From Alphaproteobacteria bacterium (lineage in GTDB: Bacteria; Pseudomonadota; Alphaproteobacteria; MPNO01): a stretch of 64,000 nucleotides of DNA. The notes beneath the pieces were generated by a model that saw nothing but the letters and a program-made list of their open reading frames with translations, did not search any database and had not been told where the DNA came from. A program made the position numbers and the translations under genes. Numbering within the stretch: the stretch's first letter is position 1; each line of letters begins with the position of its first letter. Positions 1 to 64,000 of the stretch are shown piece by piece. The stretch is taken from NCBI GenBank assembly GCA_965203455.1, contig CBDBCV010000010.1:99425-163424 (forward strand), in the 5' to 3' direction.

Positions 1-1740
1 GAAACGCGGGGCGCGGTCGCGGTCCACGACGCCGGGCGCGACGTGCTGGAGCTTTACGGCGCGACCAAGCGGCCGCATTTCAACCGCGACCAGATGGCCG
101 CGGCGCTCGGGCGCGCGCCCTCTTCGGTCCAGTTCTACGAGGGGCAGATCGGCGGCGGATTCGGCGTGCGCGGCGAGCTCTACCCGGAGGAGTATCTGGT
201 CTGCGCGGCGGCGCTCCGGCTCGGCCGGCCGGTCAAATGGATCGAGGACCGCTGGGAGCATTTGCAGGCGACCAACCATTCGCGCGAGCAGACTCACCGG
301 ATCCGCGCGGCGGTGGATGCCGACGGCACGGTGCGCGGCGTCGACGGCGCGTTCCTGCACGACCAGGGCGCCTATATCCGCACCCACGGCGTGCGCGTCC
401 CCGACATGACGGCAGGCATGATGCCGGGCCCCTACCGAATCCCGGCCTACCGGTCGCGCGGGCACGTCCGGCTGACCAACAAGACGCCGGCCGCGACCTA
501 CCGCTCGCCCGGCCGCTACGAGGCGACATTCGCCCGCGAACGCCTGCTCGATGCCGTCGCCGCGCGTCTGAATGCCGACCCGGTCGACATCAGGCGCCGC
601 AACCTGATCGCGCCGGAGCAAATGCCGTTCGCGGGCGGCATCGACACCATCGACCACGAAGTCGTTTACGACTCGGGCGATTACGCGAAGCTGCTCGACA
701 AGGCGCTGGCGCGCGCCGGCTGGGATGAAATGCAGGCCGAAATGTCGACCCGCCGCGCGAACGGCGAGCTGGCCGGCGCCGGACTCGCGCTGTTCGTCGA
801 GAAGAGCGGCCCCGGCCCGGCCGACGGGGTGCGTATCCGGGTCGACGTCACCGGCGCGGTCGAGCTGCTCACCGGCGGCGCCTCGCTCGGCCAGGGATTC
901 GAGACGGTCATGGCCCAGATCTGCGCCGAGACGCTCGGGGTCGACTACCGCCGGGTGCGCGTCGTCCACGGCCGCACCGACCTGATCGATTACGGCTTCG
1001 GCGCGCATTCCTCGCGGGCCACGGTGATGACCGGCGAAGCGGTCCGGATCGCCAGCGAAAAGCTGCGCGCCAGGGCGGTCGAGGCGGCGGCGGAACTGCT
1101 GCAGGCACCCGCCGAAACGCTCGACGTCGCGGACGGCCGGGTGGCGCGCACCGACCGCTTGGGCGGCGCGGAGATCGGCCTCGGCGAGATCGCCCGCCGG
1201 CTGGCGCCGGGCTCGCCGCTGCTCGCGGGGCGCGATCCGGGCCTCTCCGCGGAGGGCTGGCACCGCACCGACCTGATGGCCTACCCCTACGGCGTCCACA
1301 TCGCCCAGGTCCGCGTCGACCCGGGCACCGGCGCCGTCGAGGTCGAGCGGTTCCTCGTCGCCTACGACGTCGGCCGCGCGGTGAACCCGATGCTGATCGA
1401 CGGCCAGCTCGCCGGCGGCTGCGTCCAGGGGCTCGGCGGGGCGCTGCTTGAGGAATTCCGATACGACGAAACCGGCGCGCCGCTCTCGGTCACCTTCGCC
1501 GACTACCTGATGCCGACGCTCGCCGAGACCCCGCCCATCGACCTGCTGCTGACCGAGGACGCGCCGAGCCCCTATAACGGCCTGGGCGTCAAGGGCGCCG
1601 GCGAGGGCGGCATCAACGCCGTCGGCGCCGCCATAGCCTCCGCCATCGACGCCGCCATCGGCGTTCCAGGCGCCATCGACCGCTTGCCAGTCACGCCGGA
1701 GCGGCTGCGGGCGGTGCTGAAGGCGGCGGGGAGGGTGTAG
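1..1740 (+). CDS. Xanthine dehydrogenase-family molybdopterin-binding large subunit (CoxL/CutL-like), 5' part outside window
   Basis: Frame is open from base 1 (ETRGAVAVHD...). Motifs GQIGGGFG, TYRSPGR, GQGFET, QLAGGCVQGLG and GVKGAGEGG are typical of Mo-hydroxylase large subunits. Confidence 0.9.
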   Translation, partial: ETRGAVAVHDAGRDVLELYGATKRPHFNRDQMAAALGRAPSSVQFYEGQIGGGFGVRGELYPEEYLVCAAALRLGRPVKWIEDRWEHLQATNHSREQTHRIRAAVDADGTVRGVDGAFLHDQGAYIRTHGVRVPDMTAGMMPGPYRIPAYRSRGHVRLTNKTPAATYRSPGRYEATFARERLLDAVAARLNADPVDIRRRNLIAPEQMPFAGGIDTIDHEVVYDSGDYAKLLDKALARAGWDEMQAEMSTRRANGELAGAGLALFVEKSGPGPADGVRIRVDVTGAVELLTGGASLGQGFETVMAQICAETLGVDYRRVRVVHGRTDLIDYGFGAHSSRATVMTGEAVRIASEKLRARAVEAAAELLQAPAETLDVADGRVARTDRLGGAEIGLGEIARRLAPGSPLLAGRDPGLSAEGWHRTDLMAYPYGVHIAQVRVDPGTGAVEVERFLVAYDVGRAVNPMLIDGQLAGGCVQGLGGALLEEFRYDETGAPLSVTFADYLMPTLAETPPIDLLLTEDAPSPYNGLGVKGAGEGGINAVGAAIASAIDAAIGVPGAIDRLPVTPERLRAVLKAAGRV

Positions 1741-1762
1741 AGCGTATCCGTCGCTACCGTTG

Positions 1763-1898
1763 CGGCCTTCTCGTCATTTCGACCGGAGCGCAGCGAAGCG
1801 GAGAAATCTGCCAGCCCCTGTATCGCGGCTCCATGCGTGACGGATATCTCCGCTCCGCCGCCCTCCGAACGGCTCCGGTCGATATGACGAGAAGGCCG
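1763..1898. repeat. CGTC-type palindromic REP-like element
   Basis: 27-bp terminal inverted repeats 1763-1789 (cggccttctcgtcatttcgaccggagc) and 1872-1898, one mismatch. Inner inverted pair gcggagaaatc/gatatctccgc. Lies between convergent genes. Confidence 0.8.
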
Positions 1899-1932
1899 GA
1901 GGGCGGCCGCCCGACCCCGCGCCGCATCCCTT

Positions 1933-2655
1933 TCAGTACGCGCGCACCACCTCGCCGTGCCGGGTGCAGTCGGCGGCGGCGAGGTCGACGAAGATGTCGC
2001 CGAGCGCGTCGGGCGGCCTGAGCGTTTCGGGGTCCTCGCCGGGATAGGCCGCGGCGCGCATCGCGGTTCGCGTGCCGCCGGGGTCGACGACGTTGACGCG
2101 GAGCCGCGTCCTCGCCGTCTCCGCCGCCCAGGAAAGCGCCATCGTCTCCAGCCCCGCCTTGGAGACCGCGTAGCTTCCCCAGTAGGGGCGCGCGCCCCGG
2201 CCCGCGCCGGAGCCGACGAAGATCGCGCGGCCCGCCTCGACGGCGCGCAGGATCGGGTCGAAAGCGCGGATCAGGCGGAAATTGGCGCTGAGGTTGACGG
2301 CGAGCACCCGGTCCCATTCCTTCGGGTCGATCTGGTGCACCGGTCCCAGCGTCCCCAGCATTCCGGCATTCGCGACCAGGACGTCGAGGCGGCCGAAACG
2401 CTCCGAGATGGCGGCCGCGAGCCTGTCCGCGGCGCTCGCTTCGGCCAGGTCCACCTCCACCAGGGTGGCCGACCGGGCGCCGTCCGAAGCGGCCCGGATT
2501 TCGTCGTCGACCTCTTCCAGCCCGCCCACGCTGCGCGCCGCCAGCACCGGCCTCGCCCCTTCCGCGGCGAAGCGGCGCGCGACCGCCGCGCCGATCCCGC
2601 GCGACGCGCCGGTGATCAGCGCGACGCGCCCTTCGAGACGCGGCGCCGCCGCCAT
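1933..2655 (-). CDS. SDR family oxidoreductase (YciK-like)
   Basis: TGASRGIG Rossmann motif, NAG, YAVSK catalytic motif; abuts the purF stop. Confidence 0.9.
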   Translation of the reverse strand: MAAAPRLEGRVALITGASRGIGAAVARRFAAEGARPVLAARSVGGLEEVDDEIRAASDGARSATLVEVDLAEASAADRLAAAISERFGRLDVLVANAGMLGTLGPVHQIDPKEWDRVLAVNLSANFRLIRAFDPILRAVEAGRAIFVGSGAGRGARPYWGSYAVSKAGLETMALSWAAETARTRLRVNVVDPGGTRTAMRAAAYPGEDPETLRPPDALGDIFVDLAAADCTRHGEVVRAY

Positions 2656-4125
2656 TCAGCGCGTCTCCGCGAGCAGCGAGAGCTGGCCGTCGGTGTCTCC
2701 TTCGTGGCGGTCGACGAGGGCGATGGGATAGTTGCCGGAAAAGCAGGCGTCGCAGAACCTAGGCGCCGTCTCGTCGCGGCCCGGCTCCCCCAGCGCGCGA
2801 TAGAGCCCGTCGAGGGAGAGGTAGGCGAGGCTGTCGACGCCGATGAGCCGCATCATCTCCTCGACGTCGTGGCGCGCCGCCAGGAGCTCGCTCCGTTCCG
2901 GCGTATCCACGCCGTAAAAACAGGAATGGGTGGTCGGCGGCGACGCGATGCGCATGTGGACTTCCGCCGCGCCGGCGTTGCGCACCATCTCGACGATCTT
3001 GGTCGACGTCGTGCCGCGGACGATGCTGTCGTCGACCAGGATCACCCGCTTGCCGCGGATCAGGTTGCGGTTCGCGTTGTGCTTGAGCTTGACGCCGAGG
3101 TGGCGGATGCGGTCGCTCGGCTCGATGAAGGTTCGCCCGACATAGTGGTTGCGGATGATGCCGATCTCGTAGGGAATCGCGGCCTCGCGGGCGTAGCCGA
3201 GCGCCGCCGGCACGCCGGAGTCCGGGATCGGGATCACCAGGTCGGCCTCGACCGGCTGCTCGCGGGCCAACTCTTCGCCGATGCGGCGGCGCGCCTCGTA
3301 CACGTTGACCGAATCGACTGTCGAGTCGGGCCGGGAAAAGTAGATGTACTCGAACACGCAGAACCGCTTCGGGCGGGGCGCGAAGGGCGCGAAGCTCTCC
3401 ACGCCCGCCGCGCCGATCGTCACGATCTCGCCCGGCTCGACGTCGCGCACATATTCGGCGCCGATGATGTCGAGCGCGCAGGTCTCCGAGGCGAGGATCC
3501 AGCCCTCCCCGATCCGCCCCAGCACCAGCGGCCGCACGCCGAGCGGGTCCCGGACGCCGATCATCGCCGTGTCGGTCATCGCGACGAGGGAATAGGCGCC
3601 GACGATCTGTTCCAGCGCGTCCACCAGGCGATCCACCAGCGCATCCTCCGTCGAGGTCGCGATCAGGTGGATGATGACCTCGGTGTCGGTGGTGGAATGG
3701 AACAGGCATCCGCGCTCCACCAGCGCGCGGCGGATGCGCCGCGCGTTGGTGAGGTTGCCGTTATGCCCGATCGCGAAACCGCCCGAGGACAGATCCGCGA
3801 ACAGGGGCTGGATGTTGCGCAGCACCGCCTCTCCGGTGGTCGAATAGCGGTTGTGGCCCATCGCCCGGTCGCCCGGAAGGCGCCGGATCACCGCTTCGTC
3901 GCTGAAATTCTCGCCCACCTCGCCGGGCGCGTGGTGGCCGTGGAACCGCTCGCCGTCGAAGGAGACGATCCCGGCCGCTTCCTGTCCCCGGTGCTGGAGC
4001 GCGTGCAGGCCGAGCGCGGTCAGCGCGGCGGCGTCGGCGTGGTTCCACACGCCGAACACGCCGCATTCCTCGCGCGGCTTGTCGTCGGTCTCGCCCGTGC
4101 GAACGGCCATGCGCGCGACGCTCAT
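2656..4125 (-). CDS. purF: Amidophosphoribosyltransferase
   Basis: EECGVFG processing/catalytic Cys, QHRGQE, GHNRYST, VDDSIVRGTT PRPP loop. ATG 4125 overlaps the cvpA TGA; the track ORF start at 4371 is over-extended. Confidence 0.97.
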   Translation of the reverse strand: MSVARMAVRTGETDDKPREECGVFGVWNHADAAALTALGLHALQHRGQEAAGIVSFDGERFHGHHAPGEVGENFSDEAVIRRLPGDRAMGHNRYSTTGEAVLRNIQPLFADLSSGGFAIGHNGNLTNARRIRRALVERGCLFHSTTDTEVIIHLIATSTEDALVDRLVDALEQIVGAYSLVAMTDTAMIGVRDPLGVRPLVLGRIGEGWILASETCALDIIGAEYVRDVEPGEIVTIGAAGVESFAPFAPRPKRFCVFEYIYFSRPDSTVDSVNVYEARRRIGEELAREQPVEADLVIPIPDSGVPAALGYAREAAIPYEIGIIRNHYVGRTFIEPSDRIRHLGVKLKHNANRNLIRGKRVILVDDSIVRGTTSTKIVEMVRNAGAAEVHMRIASPPTTHSCFYGVDTPERSELLAARHDVEEMMRLIGVDSLAYLSLDGLYRALGEPGRDETAPRFCDACFSGNYPIALVDRHEGDTDGQLSLLAETR

Positions 4126-4778
4126 TGGTTTGCGTTGAAGAGGCGGTCCATCTCGCGCCGCTCGTCCTTGCTGTAGCCCGACTTTTCCTTCTGCTCCGGT
4201 TTCTCCGGAACCGGTGTCATCAGCCGCTTCGCATCCTCCCCGGCATCGGCCGGCGCCGCCGGCGCAATGTCCGCCGTTCCGCTGGCCCGACGCCACTCTT
4301 CCGGCAGCAGGGAAATCAGCGAGCGCGCGGTCCATCCCAGCAGCGGCGCGGTCCGGGAACCCTGCAGCCATTCCGGGCGTTCGCCCTCGCGGGCCGGAAT
4401 TTCGAGCAGGCGTTCCGCCACCAGGTAGCCGCCCGAGGTTATCACGATTCCGAGCGCCAGACCGGCCACCAGGCCGAGGGAACGGTCGACCGCCCCCAGC
4501 GCGGTTCCCCGCACTCTCTCCGCGATCAAGTGCGTGAGGATCGTGAAGACCACGAGCCCCACCAGAAACACGGTGCCGCCCGCCGCGAGGTCGGCGAGGA
4601 GGGGGCTTTCGATCCAGTCCCGCGCGGTGGGCCGAAGGAGCGGCAGGCCGTACACGGTCAAAATCGCCGCGCCGATCCAGCTGCCGATGCCGAGCAGCAC
4701 GCGGACCACGCCGAGCCAGAGCCCGAGCAGCCCGCCCAGGACGACGACCGCGATCACCGCGAAGTCGAGCGGGGACAT
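4122..4778 (-). CDS. cvpA: CvpA family membrane protein
   Basis: Four hydrophobic segments, DRSLGLVAG motif, usual position upstream of purF. Confidence 0.88.
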   Translation of the reverse strand: MSPLDFAVIAVVVLGGLLGLWLGVVRVLLGIGSWIGAAILTVYGLPLLRPTARDWIESPLLADLAAGGTVFLVGLVVFTILTHLIAERVRGTALGAVDRSLGLVAGLALGIVITSGGYLVAERLLEIPAREGERPEWLQGSRTAPLLGWTARSLISLLPEEWRRASGTADIAPAAPADAGEDAKRLMTPVPEKPEQKEKSGYSKDERREMDRLFNANQ

Positions 4779-4779
4779 A

Positions 4780-6186
4780 TCAGGCCTCCCGCCGTTGCGG
4801 CCAGTCCGCGTCGTGCGCGGGGCGGGGCGGTCCGAACATCGCCACCAGATCGTTCAGATGGCCGATATGCGTGACCTCGATGCCCGTTTCGGGCGGCGGC
4901 TCGCCGTTGCCGCGCGCCGGCGCGATGGCCCGCGAGAAACCGAGCTTGGACGCCTCGCGCAGCCTGAGCGCCCGGCGGCCGACGCCGCGCACCTCTCCGC
5001 CCAGGCCGACTTCGCCGAACATGACGGCCTCCGGCGGCGCAGGGCGGTCGGAGGCGGCCGACAGCACCGCGCCGGCCACCGCCAGATCGGCGGCGGGCTC
5101 GGCGATCCGCATCCCTCCCGCGACGTTGAGATAGACGTCGCGGCCGGCAAGACCGATCCCGCAGCGGGTCTCCAGCACCGCGAGCACCATGGCGAGCCTC
5201 GCCGAATCCCAGCCCACGACCGCGCGCCGCGGCGTGGCGAGCGGCGAGGGGGCGACCAGCGCCTGGATCTCCACCAGGACCGGTCGGGTTCCCTCCATCC
5301 CGGCGAAGACGGCGGCGCCCGGGACGTCGTCCTGGCGCTCGGCGAGGAACAGCGCCGAGGGGTTGGCGACCTCGATCAGGCCGCGACCCGTCATCTCGAA
5401 CACGCCGATCTCGTCGGTCGGGCCGAAGCGGTTCTTCAGGCCGCGCAGCAGGCGGAACTCGTGGCCGCTCCTGCCTTCGAAGTAGAACACGCCGTCGACC
5501 ATGTGTTCGAGCACCCGCGGACCCGCGATGGATCCGTCCTTGGTGACGTGTCCGACCAGCAGCAGGCAGAAACCGCGGCGCTTCGCGAGCTGGATCAGCT
5601 CCTGCGCGCTGGCGCGGACCTGGGCTACCGTTCCGGGCGCGGATTCAAGCGTGTCGACATACATCGTCTGGATCGAATCGACCACCACCGCCCGCGGCGC
5701 CTCGCCGCTCTCGAGGGTGGTGGCGATGTCGCGGACGTTGGTCGCCGTGGCGAGGCCCACCGGGGCGTCGCCGAGGCCGAGCCGCCGGGCGCGCAGGCGG
5801 ATCTGGTCGATCGCCTCCTCGCCCGAGATGTAGACCACGGGCACCGTCCCGGCGAGCGACCCCGCGACCTGCAGCAGCATGGTGGATTTGCCGATGCCCG
5901 GATCGCCGCCGACGAGCAGGGCCGAGCCGCCCACCAAGCCGCCCCCGGTGACGCGGTCGAATTCCGCGATGCCGCTGGCGAGCCGGGGCGCATCCGCGCC
6001 GCTTCCGACGAGCGGAACGAAGTCGATCGCCGTCCCTTGCCCCGCGCCCAGACCCCGGGGCGCGGAGGGGCGGGCCTGTTCCTCGACGATGGAGTTCCAT
6101 TCGCCGCAGGCGTCGCATTTGCCGCTCCACTTGGGAAACACGGCGCCGCATTCCTGGCAGACATACCGGCTGGCCTGACGGGCCAT
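4780..6186 (-). CDS. radA: DNA repair protein RadA/Sms
   Basis: N-terminal CQECG...CDAC zinc finger, GDPGIGKST Walker A, KNRFG motif, Lon-like C-terminus. Confidence 0.97.
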   Translation of the reverse strand: MARQASRYVCQECGAVFPKWSGKCDACGEWNSIVEEQARPSAPRGLGAGQGTAIDFVPLVGSGADAPRLASGIAEFDRVTGGGLVGGSALLVGGDPGIGKSTMLLQVAGSLAGTVPVVYISGEEAIDQIRLRARRLGLGDAPVGLATATNVRDIATTLESGEAPRAVVVDSIQTMYVDTLESAPGTVAQVRASAQELIQLAKRRGFCLLLVGHVTKDGSIAGPRVLEHMVDGVFYFEGRSGHEFRLLRGLKNRFGPTDEIGVFEMTGRGLIEVANPSALFLAERQDDVPGAAVFAGMEGTRPVLVEIQALVAPSPLATPRRAVVGWDSARLAMVLAVLETRCGIGLAGRDVYLNVAGGMRIAEPAADLAVAGAVLSAASDRPAPPEAVMFGEVGLGGEVRGVGRRALRLREASKLGFSRAIAPARGNGEPPPETGIEVTHIGHLNDLVAMFGPPRPAHDADWPQRREA

Positions 6187-6210
6187 TCTCGATGCCTCCC
6201 GCGGCCGGTC

Positions 6211-7008
6211 TCAGGCCGCGTGGACGGTGGTACGGATCGGACCCTCCGTCCGGCCGTGGATGAACTGGTCGACCGCCGCGTTGCCGCTCTTCTCGATGTC
6301 CCCGGCGGGACCGGCCCAGATGATCCTGCCGCCGTGGATCATCGCGATCCGGTCCGCGATCCTGCGCGCGCTCGCCATGTCGTGGGTGATGGTGAGCGCC
6401 GTCGCGCCGAGCCCGTCGACGCAGTCGACGATCAGCTCGTTGATGACGTTACCCATGATCGGGTCGAGCCCGGTGGTGGGCTCGTCGAAAAACAGGATTT
6501 GCGGCCCCGTCGCGATGGCGCGCGCAAGCCCCACCCGCTTTTGCATGCCGCCCGAGAGCTCGGCGGGGTAGCGGTCGGCCTGGGCGCGGCCGAGGCCGAC
6601 ATGGGCGAGCTTCGCCAGCGCGGTATCGCGCGCCTCGCGCCGCGGCATTCCCATGTTGTTGACCAGGCCGAAGGCGACATTTTCCCACACCGTCATGCTG
6701 TCGAACAGCGCCGCCCCCTGGAACAGCACGCCGAACCTGCCGAGGATTTCGTCCCGCGCCCTGCCCGAGAGCCCGACGGTTTCCACGCCGTCGATCTCGA
6801 CGCTGCCCGAGTCCGGCCGCATGAGCCCGATGACGTTCTTGACCAGGACCGATTTCCCGGTTCCCGATCCGCCGATCACCGCCAGCGACTCGCCCCTGCC
6901 GATGTCGAGGTCGAGACCGTCCAGCACGCGGTTGCGCCCGAACGCCTTGCACAGGCCCCGGATCCGGATCGCCGGATCCACCACCGTCGCCGTCGGGTCC
7001 CCGGTCAT
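6211..7008 (-). CDS. mlaF: MlaF-type ABC ATP-binding protein
   Basis: GGSGTGKS, LSGGMQKRV, FFDEPTTGLDP, THD. ATG 7008 overlaps the mlaE stop. Confidence 0.88.
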   Translation of the reverse strand: MTGDPTATVVDPAIRIRGLCKAFGRNRVLDGLDLDIGRGESLAVIGGSGTGKSVLVKNVIGLMRPDSGSVEIDGVETVGLSGRARDEILGRFGVLFQGAALFDSMTVWENVAFGLVNNMGMPRREARDTALAKLAHVGLGRAQADRYPAELSGGMQKRVGLARAIATGPQILFFDEPTTGLDPIMGNVINELIVDCVDGLGATALTITHDMASARRIADRIAMIHGGRIIWAGPAGDIEKSGNAAVDQFIHGRTEGPIRTTVHAA

Positions 7009-7778
7009 CGCGCGAAGAACGCCTCGGTGATCAGATAGTTGAACGCGAGGATCAGCACCGACGCCGACACGACCGCGTTGGTCGTCGCCGTGCCAACGCC
7101 CTGCGCGCCGCCCCGCGAGTGGTAGCCGTGGTAGCACCCCATCAGCGCGATCAGGAAGCCGAACACCGCCGCCTTGACGAGGCCGGACACCACGTCGAGG
7201 ACCTCGAGATACTGGAACGTGCTCTTGAGATAGACCGACGTGTTGAAGCCGAGCTTGTTGACCGCCAGCAGATACCCGCCGAACACGCCGATCACGTCGG
7301 CCGCCAGCACGCAGAGCGGCAGGGTGAGCGTCCCGGCGATGAGGCGCGGCGCCACGAGATACTTGAACGGGTTGGTGGAAAGCGCGGTCAGCGCGTCGAT
7401 CTGCTCGGTGACCCGCATGGTGCCGATCTCGGCCGCCATCGCGGCGCCGATCCGGCCGGCCACCATCAGCCCCGCGAATACCGGGGCGAGTTCGCGCGTG
7501 ATGGACAGCACCACGATGACCGCGACCGCGCTCTCGGCGTTGAAGCGCGAAAATCCGCTGTAGCTCTGAAGCGCCAGCACCATGCCGGCGAACAGCGCCG
7601 TCAGCCCGACCACCGGCAGGGAGTAATACCCCACCTCGATCATCTGGCGGCCGATCAGGCGGAAGTGGAACGGCGGGCGGACGCAGTGCATGGCGCCCGT
7701 GCCGGCGAACAGCGTCAGGCGGCCCGCGGCGGCGAGGAAATTGAGCGTCGCGCGCCCGACCGAGGCCACCGCGTTCAT
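7005..7778 (-). CDS. mlaE: MlaE family ABC permease
   Basis: RELAPVFAGLMVAGRIGAAMAAEIGTMRVTEQIDAL and VGTATTNAVV signatures. Confidence 0.93.
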   Translation of the reverse strand: MNAVASVGRATLNFLAAAGRLTLFAGTGAMHCVRPPFHFRLIGRQMIEVGYYSLPVVGLTALFAGMVLALQSYSGFSRFNAESAVAVIVVLSITRELAPVFAGLMVAGRIGAAMAAEIGTMRVTEQIDALTALSTNPFKYLVAPRLIAGTLTLPLCVLAADVIGVFGGYLLAVNKLGFNTSVYLKSTFQYLEVLDVVSGLVKAAVFGFLIALMGCYHGYHSRGGAQGVGTATTNAVVSASVLILAFNYLITEAFFAR

Positions 7779-8896
7779 GCGCGCGAACCGTTCCCGCCGC
7801 CGCGATAGACGCGCCGCACGCGACCCCCGATCCGCGCCAGGATCTCGTAGCCGATCGTGCCCGCCTCGGCGGCGAGCGCGTCCGCGTCGTGATCGTCGTC
7901 GATGAGGTCGACGGCACGGCCCGGGCGCACGAGGTCGGGCGCTACTCCGGTTACGTCAAGGGTGGCGAGGTCCATGGAAACCCGTCCGACGAGCGGCACC
8001 GTCCTGCCCGCGATGCGCCCGCCGCCGCGATCGCCCAGGGCGCGCGGCAGCCCGTCGGCGTAGCCCATCGCTATCGTGGCGAGCGTGGAGCCGACGGCGA
8101 TCAGGCGGTCGGCACCGTATCCAACGGGTGTTTCGGAGTCAACGAACCGGGTCTGCAGGATCCTCGCCTGCAGCCGGACCGCGCGCTTCATCGGGTTCGG
8201 CCGTTCCGGCACGACGGAAAGCCCGTATAGCGCAGCGCCCGGGCGAACCAGGTCGTAATGGAAATCCGGTCCGAGGAAGATTCCGGCGGAGTTGGCGATA
8301 GAGGCCGGCGCGGCCGGAAGAGTTGCCCGCATCGTGTCGAAGGCCGCCTTCTGGCGGGCGTTGAGGGGATGGGCAGGCGTATCGGCGCATGCGAGGTGGC
8401 TCATCGCGCAGGCGATTTCGATCCCCGCGAGCCGGTCGGGTTCGGCGGCGAGTGTCGCCGTGTCCGCCGCACCGAGCCCGAGCCGGGTCATGCCGGTATC
8501 GAGCATCAGCGCCGCGCGCCGGCCGCCCCGGCCGCGCGCGTGCCGGGACCAGATCGCCACGCCTTCCAGCGTGCCCAGGACGGGCGTCAGCGCATGGCGG
8601 TCGTAGCGCGCCGTCTCGCCCTCCACCCGGCCGTCGAGGACGAAAATTTCCGCCGGCGCCTCGGCGAGCGCCTTTCTGAGCGCGATGCCCTCCCCCGGGC
8701 AGGCGACGAAGAACGTCCGGCATCCCGCCCAGCTCAGCGCGGGGCCGACCTCGGCGGCGCCCAGCCCGTAGGCGTCCGCCTTGACCACCGCGGCGCAATC
8801 CGCGCCCGCCGCGCGGCCGGCGAGCGCGCGCCAGTTGTCCGCGACCGCGTCGAGGTCGACGGTCATCCACGCGCGGTCGGTGGGGCCGGCGCTCAG
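7775..8896 (-). CDS. alr: Alanine racemase (probable CTG start at 8896; first ATG at 8866)
   Basis: AVVKADAYGLG PLP-lysine motif, MSHLACAD, GYADG, GRVSMD. Confidence 0.95.
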   Translation of the reverse strand: MSAGPTDRAWMTVDLDAVADNWRALAGRAAGADCAAVVKADAYGLGAAEVGPALSWAGCRTFFVACPGEGIALRKALAEAPAEIFVLDGRVEGETARYDRHALTPVLGTLEGVAIWSRHARGRGGRRAALMLDTGMTRLGLGAADTATLAAEPDRLAGIEIACAMSHLACADTPAHPLNARQKAAFDTMRATLPAAPASIANSAGIFLGPDFHYDLVRPGAALYGLSVVPERPNPMKRAVRLQARILQTRFVDSETPVGYGADRLIAVGSTLATIAMGYADGLPRALGDRGGGRIAGRTVPLVGRVSMDLATLDVTGVAPDLVRPGRAVDLIDDDHDADALAAEAGTIGYEILARIGGRVRRVYRGGGNGSRA

Positions 8897-10383
8897 TAGC
8901 CGCTATCCTCTGATTCGTTGAGATCCTCGAACTTGGTCATGTCGGCATGGAAGCGCAGCATGATTCGTCCCGTCGGTCCGTGGCGCTGCTTGGCGATGAT
9001 GACTTCGGCCCGACCCTGGGCCTTGCTGCGGCGGTCTTCCCATTGCTCCTGTCGCTCCGAGAACTTGACGGCGTCTTCGTCGGCTCGCTGCGTCGGTTCT
9101 TCCCGGTCGAGATAGTATTCCTCGCGGTAGATGAACATGACGACGTCGGCGTCCTGTTCGATCGTCCCGGATTCGCGAAGGTCGGCCAGCTGCGGCCGCT
9201 TGTCCTCGCGGTTCTCGACCGCGCGGGAGAGCTGGGAGAGGGCGAGCACCGGGACGTCGAGCTCCTTGGCGAGCGTTTTGAGGCCGCGGGTGATCTCCGA
9301 AACCTCCTGGACCCGGCTCTCGTTGCGCGCGGTCCGGCTGCCCGTGACGAGCTGCAGGTAATCGACCACGAGCAGGCTCAGCCCGTGCTGGCGCTGCAGG
9401 CGGCGCGCGCGGGTGCGGAGAGCCGACACGGTGAGCCCGGGCGTATCATCGATGAAGAAGGACAGCCTCTCCAACTCGCCGCTGGCCCGGACGAGTTTTT
9501 CGAACTGAGTGTCGTTGAGTTCGCCGCGTCTGATCTTGTCGGAGGAAATCTTCGTCTGCTCCGCGACCAGCCGGTTGGCAAGCTGTTCAGCAGACATTTC
9601 TAGCGAGTAGAACCCGACGGCGGGGACCGCTACACCCGCGTTCTCCGCTTCCTTCGCGGCTGCGTCGGCGACGTTGAACGCGATGTTGGTGGCGAGCGCC
9701 GTCTTGCCCATCGACGGCCGGCCCGCGAGCACGATGAGATCCGACTTGTGAAGCCCGCCCAGCCTGAGGTCGAGCTGGGCAAACCCGCTCGGCACGCCGA
9801 CGGTCTTGCCGTCGCGCTTGAACGCGGCTTGGGCCATGTTCACCGCCTCGGTGACCGCGACTTCGAGGGCCCGAAAACCGCCCTCGTAGCTTCCCCTAGT
9901 CGCGAGGTCGTAGAGGCCCTGTTCGGCGGTCTCGATCTGGTCGACGGCGGTCACCTCAAGGTCGCCCGAGAAGGCGTCGTTGACGATGTCGGTGCCGAGC
10001 TCGATCAGCTCGCGCCGGAGGTAGAGGTCGTGGATGAGCCGCCCGTAATCGGCGGCGTTGATGACCGTCGTCGCGTTGGCGGCGAGCCGCGCGACATAGG
10101 GTGCGCCGCCGATCGCGCGGTACACCTCGTCGGACTCGAAGAAATTCCGCAGCGTGGTCGGATCGGCCTTCTGGCCGCGCTCGATCAGGGTCTTGCAGGC
10201 GCTGTAGATGCGGCGGTGGAACTCCTCGCTGAAATGCTCGGCGGCGAGAAACTCCGAGACCCGTTCGTAGGCCCGGTTGTTGATCAGGATCGCGCCGAGC
10301 AGACCCATCTCCGCCTCGACGTTCGCGGGCGGGCTGCGATGGGTCTCGCGTTCGCTCTCGATGACGGAAACGGATTCGGCCAC
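8893..10383 (-). CDS. dnaB: Replicative DNA helicase
   Basis: GRPSMGKT, VDYLQL, LSQLSR, DLRESGTIEQDAD, KQRHGPTG. GTG 10383 has a GGGGGAG RBS. Confidence 0.97.
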   Translation of the reverse strand: MAESVSVIESERETHRSPPANVEAEMGLLGAILINNRAYERVSEFLAAEHFSEEFHRRIYSACKTLIERGQKADPTTLRNFFESDEVYRAIGGAPYVARLAANATTVINAADYGRLIHDLYLRRELIELGTDIVNDAFSGDLEVTAVDQIETAEQGLYDLATRGSYEGGFRALEVAVTEAVNMAQAAFKRDGKTVGVPSGFAQLDLRLGGLHKSDLIVLAGRPSMGKTALATNIAFNVADAAAKEAENAGVAVPAVGFYSLEMSAEQLANRLVAEQTKISSDKIRRGELNDTQFEKLVRASGELERLSFFIDDTPGLTVSALRTRARRLQRQHGLSLLVVDYLQLVTGSRTARNESRVQEVSEITRGLKTLAKELDVPVLALSQLSRAVENREDKRPQLADLRESGTIEQDADVVMFIYREEYYLDREEPTQRADEDAVKFSERQEQWEDRRSKAQGRAEVIIAKQRHGPTGRIMLRFHADMTKFEDLNESEDSGY

Positions 10384-10566
10384 GCGCCACTCCCCCGGGT
10401 GCGGCAAGGACGGTAGTCGAGCGCGGTCCGAATCGGTAGCGCCGCGGCCGCCGCGCCGCTTCTTTGTTGGGGGCGAAACTTACTCACACCGCCCAAATCG
10501 CGGGGACATCGGACCCGACCGCCCATCTGGCAAGGCCGACCGGGGCAGCGGGACGTGTGGACGGTC

Positions 10567-11808
10567 TCAGGCGGCGATATCGTCCCGGCGGTCTTCGGCG
10601 GCGGCGCGCTGCGCGCGCTCCCAGTCAGTGATGTAGTCGCGGGTGAGCGGCACGGCGTCCTGGTTGCGGGCGATCTGCATCTGGAACACCATCTGGTTCC
10701 AGTACTTGAACGCCATCTCGCAGCCCTTCAGATAGAACTCCCACATCCGGCAGAAACGCTCATCGTAGAGGTCGGCGATCCGCGCACGATTGTCCTGAAA
10801 CCGCTGGTGCCAGTGGAACAGCGTCTTGGCGTAGTGCAGCCGCAGGATCTCGATGTCGGTGACGTAGAGCTTTTCCCGCTCCAGCGCGGCCAGCACCTCC
10901 GACATGGCCGGGGTGTAGCCGCCCGGGAAGATGTACTTGCGGAGCCACGCGCTGGTCGTCCCCGGCGGCTCCATGCGGCCGATGGAGTGGAGCAGGGCGA
11001 CCCCGTCGTCGGGCAGGAGCTCGCGCAGCTTGGCGAAGAATTCCCGGTAGTGCCGGGCGCCGACATGCTCGAACATGCCGACCGAGACGATGCGGTCGTA
11101 CCGGCCCGTGCGGTGGCGGTAGTCCTCGAGCAGGAAGCGCACCCGCCCCGACAGGCCGGCCTCCGCGGCGCGGCGCTCCGCGACCCTGTGCTGTTCCTCC
11201 GACAGGGTCACGCCGGTGACGTCGATGTCCGCGATCCCGGCGAGATAGAGCGCGAGCCCGCCCCATCCCGACCCGATGTCGAGCACCCGCTGTCCCGGCG
11301 CGAGCCGGAGCTTCGCCGCGAGGTGCCGCTTCTTGTTGTCCTGCGCCTCTTCCAGCGTGTTGTCGTCGTCGGTGAAGTAGGCGCAGGAATATTGCCGGTC
11401 CTTGTCGAGGAAGAGGTCGTAGAGCGTGTCCGACAGGTCGTAATGGTGGGCGACGTTGCGCCGGGCGCGGCCCATCGGGTTGTGCTGCTGCAGCCAGCGG
11501 GTCCGCCGGTTCAGCCATTCCGACAGCTTGAAGACCGGATTGTCTGCCGCCTCACTCGAATTGACGCAGCAATATTCGATGAAATCGCCGAGCGTGCCTT
11601 CCTCGATGGTGAGCGTGCCGTCCATATAGGCCTCGCCCACGCGAAGCCAGGGATTGGTAACCAGTTGTGCGTGCAGCCTCCGGTCGTGCAGCCGGACCGT
11701 GCATTCCGGCCCCGGCGATCCCTCAATCCGGTGGGTGCGCCCGTTCGCGTCGATCAGCGTCAGGCGTCCGGTGGACGCCACCTTGCCCAACGCCCAGTTG
11801 AGCAGCAT
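10567..11808 (-). CDS. cfa: Cyclopropane-fatty-acyl-phospholipid synthase family SAM methyltransferase
   Basis: HHYDLS, YSCAYF, VLDIGSGWGG, VSVGMFEHVG, KYIFPGG, RMWEFYL. Confidence 0.9.
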   Translation of the reverse strand: MLLNWALGKVASTGRLTLIDANGRTHRIEGSPGPECTVRLHDRRLHAQLVTNPWLRVGEAYMDGTLTIEEGTLGDFIEYCCVNSSEAADNPVFKLSEWLNRRTRWLQQHNPMGRARRNVAHHYDLSDTLYDLFLDKDRQYSCAYFTDDDNTLEEAQDNKKRHLAAKLRLAPGQRVLDIGSGWGGLALYLAGIADIDVTGVTLSEEQHRVAERRAAEAGLSGRVRFLLEDYRHRTGRYDRIVSVGMFEHVGARHYREFFAKLRELLPDDGVALLHSIGRMEPPGTTSAWLRKYIFPGGYTPAMSEVLAALEREKLYVTDIEILRLHYAKTLFHWHQRFQDNRARIADLYDERFCRMWEFYLKGCEMAFKYWNQMVFQMQIARNQDAVPLTRDYITDWERAQRAAAEDRRDDIAA

Positions 11809-12123
11809 CGATACGGCCCCTCCCGCAGCTGCGCCGGTTCCGGCGGTCGACTGGTCATCCCGGAGCGTATCGCAAAATTGTAACGCGACATCGCCCGCGC
11901 TCCAACGGCCGAGTCCCGGGCGGCGATTTCATCGAACTTCCCCGGAGCCGGCGCCCGGCGTCCAATTCTTGGCGAATCGCCGCGAATAGTGGCGTTGTCC
12001 GCCCGGATACTGTACGGTCGCCCGGTACCCGCCGTTGACCCTGCCGGGTTCGCGGGCTAACCCTAGCCGCGGCGAAACGCATCGGACAGCCAACCGCATT
12101 CGACCGATCGAGGAGATACGAGA

Positions 12124-12408
12124 ATGAAGCTATTGAAGACCTGCGCACTCGTCGCGCTGCCTGCAATGTTCGTCGCGGCCTGCGACACGGTGCCGACGAG
12201 CCGGTTCGAGGCGACCGAGGCGACGGCGAAGCAGGCCGCCGACGCGGCCGCCGCCGCGGGCGCCAAGGCCGATGCCGCCGGCAAGCGCGCCGAGGATGCG
12301 GCCCGCGCCGCCGAGCGCGCCGCCGCCGCCGCCGAGCGCGCCGCCAACGAGGCCAAGAACGCGGCCATGAAGATGGACCGCATGATGCAAGCCGGGATGA
12401 AGAAGTAG
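12124..12408 (+). CDS. Alanine-zipper (OprI/Lpp-like) lipoprotein
   Basis: Signal peptide with lipobox FVAAC, Ala-rich coiled coil, ends MMQAGMKK. GAGGAG RBS upstream. Confidence 0.8.
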   Translation: MKLLKTCALVALPAMFVAACDTVPTSRFEATEATAKQAADAAAAAGAKADAAGKRAEDAARAAERAAAAAERAANEAKNAAMKMDRMMQAGMKK

Positions 12409-12428
12409 GAAGCTCTCCGCCGGGGTCA

Positions 12429-12460
12429 GGCGGTCTCGAACGTTCGCGTTCGAAACCGCC
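12429..12460. terminator. Hairpin between convergent genes (possible bidirectional terminator)
   Basis: GGCGGT-c-TCGAACG[TTCG]CGTTCGA-a-ACCGCC. No U-tract, so function is uncertain. Confidence 0.5.
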
Positions 12461-12472
12461 CGCCTCCGGACG

Positions 12473-13471
12473 TCAGCCGGCGGCGTCTGCGGGCTTCAGC
12501 ACGCTGACCGGGAGCCCGCTCCGCCGCCGCAGAGTGCGGCGGATCAGCGGCCAGTCGAGCCGGCCCGCCTCGGTGCGCGCCGCGTAGATCAGCCGGTACG
12601 CCACCTCCGGCGCGCTCTCCCGCGCCATTCGATCGCCCGCTTCCACCTGGTCCGCCTGGGTCTGGGAGGGGTGCGCCTCGATCATCAATTCTCCGCCCAC
12701 CCAGGCGATCTTGACCGGCTGGTCGACCACGGTGACCGGGGTGCCTATCGGAATTTCCCCGAACAGCCGTTCGATGTCCTCCGGGTAGAGCCGCACGCAT
12801 CCATGCGAGGCGCGCCGGCCGATCCCGTAAGGCTTGTTGGTCCCGTGCAGCAGGTAGGACTGCCAGCCGAGATAGAGCGCGTGCGAGCCCAGCGGATTGT
12901 CGGGGCCAGGCGGGACCACCTTCGGGAGGTACGGACGCTCGGCCCGGATCGACTTCGGCACGTACCAGGTCGGCCGCTTCTGCTTCCGCACCACCTTGGT
13001 GCGTCCGGTGGGCGTCGACCAGCCTTCCATGCCGATACCCACCGGGAACGAGACCACGGTCCTGCCGTCCGGCTTGAAGTAGTAGAGCCGCTGATCCCCG
13101 AGGTTGAGCACCAGCCCCTTCCTGTCGGCCTCCGGCACGATGTGGGCGGCGGGAATCAGGATCTCGGTGCCGGCGCCGGGGAGCCACGGATCGACATGCG
13201 GGTTGGCCGCGCGGAGCTCGGTGTAGCCCACGTCGAACCGCCGCGGAAGCCGGATCAGCGTGTCCTCGTGCTTCGCCCGGTAGCGAATCGTCTCGCCGAT
13301 CATTGGCGGGTAGGCGAACGCGCCCGGCGCGGGCGTGTTCTCCGCGGCGCCCGCCGAAGCGGCGGCCAGCAGCGCCGCCGCCCCGAGCGCACCCGCGAAG
13401 AGGCGCCGGCCATCGCGCTTCGATGTGCGATCCCCGTTTCCGGTCTCGCCTCGTCGGCCGGGCCACCGCAT
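12473..13471 (-). CDS. L,D-transpeptidase (ErfK/YbiS/YcfS family) with LysM-like N-terminal region
   Basis: ELRAANPHVDPWLP, YLLHGTNKPYGIGRRASHGCVRL catalytic His/Cys motif, C-terminal VKIAW...EAHP domain. The track ORF start at 15169 is over-extended. Confidence 0.9.
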   Translation of the reverse strand: MRWPGRRGETGNGDRTSKRDGRRLFAGALGAAALLAAASAGAAENTPAPGAFAYPPMIGETIRYRAKHEDTLIRLPRRFDVGYTELRAANPHVDPWLPGAGTEILIPAAHIVPEADRKGLVLNLGDQRLYYFKPDGRTVVSFPVGIGMEGWSTPTGRTKVVRKQKRPTWYVPKSIRAERPYLPKVVPPGPDNPLGSHALYLGWQSYLLHGTNKPYGIGRRASHGCVRLYPEDIERLFGEIPIGTPVTVVDQPVKIAWVGGELMIEAHPSQTQADQVEAGDRMARESAPEVAYRLIYAARTEAGRLDWPLIRRTLRRRSGLPVSVLKPADAAG

Positions 13472-13552
13472 CACGGCATCCTTTTCGCGAAGTGCCTCAT
13501 TCGCTAGATTGGCGCCGCCTTTATAGCAGACTGCGTCGTTGGGGGGTTGTCC

Positions 13553-14176
13553 ATGGACCGCGTCATTGTCGGGATCACCGGCGCCACCGGCACGATCTAC
13601 GGCGTGCGGCTGATGGAAATGCTGCGCCAGTCGGACGCGTACGAAATCCATCTCGTGATGAGCCGGTCGGCCAAGCTGACGCTCAAGATGGAGCACGATG
13701 TCGACATCGCCGACATCAACGCGCTCGCCCACGAAGTGCACGAGGTCGGCAATATCGGGGCGTCGATCTCGTCCGGCTCCTTCCACTCCAAGGGCATGAT
13801 CATCGCGCCCTGCTCGATCAAGACGATGTCCAACGTGGCGATGGGCAATACCGGCGATCTGATCAGCCGCGCCGCCGATGTCGTGCTCAAGGAGCGGCGG
13901 ACGCTGCTGGTGGCGATTCGCGAGACGCCGCTCCATTCCGGCCATCTCGACAATTTGGTCCGGCTGAGCCGGCTCGGGGCGGTCATCTTCCCGCCCGTGC
14001 CGGCGTTCTACAACCGGCCCGTGACGCTCCAGGATATCGTCGACCAGAGCTGCATGAGGATGCTCGACCAGTTCGGCATCCATATCGAATCCGCGCCCCG
14101 CTGGGGCGAGGAGGGCGGCGTGCCGGCGGTCGGCCAGAAGATCGTCGGCGGCAAGGCGGCCGCGGCGGAGGACTGA
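13553..14176 (+). CDS. ubiX: Flavin prenyltransferase UbiX
   Basis: VGITGATG, SGSF, APCSIKT, RAADVVLKERR, RETPL, PPVPAFY. Confidence 0.93.
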   Translation: MDRVIVGITGATGTIYGVRLMEMLRQSDAYEIHLVMSRSAKLTLKMEHDVDIADINALAHEVHEVGNIGASISSGSFHSKGMIIAPCSIKTMSNVAMGNTGDLISRAADVVLKERRTLLVAIRETPLHSGHLDNLVRLSRLGAVIFPPVPAFYNRPVTLQDIVDQSCMRMLDQFGIHIESAPRWGEEGGVPAVGQKIVGGKAAAAED

Positions 14177-14312
14177 GTCGCATCCGGTTCCCTGGCCGGA
14201 CACCGGTTTCGGCCAACGCCAACCGACGGTAGTGCTGTCCGATCGGAGATTCTCTTGAATCGTCTGTATCGTGCTGGTTATGTTTCCCCTGAGGGAACGA
14301 TGGAATTGACTT

Positions 14313-14504
14313 ATGGCCATCCAGGCCGGCACCCCGGAAGATGCCTTCGGACAGCGGCTGGCGCGGATCGAATCCTTCATGGAGCATGCCGCCACCCGTG
14401 AGGATCTTCTCAACCTCAAGGTGTGGATTTTGCTCAGCGCCATAGGCGCGATCGCCGGCGGGGCCATGCTCGCGATCGCGGTCGTCCAGCTGTTCGCCGG
14501 GTGA
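14313..14504 (+). CDS. Small membrane-anchored protein (coiled coil plus C-terminal TM helix, DUF1640/CCDC90-like)
   Basis: 63 aa; ATREDL motif followed by a hydrophobic helix; AT-rich upstream region with TTGAAT-N18-TATGTT. Confidence 0.55.
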   Translation: MAIQAGTPEDAFGQRLARIESFMEHAATREDLLNLKVWILLSAIGAIAGGAMLAIAVVQLFAG

Positions 14505-14511
14505 CCGGGCG

Positions 14512-15303
14512 CTAGTCCAGCCTGATCTCCGCCGTCCCCACCCCGTCGATCTCGACCCGCGCCGTGCCGGGGAAGCGCTCCAGCCAGACCGTCTTCACGA
14601 GGGAGCCCGTCATGATCAGCGTGCCCGCGCGGAGGATCGTGCCCTGTCTGCCGAGCGCGCCGGCAAGCCAGCAGACCGCGTCCAGCGGATGGCCCAGCAC
14701 GTCGGCGCCGCGGCCCCGGCCGGTCTCCGCCCCGTCGATCAGGGTCCGGCCGGCGGCGGCGTCCAACCCCATCGGATCGCAAGCCTCCGCCGGCGCTCCC
14801 AGAATGCAGGCCGCCTGGAAGAAATCGTCCGCGATCAGGGTCGGCGTGCCGAGCGCCGACCAGTCGCCGTAGCGGTTGTCCACGATCTCGATCGCCGGCA
14901 TGACTTCGGCGACCGCGCCCGCCGCTTCCTCGCGGGTGAGCGCCCGGCCGCAGGCGTTGAGATCGGCGCCGAGCCGGACCGCGATCTCGCACTCGATGCC
15001 GGGCGCGATGAACCCGGTCGCCGGAAGCGCGGCCCCGCCCAGGTGGACGTCGCCCGCGCGGACGCCGCCATAGACCGGCGCGTCGAGGCCCAGCATCTCC
15101 TGCATGACCGGCGTGGTGCAGCCGAGCTTGTAGCCGGCCGGCGGCGGATCGCCCCGTTCGGCGAACCACGCGCGCAGCGCCCGCTGGATACGGTAGCCGC
15201 CGGTCTCGTCCGCCGGCCGCACCGGTTCGGGCAGCGCGTCGACCGGCGCGCGGCGCAGGCGCGTCTCGCCGAGGAGCGCCGCCGCCGTCTCCTCGGGGGT
15301 CAC
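14512..15303 (-). CDS. 2-keto-4-pentenoate hydratase / FAA hydrolase family protein
   Basis: GYKLGCT, IECEIAV, AIEIVDNRY, LIADD, VLGHPLDAV, IMTGS. GTG 15303 overlaps the upstream TGA. Confidence 0.88.
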   Translation of the reverse strand: MTPEETAAALLGETRLRRAPVDALPEPVRPADETGGYRIQRALRAWFAERGDPPPAGYKLGCTTPVMQEMLGLDAPVYGGVRAGDVHLGGAALPATGFIAPGIECEIAVRLGADLNACGRALTREEAAGAVAEVMPAIEIVDNRYGDWSALGTPTLIADDFFQAACILGAPAEACDPMGLDAAAGRTLIDGAETGRGRGADVLGHPLDAVCWLAGALGRQGTILRAGTLIMTGSLVKTVWLERFPGTARVEIDGVGTAEIRLD

Positions 15304-16019
15304 ACGACCGGCCGTTCGTCCTCGAAGCGGGCGGCTTGCCGCGCCGCGTTCCGCGCCCGCTCCGTCGCGCAATCCTCGAACAGCGTGTCCGGGTAGAGGT
15401 CGCGGAAATCCCCGATCACGCGGTCGAAGTCGAAATCCGACCAGACGCCGTGATCCCGGATGTACTCCATGTGGCGCCGGCCATGGCTGTCGAATTCCTG
15501 GAACAGCGCGTGGTCCGTGCCGTCGAACTCGGTCGGCAGCACGTCGAACTTCTCGCAGAGCTCGAGATTGAAGGTCGCCGCCGCCTTGATCCAGCGCCCG
15601 TCGAGATGGAGCACCGCGTAGCCGTGGTGGATGAAGAGGTTGCTGCCGCCCATCAGCTTCAGCAGCCGTTCGGTGCAGAGATGGTTGGCCACATCCGACA
15701 GCCCGAGCCCGGCATGGATGCCGAGCGCCCGCGCGCAGGCAACCAGCAGGTTGCCCTTCGGGACGCAGAAGGCCGCTCCCGCCTCGAGCACGTGGCTCGC
15801 CCGGTAATCGGCGCGGTCGTCGGAAATGGTGTAGGGATCGTAGCGGATCTCGTCGCGGATCGCGTAGAAGAGCGCCACGGCCTTCGCCACCGGCGTCTCG
15901 CGGCCCGCGGTCCGGGAAAGGGCGAACTCCCGCACCGACGGCGTGTCGTAATCGAAATACCAGGTGGGCTCCAGATAGATCGGGCCCGGCTCCGGAGAGC
16001 CCGTCTCGACATGCTCCAT
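15300..16019 (-). CDS. Transglutaminase-like family protein
   Basis: FYAIRDEIRYDPY, FCVPKG (Cys), HHGY (His), WIKAAATFN. GAGGAG RBS before ATG 16019. Confidence 0.85.
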   Translation of the reverse strand: MEHVETGSPEPGPIYLEPTWYFDYDTPSVREFALSRTAGRETPVAKAVALFYAIRDEIRYDPYTISDDRADYRASHVLEAGAAFCVPKGNLLVACARALGIHAGLGLSDVANHLCTERLLKLMGGSNLFIHHGYAVLHLDGRWIKAAATFNLELCEKFDVLPTEFDGTDHALFQEFDSHGRRHMEYIRDHGVWSDFDFDRVIGDFRDLYPDTLFEDCATERARNAARQAARFEDERPVV

Positions 16020-16051
16020 CGCAACTCCTCCCCGCGCGCGCGGCCGGCGGC

Positions 16052-16080
16052 ACCATAGGTGGCGGCCCGGTGCGCTGCAA
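16052..16080 (-). promoter_or_regulatory. Candidate sigma70 promoter for the transglutaminase-hydratase operon
   Basis: Minus strand TTGCAG-N17-TATGGT. Confidence 0.45.
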
Positions 16081-16083
16081 CTT

Positions 16084-18045
16084 GAGGCGTTTGCGCTGTC
16101 GGGGACGGGTTGATTTACAAGGCGTTCACGGAGGTGCGAGATTTTTGATACCCCGTGGTGGTCGTTGATATCCGGGGTTTCAGTTTCGCTGCGGCGGTCG
16201 TTTTGGCGATTTTCACCCCACGCCGCTGGTCGCGGCGTCTTGGCAGCGAGGTTTTCCTGCGGCGGCCTCGCGCGCCCTGATCGTGCGCATGAGATAGAAG
16301 GTGTCGCCATCGGGCCCTGGGGCCCTTGTTCCACCACCACCCCTGGTCGGGAGAACAGCGATGGCGACGGCGGCGAAGCTACCCTTTTCGTGGCGCGATG
16401 TCGAAGTCCTGCCGGACCTTGAACGGCTGCGCCTGGTTCTGGCGGTGCTTCCCGACGAGGAGATCGTGACGGCGCTTGAAGTGTGTCGCGGTCGGGGCCG
16501 TAACGACTACCCGGTGCGGGCGATGTGGCGGGCGCTGATCGCGGGGGTGGTGTTGCAACACGCCTCGATGCAGTCGCTGTTGCGGGAGCTGGGGCGCAAC
16601 CCGGCGTTGCTGGAGATCTGCGGGTTCGACCCTCTGCCGTATCAGAGCGGGCCGGTGACGGTGCTTCACGACGGGCATGCGGTAACGCGCCCGGCGCGGG
16701 TTCGTTCGACGGCGCCGAGCCACTGGAACTTCTCGCGGTTTCTGGGGCGTGTTGTGCAGCTTGAGGACGAGCAGGGGCTGGTGTCCGCCATGATCGAGAG
16801 CCTGCGCGCCGCGCTGTTCGCCGCGTTGCCGGACTTCGGGCGTCATCTCGGCTACGACGGCAAGGCGATCGCGAGCCACTCGACGGGCCGGGTCGGCAAG
16901 GACGAGGACAAGACCTCGGACCCCGACGCCGACTGGGGCAAGCACGAGACGGGCGGGGTGGACGCCAGGACCGGCGCGGTGTGGAAGAAGGTGAAGTCGT
17001 GGTTCGGCTACGGGCTGCACCTGATCGCCGACACCGATTACGAGGTTCCGGTGGCCTTCGAGGTGACGCGCGCTTCGGCCTCGGAACCCAAGGTGCTGTC
17101 CGGGATGCTGGAGGAGCTGTTCGCAAGGGCGCCGGAGATCGCCGGGCGCTGCGCCGACTTCAGCGCCGACCGCGGTCTCGACGATGCCCGCCTGAAGGCG
17201 CGGCTGTGGGACCGGTGGACCGCCCGCCCGCTGATCGATACACGGCTGATGTGGCGGGTGGAGAAGCAGGAGCCGAGATACGATCCGGCGCAGCCGATCA
17301 CGCGGCCGCTGTTCCCCGACCGCGCCGATGTCATCGTTCACGACGAGCGCGGCCGGGTGTCCTGCGTCTGTCCCGGGACCGGCGAGGTCCGCGCTATGGC
17401 GTTTCAGGGGTTCGAGGCTGATCGGGGCCGCTGCGGCACGCTCAAATACCGCTGCCCGGCAGCCGCCTTCGGCTTCGCCTGCGCCGGCAGCCGGGCCTGC
17501 CACCGGGCCGGCGGGGTCAAGCCCGGAGACTATGGCCGCATCCTGCGCATCGACCTCGACAGCCACGACCGGCGCATCTTCACCCCCACGCCCTGGGGCA
17601 GTCCGTCATGGCGGCGCGGCTACAACCGCCGCTCGGCCATGGAGCGGATCAACAGCCGCCTCGACAACAGCTTCAACTTCGAGACCCACTACATCCGAGG
17701 CCGCGCCAAGATGAAGACCCGCCTCGGCCTCGCCCTGGCGGTGATGATGGCGATGGCTCTCGCCCAGGCCCGCGCCGGCCGCCCCGAGCGCATGCGCTCC
17801 CTGGTCGGCGCCGTGCCGTATCTCGACACCGGCTGACCGCTCGTCTGCCTCCCGACAATCCTGCCCGATCCCGCCGCCCGACGGCAGAGGGGAAGCCACG
17901 CCCGCACGCCAGACAATCTTCCGGTAATCGTATTTGTCAGGCCCCGGAAGCCCGTATCCTGCCCGGTGGGGAAGCGGGCCGGACGATATTCAACCGCCAA
18001 AATCGAACCGGCGACAGCCAAAAATCACCACAGCGCACATTTCTC
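16084..18045 (+). mobile_element. Insertion sequence, IS1182/IS5-like, 1962 bp
   Basis: Imperfect terminal IRs GAGGCGTTTGCGCTGT / GAGAAATGTGCGCTGT; 5-bp target duplication AACTT at 16079-16083 and 18046-18050; single DDE transposase. Confidence 0.82.
16361..17836 (+). CDS. DDE transposase with DUF772-like N-terminus
   Basis: GRNDYPVRAM, YDGK, WFGYGLHL, SADRGLD, RRSAMERINSRL; Cys-rich insert between the second Asp and the Glu. Confidence 0.9.
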   Translation: MATAAKLPFSWRDVEVLPDLERLRLVLAVLPDEEIVTALEVCRGRGRNDYPVRAMWRALIAGVVLQHASMQSLLRELGRNPALLEICGFDPLPYQSGPVTVLHDGHAVTRPARVRSTAPSHWNFSRFLGRVVQLEDEQGLVSAMIESLRAALFAALPDFGRHLGYDGKAIASHSTGRVGKDEDKTSDPDADWGKHETGGVDARTGAVWKKVKSWFGYGLHLIADTDYEVPVAFEVTRASASEPKVLSGMLEELFARAPEIAGRCADFSADRGLDDARLKARLWDRWTARPLIDTRLMWRVEKQEPRYDPAQPITRPLFPDRADVIVHDERGRVSCVCPGTGEVRAMAFQGFEADRGRCGTLKYRCPAAAFGFACAGSRACHRAGGVKPGDYGRILRIDLDSHDRRIFTPTPWGSPSWRRGYNRRSAMERINSRLDNSFNFETHYIRGRAKMKTRLGLALAVMMAMALAQARAGRPERMRSLVGAVPYLDTG

Positions 18046-18069
18046 AACTTGGGGAAATATTGCTATGAT
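18041..18069 (+). promoter_or_regulatory. Candidate hybrid promoter (IS-derived -35, host extended -10)
   Basis: TTCTCA (18041-18046, mostly IS end) - N17 - TATGAT (18064-18069), preceded by TGn. Confidence 0.45.
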
Positions 18070-18099
18070 GCGCGCCGTTCGAGAGGAGAGGGCGCCTGA

Positions 18100-19596
18100 A
18101 TGCCGAAGGACGGAAACCAGCATCGCGAGAGCCTGAGAGACGGGCGCGAGGTCTATCTCGACGGCGTCCGCGTCGGCGACGTGACGGTTCATCCGGCCTA
18201 CCGGAACGCGGTGAACTCGGCCTGCGCGCTCTACGATTTCCAGTGCCGTCCCGAGAATCTCGACCTGATGACGTTCGAATCGCCCACCAGTGGCGAGCGG
18301 GTCAACCGCGCCTGGCAGCTCACCAGGACCTATGAAGAGCTGGTCGAGAGGCGCAAGGCGATCGTCGCCTGGATGCGGCTCTCCGGTGGCTGGCTGGGAC
18401 GGTCCCCCGACCACATCGCGTCCTCGATGGCGGGGCAGGTGATGGGCATCCACCTGTTCCGGCAGCACAGCGAGGCGCGCGCCCAGGCGCTGCTCGACTA
18501 CTACGCCTGGGCCCGGGACAACGACATCTACATGACCTACGTCATCATCAACCCGCAGGCGGACCGGTCGAAGGACACCGGCGAGCAGGGGGACGAGTTC
18601 CTGACCTGCGGCGTGGTCGACGAGGATTCGGAAGGAATCACGGTGCGCGGCGCGAAGATGCTGGGCACCGGCTCGATCATGGCGAACGAGGTGCTGTGCG
18701 CCAACATCCAGCCGCTCAAGCCCGGCGAGGAGAAATACGCCATCTCCTTCGCCGTGCCGATGGCGCAGAAGGGCGTCAAGGTGATGTCCAGGCGCTCCTA
18801 CGAGGGCTCGGTGACGACCGAGTACGACTATCCGCTGTCGACCCATTTCGACGAGAACGACGCGCTGATCTATTTCGACGACGTGAAGGTCCCGTGGGAG
18901 CGGGTCTTCGTCTACCGCGACACCGACATGGCGCGGGCGCAGTTCTCCGACACCTACGCGCACTACATGCAGAACTACCAGGCGCAGACCCGCCTGATGG
19001 TGAAGATGCAGTTTCTCCTTGGCGTCGCGCACAAGATCACCGAGACCATCGGCACCGCGACCATTCCCTCGGTGCGTGAGCAGCTCGGCCACCTCGCCGC
19101 GCAGACCGCAATGGTGAAGGGGCTGGTCTACGGCATGGAGGCGGGCGGCGGCGAATATCACGGCTACTACGTGCCCGACCGCAACCTGATGTACACCTCG
19201 CAGGTGCTGACGCAGGAGCTCTACCCCGACTTCATCACCAAGCTCCGCGAGCTCGCGGGCGGCGCGCTGATCATGCTGCCGTCCTCGGCGAGGGACTTCG
19301 CCAACCCGGCGCTCGCCGACTATATCGAGCGCACGCAGCAATCGCCGGTCATGGATCCGGAGCCCCGGGTGAAGTTCCTGAAGCTCGCCTGGGACGCGAT
19401 CGGCTCGGAGTTCGCCTCGCGCCACGCCCAGTACGAGATGTTCTATGCCGGCGCGCAGTTCGTCACCCGCGGCCACGCCTACCGCACCTACGACTGGCAG
19501 GCGGCGACCGGCCTCGTCGACGAGATCATGGACCGCTACGACCTCGCCGCCTCGATGGGCCCCGCCGCCGGCGGGACGAGCGAGGCGGCGGAGTAG
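18100..19596 (+). CDS. 4-hydroxyphenylacetate 3-hydroxylase family flavin-dependent monooxygenase, oxygenase component
   Basis: SLRDGREVYLDG, GRSPDH, GITVRGAKML, FDENDALIYFDDVKVPWERVF, RHAQYEMFYAG. Confidence 0.9.
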   Translation: MPKDGNQHRESLRDGREVYLDGVRVGDVTVHPAYRNAVNSACALYDFQCRPENLDLMTFESPTSGERVNRAWQLTRTYEELVERRKAIVAWMRLSGGWLGRSPDHIASSMAGQVMGIHLFRQHSEARAQALLDYYAWARDNDIYMTYVIINPQADRSKDTGEQGDEFLTCGVVDEDSEGITVRGAKMLGTGSIMANEVLCANIQPLKPGEEKYAISFAVPMAQKGVKVMSRRSYEGSVTTEYDYPLSTHFDENDALIYFDDVKVPWERVFVYRDTDMARAQFSDTYAHYMQNYQAQTRLMVKMQFLLGVAHKITETIGTATIPSVREQLGHLAAQTAMVKGLVYGMEAGGGEYHGYYVPDRNLMYTSQVLTQELYPDFITKLRELAGGALIMLPSSARDFANPALADYIERTQQSPVMDPEPRVKFLKLAWDAIGSEFASRHAQYEMFYAGAQFVTRGHAYRTYDWQAATGLVDEIMDRYDLAASMGPAAGGTSEAAE

Positions 19597-19645
19597 GTCG
19601 CTCCCGGAGTGCACCGTGAATTCTTGTCCGAAGAAGAATTCGGCA

Positions 19646-20047
19646 TTACCCCGATGATGTAGTCCGGTTCAGAAATGCACGCGGTGAATACACCTCCACC
19701 GATCCGTAGCGCGGCTCCGTGAAATCCCGGATATTGCCAGTGACCAAGACCGCGTCGCCCGCCTGCGCGGTCGCAAGGTAGACTTCATCTTCCGCGTCGC
19801 GGAGGCCGAACGTCACGTTAGCCGGCTCCACGAAGACGGCGACTCGTTCAAGTTCTTCCAATATTGCCAAAAGTGTATCGCGATAGCGGAAATGCGTCGG
19901 CCGTTCGGCGATAGCCCGATATTCGTCGACGATGGGCCGGGAGAGAACGATGTCGCAGTCGCGCACCGTCGCGATGACGACTGCACCGCAGACCCCGCCG
20001 CTGCGAGCCGCGGAAACGAGCACGTTGCAGTCGAGTACAACCCTCAC
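19646..20047 (-). CDS. PIN-domain toxin (VapC-like)
   Basis: VVLDCNVLVSA, RDAEDEVYLATA, LVTGNIRDF; GTG start overlaps the antitoxin stop. Confidence 0.85.
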   Translation of the reverse strand: MRVVLDCNVLVSAARSGGVCGAVVIATVRDCDIVLSRPIVDEYRAIAERPTHFRYRDTLLAILEELERVAVFVEPANVTFGLRDAEDEVYLATAQAGDAVLVTGNIRDFTEPRYGSVEVYSPRAFLNRTTSSG

Positions 20048-20337
20048 GCCGGACGTGCGCGGCGTGCCCTGCGGGCTTCGGCGATGTCAGAGAGAATCTC
20101 TTCCACGATCTCGTCTTCGGAGCGACCGGCATCCTCGGGCCAAGGTTCGATCCGCGCCAGAAGGGACGCAATCCGGTCGGAGGCCGCGTTACGGTCCACC
20201 ACCTCCTTGGGACGAAAGAGGATGCCGTCTTCGACAAGGGTTGCCTCCAGGAGATCGCCCTCATGCAAGTCAAGCCCTTTGCGAAGTTTCGCGGGGATGG
20301 TGACCTGGAACTTCGGCTTCACGGTGACCAACGGCAT
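20044..20337 (-). CDS. AbrB/MazE-family antitoxin
   Basis: VKPKFQVTIPAKLRKGLDLHEGDLL swapped-hairpin signature. Confidence 0.88.
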   Translation of the reverse strand: MPLVTVKPKFQVTIPAKLRKGLDLHEGDLLEATLVEDGILFRPKEVVDRNAASDRIASLLARIEPWPEDAGRSEDEIVEEILSDIAEARRARRARPA

Positions 20338-20525
20338 TGGAGTCTCGTGAGTCTAAGGTTGGAAATTCTTACTTTCTTACCATAGGATATCGGAATTTGG
20401 AATCCGCGACATCGGTGTCAACAGCTGCTCTGGCAACCCCGCGCCGAAACCGCCTATAACCGGCTCTAACGGGGTCCCTCGATTATCGCTCGCCCGTCCG
20501 GGGGGTTGCCGGGCACGGGGGTCCC

Positions 20526-21788
20526 TTGGCCGCAGGACACGCATCCGACATCGAGGCGCGCGCGACCGGCAAGGGCTGGGTCGTCGTCGGCGCGCTGTTC
20601 CTGATGCTCGGCATCGTGATCACCGCGCGCAATTCGCTCGGCCTGCTGATGCCGTTCCTCAAGGACGATCTGGGCTGGAGCTACGGCCTGGTCTCGTCCG
20701 CCGGCGCGGTCATGCTGACCACGATGGCCGTGGTCGCGCCGCTCGCCGGCATGATGCTCGACCGGCACGGACCCCGGCTCGTCTACGCGCTCGGCATGTC
20801 GCTCGCGGCAATCGCCTTCGTCCTCTCGGCGTCGATGTCGGAGCCCTGGCAGCTCGTGCTGTTCTACGGGATCGTCGGCGGCGCGGGCTTCGCCGCGATC
20901 TCGCCCTCGCTGGTCTCCACCACGGTCGCGTCCCATTTCGACCGCGGTCTCGGCCTCGCCACCGGGGCCGCGACGTCGGGCAGCACGGCGGGACAGCTCG
21001 CGCTGATGCCGCTCCTCGCGGTGCTGATCGGAGCGTTCGGCTGGCGGTCGAGCTTGTGGATCGCCGCGGCGGCCATCGTGGTCACCGCCGTCGCGGTCCA
21101 TCTCCTGATCGGGCCGCGCGACGCACCCGGCGGTTTCGACCGCCCGGTCTCCCACCGGGGCCCGGGGCCTGGTTTCCGCGCCGTCCTGTCGGGGCTCGCG
21201 CGGCAAAGGACGTTCTGGCTGCTCGCCGGCGGCTTCGCGATCTGCGGCTTCACGACGGCCGGCGTCATCAAGATCCACCTGATCCCATACGCCGTCGCCT
21301 GCGGTTTCCCGCCGCTGGAGAGCGCCACGGCCTACGGCGTGATGTCCGCCTTCAGCCTCGCTGGGATGATCGCGTTCGGGCACCTGTCAGACCGTTTCCA
21401 CCGCCCGGCGCTGCTCGCGTCGATCTATTTCATGCGGGCGCTGACGTTTCTCGTCCTGTTGCAGATCGCGGGAAGCTCGACGCTCCTCTTCACCTTCGCG
21501 GTTCTGTTCGGCATCTTCGATTACGCCACCTTCCCGATCGTTGCCAGCCTCGTCGCGAGCCATATCGGGCGGCATATCATGGGCTTCACGATGGGACTGA
21601 TCTTCGCCGCGCACTCGCTCGGAGGGGCGGCCGGCACCTTCCTCGGCGGCTATCTGTTCGAGCTCTTCGCGCGTTACGACTGGGTCTGGTTCGTGTCCTT
21701 CGGGCTCGCGCTCCTGGCCGCGGCGCTCACCGTCCTGATCCGCGAGAACCGGGCCGCCCGCCCGGCGCCCGCGCCCGCCAGGGCCTGA
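20526..21788 (+). CDS. MFS transporter
   Basis: About 12 hydrophobic segments; GMMLDRHGPR and GHLSDRFHR loop motifs. Confidence 0.88.
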   Translation: MAAGHASDIEARATGKGWVVVGALFLMLGIVITARNSLGLLMPFLKDDLGWSYGLVSSAGAVMLTTMAVVAPLAGMMLDRHGPRLVYALGMSLAAIAFVLSASMSEPWQLVLFYGIVGGAGFAAISPSLVSTTVASHFDRGLGLATGAATSGSTAGQLALMPLLAVLIGAFGWRSSLWIAAAAIVVTAVAVHLLIGPRDAPGGFDRPVSHRGPGPGFRAVLSGLARQRTFWLLAGGFAICGFTTAGVIKIHLIPYAVACGFPPLESATAYGVMSAFSLAGMIAFGHLSDRFHRPALLASIYFMRALTFLVLLQIAGSSTLLFTFAVLFGIFDYATFPIVASLVASHIGRHIMGFTMGLIFAAHSLGGAAGTFLGGYLFELFARYDWVWFVSFGLALLAAALTVLIRENRAARPAPAPARA

Positions 21789-23111
21789 ATGAACGGCCGG
21801 TCCATCGCCGCCCGGCTGCCGTTCTATTACGGCTGGGTGGTGATCGGCATCGCCTTCGTGACCATGTCGATCGGGGTCAGCGCCCGGACCTCGTTCTCGC
21901 TCTTCTTCCCGCCCATTCTCGACGAGTTCGGCTGGGAGCGCGGCGTGACGGCGGCCGCCTTCTCGATCGGATTCGCGGCGTCGATCATGCTGGTTCCGAC
22001 ACTCGGGTTCGTGATGACGCGCTTCGGCCCGCGCCTGATCATCCCGGCCGGCGCGACGATCACCGCGGCCGGGCTGGTATGCGCGACCCTGGCGACGACG
22101 CCGGTCGGCTTCTATCTTACCCTCGGCATCATGACGGTGAGCTTCGCCGTCTCGATGAGCTATGCCGGTCATTCGATGTTCCTGCCCAACTGGTTCCTGC
22201 GCCGCCGCGGGCTGGCGACGGGAATCGCGTTCTCCGGCGTGGGCTTCGGCGCCATCGTCATCCTGCCGTGGATACAGCGCGTCATCGAAACCGAGGGCTG
22301 GCGCCATGCCTGCATCTCGCTCGCCGTGCTTCTGGTCGCGGTCATCGTCCCGCTCAACGTCATCGCCCAGCGGAAGGAGCCGGCATCCGTCGGGCTCGAG
22401 CCCGACGGGTCCGGCCGGAACGGGGGGGAACGGTCGGGCCGCGCGCTCGACACGGTGGTGGACCGACGCTGGGTCGACACCGACTGGACGCTGGCCCGCG
22501 CGCTGCGGACCGCCCGGTTCTGGTGGGTGACCTTCGGTTTCTTCACCGGTTTGTTCGCCTGGTACGCCGTTCAGGTGCACCAAACCAGGTACCTGCTGGA
22601 TGTCGGGTTCGCGCCCGACTTCGCCGCGCTTGCCCTGGGTCTTGTCGGCTTCTGCGGCATCTTCGGGCAGATCGGGGTCGGCGGGCTGTCCGACCGCGTC
22701 GGCCGGGAGTGGGGCTGGACGATCGCGCTGACCGGCTTCGCGTTGTGCTACGTCCTGCTGCTCGTGCTCCCGACGGTGCCGTCGCCGGCCGTCGTCTATG
22801 CGATCGTCGCCTGCCAGGGCCTGTTCGGTTACGGGCTCGGCGCGCTCTACGGCACCATCGTCGCCGACATCTATTCCGGGCCGCGTTTCGCCGTGGTGTT
22901 CGGCTTCGTCAGCATTGGCGGCAATCTGGGCGCCGGCGCCGGGCCGTGGGTTACCGGGGTGATATTCGACCGCGCCGGCAGCTACGCGCCCGCCTTCACG
23001 CTCTGCGTGGTGCTGGCGCTGGTCTCGATCTTCTGCATCTGGATGGCGGCGCCCCGCGGGGTCCGCCTCGCCGCCGGCGTCGCCGTCAGCCGCGCGCGGC
23101 GGGCGTCCTGA
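21789..23111 (+). CDS. MFS transporter
   Basis: FYYGWVV start, WFLRRRGLATG, GGLSDRVGRE; begins immediately after the upstream stop. Confidence 0.88.
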   Translation: MNGRSIAARLPFYYGWVVIGIAFVTMSIGVSARTSFSLFFPPILDEFGWERGVTAAAFSIGFAASIMLVPTLGFVMTRFGPRLIIPAGATITAAGLVCATLATTPVGFYLTLGIMTVSFAVSMSYAGHSMFLPNWFLRRRGLATGIAFSGVGFGAIVILPWIQRVIETEGWRHACISLAVLLVAVIVPLNVIAQRKEPASVGLEPDGSGRNGGERSGRALDTVVDRRWVDTDWTLARALRTARFWWVTFGFFTGLFAWYAVQVHQTRYLLDVGFAPDFAALALGLVGFCGIFGQIGVGGLSDRVGREWGWTIALTGFALCYVLLLVLPTVPSPAVVYAIVACQGLFGYGLGALYGTIVADIYSGPRFAVVFGFVSIGGNLGAGAGPWVTGVIFDRAGSYAPAFTLCVVLALVSIFCIWMAAPRGVRLAAGVAVSRARRAS

Positions 23112-24186
23112 GCCCCATCCGCTCCAGCCGGGGCAGGACCTCGTCGCGGAAATACGGGAAATGCTTCAGGTAGTTGGGGAAACCCAGCGCGAGCGCGGTC
23201 ACGCCGCCGTCCGACAGCCGGCGCATGGTCTCGGCGACCCGGTCGGGATCGCCGACGATCGGGAACCCGCTGTTGCCCCCGGCCGCGCGCAGGCGGAACA
23301 GTTGCCGGCGCTCCTCCGGGATACCCGGCCGGTCCCAGCCGCGCTCCACCACCATGGTCTCCACGGCCTCGGCATCGCGGTGCTCGACGGCGTAGTAGTG
23401 GTGGTATTCGTCGGCCTCCTGCTGGGTCGGTCGGCAGACGACATAGGCATTGGTGAAAATGCCGACCTCGCGGCCCGCCGCTTTCGCCCCGCTGCGGATT
23501 TCCGCCGCCTGGGCCGGCAATTCGTCGACATTCCAGACGACAGTAAACAGCATGTCGGCATTTCTGAGCGCGAACGCGCGCCCGGTGGGCGACATCGCGG
23601 CGCTCACCAGCATCGGACGGCGCCGGTCGAAGGGCTTGGGCTCCAGCACCGTGGATCTGAGGGTGAAGAAATCGCCGTCGAAATCGAACGGCTCGTCCTC
23701 GGTCCACACCCGGTTGACGATGTCGAGCCATTCCTGGCCGAGGTCGTAGCGGCGGTCGTGGGCGCCGAGATCGACGCCCAGCATGTCGAACTCCTTCTGG
23801 TACCAGCCGCAGACGACGTTGAGCCCGAACCGCCCGCCGCCGATATGGTGGCAGGTGACCATCTGCTTGGCGGCGAAGACCGGGTTGATCAGGGTCACGT
23901 GCAGGGTGCCGAAGGCCATGATCCGCCTGGTGGCGGCGAGGATGCCGGCGGCCCAGGTCAGGGTCTCGAAGTTGGAGCCGTTGTGGTTGGTCTCGCCGCC
24001 GTAGCCGATCCAGCGCCCGAGCGGCAGCATGAAATCCATGCCGGCATCGTCCGCCATGCGCGCCAGCGCGAGGTTGTTCTCCCACGTCGCGTCCCAGCGG
24101 TCCGGGAAGGTCGACGTGGCGAGACCGCCGGAACAGTTGGCGCCGAAAAGGCCGAGGCTGAGCGTGTTGCGGTCGAGGCCGGTCAT
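23086..24186 (-). CDS. Luciferase-like (LLM class) flavin-dependent monooxygenase
   Basis: LGLFGANCSGG, ETLTWAAGILAAT, GRFGLNVVCGW, AAMSPTGRAFA. Convergent 26-nt overlap with the MFS gene. Confidence 0.88.
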   Translation of the reverse strand: MTGLDRNTLSLGLFGANCSGGLATSTFPDRWDATWENNLALARMADDAGMDFMLPLGRWIGYGGETNHNGSNFETLTWAAGILAATRRIMAFGTLHVTLINPVFAAKQMVTCHHIGGGRFGLNVVCGWYQKEFDMLGVDLGAHDRRYDLGQEWLDIVNRVWTEDEPFDFDGDFFTLRSTVLEPKPFDRRRPMLVSAAMSPTGRAFALRNADMLFTVVWNVDELPAQAAEIRSGAKAAGREVGIFTNAYVVCRPTQQEADEYHHYYAVEHRDAEAVETMVVERGWDRPGIPEERRQLFRLRAAGGNSGFPIVGDPDRVAETMRRLSDGGVTALALGFPNYLKHFPYFRDEVLPRLERMGLRTPAARG

Positions 24187-24235
24187 CGCGGCGGGAGAAT
24201 ATGAACTTCGGACCCGGCTGACGAGAGGGCCTCGG

Positions 24236-24264
24236 TTGTCCCGGGGCGGGAAGCGGCGTATATG
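24236..24264 (+). promoter_or_regulatory. Candidate sigma70 promoter of thrC
   Basis: TTGTCC-N17-TATATG. Confidence 0.45.
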
Positions 24265-24291
24265 CCCTCGTCGAAGGGCAGGGGACGGCGG

Positions 24292-25698
24292 GTGAAGTAC
24301 GTCAGTACGCGGGGCGAGGCTCCGCCCATCGATTTCGAGGATGTGCTGCTGAGCGGGCTGGCGCCCGACGGCGGCCTTTACCTGCCCGAAACCTGGCCCC
24401 GTTTCGATGCCGGGACGCTGGCCGGGTTCGCTTCCCTGCCCTATCACGAGGTCGCGGCCCGCGTGATCGCGCCGTTCACCGAGCCCGGGATCGACGAGGC
24501 GACCCTCGCCGAGATCGCCGCCGCGGCCTATGCCGGTTTCGACAGTCCCGTCGTCGCGCCGCTGGTCCAGCTCGACTCGAACGACTGGCTTCTGGAGCTG
24601 TTTCACGGGCCGACGCTGGCCTTCAAGGACTACGCCCTCCAGATCGTGGGCCGCCTGTTCGACCACGTGCTCGCCAAGCGCGGCGAGACGGTGACGATCG
24701 TCGCGGCGACGTCCGGCGATACGGGATCGGCGGCCATCGAAGCGTGCCGCGACCGGGCCGGCATGGAGATCTTCGTATTGCACCCCAGCGGCCGGGTGTC
24801 GGAGGTCCAGCGCCGCCAGATGACGACCGTCGACGCCGCCAACGTCCACAACATCGCCGTGGAGGGAACCTTCGACGATTGCCAGGCGCTGGTTAAGGCG
24901 ATGTTCGGAGACGCCCGGTTCCGCGCCGACTGCCGGCTGACCGCCGTCAACTCGATCAACTGGGCGCGCATCGCCGCGCAGGCGGTCTATTACGTGACCG
25001 CCGGGGTCGCGCTCGGCGCCCCTCACAGGCCCGTCGCCTTTTCGGTGCCCACCGGGAATTTCGGCAACGTGTTCGCGGGCTATGTCGCGCGTTGCATGGG
25101 TCTGACGGTGGACCAGCTGATCGTCGCCACCAACCGCAACGACATACTCGCCCGCTTCGTCGAGACCGGCGCGATGGAGATCGGCGAGGTGGTGCCGACG
25201 ATCAGCCCCAGCATGGACATCCAGGTGTCCAGCAATTTCGAACGCCTGCTCTACGACTATGTGAACCGCGACCCCGCCACGGTGCGCCGGGCGATGGACC
25301 GCTTCCGCCAGTCGGGCCGGATGACCGTCGCGGCGGTGACGATGGCCGGCATTCGCGGCCTGTTCGCGGCCGGCCGGCGGGACGACGACGAAACCCGCCG
25401 GACCGTCGCGGAAGTCTTCGAGCGCTCGGGCGTCACGCTCGATCCCCACACCGCGGTCGGATACGGGGTCGGACAGGCGCTACGGCGCGACCCCGACGTT
25501 CCGCTGATCACGCTCGCGACCGCGCATCCCGCCAAGTTCCCCGATGCGGTGGAGGCCGCCACCGGCACGCGGCCGGACCTGCCGGCCCGTCTCGAGTCGT
25601 TGATGACGGCCCCCGAACGGGTCCGGACCTTCGCCAACGATCCGACGCCCATCAAGGCCTTCGTGCGCGAGAGGATCGGCCTGAGGGGAGCCGTATGA
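24292..25698 (+). CDS. thrC: Threonine synthase
   Basis: KYVSTRG, LAPDGGLY, HGPTLAFKD PLP lysine, ATSGDTG, NSINWAR, VPTGNFGN, ATAHPAKF. Confidence 0.97.
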   Translation: MKYVSTRGEAPPIDFEDVLLSGLAPDGGLYLPETWPRFDAGTLAGFASLPYHEVAARVIAPFTEPGIDEATLAEIAAAAYAGFDSPVVAPLVQLDSNDWLLELFHGPTLAFKDYALQIVGRLFDHVLAKRGETVTIVAATSGDTGSAAIEACRDRAGMEIFVLHPSGRVSEVQRRQMTTVDAANVHNIAVEGTFDDCQALVKAMFGDARFRADCRLTAVNSINWARIAAQAVYYVTAGVALGAPHRPVAFSVPTGNFGNVFAGYVARCMGLTVDQLIVATNRNDILARFVETGAMEIGEVVPTISPSMDIQVSSNFERLLYDYVNRDPATVRRAMDRFRQSGRMTVAAVTMAGIRGLFAAGRRDDDETRRTVAEVFERSGVTLDPHTAVGYGVGQALRRDPDVPLITLATAHPAKFPDAVEAATGTRPDLPARLESLMTAPERVRTFANDPTPIKAFVRERIGLRGAV

Positions 25699-26951
25699 CC
25701 GTCCGTTCGACGACGCTTGCGAGCGGGCTCCGGGTCGTCACCCACCGTATGGCGACGGTGGAGACGGTTTCGCTCGGCGCCTGGATCGATGTCGGCACCC
25801 GGCACGAGCACGCCGAGGTGAACGGAATCGCGCATCTGGTCGAGCACATGGCGTTCAAGGGCACAGACCGGCGCTCGGCCCGCGCCATCGCCGAGGAGAT
25901 CGAGTCGGTCGGCGGACACCTGAACGCCTACACCTCGCGCGAGTTCACCGCCTTTCACGCCACCGTCCTCGCCGGCGACGAGGGGCTTGCCCTCGACATC
26001 GTCGCGGACATCCTGCAGCATGCCGTGCTCGACGCCGAAGAGCTCGAACGGGAACGCGCGGTCATCCTGCGCGAGATCGGCCAGAGCGACGACACCCCGG
26101 AAGACGTCGTGTTCGACCGTTTCCAGGCGACCGCCTTTCCCGACCAGCCCGTCGGCCGCCCGACGCTCGGCACGCCGCAGCTGGTGAGCGCGATCGAACG
26201 CGGCGCCCTGGTGGACTATATCGCCCGCCACTACACGGCCGACCGGATCGTCGTCGCAGCGGCGGGAAAGCTCGACCATGACGATTTCGCCCGCCGCGTG
26301 GAGGACGCGTTCGGATCGACGGAGGGCGCCGCGGGGTTCGCGCCGGAGCCCGCCGTCTACGCCGGCGGGGACAGCCGGGAGGTCCGGACGCAGGAACAGC
26401 TGCATCTGGTCATAGGCCTGGAAGGCATCCCCAACCGCGATCCCGACTATTACGCCCTGGCGGTGTTTTCCGCCGCGCTCGGGGGTGGCCTGTCGTCGCG
26501 CCTGTTCCAGGATATCCGCGAGGAGCGGGGGCTGGTCTATTCGATCTACAGCTTCAATTCGAGCTATGCGGACAGCGGCCTGTTCGGCGTCTACGCCGGC
26601 ACCGGGGCGGACAGCGCATCCGAGGTGGCCGAACGCATCTGCGCCAATCTGACGACGCTGGCGGACGACATGTCGCAGGCGGAGCTGCGGTGCGCGAAGG
26701 CCCAGCTCAAGGCGGGAATCCTGATGTCGCTCGAAAGCACCGCCGCGCGGTCGGAACAGATCGCGCGCCACACGCTGATCTTCGGCCGGGTCCTGCCGAC
26801 GAGCGAAGTAACCGAAGCGGTGGACGCCGTTGACCGGGACGCGGTCGGCCGCATCTCCGGGCGCCTCAGGGCGGGCCGGCCCACGGTCGCGATCCTCGGG
26901 CCCGAGGCCGCGATACCCGGCTACGAAGAGATCGCGGCGGCGCTGGCCTGA
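25695..26951 (+). CDS. M16 family zinc peptidase
   Basis: HLVEH inverted zinc motif, LNAYTSRE, SSRLFQDIREERGLVY; ATGA overlap with thrC. Confidence 0.93.
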   Translation: MTVRSTTLASGLRVVTHRMATVETVSLGAWIDVGTRHEHAEVNGIAHLVEHMAFKGTDRRSARAIAEEIESVGGHLNAYTSREFTAFHATVLAGDEGLALDIVADILQHAVLDAEELERERAVILREIGQSDDTPEDVVFDRFQATAFPDQPVGRPTLGTPQLVSAIERGALVDYIARHYTADRIVVAAAGKLDHDDFARRVEDAFGSTEGAAGFAPEPAVYAGGDSREVRTQEQLHLVIGLEGIPNRDPDYYALAVFSAALGGGLSSRLFQDIREERGLVYSIYSFNSSYADSGLFGVYAGTGADSASEVAERICANLTTLADDMSQAELRCAKAQLKAGILMSLESTAARSEQIARHTLIFGRVLPTSEVTEAVDAVDRDAVGRISGRLRAGRPTVAILGPEAAIPGYEEIAAALA

Positions 26952-26960
26952 CGCCGCGTT

Positions 26961-27536
26961 TCAGGCGCGGCCGGCGGCGCCCGAGAGCATGCCGGCGTCG
27001 ATGCCGAGCTTGGCGATGGCGCGCTCCCAGCGGTCGTCCAGTCCCGTACCGAAGATGAGCGCGTCGTCGGCGGGCACCGACAGCCACCCGTTGCGCTGGA
27101 TTTCGTCGTCGAGCTGACCCGGCCCCCAGCCGGCATAGCCGAGCGCGAGCAGACGGTGCTTCGGCCCCTCTCCGCCGGCGATCGCCTTCAATATGTCGAT
27201 CGTCGCGGTGAGCGCGACGGTGTCGTCGATCACCAGCGTCGCGTCCTGAACATAATCGGCCGAATGCAGGACGAAGCCCCGCCCGGTCTCCACCGGGCCG
27301 CCGAAATGGACGTTGACGCCGTCCGGCGCCTCCGATCCCGCGAGGTTCAACTGGTCGAGGAGGTCGGGGAAGCTGATATTGTCCATCAGCTTGTTGACCA
27401 CCAGCCCCATCGCGCCCTCCGCGGTGTGGGCGCACATGTAGATGACCGACCTGACGAAGCGCGAATCCTCCATCTGGGGCATCGCCACCAGGAGCTGGCC
27501 CGTCAGATAGCCTTGGCTGTCGTCCCCGGTACTCAT
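26961..27536 (-). CDS. YqgE/AlgH family protein
   Basis: [41 protein letters not shown]. Confidence 0.92.
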
Positions 27537-27702
27537 GCCATGTCCTCCCGGCAGGGCGAAACCGGTTCGAAATAACGCGGCGCGCACGACGATTTGAATT
27601 CCCGGCGCGCATCGCCGACCTATATACCCGGTACGCTGACCGCAACGGCCCTCGTTCGAAGTATAGCCCAGGATCGGCAAGAGCGATATTGGTGCAACCG
27701 AC

Positions 27703-29844
27703 GTGATTCGCAACACGACATCCGCACTGGCCGTTTTTTTCGGTCTCGGCGCGCTGGCGCTGGCCGCGTCGTGGCCGGGCGAGGCGCGCGCGGCGGCGTC
27801 CCAGTGGTGGACCAACGAGCACGGCGCGGTGCGTCTGATCGCCGCGTCGAACGCCGTCGGCGACGGCGGGACGCTGCGTCTCGGCATCCATTTCCGGATG
27901 AACGACAACTGGAAGATCTACTGGCGTTCGCCGGGCGATGCCGGGTTCCCGCCGCAGCCGGACTGGTCGGGCTCGGAGAACCTGGGCAAGGCGACGCTGT
28001 CCTGGCCCGCGCCGATGCGTTTTTCGGTCATCGGCCTCGAGACGCTGGGCTACAGCGGCGAGGTCGTTCTCCCGGTCGACGCAACCCTCGTCGAGCCCGG
28101 CCGTCCGCTCGTCGTCAGGGCGAAGATTCCCTATCTGACCTGCGACGACGTGTGCGTTCCCTATGTCGCGGATCTCGCGCTTCGGCTGCCGGCGGGGGGG
28201 GCGGCCTCGTCGATCGAAACGGCATTGATCGAGCGCTTCGCCGCGCTCGTCCCGCGCGGCGGCCCGGACCTCCCGATCCGCGTCGCATCGGTGGCGGCGG
28301 TCGGCGGAGACGTGACCCGGGCGCTGGAGGTCTCCATCGCCGCGGACGCGCCGCTGTCGCGGCCCGACATCTACGTGGAGGGGCCGGAAGGCTGGGCGTT
28401 CGGCGCGCCCGACTACCGGATCGACGCCGGCGGCAAGACCGCGTTCGCCCGCATCGCGGCTCTCGCGCCGCCGAAGGGCGGCGGAACCCTGGCGGGCCGC
28501 GAAATGCGCTTTACCGTGGTCGACGGCGTCCGCGCATCGGAACAGTCGCTGACGCCGGCGGCGGCGCGGACCGCATCGCCGGCCGTGGCGCCGCCGGCAG
28601 AAAGAGGGTTGTGGCTGGTCCTCCTGCTCGCCGTCGCGGGCGGGCTGATCCTCAACCTGATGCCCTGTGTGCTTCCGGTTCTCTCGCTGAAGCTGGTCTC
28701 CGCCATGGGGCACGGCGGGGGCGAGAGGCGCGACGTGCGGACCGGTTTTCTCGCCTCCGCGGCGGGCATCCTCGTGTCCTTCCTCGTGCTCGCCACCGGC
28801 GTCGCCGGGTTCCGTCTCGCCGGCGAATCCGTCGGCTGGGGGGTCCAGTTCCAGCAGCCCGTGTTCCTCGTCTTCATGGCGATCGTGGTGACCCTGTTCT
28901 CGGCCAATCTCTGCGGCCTGTTCGAGATCCGCCTTCCCGGGAGGGTGTCCGACATGGCGGTCGAGGCGAGCGGCCACGGGAAAAAGGGCGTGGCGGGCCA
29001 TTTCCTGACCGGCGTGTTCGCGACGCTTCTGGCGACCCCGTGCACCGCGCCGTTCCTCGGCACGGCGGTAAGCTTCGCGCTGTCGCGCGGCAGCGCCGAG
29101 ATCTACGCCGTCTTCCTGTGCCTCGGGATCGGTCTGGCGCTGCCCTACCTGGCGGGCGCCGCCTTCCCGGACATCGCGACCCGGATGCCGCGCCCCGGGC
29201 CATGGATGGTCACGCTCCGGCGCGGTCTCGGGATTCTGCTGCTGGCAACCGCCGTCTGGCTGGTGACGGTGCTCGCCGTCCAGCTCGGCACTTGGTCCGC
29301 CGTCGCGGTCGCCGCGGCGCTGGCGGCGCTCCTCCTCGGGCTCGTCTTCGCGCGTCCCGGGACCCGGCGGTCGCCCCGCCTCGGACGCGGTCTCGCCGGC
29401 GTTGCGGGCGCGGCGGCGCTCGCGCTCGCGATCTGGCCCGGTTCCGGGCCCGGCAACGCGACCGCCGCCGCCGCGCACTGGAAACCGTTCGACCGCGAGG
29501 CGATACGGTCCGCCGTGGCGTCCGGTGCCGTCGTCTTCGTCGACGTGACCGCCGACTGGTGCATCACCTGCCAGGTCAACAAGGCGCTGGTTCTCAACAA
29601 CGCGACCGTGCGCGGCCGGCTCACCGGGGACGGGGTGGTGGCGATGGTCGCCGACTGGACCCGTCCGAGCGACGAGATCGGCGCCTATCTCAAGTCTTTC
29701 GGCCGGTTCGGCATACCGTTCAACGCGGTCTACGGGCCGGCGCGGCCGAACGGCGAGCCGCTGCCCGAGCTCCTGACCGAGACGGCGGTGCTGGAAGCGA
29801 TGGACCGGGCCGCCGGCGGGTCTCCTCGGATCGCCGGACGCTGA
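27703..29844 (+). CDS. DsbD/ScsB-type protein-disulfide reductase
   Basis: Signal peptide, [35 protein letters not shown]-terminal thioredoxin WCITC. Confidence 0.9.
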
Positions 29845-29862
29845 GCCCAAAAAGAGCGCCCG

Positions 29863-29905
29863 TCCGGGGTGACAAGCAGGCGCCCATCGCCTATGTCACC
29901 CCGGA
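29863..29905. promoter_or_regulatory. 12-bp perfect inverted repeat bracketing a candidate promoter of the peroxiredoxin gene
   Basis: tccggggtgaca-N19-tgtcaccccgga, containing GTGACA-N17-TATGTC. Confidence 0.45.
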
Positions 29906-29930
29906 TCGATACACCAGCGAGGGGCATGAC

Positions 29931-30413
29931 ATGACAATCCAGGTCGGCGACAAGATTCCTTCCGCAACCCTGACCGCGATGGGCGCGGACGGCCCGGGGC
30001 CGGTCGCCACCGACGAGCTGTTTTCCGGCAAGAAGGTCGTGCTGTTCGCGGTGCCCGGAGCGTTCACCCCGACCTGTTCGGCCAAGCACCTGCCGGGCTT
30101 CGTCGAGCAGGCCGACGCGATCAAGGCCAGGGGCGTCGACACCATCGCCTGCGTGGCGGTCAACGACGTGTTCGTGATGGATGCCTGGGGCAAGAGCCAG
30201 GGCGTCGGCGACAAGGTGCGGATGCTGGCCGACGGCAGCGCCGATTTCGCCAGGGCGCTCGACGTCGAGCTCGACCTCGTCGGCCGCGGCCTCGGCGTGC
30301 GGTCGCGCCGTTACTCCATGATCGTCGACGACGGCACCGTGACCCAACTCAATCTCGAAGAGGGCGGCGGGTTCGAGGTGAGCGACGCGGGAACCATCCT
30401 CAGCCAGCTCTGA
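29931..30413 (+). CDS. Peroxiredoxin (Prx5 type)
   Basis: FAVPGAFTPTCSAKHLPGF, AVNDVFVMDAW, RSRRYSM. Confidence 0.93.
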   Translation: MTIQVGDKIPSATLTAMGADGPGPVATDELFSGKKVVLFAVPGAFTPTCSAKHLPGFVEQADAIKARGVDTIACVAVNDVFVMDAWGKSQGVGDKVRMLADGSADFARALDVELDLVGRGLGVRSRRYSMIVDDGTVTQLNLEEGGGFEVSDAGTILSQL

Positions 30414-30428
30414 TCGCGAAACAGCGAG

Positions 30429-30875
30429 TCACGCACGGGCCTCGCGCGCCTGCGCGAGGCCTTTGCGCGCCAGCGCGTCGGCGCGCTCGTTGTCCGGGTG
30501 GCCGGCATGGCCCTTGACCCAGCGCCACTCGATGTCGTGCGGCGCCACCGCAGCGTCGAGACGTTGCCACAGATCGACGTTCTTCACCGGTTTCTTCGCC
30601 GCGGTCTTCCATCCGTTGGCCTTCCAGCCTTCGATCCAGCGCGTGATCCCGTCCCTGAGATAGGTGCTGTCGGTGTGGAGCCGCACCGTGGCAGGGCGCT
30701 TCAGGGTCTCGATCGCCCGGATCGCGGCGAGCAGTTCCATCCGGTTGTTGGTGGTCGCGGCCTCGCCGCCGCACATCTCCTTTTCGGCGCCGCCGTAGCG
30801 CAGCAGCGCACCCCAGCCGCCGGGGCCGGGATTTCCGCTGCAGGCGCCGTCGGTGAAGATCTCGACCGCGGTCAC
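30429..30875 (-). CDS. rnhA: Ribonuclease HI
   Basis: [45 protein letters not shown] overlaps the thrB stop. Confidence 0.96.
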
Positions 30876-31837
30876 GGTTCGAGCCCGTAGGCGCCGGGGT
30901 CCGCCACCCGCTGGTGAAACCGCAGCTTGTGCAGGTATTCGAGCGGGTCCTTTCGAGCGACCAGCACGCCCTCCGGCGGAAAGAGCGCATCGTGGAGGCG
31001 GGTCAGCAGAAACCGCAGCGCCGCCCCCCGGGCGAGCACGGGAAGGGCCTCGATTTCCGCCTTCTCCAGCTGCCGCACCGAATTGTAGCCCGCGATCAGA
31101 CGCCGGGCCTTGGTTACGTTGAAGCTGAGATCCGCCTCGAAACACCAGGCGTTGAGGCAGATCGCGAGCTCGTAGGCGTAGAGGTCGTTGCAGGCGAAAT
31201 AGAAGTCGATGATCCCCGACAGCCCGCCGCCGAGGAAAAAGACGTTGTCCGGGAAGAGGTCGGCATGGATCACGCCGGCGGCGGCGCCCGAGGGCCAGCG
31301 CAAATCGAGAAAATCCAGTTCCTCGTCGATCTCGCGGCGGAGGCCCGGGGCTATCCCGTCGGCCGCCTCCCGGCAGGTCGCGAACAGGGGCCGCCAGCCC
31401 GCCAGTCCCAGCGCGTTCTTGCGCCCGAGGGGGAAATCCGCGCCCGCCCGGTGCATTTCTGCGGTCGCGCGGCCCAGCGCCGCGCAATGTTCCGCCCCGG
31501 CCCTCCTGACGCACATTCCGTTGAGGAAGGTGACGATGGCCGCGGGACGCCCGCAAAGTTCGCGCAACGTCCCGCCGTCGCGGCCGGGCACCGGCGTGGG
31601 GCACACGATGCCGCGCCCGGCAAGGTGATCCATCAGTCCGAGAAAGAAGGGCAGGTCTTCCCGCGCGACCCGGCGTTCGTAGAGGGTGAGAATGAACGCG
31701 CCCCGCTCGGTCTGCAGCAGGTAGTTCGAGTTCTCGATCCCCTCCGCGATGCCCTTGCAGGCAAGCACGCCGCCGATGTCGTAGGCGCCGACGAACCCGT
31801 CGAGGGCGTCGTCCGGGACGTCCGTGTATACCGCCAT
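30872..31837 (-). CDS. thrB: Homoserine kinase type II
   Basis: [48 protein letters not shown]. Confidence 0.95.
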
Positions 31838-31853
31838 GCCGGGGTCGTCCGGG

Positions 31854-32798
31854 TCAGGCCGTCAGCGCCCGCGGCAGGCTGAACTCCACCGATTCCTCGA
31901 TCAGCGAGACCTCTTCGACGGTCACGTCGAATAGCGTCCGGCAAAGATCGATCAGCTCCTGAACCAGGATCTCGGGCGCGGAAGCGCCGGCGGTCAGGCC
32001 GAGCGTGCCCACGCCGTCCAACCAGTCCGGATCGATTTCCCGCGCCCGCTGGATCAACACCGCCTTGTCGCAACCCGCGTCCCTGGCCACCTCCGCGAGC
32101 CGCTTGGAGTTGGACGAATAGGGAGCGCCGATCACGGCGAGCGCGTCGCAGCGCCTCGCGATCGCCTTGACCGCCGCCTGGCGGTTGGTGGTGGCGTAGC
32201 AGATGTCTTCCTTGCGCGGCGGCTCGATGGCGGGAAAGCGCTCCTTCAGGACCTCGACGATCGCCTCGGTCTCGTCGACCGAGAGCGTGGTCTGGGTGAC
32301 GTAGGAAAGCCGCTCCGGATCCACGACCTCGACGGATCGCGCCTGTTCGACGGTCTCGACGAGGATCATCCTGCCTTCGGGGAGCTGGCCCATCGTGCCG
32401 ATCACCTCGGGATGGCCCGCGTGGCCGATCAGGATGACCTGGCGGCCCTCGCTCTCGTGGCGGCGCGCATCGACATGGACCTTGGTGACCAGCGGGCAGG
32501 TGGCGTCGAGATAGAACAGCTCGCGCTCGTCGGCTTCCGAGAACACTGCCCTGGCGACGCCGTGGGCGCTGAAGACGACCGGGACGCCGCCCGGAATTTC
32601 CTCCAGCTCCTCCACGAAGACCGCGCCCTTTTCCTCCAGCGCCTCGACCACGAAGCGGTTGTGGACGATCTCGTGGCGGACATAGACCGGCGCACCGTAT
32701 TTCTCGAGCGCCAGCTCGACGATCTTGATCGCGCGGTCGACGCCGGCACAGAAGCCGCGCGGGCCGGCCAGCAGAATTTTCAGCGGAGGCTTTTGCAT
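31854..32798 (-). CDS. ispH: 4-hydroxy-3-methylbut-2-enyl diphosphate reductase
   Basis: [43 protein letters not shown]. Confidence 0.97.
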
Positions 32799-32900
32799 CG
32801 GCTCCCGACTCCGTTCCGATCCCTGCCTTGAGGATCGGCGAACGGAACACTAGAGTGCCCCACCAGATACCACAGCGGCTTTCGGATAGGAACCTTGGTC

Positions 32901-33140
32901 ATGGCGGAACCGGTTATCGCGCAGAAGGAGCCCTACGGCGTCGAGGTCGAGGCGGGCAAGGAATACTGGTGGTGCGCCTGCGGGCGCAGCCAGTCCCAGC
33001 CGTTCTGCGACGGCTCGCACAAGGGCACCGGCCTCGCGCCGATGCAGTACGATGCGAAGGCGGACCGGACGATCTGGTTCTGCGGCTGCAAGAGCACGTC
33101 GAACAAGCCGGTCTGCGACGGCACCCACAACGACCTCTAG
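32901..33140 (+). CDS. CDGSH iron-sulfur domain protein (two motifs)
   Basis: WCACGRSQSQPFCDGSH and FCGCKSTSNKPVCDGTH. Confidence 0.9.
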   Translation: MAEPVIAQKEPYGVEVEAGKEYWWCACGRSQSQPFCDGSHKGTGLAPMQYDAKADRTIWFCGCKSTSNKPVCDGTHNDL

Positions 33141-33146
33141 GCCCGG

Positions 33147-33704
33147 ATGGCGCGCCCTTCGGGCTCCCCGGCCGTGCCGGCCTCCCGCGGAATCGCCGCC
33201 GCGCTGGCCGCGGCGTCGATATCCTTGCTGCTGTACGCCTGCGGCGGCGAGGAACGGTTCTCCGAGCGGATCTGCCCGCGGGTCCAGCTTCTCGAATATG
33301 CCGACAGGCTGACCGAATTCGCCCCCGGGGCGGGGCGGGACCTGACCGATGTCGTGCTCACAGGCCGGCTGGTCAATATCGGCGGGGAATGCAACGTCGA
33401 GGACGACAGGGTCGAACTCGATCTCACGGTCGAGTTCCTGCTCGAGCGCGGTCCGGCGAATCGGAGCCGCGAAGGGCGGTTCGCCTATTTCGTGGCGATC
33501 CCCGAGTTCCATCCCGCCGAGCGCGGCAAGCGCGTTTTTCCGGTCGAAATGAAATTCGAGAGCGGCGTCAACCGGGTTCTCTATCGCGACGAGATCTCCA
33601 TCGCGATACCGGTAACCGGACAGCGCCGCGCGCCCGACTTCAACGTCTTCATGGGCTTCCAGCTGGACCGCGGCCAGCTCCGGTTCAACCGGTCCGGCGG
33701 TTGA
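33147..33704 (+). CDS. Putative lipoprotein of unknown function
   Basis: Hydrophobic signal ending LYAC lipobox; CP...C pair; beta-rich body. Confidence 0.65.
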   Translation: MARPSGSPAVPASRGIAAALAAASISLLLYACGGEERFSERICPRVQLLEYADRLTEFAPGAGRDLTDVVLTGRLVNIGGECNVEDDRVELDLTVEFLLERGPANRSREGRFAYFVAIPEFHPAERGKRVFPVEMKFESGVNRVLYRDEISIAIPVTGQRRAPDFNVFMGFQLDRGQLRFNRSGG

Positions 33705-33762
33705 CGCGGATTTCCCCGCCCATTAGATAAGACCTGTCCGGCCCCGGGCCGGACGCTGCGCT

Positions 33763-33963
33763 ACACAGACGACGCCTGCGGGAGAGTCCGGTTCATCACC
33801 GGCGCCGAAGGAGCAAGGGCCCCGGAAACTCTCAGGCAAACGGACCGCAGGTCGATGTGTCTCTGGAAAGCGGGCCGCTTCGCGGATAGGGGAGCGGCTC
33901 CACCGAAGGGGTAAGCGGAACCGGCCGGTTCCGTGAATCTCTCAGGTCCACGGACAGAGGGGG
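33763..33963 (+). ncRNA. Tandem glycine riboswitch
   Basis: Aptamer 1 CCTGCGGGAGAG...CCGAAGGAGCAA...AAACTCTCAGGCAAA-GGACCGCAGG; aptamer 2 CTCTGGAAAG...CCGAAGGGGTAA...AATCTCTCAGGT--ACGGACAGAG; directly upstream of gcvT. Confidence 0.95.
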
Positions 33964-34006
33964 CGCGCGGCGCATTGTGCGCGCGTGCTGTCTGCCGGAG
34001 GACCCG

Positions 34007-35128
34007 ATGAGCGACCCCGAAACCGCGGCGGTAAAGACGACCCCCCTGACCGGTCTGCACCGTGAGCTCGGCGCCAGGATGGCGCCGTTCGCCGGCTACG
34101 ACATGCCGATTCACTATGCCGGCGGCATCATCGAAGAGCATCTGCACACGCGAAGCGCGGCCTCGCTGTTCGACGTCTCGCATATGGGCCAGCTCACGAT
34201 CCGCGGCGACGACCGGGTGCGGGCGCTGGAGGCGCTGCTGCCGGGCGACATCCAGGGGCTCGCCCCGGGCGGCATGCGCTACACGATGCTCACCGACGAG
34301 GCGGGCGGCATTCTCGACGATCTGATCGTCACCGATGTCGGCGCCTACCTGTTCGTCGTCGCCAACGCCGTCCGCAAGGAGGCCGACATCGCACATATCC
34401 GGGCGGCGCTGCCGGCGGGATGCGCGCTGGACGAGCTCGACCGCGGGCTCGTCGCGCTGCAGGGCCCGAAGGCGGCGGCGGCTCTGGCGGCGCTGGCGCC
34501 GGGCGCGGAGGCGCTTCCCTTCATGACCGCCGCGCCCTTCGAGATCGACGGCGTCAGGCTGGCGGTCAGCCGGTCCGGCTATACCGGCGAGGACGGGTTC
34601 GAGATCTCGATCCCGGCCGGGGAAACCGAGCGGATCGCCCGCATGCTGCTCGACCTGCCGGAGGTCGAGCCGGCCGGGCTCGGCGCGCGCGACACGCTGA
34701 GGCTGGAGGCCGGGCTCTGCCTCTACGGTCAGGACATCGACCGGACGACCACGCCGGTCGAGGCCGGTCTTGCCTGGACCGTCGGCAAGCGCCGGCGGGC
34801 GGAAGGCGGATTTACCGGCGCCGATGTGATCCTCGACCAGATCGCGTCGGGTCCGCCGCGCCGCCGTGTCGGGATCCGTCCCGACGGCCGCGCGCCGGCC
34901 CGCGCCCACACGACGGTGCGGGAGGTCGGCGGCGAGGCCATTGGGGAGATCACCAGCGGCGGCTTCGGGCCGAGCGTCGGCGGGCCGGTCGCCATGGGCT
35001 ACGTCGCCGCCGGGGCGAGCGAGGCGGGCCGGGCGGTCGAGGTCGTCGTCCGCGGCAAGCCGCTTCCGGCGCGGGTCGCGAAGCTGCCGTTCGTTCCGCA
35101 CCGCTATTTCAAGGGCAAGGGAGGGTGA
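34007..35128 (+). CDS. gcvT: Glycine cleavage system T protein
   Basis: [44 protein letters not shown]. Confidence 0.96.
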
Positions 35129-35132
35129 GGCG

Positions 35133-35507
35133 ATGGCCGAACTCAGATACAGCGAGGAGCATGAGTGGGTGCGCGTGGAAGGCGATATCGCGGTGATCGG
35201 GATTTCGGACTACGCGCAGGAACAGCTCGGCGACGTGGTGTTCGTCGAGCTGCCGGAGCAGGGCCGTTCGGTGGCCAAGGGCGAGGAGGCCGCCGTCGTC
35301 GAATCGGTGAAGGCCGCGAGCGAGGTCTACGCCCCGGTAAGCGGGGAGGTGGTCGAGGTCAACGAGCCGCTGGCCGACGATCCGGGCCTGGTCAACCGGG
35401 AACCCACCGCCGGCGGCTGGTTCATCAAGGTGCGGATGACCGATCCCGGCGAGGTCGAAGCGCTGCTGGACGAAGCCGCCTACGACAATTTCGTCTCCAC
35501 CCTCTGA
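35133..35507 (+). CDS. gcvH: Glycine cleavage system H protein
   Basis: [31 protein letters not shown] lipoyl lysine. Confidence 0.96.
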
Positions 35508-35526
35508 GCGAAGCGGGAGCCGGGCG

Positions 35527-36870
35527 ATGCGATATCTGCCGCTGACCGAAGCCGACCGGCGGGCGATGCTCGCCTCGATCGGCGCGCCGTCCGTGGACAG
35601 CCTGTTCCGGGACGTGCCGGAACCGGCCCGCGATCCGGTCTTCGACCTGCCCGATCATGCGGGCGAGATCGAGGTCGAACGCGCGCTCGGCGTGCTCGCC
35701 GCGCGAAATGTTTCCGCCGGATCGGTCCCGTTCTTCCTCGGCGCCGGCGCCTATCGCCACCACGTGCCGGCGAGCGTGGACGCGCTGATCCAGCGGGGCG
35801 AGTTCCTCACCTCCTACACGCCCTACCAGCCCGAGATTTCCCAGGGGACGCTGCAGGCGCTGTTCGAGTTCCAGACCCAGGTCGCTCTGATCGCCGGGCT
35901 CGATGTGGCCAACGCCTCGATGTACGACGGCGCGACCTCGTGCCTGGAAGCGGTAAACATGGCGCTCCGGGTGACAAGGCGGCCGCGTGTCGTCGTCTCC
36001 GGCGCGCTCCATCCGCAATACCGCGAGGTGACGGAGACCGGGCTCCGATATCTTTCCGCCGAGCTCGACTGCCTGCCGCCCGATTTCGACGGCACGGAGT
36101 CGCTCGCCGGCAGGATCGACTCCGAGACCGCCTGTGTCGTCGTCCAGTACCCCGATTTCTTCGGCCGGGTGCGCGACCTCGCGCCGCTCGCCGGGGCGTG
36201 CCGCGATGCCGGCGCGCTGCTGATCGTCGCGGTCACCGAGGTCGTCGCGCTCGGCGCGCTGAAATCGCCCGGCGAGATGGGCGCCGACATCATCGCGGCG
36301 GAGGGCAAGTCGATCGGCAATCCGCTCACCTTCGGCGGACCCTATGTCGGGCTGTTCGCCTGCCGCGAGCGCCATGTCCGGCAAATGCCCGGGCGTCTGG
36401 CGGGGGAGGCGCTCGACGCCGACGGCAGGCGCGGCTGGGTCCTGACGCTGGCGACGCGCGAACAGCACATCCGGCGCGAGAAATCGACCAGCAACATCTG
36501 CACCAATTCGGGCCTGTGCGCGCTCGCCTTTGCCATCCATCTGAGCCTGCTCGGCGAGGAAGGGTTCTCGCGGCTCGCGCGGCTCAACCACGCGAAGGCC
36601 GCGGCGCTCGCCGACCGGCTCGATGCCGTCCCCGGCGCGGCGGTGGCGAACGACAGCTTCTTCAACGAGTTCACGCTGCGTCTCGACCGGCCCGCCGCCG
36701 GGGTCGTGGACGAGCTTGCCGGGCGCGGCGTGCTGGCCGGGGTCCCGGTCTCGCGCCTCCTGCCCGGCGAGCCGGAGGCGGCGCCGCTTCTGCTGGTCGC
36801 CGCGACGGAGACGACGACCGAGGACGACATGGCGGCCCTGGAAGCCGCGCTCGGGGAGGCCCTGAAATGA
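35527..36870 (+). CDS. gcvPA: Glycine dehydrogenase subunit 1
   Basis: [43 protein letters not shown]. Confidence 0.96.
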
Positions 36871-38381
36871 GCGCCGGAACGGCGGCGGACGGCATCCGCC
36901 ATCGCGGGCTCCGCTTCGAGGAGCCCCTGATCTTCGAGCAGGGCGCGGACGGCAGGACCGGCGTCGACCTGCCCGATCCGCCGGAGGCGCGCGATCGTCT
37001 GGGCGGGCTGGCGCGCGAGGCGCCGATCGGCCTGCCCGGTCTCTCCGAGCCCCAGGTGGTGCGCCACTTCACGCGGCTCAGCCAGAAGAACTACGCGATC
37101 GACACCGGCCTCTACCCGCTCGGCTCGTGCACGATGAAGCACAACCCCCGGCTCAACGAGAAGCTCGCGCGTCTGCCGGGGTTCGCCGACATCCATCCGC
37201 TGCAACCCGAGTCCACGATACAGGGCGCGCTCGCGCTGATGGACCGGCTTACGGGCTGGCTGAGGGCGCTGACCGGAATGCCCGCGATCGCGCTCTCCCC
37301 CGCCGCCGGGGCGCACGGCGAATGGACCGGGTTGATGACGATCCGCTCGGCGCACGAGGCGGCGGGCGATCCCCGAAAGCGCGTGCTGGTGCCCGATTCC
37401 GCGCACGGCACCAACCCGGCGAGCGCCGCGATGTGCGGCTACGAGGTCGCCGCGGTGCCGCTCAACGCGCGCGGACGGGTGGATCTGGAGGCGCTGAAAT
37501 CGGCGCTCGGCGACGACGTCGCGGCCTTCATGCTGACCAACCCCAACACCTGCGGCCTGTTCGAGGACGAGATCCTCGAACAGGCGGACGCGGTGCACGA
37601 GGCGGGCGCCTATTTCTACTGCGACGGCGCCAACTTCAACGCCATCGTCGGCCGGGTGCGGCCCGGCGACCTCGGCATCGACTGCATGCATCTCAACCTG
37701 CACAAGACATTCTCGACGCCGCACGGCGGGGGCGGGCCGGGAAGCGGCCCGATCGCGCTGTGCGCGGCGCTCGCGCCCCACGCGCCGGTTCCCTACGTCG
37801 TCGAGGGGCCGGACGGGTTCCGATTGGTCGAGACCGACCCCTCCGGCCGGGCGTTCGGGCGGGTGAAGGGTTTCCACGGCCAGATGGGCATGTTCGTCCG
37901 CGCGCTCGCCTACATCCTGAGCCACGGCATCGACGGGCTCCGGCAGGCGTCTTCCGACGCGGTCCTGAACGCGAACTACGTCTCGGCCGGGCTCGCCGAC
38001 CTGATGAGCCTCCCCTATGAGGGCCCCTGCATGCACGAGGTCCTGTTCGACGATGCGTTCCTCAAGGACACCGACGTGACGACGCTCGACCTCGCCAAGG
38101 CGATGATCGACGAGGGGTACCATCCGGCGACGATCTACTTCCCGCTGGTGGTCCACGGCGCCCTTCTTCTGGAGCCCACCGAGACGGAATCGAGGGAAAG
38201 CCTCGACCACCTGATCGCCACGCTGCGGCGCATCGTGGAGCGGGCGCTGGCGGGCGACGCCGACGCCTTCCATGCCGCGCCCGGGGAAGCGCCGCGCCGC
38301 CGCTTCGACGAGACCGCAGCCGCGCGCCGCCCCGTCTTGCGCTGGCGTCCGCCGGCGACGGAAGATCAGGCCGCCGAGTGA
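36867..38381 (+). CDS. gcvPB: Glycine dehydrogenase subunit 2
   Basis: [44 protein letters not shown] lysine, EPTETES. Confidence 0.96.
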
Positions 38382-38392
38382 TTGCAGGGAGG

Positions 38393-39331
38393 ATGACGGT
38401 GGAACGCAGCTTCGGGCTGGTCGGCGCCGGGACCATGGGCAAGGGGCTCGCCCGCAACCTTCTCGGGAACGGTTTCGCGCTCTCTGTCCACGACATCGAC
38501 GCCGCGGCGGTCGAGCGCGCCGTCGGCATGGGGGCGAAGCCCGCCAACGGTCTCGCCGGGCTGTGCGAGGCGGCCGAAACGATCGGCACCTGCCTGCAGA
38601 GCATCGAGGCGATCCGTTCCGTGTATCAAGGGCCGGACGGGCTGATCGCCAACGCGCGCGAGGGTTCGGTGCTGATCGACTTCTCGACGAGTGATCCCGC
38701 GGTGACCCGCGAGCTGGCTGCCGAGGCCGAAGCGCGTTCCGTGCATGTCGTCGACGCGCCGATGCTGCGCATGGAGCAGCACGCCTGGGACGGCGAGGTG
38801 GTGCTCCTGGTCGGCGGGCCCGAGGAGATCGTCGAGCGCTGCCGCCCCGCCTTCGAGGCGGTGTCCGAGCGCTTCGTCCATTGCGGCCCGGTGGGGACGG
38901 GCCACATTTTCAAGATTCTGAACAACATCAACGGGCTCTGCATCCATGCGATGTATGCCGAGACCTTCGCGCTGGCGGCCAAGCTCGGGGTCGATCTGGA
39001 ACGGCTGCTCGACGTGCTCTCCAACAGCACGTCCAACAGCGCGGCTCTGGGCGCGCTGTCCGGGCGGATCGTCACCGGCGCGGACGGACCCTTCTTCGCG
39101 ACCGATGTCGCGCTCAAGGACGTCTCGCTGTTCGCCAAGCTCGCGGCCGACACGAAATCGCCGTCGCTGCTCGCCAACGCCACCCGCGAGATCTACCAGC
39201 TCGCCGCGCTGATGGGGTACGGCGACAAGGACGTGGTCAATGTCGGGGCGGCGCTCCGTCGGCTCGCTCTGGGCGAGGACGCGGGAGGCGCCGCTGCCCG
39301 ACCGCTGGCGCAGAAGCCCCCCTCACCCTGA
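38393..39331 (+). CDS. Beta-hydroxyacid dehydrogenase family NAD(P)-dependent oxidoreductase (start ambiguous: 38378, 38393 or 38399)
   Basis: GLVGAGTMG, DFSTS, GTGHIFKILNN catalytic Lys motif. Confidence 0.88.
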   Translation: MTVERSFGLVGAGTMGKGLARNLLGNGFALSVHDIDAAAVERAVGMGAKPANGLAGLCEAAETIGTCLQSIEAIRSVYQGPDGLIANAREGSVLIDFSTSDPAVTRELAAEAEARSVHVVDAPMLRMEQHAWDGEVVLLVGGPEEIVERCRPAFEAVSERFVHCGPVGTGHIFKILNNINGLCIHAMYAETFALAAKLGVDLERLLDVLSNSTSNSAALGALSGRIVTGADGPFFATDVALKDVSLFAKLAADTKSPSLLANATREIYQLAALMGYGDKDVVNVGAALRRLALGEDAGGAAARPLAQKPPSP

Positions 39332-39417
39332 CCCTCTCCCCGCTGGGGAGAGGGGACTCGCTCGCCGAACCCTCCTTACCTTCTCCCCTCCCGCTTGCGG
39401 GAGGGGTCGGGGGAGGG
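39320..39417. repeat. Inverted doublet of REP-like hairpin units
   Basis: Hairpins ccctctcccc[gct]ggggagaggg (39332-39354) and cccctcccgc[tt]gcgggagggg (39385-39406), each with a related CCCTC(A/C)CCC leader, in opposite orientation. Confidence 0.72.
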
Positions 39418-39437
39418 CGGAGCAAGCGCCGCCCCGC

Positions 39438-39468
39438 TTGACACCCCGGCTGTTCCCGCCCGTACAAT
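39438..39468 (+). promoter_or_regulatory. Candidate promoter of the TRAP operon
   Basis: TTGACA-N19-TACAAT (spacer longer than optimal). Confidence 0.4.
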
Positions 39469-39527
39469 CGGACCACAAATCGCGCTCGCCGGCCGGCGGC
39501 GGGCCTCTTCGCAGGGAAGGAACGGAA

Positions 39528-40565
39528 ATGTCGAAACGCGCGAGAGCGTCCATGCGGACGACACTGAAAGGGCTGACCGCGGCGGGCGTGGCCGCGGCCG
39601 TCCTGGCCGGCGCGGCCGGCGCCACGACGGCGCAGGCGCGCGACCTCAAGATGGCGTTCTTCACCAGCCCCAAGCACCATGTCTGGGCCAAGCTGATGAC
39701 GCCCTGGGGCAACGACATCGCGGCGGCGAATGTCGGCCTCAAGGTGGTCGGCTTCCCCGGCGGGCAGATCGGCGGCAAGCCGCCCGGCGCCTTCAAGCGG
39801 GTGGTCAACGGCATCGCCGATATCGAGTTCGGGCTGCAGGGCTACACCTCCACGGTGTTCCCCAAGACGATGGTGGTCGAGATTCCGCTGCAATGGGGCT
39901 CGCCCACCGAGGCGACCACGGCGATGTGGAAGATCTTCGACAAGCATCTCGCGTCCGAATACGCGCGCGTCGAGGTGCTGGGGCTGTGGACCACCGACGT
40001 GCCCGTCCTGATGACCAACAAGGTCGTGCGCACCCCCGACGACCTCAAGGGCATGAAGCTCCGCACGCCGTCGCGCGACCAGGCGGCGATCATCAAGGGG
40101 CTCGGCGCGATCCCGGTGGGAATGCCGATGCCGCAGACCTACAGCGCGATCGAGAAGGGCGTGGTCGACGGCGCGCTGGTCGGCATCTCCACCGTGAACA
40201 GTTTCAAGCTGGCCGAGGTGGTCAAGCACTTCGTCGTCGACCTGCCGATGGGCTATTCGCCGCAGATGATGGTGATGAACAAGAAGACCTATGCCGGCCT
40301 TTCCGCCGCGCAGAAGAAAGCCGTCGACGCCCAGCGCGGACTGCCGCTCAGCCTCAAGGGCGCCAAGCTCTACGAGGCGGCGCGCGCGGCGGGCATCAAG
40401 ACGGTGCGGGACCGGAAAGACACCAACATCACCGAGTTGAGCGCGGCCGACAAGGCGGCCTGGACCGCGCGGTTCAAGACCATCGTCGATGACTGGGTCA
40501 AGCGCTACGGGAAATCGCACCCGACCTATCCGCAGATGCTCGCCGACTATCTGGCCAAGGGTTGA
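39528..40565 (+). CDS. dctP: TRAP transporter substrate-binding protein DctP
   Basis: Signal peptide, FPGGQIG, DLKGMKLRTP, GAIPVGMP, GVVDG. Confidence 0.9.
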   Translation: MSKRARASMRTTLKGLTAAGVAAAVLAGAAGATTAQARDLKMAFFTSPKHHVWAKLMTPWGNDIAAANVGLKVVGFPGGQIGGKPPGAFKRVVNGIADIEFGLQGYTSTVFPKTMVVEIPLQWGSPTEATTAMWKIFDKHLASEYARVEVLGLWTTDVPVLMTNKVVRTPDDLKGMKLRTPSRDQAAIIKGLGAIPVGMPMPQTYSAIEKGVVDGALVGISTVNSFKLAEVVKHFVVDLPMGYSPQMMVMNKKTYAGLSAAQKKAVDAQRGLPLSLKGAKLYEAARAAGIKTVRDRKDTNITELSAADKAAWTARFKTIVDDWVKRYGKSHPTYPQMLADYLAKG

Positions 40566-41068
40566 TGGACTCTCGCGAGGGTCCGGTCTCCCGGGCCGTC
40601 GGCATCCTGGTCACGGCCTCGGCGTATGTCGCCGGGGCCGTTCTCCTCCTTCTCATGTTGCTGACCACGGCGGATGTGGTCGGCCGCTACTTCTTCAACG
40701 CGCCGATTACCGGGGTCTTCGACCTCACCCAGTTCGCGGTCCTGATCATGACCTTCCTCGGCTTCGCCTATTGCGCCTGGCGCGGGGCGCATGTGGTGAT
40801 CGAGCTCCTCTACAACCGGCTCGGCAGGGGCGCGCAGCGGGTCCTCGACCCCGCGATAAACCTGGTCGGCTGCGCCATGTTCGCCCTGATCGCCTGGCGC
40901 GCGGTGGTCCAGTCGGTGGACGTGCGCGAATTCGCCGAGGCGTCGCAACTGCTCACCATCCCGTTCTTCCCGTTCTACTGGGTGGTGGCGTTCGGGGCCG
41001 GATCGATGGCGCTCGTGCTGGCGATCCGTGTCTTCGTGCCGGGCCCGGAAAGCGACGAAGCGGCGTGA
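40565..41068 (+). CDS. dctQ: TRAP transporter small permease DctQ
   Basis: ADVVGRYFFNAPI, GAHVVIELL; four TM segments. Confidence 0.9.
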   Translation: MDSREGPVSRAVGILVTASAYVAGAVLLLLMLLTTADVVGRYFFNAPITGVFDLTQFAVLIMTFLGFAYCAWRGAHVVIELLYNRLGRGAQRVLDPAINLVGCAMFALIAWRAVVQSVDVREFAEASQLLTIPFFPFYWVVAFGAGSMALVLAIRVFVPGPESDEAA

Positions 41069-42369
41069 GCCCCACCCTCGTCGGCATTCTCGGTCTCGCG
41101 GGGCTGTTCCTGCTGATCTTCCTGCGCGTGCCGATCGGCATCGCCTTGTCCATCGCCGGGGCGCTCGGCTACTGGGCGCTGAGCGGGCTCGATCCGACGC
41201 TCGCGCTGCTCGGCAGCGTGCCGTTCGAGATCGCCTACAATTACGACCTCAGCATCATCGCGCTGTTCGTCCTGATGGGGAACTTCGCGATGGTGTCGGG
41301 GATGAGCCGGGACCTCTACGACATGGCGCGCAGCCTCGTCGGGCACTGGCCGGGCGGGCTGGCCTCGGCCACCGTGGTCGGCTGCGCGGGCTTCGCGGCG
41401 GTCTCCGGATCGAGCCTCGCATCGGCGGTCACGATGGGGCGGGTCGCGCTGCCCGAAATGAAGCGCCACGACTACCACCCGCGGCTCGCCACCGGCTGCG
41501 TCGCCGCCGGCGGGACGCTCGGGATCCTGATCCCGCCCTCGACCGGCTTCATCATCTACGCCCTGCTGACCGAGGAATCGATCGGCCAGCTCTTCCTCGC
41601 CGGCGTGCTGCCCGGAATCCTGCTCACCGGGCTGTTCATGGCGACCATCGCCATCCTGACCCGCCTCAACCCGGCGATCGGTCCGCGCGCGCCGAGGCTC
41701 GCCTGGGGGGAGCGGCTCCGGTCCGTCGGCCGGTCGCTGTCGCTGGTGGGGATCGTGTTCGCGGTGCTCGGGGGGATCTATTTCGGCGTCTTTACCCCCG
41801 TGGAGGCGGCGGCGGTCGGCGCGTTCCTGACCCTCGTGCTCACCATCGTCCGCCGCAGGCTCACCCTGGAAACCCTCAAATTCTGCATTCTGGAAACCGT
41901 CAAGACCTTCGCCTTCGTCTACCTGATCGTGATCGGCGCGTTCCTGTTCAACCCGTTTCTCGCGGTCACCCAGATCCCCGCGAACCTCGCCGCCGCGATG
42001 CCCGGCCTCGACCTTTCTCCGATCGTCATCCTGATCGTCATCGTGTTGGGCTACATCGTCCTCGGCACCTTCCTCGAAGGGCTCGCGATGATGGTGCTGA
42101 CGCTGCCCATCGTCTTCCCGCTGATCAAGGACATGGGCTACGACCCGATCTGGTTCGGCGCGCTCCTCGTCGTGATCCTGGAGATGAGCCTGATCAGCCC
42201 GCCGCTCGGGCTCAACGTCTTCGTGGTCAAGGGAATCGCGGAAGGCGTGCCCATGGGCGAGATCTTCCGGGGCATCATCCCGTTCTGGGGCGCAATGCTG
42301 ATCTGTGCGGCTCTGCTGATCGCGTTCCCCGACATCGCCCTGATCCTGCCGGAAACGATGATCCGCTGA
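41065..42369 (+). CDS. dctM: TRAP transporter large permease DctM
   Basis: AVSGSSLASA, AAGGTLGILIPPS, FTPVEAAA, SPPLGLNVFV. Confidence 0.92.
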   Translation: MSPTLVGILGLAGLFLLIFLRVPIGIALSIAGALGYWALSGLDPTLALLGSVPFEIAYNYDLSIIALFVLMGNFAMVSGMSRDLYDMARSLVGHWPGGLASATVVGCAGFAAVSGSSLASAVTMGRVALPEMKRHDYHPRLATGCVAAGGTLGILIPPSTGFIIYALLTEESIGQLFLAGVLPGILLTGLFMATIAILTRLNPAIGPRAPRLAWGERLRSVGRSLSLVGIVFAVLGGIYFGVFTPVEAAAVGAFLTLVLTIVRRRLTLETLKFCILETVKTFAFVYLIVIGAFLFNPFLAVTQIPANLAAAMPGLDLSPIVILIVIVLGYIVLGTFLEGLAMMVLTLPIVFPLIKDMGYDPIWFGALLVVILEMSLISPPLGLNVFVVKGIAEGVPMGEIFRGIIPFWGAMLICAALLIAFPDIALILPETMIR

Positions 42370-42436
42370 TCGGCTTCAGGAACTGTGCAATGCGTTTTCG
42401 ATCCCGGTAGTCTTTTCGCCCAATCGTGAGGCGCCC

Positions 42437-43513
42437 ATGCTGTTCGACGCCGATTCACATTTCCTGCCCAAGGAAGCCTATGACGCCATGGAAGGGCCGC
42501 ACCGGCACCTGCGGCCGCGCATCGTCGCGGACGGGGCCGGGGCGACGATGCGCTTCCTCGGGCGCAATCATCCGCGCGTCGCCCATTCGATCCCGGTCGA
42601 GCAGACCTGCAGCGTCGAGCGGCGCCTACAGGATGTCGACCGGCTGGGCATCGACTGCCAGCTCCTGTTTCCCAACCATTCCGGTGTCTACAACGAAATC
42701 GCCGATCCCGGCGAGGCGCGCGACCTCGTGCGGAACCACAACGATGGCATGGCCGACGCCGAGCATCGTTCCGGCGGAAGGCTGATATCGACGTTCTGCC
42801 TTGCGATGCAGCACCCGGACGAGGCGATCGCCGAGTTGCAGCGCTGCGTCGATACCCACAAGCTGCGTTGCGCGGTGATCTGCCCCAATGTCGACGGCGG
42901 CCGGATCGACGAATTGCCGCTATGGGACCTGTTCGCGGAAGCGGAACGGCTGGGTGTGGTGTTGGCCTTTCACGGCGATGCGGACACCAAACAGATTGGA
43001 CACGAGCGCTTCGACCGCTGGCGGCTGCACAACTGCCTTGGCTTTCCGTTCGATTACATGCATGCGATGGTCTGCCTGATCTATTCGGGGTTGCTCGATC
43101 GTTTTCCCGGACTTAAGCTGCTTTTCGCCGAGGCGGGGGTGAGCTTCCTGCCGTTCCTTGAGGATCGGCTGCGCGATACGATTGAGACCTTCGAATCGCC
43201 GCTCGCCTACCACAACTTCGACATACGCGGCCGGCCCATGAACAAGCGCCCGCCGCATGAGTATTTCGAGATGTTCCACCATGCCGTGGGGCTCGACGAA
43301 TCGTTGCTCGAGCACGTGATCGACAAGTACGGCGTCGACAAGTTCCTTGTCGGCACCGACTACCCGCATCCCGATGCCCACATGAACGTCGCGGAATCGG
43401 TCGAGACGCTGAGTTCGATCTCCGCCGAGGCTTATGAAGCAATAGCCTGGAACAACGCCGAACGGTTGTTCGGACTGGAAGATCTCCACAGACGCTCGCT
43501 GGCCGCGGAATAG
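42437..43513 (+). CDS. Amidohydrolase-superfamily protein (Amidohydro_2-like)
   Basis: DADSH, GIDCQLLFP, FHG, FAEAGVSF, GTDYPHPD. Confidence 0.82.
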   Translation: MLFDADSHFLPKEAYDAMEGPHRHLRPRIVADGAGATMRFLGRNHPRVAHSIPVEQTCSVERRLQDVDRLGIDCQLLFPNHSGVYNEIADPGEARDLVRNHNDGMADAEHRSGGRLISTFCLAMQHPDEAIAELQRCVDTHKLRCAVICPNVDGGRIDELPLWDLFAEAERLGVVLAFHGDADTKQIGHERFDRWRLHNCLGFPFDYMHAMVCLIYSGLLDRFPGLKLLFAEAGVSFLPFLEDRLRDTIETFESPLAYHNFDIRGRPMNKRPPHEYFEMFHHAVGLDESLLEHVIDKYGVDKFLVGTDYPHPDAHMNVAESVETLSSISAEAYEAIAWNNAERLFGLEDLHRRSLAAE

Positions 43514-43695
43514 CCGGCAGAGCCTGACCCGGGCAGGACATATCGCCGCCACGGGCGGCATGGCAGCCCGGGCTATCGCCCGTTCGCGCGACAATCGAGT
43601 TCGACGGTGTTCCAGTCGAACACCAAGGAATCAATCGTGACCGAACCAAAGTCCTTCGCGGCGCTCCGCCATCCCGGCGGGCGCGCCTATCTGAG

Positions 43696-44679
43696 TTACG
43701 CGATGTGAGGTGGCGTCGGTTTGTCGGACAGGCTGACGGCGTTTTCAAGGTGTATTCCGGTTGAAGTTTGTGCCGCCAGAATCCTCTTGGATCGATCTTT
43801 CTGCTGCTGCTGTTGCGCCTGTGGGTATGTGGTCAAGGCGCGAAGCGGCTTGTCCATCATATCCACAGGCGTGTCGCCCCGGTAGGCCTCGGCCGGCGTC
43901 CGCCCGCCGAGTGCCGAGTGCGGTCTCTCGGTGTTGTAGAAGCCGATCCACTGGCCGATGACGCGCCGGGCTGCGAAGCCGTCGGCGATCTCGTGCAGGT
44001 AGACCGCCTCGTATTTGAGCGAGCGCCACAGCCGCTCGATGAAGATGTTGTCCATGCACCGGCCGCGGCCGTCCATCGAGATGCGGATACCGGCCTCCCG
44101 CAGGCGCGCGGTGAAGGCGAAGCCGGTGAACTGGCTGCCCTGGTCGGTGTTGAAGATCTGCGGGGTGCCATGGCGCGCCAGGGCTTCGTCGAGAGCCTCG
44201 ACACAGAACCCCGCGTCCAGCGTGTTCGACAGCCGCCAGGCCAGGACGCAGCGGCTCGCCCAGTCCATGATCGCCACCAGGTAGAGGAAGCCGCGCCGCA
44301 CCGGGATGTAGGTGATGTCGGCGCACCACACATGGTTCGGCCGCTCGATCGCCAGACCCCGCAGCAGATATGGATAAACCCGGTGCCCGAGGTGCGGCGC
44401 ACTGGTCCGCGGCGCCCGATAGACCGCCTGAAGACCAAGCAGGCGCATCAGGCGAGCGGCCCGCCGCCGCCCGATCCGCACCCCCTCGCGGCGCAGATGC
44501 CGAACCATCTGGCGGGCGCCGTAGAACGGATACTTGAGGAACAGCGCGTCGATCCGGCGCATCAGAGCCAGCGTCTCCGCGCTCTCCCCCTTCGGCCGGT
44601 CATAGAGCGACGAGCGCCCGATCGACAGCAGACGGCATTGCCGGGTCAGGCTCAACGACGGGTGGCCCCGCACAACCAT
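43696..44679 (-). CDS. IS3 transposase OrfB (DDE), probably fused to OrfA by -1 frameshift
   Basis: WCADITY, FNTDQGSQF, FIERLWRSLKYE; T-TTT-TTG slippery heptamer at 44721-44727. Confidence 0.9.
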   Translation of the reverse strand: MVVRGHPSLSLTRQCRLLSIGRSSLYDRPKGESAETLALMRRIDALFLKYPFYGARQMVRHLRREGVRIGRRRAARLMRLLGLQAVYRAPRTSAPHLGHRVYPYLLRGLAIERPNHVWCADITYIPVRRGFLYLVAIMDWASRCVLAWRLSNTLDAGFCVEALDEALARHGTPQIFNTDQGSQFTGFAFTARLREAGIRISMDGRGRCMDNIFIERLWRSLKYEAVYLHEIADGFAARRVIGQWIGFYNTERPHSALGGRTPAEAYRGDTPVDMMDKPLRALTTYPQAQQQQQKDRSKRILAAQTSTGIHLENAVSLSDKPTPPHIA

Positions 44680-45047
44680 CGCCCGTCTCCCGGACCGGCT
44701 CAGCGACCGGACCCGCGTGACAAAAAATCACGCTCTACGATCAACTCCCCGATCTTGGCGTGAAGAGCCCGGACCTCGCTCTCGTGATCCCGCGCCCGGC
44801 GCTCACCTCCACCGGAAAAGACCTCCCCCAGACCCTCCATCGCCTGGCGCTTCCACACACCCACCTGGTTCGGATGCACCTGGTGCTTCGAGGCAATCTC
44901 CTGAAGCGTCCGATCACCCCGTAGCGCCTCCAAGGCTATCTTCGCCTTCAGCTCCCCCGAAAACCTGCGTCGCTTGCTCATCCGCATTCCTCCGTCACAC
45001 GGCGGAATACACCTTGACGACCTGTCCGATTTTGCGACGCCACCTCA
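43706..45047 (-). mobile_element. IS3-family insertion sequence, 1342 bp
   Basis: TG...CA ends; IRs TGAGGTGGCGTCG-N5-TCGGACAGG at both ends; 3-bp target duplication ATG (43703-43705 and 45048-45050); orfA/orfB. Confidence 0.93.
44700..44987 (-). CDS. IS3 transposase OrfA (HTH)
   Basis: KRRRFSGELKAKIALEA, HPNQVGVWK, LHAKIGELIVERDFL. Confidence 0.92.
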   Translation of the reverse strand: MRMSKRRRFSGELKAKIALEALRGDRTLQEIASKHQVHPNQVGVWKRQAMEGLGEVFSGGGERRARDHESEVRALHAKIGELIVERDFLSRGSGR

Positions 45048-46243
45048 ATGCTCGCCATGATGGCGGACAATATCGAGCACGTGATCAGCTACTGGATGAT
45101 CTACCAGAAGTTCGAATCGCCCGCGCTCGCCGGCTTCGCGGTGTTCTCCCACTGGGTGCCGTTTCTCCTGTTCTCGGTCTATGCCGGGGCGCTCGCCGAC
45201 CGGTTCGACCCGCGCCGGATCATCCAGTTCGGCATGGTCCTGTTCATGATCGTGTCGTCCGGCTGGGGCATCCTGTTCCTGACCGATGCCCTCGAGGTCT
45301 GGCACGCCGCCGTGCTCCTGGTCCTGCACGGCTTCGCGGGGGTGATCTGGGCGCCGGCGGCGCAGCTCCTGGTCCACGACATCGTCGGGGCCGCCCAGCT
45401 CCAGAGCGCGGTCCGGACGATCGCCTCGGGGCGGCAGCTCGGGATCCTGCTCGGGCCGGCGGTGGGCGGCGCGTTGATGATCGTCCTCGGACCCGCCTGG
45501 GGCATCCTGCTCAACGTCTTCATCTACCTGCCGCTGGCGCTGTGGCTGTGGAAGGCGCCCTACGGGCCCGCGTTCCGCTCCGGCCCGCGCCCGCCGGGAC
45601 GCGCGTTCGCGGGTTTCGCCGAGATCCTCGCGACGCTGCGGGACATCGCGTCCGACCGCACGATCGTCTCCATGCTCGTCCTGGCGGGTTGCGCCGCGTT
45701 CCTGGTGGGAAACGCGCACCAGGCGCAGATGCCGGAGTTCGCCCACCATCTGGGGCACGACGACGGCCTGCATTACAGCGCCCTGCTCGCCGCGACCGCG
45801 GCCGGGGCGCTGATGGCCGGGTTCGTCCTGGAGAGCCGGGGACTGCTGAGCGCCCGTCCGCGCACCGCCTTCGTCCTCGTGGTCCTCTGGTGCGGCGCGA
45901 TCGCGGGCTTCGCATCCTCGGAGAGCTATCCGCTGGCGCTCGTGCTGCTGTTCGCCGCCGGTTTTCTCGATCTCTCCTACAACTCGATGGCGATGACGCT
46001 GGTGCAGCTCAACGCGCCCGAGGCGATCCGCGGCCGCGTGGTCGGGCTCTACAACATGGCCTCGCTCGGCCTGCGGTCCTTCAGCGGCATCACCGTCGGC
46101 TTCGGCGGCAGCCTGATCGGCATCCACTGGTCGCTGGGCCTGAGCGCCGGGGCGCTGATGATCGTCGGCATCGTCCTGTTGTCGCTGACGCTGGGCGGCG
46201 GTCCGCTGCGCGAACCGGAGCCCGTCCGCGCCGCCCCCGACGG

Positions 46244-47476
46244 TCAGCCGTAGTCGCGCCGGTCGTCGATGATCTTGCCGTCGTTGGGCAGGCTGCCGGC
46301 GTCCACGAGCTCGACCGCGACCCTGAGCTTGCATTCGGACCGAAACGTCCCGGCCACCGTGTCCGCGAGGTCTTCCGGGCCGCCGCCGGTCTCGCATTGC
46401 AGCACCGGCGCGTCGATGCCGCCTTCCTCGTTCACGACCAGACGCATCCGGCCGATCTCCGGGTGGCGTTCCAGGACGCGGTCGATCTGCGCCGGGTCGA
46501 CGAACATGCCGCGGATCTTGGTCCGCTGGTCGGCGCGGCCGAGCCATCCCCGGATACGGGGCGCGGTGCGCCCGCACGGGCTCTGCCCCGGCATCGTCGC
46601 CGAGAGATCGCCGGTGGCGAAACGGAGCAGGGGGTAGTCCTCATCGAGGAGCGTCACCACCACCTCGCCGACTTCCCCTTCGGGCACCGGCGTGCCGGTT
46701 CCGGGACGGACGATCTCGACGACGATCTCCTCGTCGAGGATCATGCCTTCGCGGGCTTCCGACTCGTAGGCGATCAGACCGACATCGGCCGTGCCGTATG
46801 ATTGCAGGACGGCGATGCCACGGTCGTCGTATTCCTTGCGGAGCGGCGGGAGCAGGGCGCCGCCGCCGACCCCGCCGCGGCGGATCGAGGAGACGTCGGC
46901 GCCGGTCTCGTCCGCCTTGTCGAGGATGATCTTGAGGAAGTCGGGCGTGCCGGCGTAGCCGACCGGCCGGAAACGCCGGATCGCCTCGATCTGGCTCTCG
47001 GTCTGGCCGGTGCCGCCCGGAATGACCGGACAGCCGATCGCCGCCGCCGCGCCGTCGAACATCATGCCGGCCGGGGTGAAGTGGTAGGAGAAGCAGTTGA
47101 GCACGATGTCGCCCGCGCGGAACCCGGCGGCATGCAGCGCGCGGGCCATCCGCCAGTAATCCGGCCGCCGCCCCTGCGGTTCGGCGATGGGCCCCGGCGA
47201 CAGGAACAGGCGGGTCAGCTTCCCGTCGGCAAGCCGGTTGAGACCGCCGAAGGGCGGCATGTCGGCCTGGCGTTCCATCAGGTCGCCCTTGCGGATGACC
47301 GGGAGTTCCGCGAGCGCGTCCCGGCTCGCGATGTCGCCCGGCTCGACCCCCGACAGCAGCGCGGCCTGACCCGCGGTTTCCTTCGCGCGCGTCACCTGTC
47401 GCGGCAGCGCCTCCATCAGCCGGGCTTCCCGCTCGTCGGGAGAGCGCGTCTCGAGCGCGTCGAAATAGGCGGTCAT
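46244..47476 (-). CDS. Phenylacetate-CoA ligase (PaaK)-like acyl-CoA ligase
   Basis: LFLSPGP, CFSYHFTPAG, YGTADVG, RFATGDLS, GRADQRTKIRGMFV. Confidence 0.85.
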   Translation of the reverse strand: MTAYFDALETRSPDEREARLMEALPRQVTRAKETAGQAALLSGVEPGDIASRDALAELPVIRKGDLMERQADMPPFGGLNRLADGKLTRLFLSPGPIAEPQGRRPDYWRMARALHAAGFRAGDIVLNCFSYHFTPAGMMFDGAAAAIGCPVIPGGTGQTESQIEAIRRFRPVGYAGTPDFLKIILDKADETGADVSSIRRGGVGGGALLPPLRKEYDDRGIAVLQSYGTADVGLIAYESEAREGMILDEEIVVEIVRPGTGTPVPEGEVGEVVVTLLDEDYPLLRFATGDLSATMPGQSPCGRTAPRIRGWLGRADQRTKIRGMFVDPAQIDRVLERHPEIGRMRLVVNEEGGIDAPVLQCETGGGPEDLADTVAGTFRSECKLRVAVELVDAGSLPNDGKIIDDRRDYG

Positions 47477-47480
47477 CGGT

Positions 47481-48293
47481 TCAGGCGAGCCAGCGCTTGC
47501 GGCGGCGATAGGATTTGACGTCCCGGTAGCTCTTGCGGCCGGAGGAGGAGAGGCCGAGATAGAACTCCTTCACGTCCTCGTTCTCGCGCAGCGTCGAAGC
47601 CTCGCCGTCGAGGACCACGCGGCCGTTCTCCAGGATGTAGCCGTAGCGCGCATAGCGCAGCGCCATGTTGGTGTTCTGCTCGGCGAGCAGGATGGTCACG
47701 CCCTCCTCCTCGTTGAGGCGCGACACGATCCCGAAGATTTCTTCCACGAGCTGCGGCGCGAGGCCCATCGAGGGCTCGTCGAGCAGCATCATCTTGGGGC
47801 GTGTCATCAGCGCGCGGGCGATCGCGGTCATCTGCTGCTCGCCGCCCGAGGTGTAGCCCGCCTGCGCCTTGCGGCGTTCCTTGAGGCGCGGGAAATAGCG
47901 GTAGACGAGGTCGAGATCGTCGGCGAAGTTCTTTTTGTCGCCCCGGATATAGGCGCCGGTCAGCAGATTTTCCTCGACCGTCAGGTGCTCGAAGCAGTGG
48001 CGGCCTTCCATCACCTGGACGACGCCGCGGGTGACGAGGTCGTGGGCCGAGAGCTTCTCGATCCGCTCGTCGCGGTACTCGATGGTGCCCTTGGTGACGT
48101 CCCCCCGCTCGGCGCGGAGCAGGTTGGAGATCGCCTTGAGCGTGGTCGTCTTGCCGGCCCCGTTGGCGCCGAGGAGGGCGACGATGCCCCCCTCGGGAAC
48201 GTGGAAGGAAACGCCCTTCAGGACCAGGATCACCCGGTCGTAGATCACCTCAATGTTGTTCACATTGAGAAGGGCGCTTCCGTTCTCCGCCAT
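47481..48293 (-). CDS. ABC ATP-binding protein (LivF-like)
   Basis: GANGAGKTT, TSGGEQQM, LLDEPSMGLAP. Confidence 0.92.
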   Translation of the reverse strand: MAENGSALLNVNNIEVIYDRVILVLKGVSFHVPEGGIVALLGANGAGKTTTLKAISNLLRAERGDVTKGTIEYRDERIEKLSAHDLVTRGVVQVMEGRHCFEHLTVEENLLTGAYIRGDKKNFADDLDLVYRYFPRLKERRKAQAGYTSGGEQQMTAIARALMTRPKMMLLDEPSMGLAPQLVEEIFGIVSRLNEEEGVTILLAEQNTNMALRYARYGYILENGRVVLDGEASTLRENEDVKEFYLGLSSSGRKSYRDVKSYRRRKRWLA

Positions 48294-48324
48294 GCCAACG
48301 GTTCCGCTGCTACGCGCGAAGGAC

Positions 48325-49650
48325 TTACCCCTCCTTGGAGCAATCGCGGGGCGTGATGTTGTTCTCCTTCGCGTACTTGGCGGCTTCCGCCTCGACCTGC
48401 TTGCGCACGATGTCGTACATCGGCGTGTACCACTTCGAGATCAGCTTCCACTGCTTGCCGTCCCACTGCTGGAAGATCACCGGGCCGCCGCCCTCGTGAT
48501 CCTCGCAGGTGATGCGGTGGGCCTGCATGAAGTCCTTGAAGCCGAGCTTGGTCAGCTTGTCCTGGGTCAGGTTGAGGTTCTCCATGCCCCAGCGGACCTG
48601 CTCGCCGGTCATCGGCTTGTTGCCGTACTTGCCCATCGCGGTGCGGATGGCCTCGGTGTCGTAGACCATGTTGGTCAGGCCGCGGTTGTAGAGCACCTCG
48701 CCCCAGTTGTTCTTCTTCGCCGCCTCGACATCGCCCTTGTAGATCGTCTTGAGGATCTGCTGGTGGATGTCGTAGCCGGAGCCGACGCCGTGGAAGTTGC
48801 CCGCCTTGTACCCCTTGGCCGCCTCGCCGGCCGGGCGGACGTCGCTCTCGGAACCGGACCACCAGACCCCGATGAACTTGTCCATCGGGAACTTGATGGC
48901 GGCCGCTTCCTTGATCGCGACCTGGTTCATCACGCCCCAGCCCCACATGAAGATGTAGTCGGGCTTCAGACGGCGGACCTGCAGCCAGGTGGATTTCTGC
49001 TCCTGGCCCGGATTGTCGACCGCGAGCAGGTCGAGCTTGTAGCCGTGCTTCTCCGACAGGATCTTCAGGGTCGGGATCGGTTCCTTGCCGTAGGCGCTGT
49101 TGTGGTAGATCAGCGTGATCTTCTTGCCCTTGAGCTTGTCGAGACCGCCCTCCTGCTCGCCGACATACTTGATGAACGCGGTCGCCTGGCTCCAGTAGCT
49201 GGTCGGCGCGGTGAACGCCCACTTGAAGACGCGCCCGTCGCCCGCCGCCGTCCGGCCGTAGCCCATCGAATGGATCGGCACCTTGTCGACGAAGGCCTTC
49301 GGGATCAGCTGATAGGTGATGCCGGTGCTGAACGGGTTGACGATCGCGGCGCCGGTCGGACCCTTCTTCTTCAGCTTCTCATAGCACTCGACGCCGAGCT
49401 TGGTGTTGTACTTGGTCTCGCATTCCTCCCAGACGATCTTGACGCCGTTGATCCCGCCGTCGCGCGCGTTGAGAAGTTTCAGATAGTCGACCATGCCGTT
49501 CGCCGCCGGGATGCCGTTCGGCGCATAGGGCCCGGTGCGGTATACCAAGAGCGGGATGAACATTTCCCCCGCCGCCATCGCGGTGACCGGAACGGCGGGC
49601 AGACCGACGACCGCCGCGGTCAAAATCAAGCCCAGTTTCTTGAGATTCAT
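48325..49650 (-). CDS. ABC substrate-binding protein (HAAT/LivJ fold)
   Basis: Signal peptide, YRTGPYAPNG, NARDGGINGV, HNSAYGKE. Confidence 0.88.
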   Translation of the reverse strand: MNLKKLGLILTAAVVGLPAVPVTAMAAGEMFIPLLVYRTGPYAPNGIPAANGMVDYLKLLNARDGGINGVKIVWEECETKYNTKLGVECYEKLKKKGPTGAAIVNPFSTGITYQLIPKAFVDKVPIHSMGYGRTAAGDGRVFKWAFTAPTSYWSQATAFIKYVGEQEGGLDKLKGKKITLIYHNSAYGKEPIPTLKILSEKHGYKLDLLAVDNPGQEQKSTWLQVRRLKPDYIFMWGWGVMNQVAIKEAAAIKFPMDKFIGVWWSGSESDVRPAGEAAKGYKAGNFHGVGSGYDIHQQILKTIYKGDVEAAKKNNWGEVLYNRGLTNMVYDTEAIRTAMGKYGNKPMTGEQVRWGMENLNLTQDKLTKLGFKDFMQAHRITCEDHEGGGPVIFQQWDGKQWKLISKWYTPMYDIVRKQVEAEAAKYAKENNITPRDCSKEG

Positions 49651-49796
49651 GACGTCCTCCCTTGAGGTGATTGACGTTTACGCCCGCCGGAGCATTCCCG
49701 GCCCTTACTCGATTCACACATCGGCACGACCGACGCACTACCCTCGGCACGAGGCCGGAATGCGCGAGAAAACGCTATCACGCGCCCGAATCCGGC

Positions 49797-50873
49797 TCAA
49801 TAGGGGAACGGCCATCGCCGCAGCTTTTCCTTGGCGATCTGCCACAGGCGGGCGAGACCGGCCGGCTCGAAGATCAGGAAAACGACGATCAGCGAGCCGA
49901 AGATCATGACCTCCAGGTGCTTCTGGAAATCGACCGGCATCGAGAGCCCGACGAGCTGCGGCGCGTTGGTCAGGAAGATCGGCAGCAGCCAGATGAAGGC
50001 GGCCCCGAGATAGGCGCCCAGGATGCTTCCCAGCCCGCCGATGATGATCATGAACAGGACTTCGAAGGACACGAAGATGTCGAACGCCTCGGTCTCGGCG
50101 CTGCCGAGATAGGAGAACAGCAGCAGCGCGCCCGCCACCCCGCAATAGAACGAGCTGATCGCGAACGCGAGCAGCTTGTTGGGGAGCAGGCGGATGCCGA
50201 TGATCTCGGCGGCGATATCCATGTCCCGGATCGCCATCCAGTGCCGTCCGACCCTGCCGCGCACCAGGTTCTTGGCCAGCAGGCCGCCCAGAATGCAGAA
50301 GGTGAGAACCAGCAGATAGCGCGTTTCCGCGGTCGCCGTCGGGCCGGTCAGCATGATGCCCGCGACCTCGCGCGGCGGCGCGATTATGGTGCCGCTGGAG
50401 TTGTAATTGTACCACCAGGGCACGCGATTGAACATCCAGATGAGGAAAAATTGCGCCGCCAGCGTGGCGACCGCGAGATAAAATCCCTTGATCCGCAGGC
50501 TCGGCAGCCCGAACACGATGCCGATCAGCGCGGCCGAGACGCCGGACAGGATAAAAACGACGATGATGTTGAGCTCGGGAAAGCCGGTCGTGAGCTTGTA
50601 GGCGGAATAAGCGCCGACCGCCATGAAGGCGCCGGTGCCCAACGACAGCTGGCCGGCATAGCCGGTGAGAATGTTCAGACCGACCGCGGCGATCGCGAAT
50701 ATCAGCAGCGGAATCAGCACCGCCTGCAGCAGATATTCCGACGCGATCAGGGGAATGACGATATAGGCGAACGCGATTATCGCGAACAGGAAAACGCGGT
50801 CCTGGAAGATCGGAAAGATCGCCTGGTCGGCGGCGTAGGTGGTCTTGAACTGGCCTGTTTCGCGGTAGAGCAT
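49797..50873 (-). CDS. ABC permease (LivM-like)
   Basis: GLNILTGYAGQLSLG, LRIKGFYLAVATL, WMAIRD, IIIGGLGS. Confidence 0.92.
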   Translation of the reverse strand: MLYRETGQFKTTYAADQAIFPIFQDRVFLFAIIAFAYIVIPLIASEYLLQAVLIPLLIFAIAAVGLNILTGYAGQLSLGTGAFMAVGAYSAYKLTTGFPELNIIVVFILSGVSAALIGIVFGLPSLRIKGFYLAVATLAAQFFLIWMFNRVPWWYNYNSSGTIIAPPREVAGIMLTGPTATAETRYLLVLTFCILGGLLAKNLVRGRVGRHWMAIRDMDIAAEIIGIRLLPNKLLAFAISSFYCGVAGALLLFSYLGSAETEAFDIFVSFEVLFMIIIGGLGSILGAYLGAAFIWLLPIFLTNAPQLVGLSMPVDFQKHLEVMIFGSLIVVFLIFEPAGLARLWQIAKEKLRRWPFPY

Positions 50874-50876
50874 GAA

Positions 50877-51815
50877 TCAGACCCTCTCGATGATGCGCTC
50901 GCCGAACAGGCCCTGCGGCCTGACGAACAGGAAGGCCAGCGCGAGCACGTAGGCGAACCAGTTCTCGATGGCGCCGCCGACGGCGGGGCCCCAGTAGACC
51001 TCGGCGATCTTCTCACCGACGCCGATGATCAGGCCGCCGACGATCGCCCCCGGCACCGAGGTGAAGCCGCCCAGGATCAGCACCGGCAGGGCCTTGAGCG
51101 CGATCAGCGAAAGCGAGAACTGCACCCCGCTCTTCGCGCCCCAGACGATCCCGGCGACGAGCGCCACGATGCCCGCGACCGACCAGACGATGATCCAGAT
51201 CTTCTTGAGCGGAATGCCCACCGACAGCGCCGCCTGGTGGTCGTCGGCGACCGCCCGGAGCGCCCGCCCGGTCGGCGTGTACTGGAAGAAGAACGCGAGG
51301 CCCGTCACCAGCAGGGCGCAGGCGAGCGCGGCGATCAGGTCGAAGCTGTTGAACAGCATGCCGGCGACATCGACCGGAACGTCCGGGATTCCGATGTCGA
51401 GCTTCTTGACGTTGGAGCCCCACAACGTCTCGCCGAAACCCTCCAGGAAGAAGGTCAGCCCGATCGTCGACATGAACAGGATGATGTCCGGCTGGTTGAT
51501 CAGGTGGCGCAGCACCAGGAGCTCGACCAGATAGGCGAGGGCCACCATCGCGGCCATGGTGACGATGAAGGCGAGCCAGACCGGCAGGCCGAGCTCCATC
51601 AGCCCGACCAGGGTGAGCGCGGCGAACAGCACCATCGCGCCCTGCGCGAAGTTGAACACGCCGGACGCCTTGAAGATCAGCACGAAGCCGAGCGCCACCA
51701 GCGAATAGAGCACGCCGGTCAGAACGCCGTTGAACACGACCTCGCCGAAAAACACCGGGAAGTCCTGCGCGATCATGACGAACGGCGTGATCGTGACCGA
51801 CTCGAGAAACTCCAT
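50877..51815 (-). CDS. ABC permease (LivH-like)
   Basis: YSLVALGFVLIFKASGVFNFAQG, GRALRAVADD, ILGGFTSVPG. Confidence 0.92.
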   Translation of the reverse strand: MEFLESVTITPFVMIAQDFPVFFGEVVFNGVLTGVLYSLVALGFVLIFKASGVFNFAQGAMVLFAALTLVGLMELGLPVWLAFIVTMAAMVALAYLVELLVLRHLINQPDIILFMSTIGLTFFLEGFGETLWGSNVKKLDIGIPDVPVDVAGMLFNSFDLIAALACALLVTGLAFFFQYTPTGRALRAVADDHQAALSVGIPLKKIWIIVWSVAGIVALVAGIVWGAKSGVQFSLSLIALKALPVLILGGFTSVPGAIVGGLIIGVGEKIAEVYWGPAVGGAIENWFAYVLALAFLFVRPQGLFGERIIERV

Positions 51816-51839
51816 GCCCGTTTCCCCGCTCGCCCGCCG

Positions 51840-52637
51840 TCAGTCGCGGACCACGCCGAGATAGGCGGCGATCACCTCTTCGTCGCCGCGGACCTCGTCG
51901 GGCGAGCCGTCCGCGATCAGGCGGCCGTAATCGAGAACGACGACCCGGTCGGAAATGTCCATCACCACGCCCATGTCGTGCTCGATCAGCGCGATCGTCG
52001 TTCCGAACTCGTCGTTAACGTCGAGCACGAACCGGCACATGTCCTCCTTCTCCTCGGAGTTCATGCCGGCCATCGGCTCGTCGAGCAGGAGCAGGTCGGG
52101 CTCGGCGGCGAGCGCCCGGCCGAGCTCGACGCGCTTCTGCAGCCCGTAGGGCAGCCGTCCGACCGGAACCCGCCGGATAGCCTCGATCTCGAGAAACTCG
52201 ATGACCCGCTCGACATGCGCCCGGTGCTCCAGCTCCTCCCGCCGCGCCGGCCCGAGATAGAGCGCCTGCCACAGGAAGTTGCGGCGCATCATCGTGTTGC
52301 GCCCGGTCATGATGTTGTCGAGCGTGCTCATCCCCCTGAACAGGGCGATGTTCTGGAAGGTCCGGGCGATCCCCTGCCGCGCCGCCTGGTCCGGCCGCAT
52401 CCGCGTCCGGGTCTCGCCCTTGTAGGTGATGGTGCCGTCGTCCGGGTGGTAGAAGCCGTTGATCACGTTGAGCATCGACGACTTGCCGGCGCCGTTGGGG
52501 CCGATGATCGCGCGGATCTCCCCCTCGCGGATGTCGAAGCTCACGTCGTCGAGCACCGTGACGCCGCCGAAGGCAAGCGAGATTCCGTCGAGGCGAAGGA
52601 TCGGAGCCTGCGCGGTTGCCTCTTCCGCTGCGCTCAC
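51840..52637 (-). CDS. ABC ATP-binding protein (LivG-like)
   Basis: GPNGAGKSS, ARTFQN, LPYGLQKRVE, LLDEP, IEHDM. GTG overlaps the ligase stop. Confidence 0.92.
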   Translation of the reverse strand: MSAAEEATAQAPILRLDGISLAFGGVTVLDDVSFDIREGEIRAIIGPNGAGKSSMLNVINGFYHPDDGTITYKGETRTRMRPDQAARQGIARTFQNIALFRGMSTLDNIMTGRNTMMRRNFLWQALYLGPARREELEHRAHVERVIEFLEIEAIRRVPVGRLPYGLQKRVELGRALAAEPDLLLLDEPMAGMNSEEKEDMCRFVLDVNDEFGTTIALIEHDMGVVMDISDRVVVLDYGRLIADGSPDEVRGDEEVIAAYLGVVRD

Positions 52638-54601
52638 GCGGCGCTCCTCTCGGTTTCCGCCGGGGCGATGTCGCGGATCTGCAGATCGGCGCGGACCGTG
52701 CCCTTGCGGCCGTCCTCGAACGTGACCTCGGTCTCGATCCCGCAGCGGTCCTGCCCGGAATAGAGGGCCTCGATCAGGGAGCCGTACTTGTCGGAGACGT
52801 GGCGCCGGCGGACCTTGCGGGTGCGCGTCAGCTCTCCGTCGTCGGCGTCGAGCTGCTTGTGGAGCACGAGGAAGCGCCTGATCTGCGCGCCGGCGAGGTC
52901 GGCGTCCGCGGCGAGGTCGCGGTTCACCTGCTCCACCCGGCCCTGGATGATGTCGTAGACCCGCGGCAGGCCGGCCAGCTCCTGGTAGCTGGCGTAGGAA
53001 ATGCCGTTGCGCTCGGCCCAGTCGCCCATCGCCTCGAGGTCGATGTTGATGAAGGCGGTCACGCGATCGCGCTCGTCGCCGAAGCAGACGGCCTCGAAGA
53101 TGTCGGGAAAGAACTTGAGCTTGTTCTCGATATATTTGGGGGCGAACAGCGTGCCGTCGGTCAGGCGGCCCACGTCCTTCGCCCGGTCGATGATCTTGAG
53201 ATGCCCCTCGCCGTCGATGAAGCCGGCGTCGCCGGTGCGGCACCAGCCGTCCCCGGTCTTGGTCTCCGCGGTCGCTTCCGGGTTGCGGAAATACTCGACG
53301 AACACGCCGGGGCTGCGGAACTGGACCTCGTTGTCCTCGATCCTGAGCTCGACCTCCGCCGCGGGCCGCCCGACGGTGTCCGACCGGACCTCCCCGTTCG
53401 GCTGGATGGTGATGAACACGCTCGCCTCGGTCATGCCGTAGAGCTGCTTCAGGTTGAACCCGATGCTGCGGTAGAAGTCGAAAATGTCGGGCCCGATCGC
53501 CTCGCCCGCGGTGTAGCCGAGCTTCACCCGGGTCAGGCCGAGCGTGTTGAGGAGCGGGCGGAAGATCAGCAGCGAGCCCAGCGCGTAGTGGAGGCGGGCG
53601 GCGGGCCCCACCGCCTCGCCGTCGAGGATCCGCTTGCCGTGGACCTTGGCGATTTCGAGGAAGTGGAAGAACAGCTTCCGCTTCACCCAGCCCGAATCCT
53701 GGATGCGGATCATCACCGTGGTCAGGATGTTCTCGAAGATCCGGGGCGGCGCGAAGAAATAGGTCGGCCCCACCTCCCACAGATCGTTGAGCACGGTCTC
53801 CGCCGATTCCGGGCAGGAAACGCAGAAGCCCGCCACCAGCGCCTGGCCGCAGGAGAACATGTGATCGCCCACCCAGGCCATCGGCAGGTAGGCGAGCACC
53901 TCGTCGGTCTCGGTGAGCCCCTCCTGCCGCACCGAGTTCAGCGCGCTGACCAGCACGTTGCGATAGGAAAGGACGACGCCTTTCGGGTTTCCCGTCGTGC
54001 CGGAGGTGTAGAGGATGACCGACGTGTCGTCCGCCGCGCCGCGCCCGACCTCCCCGTCGTAGAACCCCGGATGTTCCGCGTCGTAAGCGCGGCCCCGCCG
54101 CGTCAAATCCTCGGTGCTGCACAGGAACGCCTCGCGGTAGTTCCTGAGCCCGCGCGGGTCGTGGTAGATCACCCCCTCGATGGTCGGGCACTCGTCCTTG
54201 ATCTCGAGGACCTTGTCGACCTGCTCCTGGTCCTCCGCGAAGACGAACCGCACCTCGGCGTTGTTCAGCACGTAGCGCGTCTCGTCGGCGACCGAATCCT
54301 GGTAGATCGGCACCGGCACGCCGCCGAGCGACTGGATCGCGAGGATGGCGTTGTAGAGGACCGGCCGGTTGTCGCCGATGATCGACACCCGGTCGCCGCG
54401 CTCGAGGCCGAGCGTCTTGAGCCCGCAGGCGATCTCCCGCGCCTGCGCGGCGGCCTCGCCCCAGGTCACGGTCTCCCAGATGCCGAGATGCTTCTCCCTC
54501 AAACAGGGCCGGTCGCCCCGGATCTCGGCGTTGCGCCGGAGCAGCTTGGGCGAGGTGTCGTAGCGCGAAAGATCCGGGAGCGCGTTCGCGGCGCCGGTCA
54601 T
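52634..54601 (-). CDS. Long-chain acyl-CoA synthetase (AMP-binding)
   Basis: YTSGTTGNPKG, YGMTEAS, TGDAG, IIDRAKD, ELTRTRKVRR. GAGGAG RBS before ATG 54601. Confidence 0.92.
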   Translation of the reverse strand: MTGAANALPDLSRYDTSPKLLRRNAEIRGDRPCLREKHLGIWETVTWGEAAAQAREIACGLKTLGLERGDRVSIIGDNRPVLYNAILAIQSLGGVPVPIYQDSVADETRYVLNNAEVRFVFAEDQEQVDKVLEIKDECPTIEGVIYHDPRGLRNYREAFLCSTEDLTRRGRAYDAEHPGFYDGEVGRGAADDTSVILYTSGTTGNPKGVVLSYRNVLVSALNSVRQEGLTETDEVLAYLPMAWVGDHMFSCGQALVAGFCVSCPESAETVLNDLWEVGPTYFFAPPRIFENILTTVMIRIQDSGWVKRKLFFHFLEIAKVHGKRILDGEAVGPAARLHYALGSLLIFRPLLNTLGLTRVKLGYTAGEAIGPDIFDFYRSIGFNLKQLYGMTEASVFITIQPNGEVRSDTVGRPAAEVELRIEDNEVQFRSPGVFVEYFRNPEATAETKTGDGWCRTGDAGFIDGEGHLKIIDRAKDVGRLTDGTLFAPKYIENKLKFFPDIFEAVCFGDERDRVTAFINIDLEAMGDWAERNGISYASYQELAGLPRVYDIIQGRVEQVNRDLAADADLAGAQIRRFLVLHKQLDADDGELTRTRKVRRRHVSDKYGSLIEALYSGQDRCGIETEVTFEDGRKGTVRADLQIRDIAPAETERSAA

Positions 54602-54700
54602 GACCGTCTCCTCGTCCATCGGTCGACTGCCAGGGGACGAGGGCACGGCGGCGGGAAGCGCGCACGCCTCGACGACCGGTCGCGGGAATATGCCACGGTC

Positions 54701-54729
54701 CTTATGGATGACCGGCGAAGCGTTGGCAA
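54701..54729 (-). promoter_or_regulatory. Candidate promoter of the acyl-CoA ligase/ABC operon
   Basis: Minus strand TTGCCA-N17-CATAAG. Confidence 0.4.
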
Positions 54730-54791
54730 CCGTCTATCGGAGCGGACCCGGGACCCGGATTTCGGCACGCCGCACACCGCGCCCCCGCCCA

Positions 54792-54898
54792 GGCCGTCAC
54801 CCCGGACTTGATCCGGGGTCCAGGGCACCCCGTTCCGACGGCGGCGCACATGGCCCTGGACCCCGGCTCTCCGCTGCGCTCCGGCTGGGGTGACAGCC
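54792..54898. repeat. CGTC-type palindromic REP-like element
   Basis: ggccgtcacccc...ggggtgacagcc termini; ccccgga[cttga]tccgggg hairpin; ccggggtccagggc / gccctggaccccgg inner inverted pair. Confidence 0.8.
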
Positions 54899-55070
54899 TC
54901 GATATTCCCGAGGGTCGGGGGCTTTCTTTCGACTCCGAAGCCGGCCCCTAAGTAAGCGTCTGGCGTGACCGCCCTTGTGGCGAGACGGCTTGGAGCCGCA
55001 GTCTGTGGTGAGGTTCCAGAGGTCGATAGTGTCCATTATCGGCTAATGGACACTATCTTAGGGGGCTGCG

Positions 55071-55418
55071 GTGCCACGTCGGGTACGCCGGTTCTGGTCG
55101 GACGACGAGAAGCGCCGGATCGTGGCGCAGAGCTACGCTCCCGGTGTCTCGGTGTCGGTTGTGGCGCGCCGCTATGACGTCAACGCCAACCTGATCTTCA
55201 CCTGGCGGCGCGATCCCCGTTACAGGCCGGCGGCCGATGCCGGGGAGGCGCCGTCCTTCCTGCCGGTGGAGGTGGTGCCCGATGCGCCGCCGTTGGAGCC
55301 GGCCGCGGCATCGGACGGTCGGATCGAGATCGCGTTGTCGAACGGCCACCGGGTGAGCGCGTTCGGGTCGTTCGACGCGGACGCGCTGTGCCGGGTGGTG
55401 CGGGCGCTTGGCGGATGA
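55071..55418 (+). CDS. tnpA: IS66 TnpA (HTH)
   Basis: [42 protein letters not shown]. Confidence 0.9.
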
Positions 55419-55762
55419 TCCCGGTTCCCTCCTCGACCCGGGTATGGCTGGCCTGCGGCGTGACCGACATGCGCAAGGGGTTCCCCGGTCTCGCGGCGCA
55501 GGCGGAGCGGGTATTGAAGGCGGATCCGCATTGCGGCCATCTCTTCATCTACCGCGGCCGCCGGGGCGACCTGATCAAGATGATCTGGTGGGACGGCCAG
55601 GGTGCGTGCCTGTTCTCGAAGCGTCTGGAGCGCGGCCGCTTCGTGTGGCCGTCGGCATCGGAAGGGAAGGTGTCGGTGACGCCGGCGCAGCTGTCGATGC
55701 TGCTTGAGGGGATCGACTGGCGGGCGCCGGTTCGCACCTGGAGACCGCTGGCCGCGGGCTGA
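55415..55762 (+). CDS. tnpB: IS66 TnpB accessory protein
   Basis: [42 protein letters not shown]. Confidence 0.95.
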
Positions 55763-55836
55763 TTCACCGTTTATAAACAATGGGTTGACTGTCATTCGGG
55801 CTTCCCTTTGTCGGCCCCTTCGGGTAGGATGCGGCC

Positions 55837-58800
55837 ATGCTCGAAGCGGCCCATTCCCTGCCCGACGACATCGCCGCGTTGAAGGCGATGGTGCTGGCCT
55901 CGCGGGCCGAACTGGCGGCACGGGACGCCGAGCTGCGCAACCGCGATCTGTTGATCGAGAAGCTCAGGCACCAGCTTGCGGGTCTGCGGCGGCAGCGCTT
56001 CGGCGTCACCTCGGAGGCCCTCGACCAGCTTGAGCTCGGGCTGGAGGACGAGGAGATCGCGCGGGCGGCCGAGGCGCCGACCGAGCCGACGCCCGCCACG
56101 AAGAAGCAGCCGAAGCGCCGTCCCCTGCCGGACCACCTGCCGCGCGAGGAGACGGTTCTCGCGCCGGGCGAGCGCTGCGCGGACTGCGGCGGCCGTCTCA
56201 AGCGGCTCGGCGAGGATGTGACGGAGGAGCTGGAGTACATCCCCGGCCGCTTCGTGGTGAAGCGCATCGTCCGTCCGCGCCTGGCCTGCGGCGGCTGCGA
56301 GAAGTTCCACCAGGCGCCGCTGCCGCCGCGACCGATCGAGCGCGGCCGACCGGGCCCCGGCCTTCTGGCGCATGTGCTGGTCTCGAAGTATTGCGATCAC
56401 CGTGTGTCCTGAAGCACCGCCATGAAAGGAGGTGCGCAACTGCAAGAGAGATGAGGGTAGGCCCCTCGGGGTCGACGATCAGGCGTCGGTCTCAAACCAC
56501 CACGAGCTGCTGTCGTAAAGAGCGATGGTGGTGAGCGTCGTGGAAACGGCGGGACGACGATCTCGTCAGGTGAGGTCCGGGGAGACGAGCGAAAGCGAAC
56601 CGCCGATGAACTGCCGAAAGCGTATGGTCGATGTCAGAACCGGGGGTGGTGGTCACTCCGGGACAAGCATGGGCGGAGTCCTGGAGTCCGGCCCACGCGG
56701 CATCCGGCTCGAAGGCGGCGTGAACCCGGAACAGGCTTTCTTGCGGAACAGGAGAACCTGTCGTCCCGATGCCAAGGGAGACGGCCAACCGGGCAGCCCC
56801 CGGAAGGCTCAGAGTACCGATGCGGGGCACAGGGGCAGAACAGCCCGTAGTAGGGATGAAGGCGCTGTAATGGCGCTGGACCGAAGGGGCTGTGGTGTTC
56901 AGCCGCTGCCGTCGGCCAACTGGTGACAGGAGGAGCCGGATGACAGGGGCAAAGCCGTTCCCGATAGCAAAGAGGGAAGTCTGGGAAGCCTTCAAGCATG
57001 TGAAGGCAAACCGGGGAGCGGCTGGAGTAGATGGGCAGACGGTCGAGAGTCTGGAGGAACGGCTTGGTCCGGAACTCTACAAGCTCTGGAATCGCATGTC
57101 CTCAGGCAGCTATATGCCGCCTCCGGTTCGCAGGGTGAACATCCCCAAGGAGGGCGGCGGGAAGCGCCCGTTGGGCATACCGACGGTCACGGACCGCATC
57201 GCTCAGGAGGTTGTTCGCCGACATCTGGAGCCCTTGTTGGAACCGATTTTCCATGAGGACTCATACGGATATCGGCCGAAGCGATCCGCCATTGACGCCA
57301 TCCGGACAGCGCGTCGGCGATGCTGGCGCTACGACTGGGTGCTGGACATGGACATCAAGGGGTTCTTCGACAACATCGACCACGAGTTGCTGCTGAAGGC
57401 CGTTCGTCACCATACGGACTGCCGGTGGGTGCTGCTCTATGTCGAGCGCTGGTTGAAGGCTCCCGTGATCGAGGAGGACGGCACCGTTGTCGCACGGGAC
57501 AGGGGCACGCCACAGGGCGGGGTAATTTCGCCAGTATTGTCCAACCTGTTCCTGCACTATGCGTTCGATCAATGGATGAAAAGGTCGATGCCGCATGTTC
57601 CGTTCGAACGGTATGCGGACGATATAATCTGCCATTGTCGAACGGAGGAGGCGGCAAAGACCCTCTGGCGGCGGGTTGCGGACCGATTGGCCGAGTGCGG
57701 CCTGGAGGTCCATCCGCAGAAGACCAAGGTGGTCTACTGCAAGGATACCAACCGCAAGGCGGACTACCCGACGGTCGCGTTCGACTTCCTGGGCTACCGT
57801 TTCCAGCCAAGGTTCGCGGCGTGGCGCGGCGGGTTGTTCGGGGTCTCGTTCCTTCCGGCTGCCAGCCCGACTGCGCTCAAGGCGTTTCGGCGCCGCGTGC
57901 GACAGTGGCGTTTGCAACGGCGTAGCGACAAGGCACTGCTTGACCTTGCCCGCATGTTTCATCGCGAAATTGCAGGGTGGATCGGCTACTTCGGCGCATT
58001 CTACAAGTCGGCGCTCTATCCGACCCTTCGTCTGATAGACGCCCACTTGCAGCGATGGGCAATGCGGAAGTTCAAACGCTTCCGACAACGACCGCGTCAG
58101 GCTCGTCTCTGGCTTGCCAGAATCGCGAAAGCGGAGCCGTGGCGGTTCGCCCATTGGACCCTTGTGCACGGGCAGGGCCGGACGCTGGGAGCCGTATGAG
58201 CTGAGAGGTTCACGTACGGTTCTGGGAGCGCGTGGGGGTGAGATTCCCCCGCGCGACTCGCTTGCCGCTCTACCGCCAGTCCCGCATCTTCGCCCGCGAC
58301 GGCGTCGAGCTCGACCGCTCGACGCTCGCCGGCTGGGTCGGCAAGGCGACGGCGCTGCTGGAGCCCCTGGCCGATGCGATCGGGCGCCATGTGCTGGAAG
58401 GACAAGCCCTGTTCGCCGACGACACCCCGGTCAAGCTGCTGGCGCCGGGAACCGGCAAAACGGCGACCGGCCGGGCCTGGACCTACGTGCGGGACGAGCG
58501 GCCCTGGGCTGGCGAGGCGCCGCCGGCGGCCTGGTACCGCTTCTCGGCCGACCGCAAGGCGGCGCATCCGAAGGCGCATCTTGAAGGCTTCGCCGGCTGG
58601 ATGCACTCGGACGGCTATGCCGGGTTCGGTGCGCTGGCGCGCGCCGGGCCGGTCCGCGAGGTGGCCTGTCTGGCGCATGTGCGACGCAAGTTCTTCGACG
58701 TCCATGCCGCCCAGGGCTCGGCGATCGCCGCCGAGGCGCTGGAACGGATCGCCGCCCTCTACGCTATCGAGAAGGAGGCCCGCGGGCAGCCGCCCGAGAA

Positions 58801-59233
58801 CCGCGCGGCCATCCGCCAGGCCAAGGCCGCGCCGTGCCTCGACGAGCTGGAGCGGTGGCTGCAATCGCAGCTGCCCAGAATCTCCGCCAAGACCCCGCTG
58901 GCAGCGGCGATCCGTCATGCCCTGACCCGGATGAAGCGCCTTCGACCCTATCTCGAGCACGGCTTCCTCGAGATCGACAACAACCCCGCCGAACGCGCAA
59001 TGAGGCCGATCGCGCTCGGCCGCAAGAACTATCTCTTCATGGGCTCGGCCAGCGGCGGCAGGGCCGCCGCCATCGCCTACACCCTGATCGAGACCGCCAG
59101 GCTCAACGATGTCGATCCGCAGGCCTGGCTTGCTCAGGTCCTCGAACGCATCCCCGACTACAGGATCAACCGCATCGACGATCTGCTGCCGTGGAACACC
59201 GCGCCCGCAGAAGATCGGGAAGCCGCCGACTGA
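55837..59233 (+). CDS. tnpC: IS66 transposase TnpC split by the intron (exon 1 55837-56401, exon 2 58263-59233)
   Basis: Joined exons total 1536 nt (511 aa) and read KYCDH|LPLYRQS; CADC...CGGC zinc motif; ADDTPV, SDGY, DNNPAERAMR. Confidence 0.9.
56402..58262 (+). mobile_element. Group II intron, RmInt1-like (bacterial class D), 1861 nt
   Basis: 5' GTGTG; domain V GAGCCGTATGAG...GTTCACGTACGGTTC (58189-58222); domain VI with bulged A58256; RT ORF; removal restores the tnpC frame. Confidence 0.93.
56940..58199 (+). CDS. ltrA: Group II intron reverse transcriptase/maturase (no C-terminal endonuclease domain)
   Basis: 419 aa; GAAGVDG, RPLGIPTVTDRIAQ, SYGYRP, DIKGFFD, GTPQGGVISP, RYADD, FDFLGY, domain X GWIGYF. 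Confidence 0.95.
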   Translation: MTGAKPFPIAKREVWEAFKHVKANRGAAGVDGQTVESLEERLGPELYKLWNRMSSGSYMPPPVRRVNIPKEGGGKRPLGIPTVTDRIAQEVVRRHLEPLLEPIFHEDSYGYRPKRSAIDAIRTARRRCWRYDWVLDMDIKGFFDNIDHELLLKAVRHHTDCRWVLLYVERWLKAPVIEEDGTVVARDRGTPQGGVISPVLSNLFLHYAFDQWMKRSMPHVPFERYADDIICHCRTEEAAKTLWRRVADRLAECGLEVHPQKTKVVYCKDTNRKADYPTVAFDFLGYRFQPRFAAWRGGLFGVSFLPAASPTALKAFRRRVRQWRLQRRSDKALLDLARMFHREIAGWIGYFGAFYKSALYPTLRLIDAHLQRWAMRKFKRFRQRPRQARLWLARIAKAEPWRFAHWTLVHGQGRTLGAV

Positions 59234-59264
59234 CCACGCAGGGGCGGTCACGCCGGACGCTTAC

Positions 59265-60825
59265 GGTCCATCAGCTGGCGGCGGTGAACGAGGACAAGCG
59301 TGTTCGTCCCGCGCGCGGCGATGACCGAGGCCGCGACCACCGTCTTGCCGAAGCCGGTCGCCGCCGCGAGCACGCCGGTCTCGTGCGCCAGCAGCGCGGC
59401 AGCGGCGGATTTCTGCTCGGAGGTCAACGCGCCCAGAAAGGCGGTCTCCACCGGTCGACCCGGATTGCGCTCGTCGCGGACGTCGAGCCCGACACCGTGT
59501 TCCGCCAGCATCGACCCCATCTCGTCGCGGCAGCCGCGCGGCAGGGCCACGTGGTTCGGGAGCAGTTCGGCGCAGGCGACGATGCGCGGAATGCCCCAGG
59601 TCGACCGCCGCATCGCCTGGGCGGCATGGAAGGCCGGGTTCCGGAACGTAGCCAGACGCACCAGGCGGTCGACCAGACCCGGCGGCAGGCCGGCGCGCGG
59701 AACGTAAAGCCGGTCCGCCAGCACGGCCCCGATCCGCTCCGGCAGCGGTCCGGAGAGGGGCGGCAGGGCTCGGCGTCGCGACGGCGGCACGGCCCAAGGC
59801 TCTTCGCCACCGTCCGTTTCGGGGTCTTCCAGCGGGAGGCGCAGGCCGACGATCCGGCCCCGAAGGGCGGCCTCGCCGACGATCGCTTCCGCTTCCGCCT
59901 CCGGCAGGCGCCGCAGCGACGACAGATACGCCACTGGTCGGCATGGGGTTCGAGGTTCCCGTCGAGGAACACGCTGTTGCCGTCCGCGCGCGGCCGGCCC
60001 TGGAGGGGCAGCGCGATCAGGTTGCCGAACCCGCCCTCGGGCACCGTGTCCTGGCTCGGGAAGAACCGGTCGTAGGAACCGAACCCGATGTCCGGATGGC
60101 GGCGCCATCGCCTCGGTCAGCAGATGCGAGCCCAGCCGCCGCGCCCGCGCCGCGGACACCGGTTCGGCGAAGAAGAGCCAGACATGGCCGCCATGGCCCG
60201 AACGCGAACGCTCCAGCGCCGCCGGCACCCCCTTCGACCGGCAGGCGTCCAAGAAGGCCCCGGCGTCGCGGCGCCACGCCGCCTTGTCGAAGTCGGCCGC
60301 GAGGAACCGGCAGGTCCCGTCCGGAAGCAGGGGATAGACGCCGACGGTATGGCGGCCGCGCAGGTGGGCGGCGATTTCGGCGTTGGTCACCGGCAGGAAG
60401 GCCCGGTTGGGGCAGGCGCCGCAACGCACGCGCGGCTTGGCGCACAAGCCGGGCTTCCACTCGTTGGCGCAGGCCGGCGCGTAGCCGGCCTTGCCCGTCC
60501 GGGCATTCTCCCAGCGCCGCGGGAACACGTCCTCCCGGCCGGCAAACAGCGCGCGGAACAGCGCAATCTTCATATCCGGAGGCGAGCGGTCCGTCACCGG
60601 CATCCCGGCCGGATCGCGGTACGGCACGGCCGGGCGGGCCCGTTCCAGTTCCGCCAGCCGGGTCTCAAGGGACGCCCGCTCCTTGGCAAGGCCGGCAAGC
60701 CGGACGCGAATCCGCGCGGCCTCATCGGCCTCGTCCCAGCCGGTCGGGACGCTCCCGCCGCCGCCCGCCATGCCAGGCAGGTCGTGCTGCGCGGACGAAT
60801 CCGGAGCCGGCCGGCCGGCCGTCAT
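59265..60825 (-). pseudogene. AEP primase (TOTE-type) / SF2 helicase fusion, doubly frameshifted and truncated by IS66
   Basis: LFAGREDVF, four-Cys cluster, AADFD, ERSRSGHGGHVW, (shifted frame) YDRFFPSQD...GFGNLIALPLQG, Walker A AATGFGKT, LVLVHRRQL, then the IS66 end. Confidence 0.8.
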
Positions 60826-61688
60826 CCCGCCCCTTCTCCCGGTCCCGCAGGCCCCGCCTCCAGGCGGGCGGCAAGCCTGTCGGCACGCGGATTGCCCATG
60901 TCGCACAGGACGGCGACCGCGACTGGCGCGAATTCCGGGCGGCGCATCGCGCAGCGCCCGAGAGACACGATCGCCGCGTCGTCGCCGAGCGCGCCAAGCG
61001 CCTCGACGAGCGCGGTCGAGGGCGCGACCGTCAATTCGGCGATCGGCACGTCCCGGCCCGAGGCATCGCCCCGATGCGCCAGCGCGGCCGCCGCCAGGCG
61101 GATCGGAAGATCCCGGTCGGACAGCCCCTCCCGGAGCCGGGGCGCCGGTACCTTCGCTCCGGGCGCAAGGTCGAAGGCCGCCCGGCGCAACGCCGGGTCG
61201 TCATGGTCGGGAAAATCCGCGACGAAGGCGGCAGGAAGGACCACCCTGGCATCGGCGGTGGACCGCAGCGCAATCGGCAGCAGCGAGGCAGGCAGGCCCG
61301 CTGAAAGAACGATCCGCCTCAGCGCGGCCCGCGTCCCGGAACCCTCCAGCCGCGCCAGCGTCTCCAGCATGGCGCACTGTTCCCGCAGCGGCCGGTGGAT
61401 GCCGAAACCGTGAAATCGGCGCCAAAGCGCCTCCAGCGCCGGAACCGCCGCCGGCAGCGGCCGCGCGACGACCTCTGCGCACAGCGCGTCGATCTCCAAC
61501 GGCCCCGCCTCCGCAAACCGTCCGGCCAGTTCGTCGTCGCCGAGCGAGGCCGGCGCGGGTAGCCCCGGCCGGACCGGATGTTCCCGCCGGCTGCGGACAT
61601 CGGCCCGGCCGCGGCCGTCGAACAGATCCGGCTGGCGATCCGCCTCCAGGCAGTCCCCGGGCGAGGGGTCGGGCACAGGAACGGGCAT
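60822..61688 (-). CDS. HEAT-like repeat protein (start uncertain; frame open to 61844)
   Basis: DHDDPALRRAAFDLA, SDRDLPIRLAAAALAHRGD, LVEALGALGDD repeats; its TGA overlaps the ATG of the primase-helicase gene. Confidence 0.6.
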   Translation of the reverse strand: MPVPVPDPSPGDCLEADRQPDLFDGRGRADVRSRREHPVRPGLPAPASLGDDELAGRFAEAGPLEIDALCAEVVARPLPAAVPALEALWRRFHGFGIHRPLREQCAMLETLARLEGSGTRAALRRIVLSAGLPASLLPIALRSTADARVVLPAAFVADFPDHDDPALRRAAFDLAPGAKVPAPRLREGLSDRDLPIRLAAAALAHRGDASGRDVPIAELTVAPSTALVEALGALGDDAAIVSLGRCAMRRPEFAPVAVAVLCDMGNPRADRLAARLEAGPAGPGEGAG

Positions 61689-61913
61689 CGGCGAAGCATA
61701 TCCGGGAACCGCCGTTCGCCGCCACGACAACCTGACCGCCATGCGGACCACAACGCGCGTGAAGGTCGGGCAGGTCTCGAAACGGGCAATGCCGGTGTTG
61801 CACCCTTCAAGGCCGTCGGCGTCGTCTTTCGCGGCGGACTTCAATCTCCGCTGGCGCCGGCGGGGTCGGCGGCATAGGGTTCCGCCATGGCGATGTCGGA
61901 GGTTCGGGGTTCC

Positions 61914-62669
61914 ATGAAGAGGCTGGTCGCAGCATTCCTCCTTACCCTGCTGTCCTGTGCACCCGCGTTCGGCGGTGACGCGGCGCCGGAGAGGCTGCGC
62001 ATCGGCGTCGACCCCACCTACCCGCCGTTCAGCGAGGTCGACGATGCGGGCCGGCTCGCCGGCTTCGACATCGACATCGCCCGTGCGCTCTGCGCCCGTC
62101 TGGAAGCCGAATGCGCCTTCGTCCGCCGGGACTGGGAAGAGTTGATCCCGGCTCTGCGCGCCGGCCGCTTCGACGCCATCGTCTCCAGCATGTCGATCAC
62201 CGACAGGCGTCGGCGTCTGGTAGCTTTCACCGACCGCTACTACAGCAACGTCGTCCGCTTCGTGACCCGCAAGGACTCCGGTTTCGATCCCGCCGCGCCG
62301 GCGGGCGGGACCGTCGGCGCGGCGCGCGCCACCGTCGCCTCGGACTGGCTGGAAGCCAACCTGTCGAAGGTTGCCGCCATCCGGCTCTACGCCGGTCAGG
62401 ACGCGCTCATGCGGGATCTTGTCGATGGCCGGCTGGATGCGGTGTTCGGCGACAGCCTCGGCTTCTGGAGCTGGCTCGGGACCCCCGAAGGCGCCGGCTT
62501 CGCTTTCGTGGGCGACGGCTACCGTCTCGACGAGGGCATCGGCATCGCGGTGCGCAAGGAAGACGGCGCGCTTCGCAACCGGCTGAACCGGGCGCTTCGG
62601 TCGATCCTCGCCGACGGCGCCTACCGCAGGATCAACGCCCGGTATTTCCCGTTCGACATCTACCGGTAG
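61914..62669 (+). CDS. Polar amino-acid ABC substrate-binding protein (family 3), orphan
   Basis: Signal peptide, YPPFS, GFDIDIARALC, SMSITDRR, DLVDGRLDA, GIAVRK. Confidence 0.9.
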   Translation: MKRLVAAFLLTLLSCAPAFGGDAAPERLRIGVDPTYPPFSEVDDAGRLAGFDIDIARALCARLEAECAFVRRDWEELIPALRAGRFDAIVSSMSITDRRRRLVAFTDRYYSNVVRFVTRKDSGFDPAAPAGGTVGAARATVASDWLEANLSKVAAIRLYAGQDALMRDLVDGRLDAVFGDSLGFWSWLGTPEGAGFAFVGDGYRLDEGIGIAVRKEDGALRNRLNRALRSILADGAYRRINARYFPFDIYR

Positions 62670-62731
62670 ACGGCCGGCACAGGAGGTCCCGGGACGCCTG
62701 ACGGCCGGGCCGCTGGCGGTGTCGCTGGCGG

Positions 62732-62760
62732 TTGACGGGGTAGCGACCGGTCGCTATCTT
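62732..62760 (+). promoter_or_regulatory. TA promoter with palindromic operator
   Basis: TTGACG-N17-TATCTT; perfect 16-bp palindrome TAGCGACCGGTCGCTA (62741-62756) over the spacer and -10. Confidence 0.7.
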
Positions 62761-62766
62761 TCTGGC

Positions 62767-63060
62767 ATGAGATCGGTCGGGATCAAGGTTCTGAACAGCA
62801 AGCTGAGCGAATATGTCCGGCTTGCGGCGTCCGGCGAAACGATTCTCGTGACCGACCGCGATCAGGTCGTGGCGGAACTCGGCCCGCTGAGGGAATCCCG
62901 GAGCCCGATCCTCGCCGACGCCTTCCTGGCCGACGCGGTGCGCTCCGGCGTTCTCGCGCCGCCGGCGCTGTCCGGCTCGGGGATGCCGCCGAAGCCGCCG
63001 CCGGTCGCCATGTTGGACGATGTTCTGGCGGAGCTGGACGAAAGCCGGCGCGACCGGTGA
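62767..63060 (+). CDS. Phd/YefM-family antitoxin
   Basis: VGIKVLNSKLSEYVRLAASGETILVTDRDQVVAEL. Confidence 0.88.
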   Translation: MRSVGIKVLNSKLSEYVRLAASGETILVTDRDQVVAELGPLRESRSPILADAFLADAVRSGVLAPPALSGSGMPPKPPPVAMLDDVLAELDESRRDR

Positions 63061-63458
63061 TCTATCTCGACACGTCGGTCGCGCTTGCGCATCTCCTCAC
63101 CGAGGATCGACAGCCGCCGGTCTCGCTGTGGGACGAGACCCTGGTCTCCAGCCGGCTGCTGGAATACGAGATATGGACTGCGCTGCACGGGCGTGGGCTT
63201 GCCGAGTCGCATGGCGAGGCGGCCCGCGGGCTGCTCGGGCGGGTCGCGCTGCTGGAGCTGAGCCGGCGGGTTCTGGCGCGGGCGCTGGAGGCGTTTCCCG
63301 GCCCCGGTCCGTTGCGGACCCTCGACGCCCTGCATCTGGCGTCGTGCGCGTATCTGGCCGAGAACGGTCAGGAGGTGACGCTCGCGAGCCACGACCAGCG
63401 CATGACCGCCGTCGCCCGCGCCATGGGTATTCCGCTCTTCGATCGGGAAGGATCATGA
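63057..63458 (+). CDS. PIN-domain toxin (VapC-like)
   Basis: IYLDTSVAL, LEYE, LRTLDALHLAS, SHDQRM; GTGA overlap with the antitoxin. Confidence 0.9.
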   Translation: MIYLDTSVALAHLLTEDRQPPVSLWDETLVSSRLLEYEIWTALHGRGLAESHGEAARGLLGRVALLELSRRVLARALEAFPGPGPLRTLDALHLASCAYLAENGQEVTLASHDQRMTAVARAMGIPLFDREGS

Positions 63459-63535
63459 GTCGCGCGGCCGGCGATTTTTTGCCGATCATCCCCCTGGCGC
63501 GGCATGCCGTATGGCGCGACAATCTGGGTGAGAGC

Positions 63536-64000
63536 TGTGCGTCAATCAGGATGAGATTCCCGGCGGCAGCGGCGAGTTGATGATTGCCGCGCGGGGGGTG
63601 GATTGCAAGCGGTTTCCGGTTTTGATTGTCGCGGCGCGACAAGCAGTGTTTTCGGGAAGGGTTTTGATTGTCGCGGCAGGCCGTCGGGTCGGAGAAGAGA
63701 CGGCCCGCGGAGACGATCCCCGCGGGCCCTGATTGTCGTGGCCGCTCTACCTGAGCAGGCGGCGGCTCAGTCCTTGGTGTTTTTCTTGGTTGCGTAGCTT
63801 GGCGGCCGGCCGGCCTTTCGCTTGCCTCTGTCGAGAGCGGCGCGGCGGCGGTAGCTCTCGATGTTCATCTCGAGGATGGTGGCGTGGTGGACGAGGCGGT
63901 CGACGGCAGCCACCGCGGTTGTTTCGTCCGGGAACACCTTTCCCCACTCGCCGAAGGGCTGGTTTGCGGTGATGAGCAGGGATCGCCGCTCGTAGCGCGC
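63536..64000 (-). mobile_element. Right end of an IS21-family element (continues beyond window)
   Basis: istB 3' end; repeated GGTTTTGATTGTCGCGGC (63618-63635, 63660-63677) plus variants; probable TG terminus at 63536. Confidence 0.75.
63767..64000 (-). CDS. istB: IS21 helper ATPase IstB, C-terminal part (not in ORF track)
   Basis: Manual translation: ARYERRSLLITANQPFGEWGKVFPDETTAVAAVDRLVHHATILEMNIESYRRR...TKD*. Confidence 0.92.
   Translation of the reverse strand, partial: ARYERRSLLITANQPFGEWGKVFPDETTAVAAVDRLVHHATILEMNIESYRRRAALDRGKRKAGRPPSYATKKNTKD

Follow-up and report, generated by a model that had tools for sequence, protein, structure and literature searches.

The closest catalogued relative of the intron described here is Pa.de.I1, which is located on plasmid 1 of Paracoccus denitrificans PD1222 (CP000491/NC_008688, 19065-20924) and was listed as a class D intron in ‘Transposase IS66’ (Toro & Martinez-Abarca, 2013, Table S1; PMC3552965). 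The Sinorhizobium intron Sr.md.I1 lies within an open reading frame annotated as IS66 transposase and has been shown to splice and to retrohome (PMC4615759). The retrohoming pathway and its lagging-strand bias have been described (PMC5894124). In RmInt1, exon ligation in vivo reaches only about 0.07% (PMC3123198), an inefficiency that has been interpreted as restraining the host IS (PMC4238363).

The window, i.e., the whole 64,000-nt stretch of DNA analyzed here, contains a split IS66 tnpC gene. We are confident that the interrupting sequence (56402-58262) is a structurally intact class D intron (RmInt1-like, IIB-type, endonuclease-less) in the sense strand of tnpC and a member of the Pa.de.I1 lineage with ~80% identity, the latter from a tree of intron-encoded proteins (IEPs) that was confined to class D, with the RmInt2 IEP on a long branch. 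Its assignment to class D is supported indirectly by the published class D listing of the sister intron Pa.de.I1.

The intron and its host IS66 element

The host is a 2.45-kb insertion sequence of the IS66 family (54952-59264) with the gene order tnpA-tnpB-tnpC and terminal repeats that start with GTAAGCG (Table 1). The intron is inserted in the sense strand of tnpC between bases 1 and 2 of a Leu codon (KYCDH/LPLYRQ, with the slash marking the insertion point). The initial annotation had set the intron limits at 56402 and 58262, and these limits hold. Joining 56401 to 58263 gives GAT CAC C/TG CCG and a TnpC of 511 aa with a whole DDE domain. The spliced protein matches the DDE_Tnp_IS66 profile over positions 2-283 (334 bits), while exon 2 alone matches positions 22-283 (303 bits). 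For annotation purposes, the split tnpC should be treated as one interrupted gene rather than two pseudogene fragments. No 8-bp target-site duplication was found, as the 8-mers flanking the IS (GCCCCTAA and GGTCCATC) differ, and the host IS may therefore have been rearranged after its insertion. The differing flanks suggest that recombination or a deletion took place later, and the IS66 family membership of the genes is unaffected.

Table 1. Features of the interrupted IS66 element and its intron (positions in the window).
Feature	Position	Strand	Characteristics
IS66 left inverted repeat GTAAGCGTCTGGCGTGACCGCCCTTG	54952..54977	.	26 nt, 92% complementary to 59239-59264
tnpA, IS66 accessory protein, 115 aa	55071..55418	+	Pfam HTH_Tnp_1, 45 bits
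tnpB, IS66 Orf2-like, 115 aa	55415..55762	+	Pfam TnpB_IS66, 129.8 bits; ATGA overlap with tnpA
tnpC exon 1, residues 1-188 and first base of codon 189	55837..56401	+	Pfam LZ_Tnp_IS66, zf-IS66; ends SKYCDH
IBS2 position UAUUG (-13 to -9)	56389..56393	+	3/5 bases paired with EBS2 GCGUA
IBS1 GAUCACC (-7 to -1)	56395..56401	+	7/7 paired with EBS1
Group II intron, bacterial class D/IIB-like	56402..58262	+	1861 nt; 5' GUGUG; full-length-model Rfam matches
Domain I 5' part, Rfam group-II-D1D4-2 (RF01999)	56453..56571	+	112.9 bits, E 3e-23, model 1-118 of 118
EBS2 GCGUA	56620..56624	+	covariation
EBS1 hairpin	56640..56661	+	stem covariation; EBS1 GGUGGUC = 56648-56654
EBS3 A	56712	+	pairs with IBS3 T58263 (exon +1)
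Shine-Dalgarno GGAGGAG of IEP	56930-56936		
IEP, RT and maturase (X), without D/En domain	56940..58199	+	419 aa; RVT_1 150.9 bits, GIIM 54.5 bits
Domains V and VI (RF00029)	58187..58262	+	56.8 bits, model 1-77 of 77
tnpC exon 2, LPLYRQ to stop	58263..59233	+	DDE_Tnp_IS66 302.8 bits, DDE_Tnp_IS66_C
IS66 right inverted repeat	59239..59264	.	partner of 54952-54977

The hallmarks of a group II intron are present, namely 5' GUGUG at 56402, a domain V, a domain VI with a bulged A and an RT-maturase ORF in domain IV. The branch-point A is located at 58256, 7 nt before the 3' end, and an AGC triad is present (both read from the sequence). As initially annotated, the RT is intact with a YADD motif and has no endonuclease domain, and the intron looks intact. 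The intron is of the RmInt1 type (class D). Only RVT_1 and GIIM exceed the Pfam cut-offs in the 419-aa protein, and no HNH/En domain was found in it. Its C-terminus (LARIAKAEPWRFAHW) fits the class D signature LX3AX3PXLF[V/A]HW (PMC4615759), save for an R instead of L before the F. The dN/dS values of 0.10-0.17 against six clade members indicate clade-wide purifying selection, which fits recent activity. A search for contigs encoding this exact protein (as 419 or 435 aa) returned no record.

Recognition of the exons

The hairpin ccgggg/ctccgg (56640-56661), proposed in the initial annotation to display GGTGGTC for pairing with the exon end GATCACC, is supported by covariation. Pairing over the six base pairs of its stem reaches 82% across 51 introns, compared with 22-65% in slid controls, with compensatory pair types, and RNAalifold predicts the hairpin too. 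The EBS1/IBS1 pairing at this site is complete (7/7, with one G-U), and 84% of cells are paired when the EBS1 columns are compared with each intron's own exon (51 introns). Compensatory cases include L007 (A/U), L026 (GUGAGUC/GACUCGC) and one relative in which the exon GGAAAUA faces the loop UAUUUCC.

The EBS2 had been placed at CGAUG (56629-56633), and here the comparison led to a different element. CGAUG can pair with UAUUG in this copy, but it pairs with only 1-4 of the five bases in the 12 other IS66-site introns, in which its columns are 0.54 paired overall, near background. The conserved EBS2 is GCGUA (56620-56624), which matched the exon at -9 to -13 best of all 5-mers when intron positions 150-300 were scanned; its pairing in the IS66-site set is 0.82, and compensatory changes occur in L026 (CAGAA/UUCUG), L083 (GCAUA/UAUGC) and L006 (UCGUA/UACGG). 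Since this EBS2 is only 3/5 paired here, the present site is not the optimum of this intron.

For the 3' exon, the column of A56712 is Watson-Crick with exon position +1 in 88% of 50 introns (A-T 25, T-A 11, G-C 7, C-G 1), while the runner-up column reaches 58%. Such a single-base EBS3 represents IIB-type 3' exon recognition, a feature found for this intron by covariation. The comparative intron set amounts to a natural ‘mutagenesis’ of EBS1, EBS2 and EBS3 for the Pa.de.I1-like lineage.

Relatives, mobility and alternative readings

The claim that the intron targets a conserved IS66 motif was borne out by relatives at the identical codon of highly divergent IS66 elements, so that the intron targets this motif rather than any single IS. 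The same insertion point is shared by the window intron, L002, L003, L004/L081 (Pa.de.I1), L005, L006, L007, L026/28/29, L083, L084, L085, L048 and L087+L001, with relatives in Bradyrhizobium, Mycetohabitans, Janthinobacterium and several metagenome-assembled genomes (MAGs). The IEP of the window intron forms a clade with those of L007, L004, L003, L005, L083 and L006 (seven members, support 96/87), which includes Pa.de.I1. Two introns that occupy the exact site, L085 of Janthinobacterium and L048 of a Sedimentisphaerales MAG, are placed outside this clade, and an AU test rejects one clade for all nine IS66-site introns (p 4e-16, for a group chosen after the tree was seen). The DNA encoding K[YF]xDH/LPLYRQ in tnpC is possibly, and we suggest this tentatively, a convergent ‘safe harbour’ captured independently by several class D sublineages; if so, the lineage would parasitize and suppress IS66 elements across the whole family. 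An apparent exon ‘co-conversion’ in L001 and L002 was rejected, as it reflects no more than BLAST alignments running on into the conserved region around the motif, with exons about 70-75% identical.

Intron copies with at least 99.7% identity and a 100% identical IEP are present in two other IS66 lineages (TnpC 38-43% identical), and the IEP ORF is open and identical in the three copies. Each of the three near-identical intron sites is mismatched at a different one of IBS1, IBS2 and IBS3, and in passing from one IS66 lineage to another the intron has had EBS1 alone reliably paired. In public run X1, a contig joins 56401 directly to 58263 at a depth of 293, with the exons at about 600. This run is DNA-like, with long exact contigs that cover 20 kb of the window evenly at 6-9x, and the reading of X1 as RNA, with the joint as spliced mRNA, was therefore rejected. 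The joint in DNA thus means that intron-less copies of the same IS coexist with occupied ones. Taken together, the near-identical copies in two IS66 lineages and the intron-less junction point to recent mobility of the intron, judged from these sequences. Run X4 (58-kb contigs) is probably DNA too, and its very high depth over the 5' part of the intron more likely reflects many fragments or copies than RNA accumulation. A scan for the exact 36-nt 5' end of the intron, in a collection of genome contigs from which the genome of the window is either absent or masked, found just two places, neither of them the window; both are in the related MAG CBDBGH01, in which both intron copies are dead, each interrupted by an IS21-family insertion.

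By analogy with RmInt1, the intron would be co-transcribed with tnpA-tnpB-tnpC, and the IEP would aid its excision and then remain bound as an RNP. The intron RNA would find single-stranded target DNA via three pairings, of 7 bp for EBS1/IBS1, at most 5 bp (3 in this case) for EBS2/IBS2 and 1 bp for EBS3/IBS3. Reverse splicing into this DNA may take place at replication forks, where nascent lagging-strand DNA would prime cDNA synthesis because there is no endonuclease. As the IBS DNA encodes an invariant protein motif, the intron can move among IS66 lineages that are otherwise about 40% identical; homing to such DNA allows a retroelement to pass between insertion sequences that have diverged. 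With the intron in place, TnpC can be made only from spliced mRNA, and on the RmInt1 analogy IS66 transposition would probably be lowered more than switched. GC skew across the window is weak and mixed, and leading and lagging strands are not readable from it.

A more far-reaching proposal, that of the initial annotation, is that the intron is a regulatory device making IS66 transposition conditional on splicing, and at the same time a distinct new targetron scaffold, which we consider unlikely. The junction lies within the DDE domain, so that splicing has to precede the production of TnpC, and the intron has the same orientation as the operon, but the low exon ligation of RmInt1 has been read as limiting the IS, not as gating it (PMC3123198, PMC4238363). 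The suggestion in the initial annotation of a new targetron scaffold adds little, given that the lineage and the site are already catalogued (PMC3552965) and that RmInt1, of the same class, has already been engineered as a targeting vector and is in use for gene targeting (PMC4075523).

Somewhat less probable still is that the copy looks intact yet is immobile, i.e., a recent fossil that inactivates tnpC in a lineage dying out in this genome, following a selection-driven extinction model. The IS21-family insertions in both CBDBGH01 copies, the poor EBS2 pairing at this site and the host IS without target duplication are in its favor, as are the RNA data: the RNA runs sharing words with the intron hold just a relative of 96-98% identity and nothing of this copy, and the ligated-exon junction was not found in them. 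For this relative, metatranscriptome X27 contains a contig with a head-to-tail junction. Several observations speak against an immobile fossil: three copies share one identical, uninterrupted ORF, the ribozyme motifs are all present, the IEP is under purifying selection across its clade, and run X1 contains occupied as well as empty sites, the last two of these fitting recent activity. The poor EBS2 pairing also loses weight, as EBS2 mismatches are tolerated by RmInt1-type introns, specifically Sr.md.I1 and RmInt2 (PMC4615759).

An assembly artefact, in which mis-joined repeats of this IS-rich MAG put the intron into the present IS copy, might be read from the depth of IS and intron in run X1 (about 100 times that of the flanking chromosome) and from unitigs that break at both intron ends, but it is highly improbable, since exact contigs cross the 5' junction (X5, 2635 nt, 55800-58262; X3, 56149-57064; X4, 55729-56640) and the 3' junction (X3, 58233-59265; X2 and X5, 58233 to about 58727). 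With both exon-intron junctions present in contigs of the independent public runs X2, X3 and X5, the exon-intron-exon arrangement is real in the raw data for this IS type, as distinct from its chromosomal location.

Comparison with known introns

IS679 is a member of the IS66 family. It is the specific homing target of E.c.I3 of E. coli/Shigella, a group II intron whose occupied and free homing sites were surveyed genome-wide (PMC3522654). The window intron shares with E.c.I3 the homing into an IS, but E.c.I3 belongs to another intron lineage.

The class D introns RmInt1, RmInt2 and Sr.md.I1 of Sinorhizobium have several features in common with the window intron. They share a 419-aa RT-X IEP without D/En and with the class D C-terminal motif, an IIB-like RNA whose EBS1 has 7 nt, whose EBS2 has 5 nt with a 1-nt linker and whose coordination loop carries an EBS3 of one base, and the homing into insertion sequences. 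The targets differ, as RmInt1 homes into ISRm2011-2 and RmInt2 into the inverted repeats of ISRm17, and the IEP of RmInt2 is just 55% identical. The Sr.md.I1 site has T-15 and C+1 (PMC4615759), whereas the window site has A-15 and T+1; judged from these published site bases, Sr.md.I1 is probably inserted at a different position. The Sinorhizobium loci were not found among the best 80 from a scan seeded with the RmInt2 IEP. Two candidates for RmInt1 or Sr.md.I1 were discarded: H13/L082 proved to be another class D intron, which interrupts the YADD codons of a separate RT gene, and in H19/L088 an IS630 element has disrupted the intron.

The best plasmid match of the window intron is CP000491 19065-20924, with coordinates identical to those listed for Pa.de.I1. 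Both introns are of nearly the same length (1860 nt in Pa.de.I1 vs. 1861 nt), with 80.6% nucleotide identity over the full length and 78% IEP identity, and share the codon (KYADH/LPLYRQ in Pa.de.I1), EBS1 GGUGGUC, EBS2 GCGUA and EBS3 A. Pa.de.I1 differs in its host IS66 element and organism and in its exon, which is 5/5 paired with EBS2 instead of 3/5. The divergence of about 20% entitles the window intron to a new name under the 95% rule of the database. It is nevertheless an ordinary example that opens no new question, as the concept, the class and the site have already been published; it extends a catalogued class D intron lineage of IS66 transposase genes by one apparently active member, which comes from an alphaproteobacterial lineage associated with sponges or corals.

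Organization of the IS66 element and its intron

The tnpC gene of the IS66 element is split into two exons by 1861 nt. Joining position 56401 to 58263 restores a TnpC of 511 aa (...SKYCDH|LPLYRQ...), as in the initial annotation, whose intron boundaries and protein length were correct. The joined protein covers profile positions 2-283 of DDE_Tnp_IS66 (334 bits) and exon 2 alone positions 22-283 (303 bits); the intron therefore lies inside the catalytic domain. Domain V contains the AGC triad, and the bulged A of domain VI, read from the sequence, is A58256, 7 nt before the intron 3' end. The intron-encoded protein (IEP) has an RT-X only architecture with an intact YADD motif and no endonuclease domain, in line with the earlier description of its reverse transcriptase. 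The IEP stop codon (58197-58199) falls within the 5' strand of domain V, so the final codons and the catalytic hairpin have sequence in common (58189-58199).

Coordinates of the IS66 element and its intron, and related introns at the same tnpC site
Feature	Position	Details
IS66-family insertion sequence	54952-59264	26-nt terminal inverted repeats beginning GTAAGCG
tnpA	55071-55418	HTH_Tnp_1
tnpB	55415-55762	TnpB_IS66; ATGA overlap with tnpA
tnpC exon 1	55837-56401	Leucine-zipper and zinc-finger domains
Group II intron	56402-58262	1861 nt; 5' GUGUG; between tnpC exons
Rfam group-II-D1D4-2	56453-56571	112.9 bits, full model length
IEP ORF	56940-58199	419 aa; RVT_1 and GIIM
Rfam Intron_gpII (domains V-VI)	58187-58262	56.8 bits, full model length
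tnpC exon 2	58263-59233	DDE_Tnp_IS66 and C-terminal domains
Same-site intron		Paracoccus denitrificans (L004/L081)
Same-site intron		Stappiaceae MAG (L003)
Same-site intron		Gemmatimonadota MAG (L005)
Same-site intron		Telmatospirillum (L006)
Same-site intron		MAG labelled Thermodesulfobacteriota (L007); IEP 95% identical
Same-site introns		Three loci (L026/28/29), another alphaproteobacterial MAG
Same-site intron		Bradyrhizobium septentrionale (L083)
Same-site intron		Mycetohabitans (L084)
Same-site intron		Janthinobacterium (L085)
Same-site intron		Sedimentisphaerales MAG (L048)

No 8-bp target duplication was found around the IS66 element (flanks 54944-54951 versus 59265-59272). On its right side, the element runs over the final codons of a 552-aa minus-strand ORF (59248-60906), which therefore seems to be cut short by the IS. 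In contigs of the public sequencing runs X1, X4, and X5, position 59265 continues into unrelated sequence (...GAGCCGGGCGAGCCACT), and in X1, X3, and X4 position 54794 is likewise attached to other DNA, so the neighbourhood of the element differs between strains.

Exon-binding sites and the shared target motif

About 90 related loci were gathered, their intron boundaries were set by profile searches, and intron columns were scored for pairing with each intron's own exons. EBS1 is GGUGGUC (56648-56654), located in the loop of the hairpin proposed previously and pairing at 7/7 positions with GAUCACC. The EBS1/IBS1 columns are paired in 84% of cells over 51 distinct introns, with many compensatory cases, and the hairpin stem, which is also predicted by RNAalifold, is paired in 82% (22-65% in slid controls). 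EBS3 is A56712: of 50 introns, 88% have a Watson-Crick pair between this column and exon base +1, and all four pair types occur (runner-up column, 58%). The assignment of EBS2 had to be revised. CGAUG (56629-56633), the first candidate, pairs 5/5 only in the window copy and 1-4/5 in other IS66-site introns, and was rejected in favor of GCGUA (56620-56624), which fits better across these introns and ranked first among the 5-mers when intron positions 150-300 were scanned. Compensatory changes in its columns include CAGAA/UUCUG, GCAUA/UAUGC, and UCGUA/UACGG. GCGUA pairs at 3/5 positions with the window exon (UAUUG), and the optimal target is therefore ...UA[C/U]GC-N-GAUCACC|U. That target encodes K-Y-A-D-H|L, leaving the window site (K-Y-C-D-H) slightly off-optimal. 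EBS2 mismatches have been shown experimentally to be tolerated by the related introns RmInt2 and Sr.md.I1 (PMC4615759).

The same-site introns share one insertion point, between bases 1 and 2 of the codon following D-H; a Burkholderia plasmid also gave a match spanning the exon-intron junction. Two intron copies in MAG CBDBGH01 share at least 99.7% identity with that of the window, and 100% in the IEP; they lie in two other IS66 lineages (TnpC 43% and 38% identical to that of the window) at SKYADH|TPLYRQ and AKFADH|QPFYRQ. The set of mismatched elements is different at each of three sites, namely IBS2 in the window, IBS1 and IBS3 at the site of loci L087 and L001, and IBS2 and IBS3 at that of L086/L002. 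The target is evidently the DNA of the conserved motif and not one particular IS. An IS21-family element cuts each of the CBDBGH01 copies, so that both are dead; the window copy is uninterrupted. The IS21-family inserts (L001:110-2899 and L002:4277-6891) encode IstB (220-237 bits) and an IstA-like rve/Mu C-terminal domain, one cutting at intron position 437/438 and the other at about position 1814. One end of the L001 insert also has a counterpart at the end of the window, where the final 490 nt (63510-64000) match it at 88.7% identity.

The nine sequenced IEPs at the IS66 site do not form one clade, with those of Janthinobacterium (L085) and the Sedimentisphaerales MAG (L048) elsewhere behind well-supported branches, so either this site has been captured repeatedly or several sublineages have moved on to other targets. 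An AU test, for a group named after the tree was seen, rejects a single grouping (p 4e-16). A neighbouring sublineage sits in the YADD-motif codons of other intron RT genes, and its IBS1 (GAUGAYU) is a few bases off GAUCACC, illustrating how small EBS changes shift introns between conserved protein-coding motifs. These introns (5' exons L082:2481-2500, L018, L032, L035, L036, L047, L049, and L052) insert directly after codons for R-Y-A-D-D or F-A-D-D and home into RT genes of other retroelements; the CDS upstream in L082 is annotated as reverse transcriptase domain-containing.

Other arrangements were also observed. In L026:4142-6083 (also L028 and L029; MAG CAWFUF01), domains V/VI of the IS66-homing relative are interrupted by about 1.9 kb carrying a different group II domain I (RF02003, 105.9 bits, L026:4163-4298), a nested intron (twintron), i.e., an intron in an intron in an IS. 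Bacteroides luti (L076:18-3790) has two head-to-tail copies, the 3' ‘exon’ of the first being the start of the next intron (GTGTGCC...), and L080 also has two intron 5' ends, separated by 2.9 kb. Upstream of another full-length copy, L031:127-762 contains an ORF-less mini-intron of about 640 nt, in which only about 450 nt separate the 5'-end profile from that of domains V-VI. The family therefore has ORF-less derivatives at the DNA level.

Intron-less copies and expression in public runs

Six public runs (X1-X6) contain the stretch, and exact contigs span both exon-intron junctions in X2, X3, X4, and X5. Run X1 behaves as DNA, with long exact contigs and a uniform 6-9x depth across 34001-54000. 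Its unitigs show exon 1 stopping exactly at 56401 and exon 2 beginning exactly at 58263, and one contig links the two positions directly (30 nt per side, at least 98% match). Occupied and intron-less copies of the same IS therefore exist side by side. Depth was 293 at the intron-less joint, compared with about 600 in the exons and about 835 in the intron. The surplus of the intron is consistent with copies located in other contexts; the unitig of the intron begins at 56394, the divergence point of window-type and L002-type exons. The joint's absence from other runs carries little information because contigs lose rare forms. An element at window positions 43339-45339 reaches 500-900x in X1 (flanks 6-9x) and is another multi-copy repeat, probably an IS, of the same community.

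The exact window intron was not found in any RNA run. Sponge and other metatranscriptomes contain a 96-98% identical variant with L007-type changes in EBS1 (A) and EBS3 (C). In metatranscriptome X27, a 314-nt variant contig (depth 35) lacks the IEP ORF, as 56964-58167 is replaced by 6 nt (TATTGT), and it has the complete intron 3' end attached to the intron's first base. It could represent an ORF-less mini-intron of about 660 nt (corresponding to 56402-56963 plus 58168-58262), as an RNA circle or as head-to-tail (tandem) copies. With C at EBS3, this variant would pair there with the first G of the intron itself, the situation reported for RmInt2 tandem insertions. The X27-type variant says that the intron lineage is expressed in nature and has no bearing on the window copy.

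Mechanism and relation to known introns

Parts of the mechanism are shown by the sequence data, which establish the anatomy, the base-pairing potentials and their covariation, and the use of a common target site. The data also show that the IEP is under selection (dN/dS 0.10-0.17 versus clade relatives), that other IS66 lineages carry near-identical copies, and that empty sites exist. By analogy to RmInt1, the IEP would assist excision and form an RNP, and the intron may dampen its host IS. RmInt1 ligates about 0.07% of its exons (PMC3123198), and low fidelity of splicing has been read as a limit on IS spread (PMC4238363). GC skew is flat over the window and gives no indication of the orientation relative to replication.

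The IEP C-terminus (LARIAKAEPWRFAHW) matches the class D signature LX3AX3PXLF[V/A]HW (PMC4615759) with one substitution, and the intron RNA has IIB-type EBS3 recognition. In the IEP tree, the window intron forms a clade with L007, Pa.de.I1, L003, L005, L083, and L006 (support 96/87). The best plasmid match, P. denitrificans PD1222 plasmid 1 (19065-20924; 80.6% identity over the whole intron), coincides exactly with the catalogued class D intron Pa.de.I1, located in ‘Transposase IS66’ (Toro & Martinez-Abarca 2013, Table S1; PMC3552965); a further class D intron within IS66, from Methylocystis, appears in the same table. The IEP of RmInt2 is 55% identical to that of the window. The class D intron Sr.md.I1 of S. 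medicae, reported in an IS66-annotated ORF, was shown to splice and retrohome (PMC4615759). T-15 and C+1 in its target distinguish it from the window site, so its insertion position is probably different. E.c.I3 targets IS679 (PMC3522654). Class D introns homing into IS66 tnpC are therefore already known, and the initial annotation, which had recognized the right kind of element, overstated its novelty as a candidate new targetron scaffold, since both the Pa.de.I1 lineage and the exact site are already catalogued. The window intron is a further member of this known lineage.

What the first reader, a model, noticed from the sequence alone, without database searches (positions are those of the whole stretch)
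59265..61844. HEAT-repeat protein translationally coupled to an AEP primase-SF2 helicase fusion: candidate undescribed conflict/defence module
Seen: ATGA overlap at 60822-60825 joins a HEAT-like repeat ORF to a protein with an N-terminal coiled coil, a four-Cys cluster, AEP DxD and SxxGxGxH motifs and a helicase Walker A. Known: such AEP-helicase fusions are assigned to predicted TOTE conflict systems, usually with TPR/OB partners. Inference: a HEAT sensor or scaffold plus primase-helicase effector variant, sitting among TA modules and IS elements like a defence island. This copy is broken, so intact homologues are the target.
Basis: partly seen in the sequence, partly recalled or inferred. 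Interest (0 to 1): 0.62.

Follow-up and report, generated by a model that had tools for sequence, protein, structure and literature searches.

The report
Dead IS-excision enhancer operon with HEAT partner
The large gene is a broken relative of the E. coli IS-excision enhancer (a known polymerase-helicase that removes jumping genes), cut by a jumping gene that has about 85 copies here; the new part is its small HEAT-repeat partner, which carries a sliding-clamp docking motif.

Summary
A 288-aa HEAT-repeat gene (60822-61688, minus strand) overlaps by ATGA a primase-polymerase/SF2-helicase gene (59265-60825).

The large gene is not an undescribed effector. Its intact 833-aa form in a sister genome is 45% identical over 805 residues to E. 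coli O157 IEE, the characterised IS-excision enhancer. IEE itself scores 1.7e-98 on Pfam AEP-TOTE.

The window copy is dead. It has two compensating frameshifts and is truncated after helicase motif I by an IS66 element with no target duplication. The missing 313 residues are nowhere in the genome.

The HEAT gene belongs to a real, uncharacterised family: an N-terminal Q-x-D-L-F motif (mostly QLDLF, the beta-clamp-binding consensus) in a disordered tail, then a confident HEAT solenoid.

The pairing is clade-limited:
- HEAT precedes an IEE gene in 8 of 73 species loci, and 6 of those 8 keep the 4-bp overlap.
- These pairs form one clade in both gene trees.
- Most HEAT genes are solo and under purifying selection, in genomes without IEE.
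- None of 80 other IEE loci has a HEAT gene.

This genome has about 85 near-identical copies of the disrupting IS66. The sister genome with intact IEE has one.

Verdict: a decayed variant of a known system with a plausible new clamp-tethering accessory.

The parts
60822..61688 (-). HEAT-repeat gene, 288 aa plus stop. It has a disordered N-terminal tail (residues 1-44) and a HEAT solenoid (45-280). This copy carries lineage-specific damaging changes: L160P, L215P, R262C and a 1-codon deletion at residue 198.
   Evidence: 83 homologues; AF2 model; Foldseek; polarised substitutions and dN/dS 1.24 against the sister copy
61620..61634 (-). Codons for Q19-P-D-L-F23. This is the family's invariant N-terminal Q-x-D-L-F motif and matches the beta-sliding-clamp-binding consensus QL[SD]LF.
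   Evidence: D21, L22 and F23 are invariant and Q19 is at least 90% conserved in 71 sequences. 88 of 98 representatives at 50% identity have the motif, 45 of them as QLDLF. It lies in a stretch with pLDDT below 50 on either side.
60822..60825 (-). ATGA stop/start overlap joining HEAT to the IEE-like gene
   Evidence: Sequence. The same 4-bp overlap (ATGA or GTGA) is present in 6 of 8 intact pairs.
59265..60825 (-). Remnant of an IEE-family gene: N-terminal helix, Cys4 cluster, AEP (PrimPol) domain, linker, and SF2 helicase motif I only. It corresponds to residues 1-520 of the 833-aa intact protein of the sister genome.
   Evidence: PF22548 at 2.1e-63; 97.4% DNA identity to L003 up to base 59265; 45% identity of the intact form to E. 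coli IEE
59930..60104 (-). Segment between a +1 indel (~60103) and a -1 indel (~59930). 57 codons are out of frame, including AEP motif C (GSYDRFF) and GGFGNLIALPLQ.
   Evidence: Alignment to L003; alternative-frame hit to PF22548 positions 157-222; translations. Not verifiable with reads.
54952..59264 (+). IS66-family element (tnpA, tnpB, tnpC) that truncates the IEE gene. Inverted repeats are at 54952-54977 and 59239-59264 (GTAAGCG... ends). The flanks GCCCCTAA and GGTCCATC are not a target duplication.
   Evidence: Other copies in the genome have clean 8-bp duplications.
56402..58252 (+). Group II intron inside the IS66 tnpC gene. The RT/maturase ORF is at 56892-58199.
   Evidence: RVT_1 at 5.7e-44 and GIIM at 1.3e-14. 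Intron-less IS66 copies join query positions 1450 and 3302.
61887..62669 (+). Divergent neighbour: periplasmic solute-binding protein (SBP_bac_3). It is not part of the module and marks the upstream end of the operon.
   Evidence: same neighbour in L003
62719..63458 (+). Phd/YefM-like antitoxin plus PIN toxin pair flanking the locus
   Evidence: same pair in L003/L004

Best explanation
This is the wreck of a two-gene operon.

Shown:
- Gene 2 is a member of the IEE family: an AEP PrimPol of the Z1568-like / Pfam AEP-TOTE type fused to an XPB-like SF2 ATPase.
- In E. coli this enzyme is a Mn-dependent, error-prone DNA polymerase with microhomology-mediated end-joining activity. It promotes transposase-dependent excision of copy-out-paste-in insertion sequences.
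- Gene 1 is a small HEAT-solenoid protein. Its disordered N-terminal tail carries an invariant Q-x-D-L-F peptide.
- In the window the operon is dead. IEE is frameshifted and then cut after helicase motif I by an IS66 insertion followed by an IS-associated deletion. HEAT has collected helix-breaking substitutions.

Inferred:
- The peptide docks the HEAT protein on the beta sliding clamp.
- In the clade where the two genes are translationally coupled, the HEAT solenoid acts as an adaptor. It brings or holds IEE, which has no clamp motif of its own, at clamp-loaded primer-template junctions such as the copy-out replication intermediate of an IS.
- Outside that clade the HEAT protein does a clamp-linked job of its own.
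- Loss of IEE in this lineage is at least coincident with, and may have permitted, a burst of the same IS66 to about 85 copies.
For: IEE identity:
- The intact sister protein is 45% identical to ECs_1305 over 805 aa, collinear from the N-terminal helix to the C-terminus.
- Both hit PF22548 at about 1e-97.
- The PDB neighbours are XPB-type helicases and CRISPR-associated PrimPol.
- IEE biochemistry comes from PMC9943667 and the model from bioRxiv 10.1101/2023.06.07.543989.

Broken state:
-.
- The C-terminal 313 aa are absent from the whole genome.

HEAT family and motif:
-.
- The motif is retained in genomes that lack any AEP-TOTE domain, so its ligand is not IEE.
- IEE proteins themselves have no such motif.

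Coupling:
- HEAT is followed by IEE in 8 loci, with the 4-bp overlap kept in 6.
- All linked HEATs fall in one 32-row clade with support 99.
- The seven linked IEEs placed in the tree (L011 was left out) fall in one 10-row clade with support 100. The internal groupings match the HEAT tree.
- An IEE fragment sits directly after a solo HEAT gene in L017.

IS burst:
- This genome has 87 left and 85 right IS66 ends at 99% identity or more, 386 kb in all.
- The sister genome with intact IEE has a single copy, by the same search.
Against: - E. coli IEE works without any HEAT partner. Its upstream gene ECs_1304 is unrelated.
- None of 80 other IEE loci, including 3 inside the HEAT-linked IEE clade, has a HEAT gene.
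- Most HEAT genes are solo. The pairing could therefore be one historical juxtaposition that was then inherited.
- Q-x-[DS]-L-F occurs 232 times by chance in the six-frame ORFs of this genome. The motif argument rests on conservation and position only. No binding was tested and no complex was modelled.
- The IS66-burst contrast is one pair of genomes. IS66 has not been shown to be an IEE substrate: it is not among the families listed in the review (0 mentions).
- The two frameshifts could be assembly errors (could not settle this).
Confidence: 0.6

Rival explanations
1. The HEAT protein is the sensor or scaffold and the primase-helicase is the effector of an anti-phage or anti-plasmid 'TOTE'-type defence system located in a defence island.
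For: The Pfam name of the AEP domain is 'TOTE conflict system'. The locus lies among a PIN/Phd pair, integrases, IS elements and an HSDR_N gene in the relative. HEAT evolves fast between the two closest strains, with dN/dS 1.24, which could be read as diversifying selection. Other IEE homologues sit next to TA genes.
Against: The only experimentally studied member of this exact architecture (IEE, 45% identical) acts on insertion sequences. PADLOC has no system-level hit. Solo HEAT genes lie among metabolic genes in stable synteny and under purifying selection. 10 of the 14 polarisable HEAT changes are on the window branch and hit near-invariant residues, which points to decay rather than adaptation. 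No TPR, OB or nuclease partner was found.
Confidence: 0.15
2. The adjacency is historical rather than functional. The HEAT protein is an independent clamp-associated housekeeping or accessory factor. An IEE gene landed just downstream of it once in one lineage and the pair has since travelled or been inherited together. IEE needs no partner.
For: The linkage is confined to one clade of each tree. HEAT persists and is constrained without IEE. IEE is widespread and mobile without HEAT: it matches 121 plasmid records against none for HEAT, and 80 metagenome loci lack HEAT. E. coli IEE is autonomous in vitro.
Against: The 4-bp start/stop overlap is kept while HEAT diverges to about 50% identity and IEE to about 70%, across alpha- and gammaproteobacterial genomes. 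Tree topologies are congruent. In the window both genes decay together.
Confidence: 0.2
3. The HEAT protein is a brake on IEE, for example by sequestering it or competing with it or with transposases for the clamp. On this reading its loss of constraint here preceded or accompanied the deregulation.
For: HEAT shows 18 non-synonymous against 4 synonymous differences, while the IEE remnant shows 10 against 14 (Fisher p=0.007). This suggests HEAT lost constraint earlier than IEE. Upstream position with translational coupling is typical of regulator/antitoxin-like partners.
Against: There is no direct evidence. The numbers are small. Solo HEAT genes in IEE-free genomes cannot be IEE inhibitors.
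Confidence: 0.05

Closest known systems
IS-excision enhancer IEE of E. coli O157:H7 (ECs_1305 / Z1568; Kusumoto 2011 as cited in the review; Calvo 2023, PMC9943667; Chandler 2023, bioRxiv 10.1101/2023.06.07.543989)
   Same: Same full-length architecture and order: N-terminal helix, Cys4 cluster, AEP motifs A/B/C, linker, SF2 motifs I-VI. 45% identity over 805 aa. Same Pfam domain hits. Also on mobile DNA and next to an IS66-family element.
   Different: The E. coli gene has no HEAT partner; its upstream gene is an unrelated 187-aa ORF. The window copy is a pseudogene. No activity has been measured for this clade, and IS66 is not a documented IEE substrate.
Pfam PF22548 AEP-TOTE / 'TOTE conflict systems'. 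The expansion TPR, OB, TBP, Effector is taken only from earlier notes of this scan. I could not find the source paper.
   Same: The AEP domain matches the model at 1e-97 when intact.
   Different: No TPR, OB or TBP gene is present in the locus of the window or of the intact relative. The partner is a HEAT solenoid. IEE itself belongs to this Pfam family, so the name does not establish a defence role.
Beta-clamp-binding proteins with a QL[SD]LF-type motif in a flexible tail (Pol III alpha, Pol II, Pol IV, Hda and MutS are examples). This is established knowledge from Dalrymple et al. 2001, recalled and not retrieved here.
   Same: A pentapeptide matching the consensus (QLDLF in 45 of 88 representatives; QPDLF here). 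It is terminal, lies in a disordered region, and is the only invariant feature of that region.
   Different: No known clamp partner has this HEAT domain. Binding is untested.
Generic bacterial HEAT/alphaRep-like solenoids (E. coli YibA 1oyz, CpcE/F lyases, designed alphaRep)
   Same: The fold matches with TM about 0.5-0.65. Pfam HEAT_2 hits occur in homologues.
   Different: The matches are weak (E about 2e-3, 12-18% identity) and carry no functional information. There are no lyase or hydroxylase motifs. HEAT-like-repeat DNA glycosylases (AlkD) were not among the 50 matches listed.

Membership tests
IEE (IS-excision enhancer) family | Collinear full-length homology to ECs_1305 | tested here: met
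   The intact sister protein is 45% identical to IEE over 805 of 833 aa, E=0. The window remnant is 97.4% identical in DNA to the sister gene.
IEE (IS-excision enhancer) family | AEP catalytic motifs A (hDhD), B (sxH) and C (hD) in one reading frame | tested here: not met
   In the window copy motifs A (DFD) and B (SRSGHGGH) are in frame, but motif C (YDRFF) is out of frame between the two indels. All three are in frame in the sister gene.
IEE (IS-excision enhancer) family | Complete SF2 ATPase: motif I lysine, DExH, arginine finger | tested here: not met
   The window copy ends 24 residues after GFGKT at the IS66 junction. DECH and later motifs are missing and are absent from the genome. They are present in the sister gene.
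IEE (IS-excision enhancer) family | Transposase-dependent stimulation of IS excision; polymerase and MMEJ activity | not testable with these tools
   This needs a genetic or biochemical assay. There is only an n=1 correlation: about 85 IS66 copies here against 1 in the sister genome with the intact gene.
TOTE conflict system (as named by Pfam PF22548) | AEP domain matching PF22548 | tested here: met
   2.1e-63 plus 4.3e-23 on the two frames of the window copy; 1.2e-96 on the intact sister protein
TOTE conflict system (as named by Pfam PF22548) | Associated TPR, OB and TBP-type partner genes. This definition is known to me only from earlier notes of this scan. | tested here: not met
   Pfam calls on all neighbours of the intact locus show HEAT upstream and an HSDR_N gene plus two ORFs without Pfam hits downstream.
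HEAT-repeat proteins | Tandem helix-turn-helix repeats forming an alpha-solenoid | tested here: met
   AF2 model with mean pLDDT 84 and 15 helices in pairs. Foldseek top hits are all HEAT/alphaRep/ARM. PF13646 hits occur on many homologues. The window protein itself has no Pfam hit at E<=0.1.
Beta-clamp-binding proteins | Consensus QL[SD]LF-like peptide, conserved, in an exposed or disordered segment | tested here: met
Beta-clamp-binding proteins | Physical binding to the hydrophobic cleft of DnaN | not testable with these tools
   The structure tool folds single chains only, and no binding data exist.
Known anti-phage defence systems (PADLOC-DB) | Significant match of the components to a defence-system model | tested here: inconclusive
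   The AEP matches 'PrimPol, CAS-associated' models (2.5e-56). The helicase matches are marginal (HamB, PbeA, GajB, E above 1e-3). HEAT scores 0.03 to HEAT-ARM_XIII.

The most novel reading that the evidence does not exclude
The Q-x-D-L-F/HEAT proteins are an unrecognised class of beta-clamp adaptors. In one clade the adaptor was recruited to load or hold the IS-excision enhancer on clamp-bound replication intermediates of transposing insertion sequences. This would give the missing physical link between IEE, replication and transposition. In this genome the death of that module removed the brake and allowed a single IS66 to expand from 1 to about 85 copies.
Probability: 0.2. Interest if true: 0.75.

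Novelty: new variant of a known kind. Interest (0 to 1): 0.45.

Why it matters
IEE is the only known dedicated bacterial enzyme that removes insertion sequences. How it is coupled to the replicative 'copy-out' step of transposition is unresolved in the papers read here.

A conserved, translationally coupled partner with a textbook clamp-docking peptide gives a concrete, cheap hypothesis to test for that coupling.

The HEAT family, about a hundred 50%-identity clusters of this architecture, is a candidate new clamp client in its own right.

The sister-genome contrast (intact IEE with one IS66 copy, dead IEE with about 85 copies, 6% of the genome) is a natural experiment on whether IEE restrains IS load. 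It is also a warning that the Pfam label 'TOTE conflict system' covers an enzyme whose demonstrated role is anti-transposon rather than anti-phage.

Tried and rejected
- Literature on 'TOTE': four full-text searches and two targeted papers gave nothing. The meaning of the acronym rests only on earlier notes of this scan.
- Read support for the two frameshifts: the public runs that hold this stretch carry the sister strain (intact gene, about 2% divergent), not the window's strain. Real frameshift and assembly error cannot be told apart.
- A home-made GC3 gene caller for the loci was unreliable: it missed the HEAT gene in L006. It was dropped in favour of precomputed gene calls and homology clustering.
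- The idea that the HEAT domain is an AlkD-like HEAT-like-repeat DNA glycosylase was rejected. There is no Pfam hit and only generic solenoids appear in the 50 matches listed.
- Search for a common upstream partner of IEE in 80 metagenome loci: none was found, only scattered TA genes.
- HEAT on plasmids: none.
- Search for the reciprocal IS66 junction or the missing 3' third of IEE in the genome: not present.
- IEE remnants next to solo HEAT genes: found only in L017.
Full report
**Observation**

On the minus strand a 340-codon ORF (60822-61844) ends in TGA. That stop overlaps the ATG of a 525-codon ORF running to 59251 (ATGA at 60822-60825). The second ORF hits Pfam AEP-TOTE (PF22548, 2.1e-63, profile positions 2-157) and ResIII/DEAD at its end. 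A second frame supplies AEP-TOTE positions 157-222 (4.3e-23). The Cys4 cluster, DFD, SRSGHGGH and GFGKT motifs are all present. The HEAT gene most likely starts at the ATG at 61688, giving 288 aa.

**What the large gene is**

A sister genome (locus L003/L006) is 97.4% identical in DNA over window 59265-63509. It has the same neighbours and an intact operon: HEAT (289 aa) overlapping by ATGA an 833-aa protein with AEP-TOTE plus DEAD/ResIII.

- The two proteins align over 805 residues at 45% identity, E=0. The alignment covers the N-terminal helix, the Cys cluster, AEP motifs A, B and C and every helicase motif.
- IEE itself scores 1.7e-98 on PF22548.
- PDB sequence neighbours are XPB-type helicases and the CRISPR-associated PrimPol.

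So the 'AEP primase-SF2 helicase fusion' is an IEE-family enzyme.

IEE is experimentally characterised:
- It is required, together with transposase, for high-frequency excision of IS629 and other IS that form circles.
- It is a Mn-dependent, error-prone DNA polymerase with microhomology-mediated end joining that needs both domains.
- It has DNA-dependent ATPase activity but no detectable unwinding activity (PMC9943667; bioRxiv 10.1101/2023.06.07.543989).

**State of the window copy**

Relative to the sister gene there is a +1 indel near 60103 and a -1 indel near 59930. These put 57 codons, including motif C, out of frame. Those 56 aligned codons carry no substitutions, so the indels are either very recent or assembly errors. 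The public runs I could find contain the sister strain, so this stays open.

Independently, homology stops at 59265, which is the outer end of an IS66 element.
- Its inverted repeats lie at 54952-54977 and 59239-59264.
- Its flanks (GCCCCTAA and GGTCCATC) are not a duplication, whereas many other copies in the genome have clean 8-bp duplications.
- The last 313 residues of IEE are nowhere in the 6.2-Mb genome.
- The three genes that follow IEE in the sister locus are missing from the window.
- ABC-transporter genes lie beyond the IS.

The gene was therefore cut by an IS66 insertion followed by an IS-associated deletion or rearrangement.

**The HEAT gene**

It has 83 homologues in the clustered protein database, 32-94% identical and about 270-310 aa, many with Pfam HEAT_2. 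It occurs in 73 species-level genome loci, mostly alphaproteobacterial MAGs plus some gammaproteobacteria.

An AF2 model built on 71 sequences is confident for residues 45-280 (pLDDT above 90, 15 helices) and disordered for 1-44. Foldseek against the PDB returns only generic HEAT/alphaRep/YibA/CpcE-F solenoids at E of about 2e-3.

The one conserved feature of the tail is Q19-x-D21-L22-F23. D, L and F are invariant and Q is at least 90% conserved across 71 sequences. An exhaustive profile search found 297 proteins at E<=1e-30. Of 98 representatives with the family's size, 88 have the motif within the first residues, and 45 have it as QLDLF.

From established knowledge, QL[SD]LF is the consensus beta-clamp-binding peptide. 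Such peptides typically sit in flexible termini. The motif occurs by chance elsewhere in the genome (232 six-frame hits), so the argument rests on conservation and position. IEE proteins themselves contain no such motif.

**Are the two genes partners?**

Forward direction, starting from HEAT:
- Of the 73 HEAT loci, 8 have the IEE gene immediately downstream.
- 6 of these 8 keep the 4-bp ATGA/GTGA overlap.
- The remaining loci have unrelated neighbours, for example a Rieske oxygenase, a P450, a glucokinase-like gene and membrane proteins.
- 18 of 23 HEAT-only genomes have no AEP-TOTE domain anywhere.

Reverse direction, starting from IEE:
- None of 80 metagenome loci encoding IEE homologues (51-72% identical) has a HEAT gene, by an HMM search that had a positive control.
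- Their upstream genes are heterogeneous and include TA genes.
- IEE homologues are on 121 plasmids and HEAT is on none.

Trees:
- All IEE-linked HEAT genes lie in one 32-row clade (SH-aLRT 99). They are interleaved with solo genes, which requires at least 4 changes of state. The other 39-row clade is never linked.
- The linked IEEs lie in one 10-row clade (support 100), with the same internal groupings as the HEAT tree.
- One solo HEAT gene (L017) is followed directly by a fragment of IEE, so at least some solo genes arose by loss of IEE.

Selection:
- Solo and linked HEAT genes are both under purifying selection, with dN/dS 0.17-0.36.

The pairing is thus a real, old, co-inherited operon of one clade. 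It is not a general property of either family.

**Decay of HEAT in the window**

Against the sister copy, HEAT shows 18 non-synonymous and 4 synonymous codon differences (dN/dS 1.24). The IEE remnant shows 10 and 14 (Fisher p=0.007). Ten of the 14 polarisable changes are on the window branch. They include L160P, L215P, R262C, V107M and a codon deletion at otherwise (near-)invariant positions. The window's HEAT gene is probably also non-functional.

**Genome context**

The disrupting IS66 is present in this genome as 87 left and 85 right ends at 99% identity or more. That is 386 kb, about 6% of the genome.
- 13 complete copies carry the group II intron.
- At least 18 copies are intron-less.
- Many copies are nested or lack target duplications.

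With the same search tool, this genome returns 41 full 100%-identical matches from the 40 candidates the tool scores. The sister genome, which has the intact HEAT-IEE operon, returns exactly one copy, and that copy has no intron.

By inference, 85 insertions have roughly a 3% chance of hitting a given 2.5-kb gene. The hit on IEE may be chance, or loss of IEE may have preceded and favoured the burst. This is a single comparison, and IS66 is not a documented IEE substrate.

**Mechanism and rivals**

The best-supported reading is an IEE operon variant. In it, a clamp-docking HEAT adaptor accompanies the PrimPol-helicase. Shown: the identity of both proteins, the conserved coupling and the motif. 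Inferred: clamp binding, the adaptor role and the link to the IS burst.

Three rival readings are scored in the Rival explanations section of this report:
- an anti-phage TOTE-like sensor/effector pair;
- a non-functional historical adjacency;
- HEAT as an inhibitor of IEE.

**Novelty**

The large gene is known. I did not check that note. I class this as a new variant of a known kind, represented in this window only by a dead copy.

Noticed in passing
window 54952-59264 and the whole genome (G000): One IS66 element has expanded massively: 87 left and 85 right ends at 99% identity or more, 386 kb, about 6% of the genome. The 97%-identical sister genome (G024) has a single intron-less copy.
   Followed up: partly
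window 56402-58252; genome-wide: The group II intron sits at the same tnpC site in 13 complete IS66 copies, while at least 18 copies lack it. About 17 further intron copies lie outside this IS. The intron is therefore spreading together with, and independently of, the IS.
   Followed up: partly
G000, flanks of IS66 copies: Many copies have perfect 8-bp target duplications, often ending in CATC (for example CGACCATC, GTTCCATC, GGTGCATC), which suggests a target preference. Many other copies have mismatched flanks or are nested in one another, which implies frequent IS-IS recombination.
   Followed up: no
L017:10817-11107: A 97-codon open stretch directly after a solo HEAT gene matches IEE profile positions 164-211 (E=6e-7). 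It is a relic of a deleted IEE gene.
   Followed up: partly
L019, L020, L021 upstream of HEAT; L003:1-2896: Two or three consecutive tyrosine-recombinase ORFs (three in L019 and L020, two in L021, resembling a recombinase-in-trio arrangement) lie immediately upstream of the HEAT gene in these loci. A trio also lies 7 kb upstream in the sister locus. The HEAT(-IEE) unit may ride on or next to such elements.
   Followed up: no
L005 vs L006 and L031 vs L032: Between close relatives, DNA homology starts a few bases before the HEAT start and ends at the HEAT stop, with unrelated flanks. The HEAT gene alone behaves like a relocatable cassette.
   Followed up: no
L003:13438-17111: Downstream of the intact IEE the sister genome has a 100-aa ORF, a 499-aa protein with no Pfam hit and an HSDR_N-domain protein. 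All three are absent from the window.
   Followed up: partly
L163 (E. coli Sakai 1,378,953-1,384,474): The E. coli IEE gene also has an IS66-family element (ISEc8) about 720 bp downstream, inserted in an IS30 remnant.
   Followed up: no
G000, multicopy ORFs: Two multicopy ORFs that look like transposases carry clamp-motif-like peptides...HQQLSLFHGFYD in at least 8 copies of a 432-aa ORF, and ...ECQLDLFADRTS in 472-aa ORFs.
   Followed up: no
window 63510-63997: This stretch matches L003:17067-17558 (IstB/IS21-like element) at 89% identity, but on the opposite side of the operon compared with the sister genome. This is a further rearrangement around the locus.
   Followed up: no
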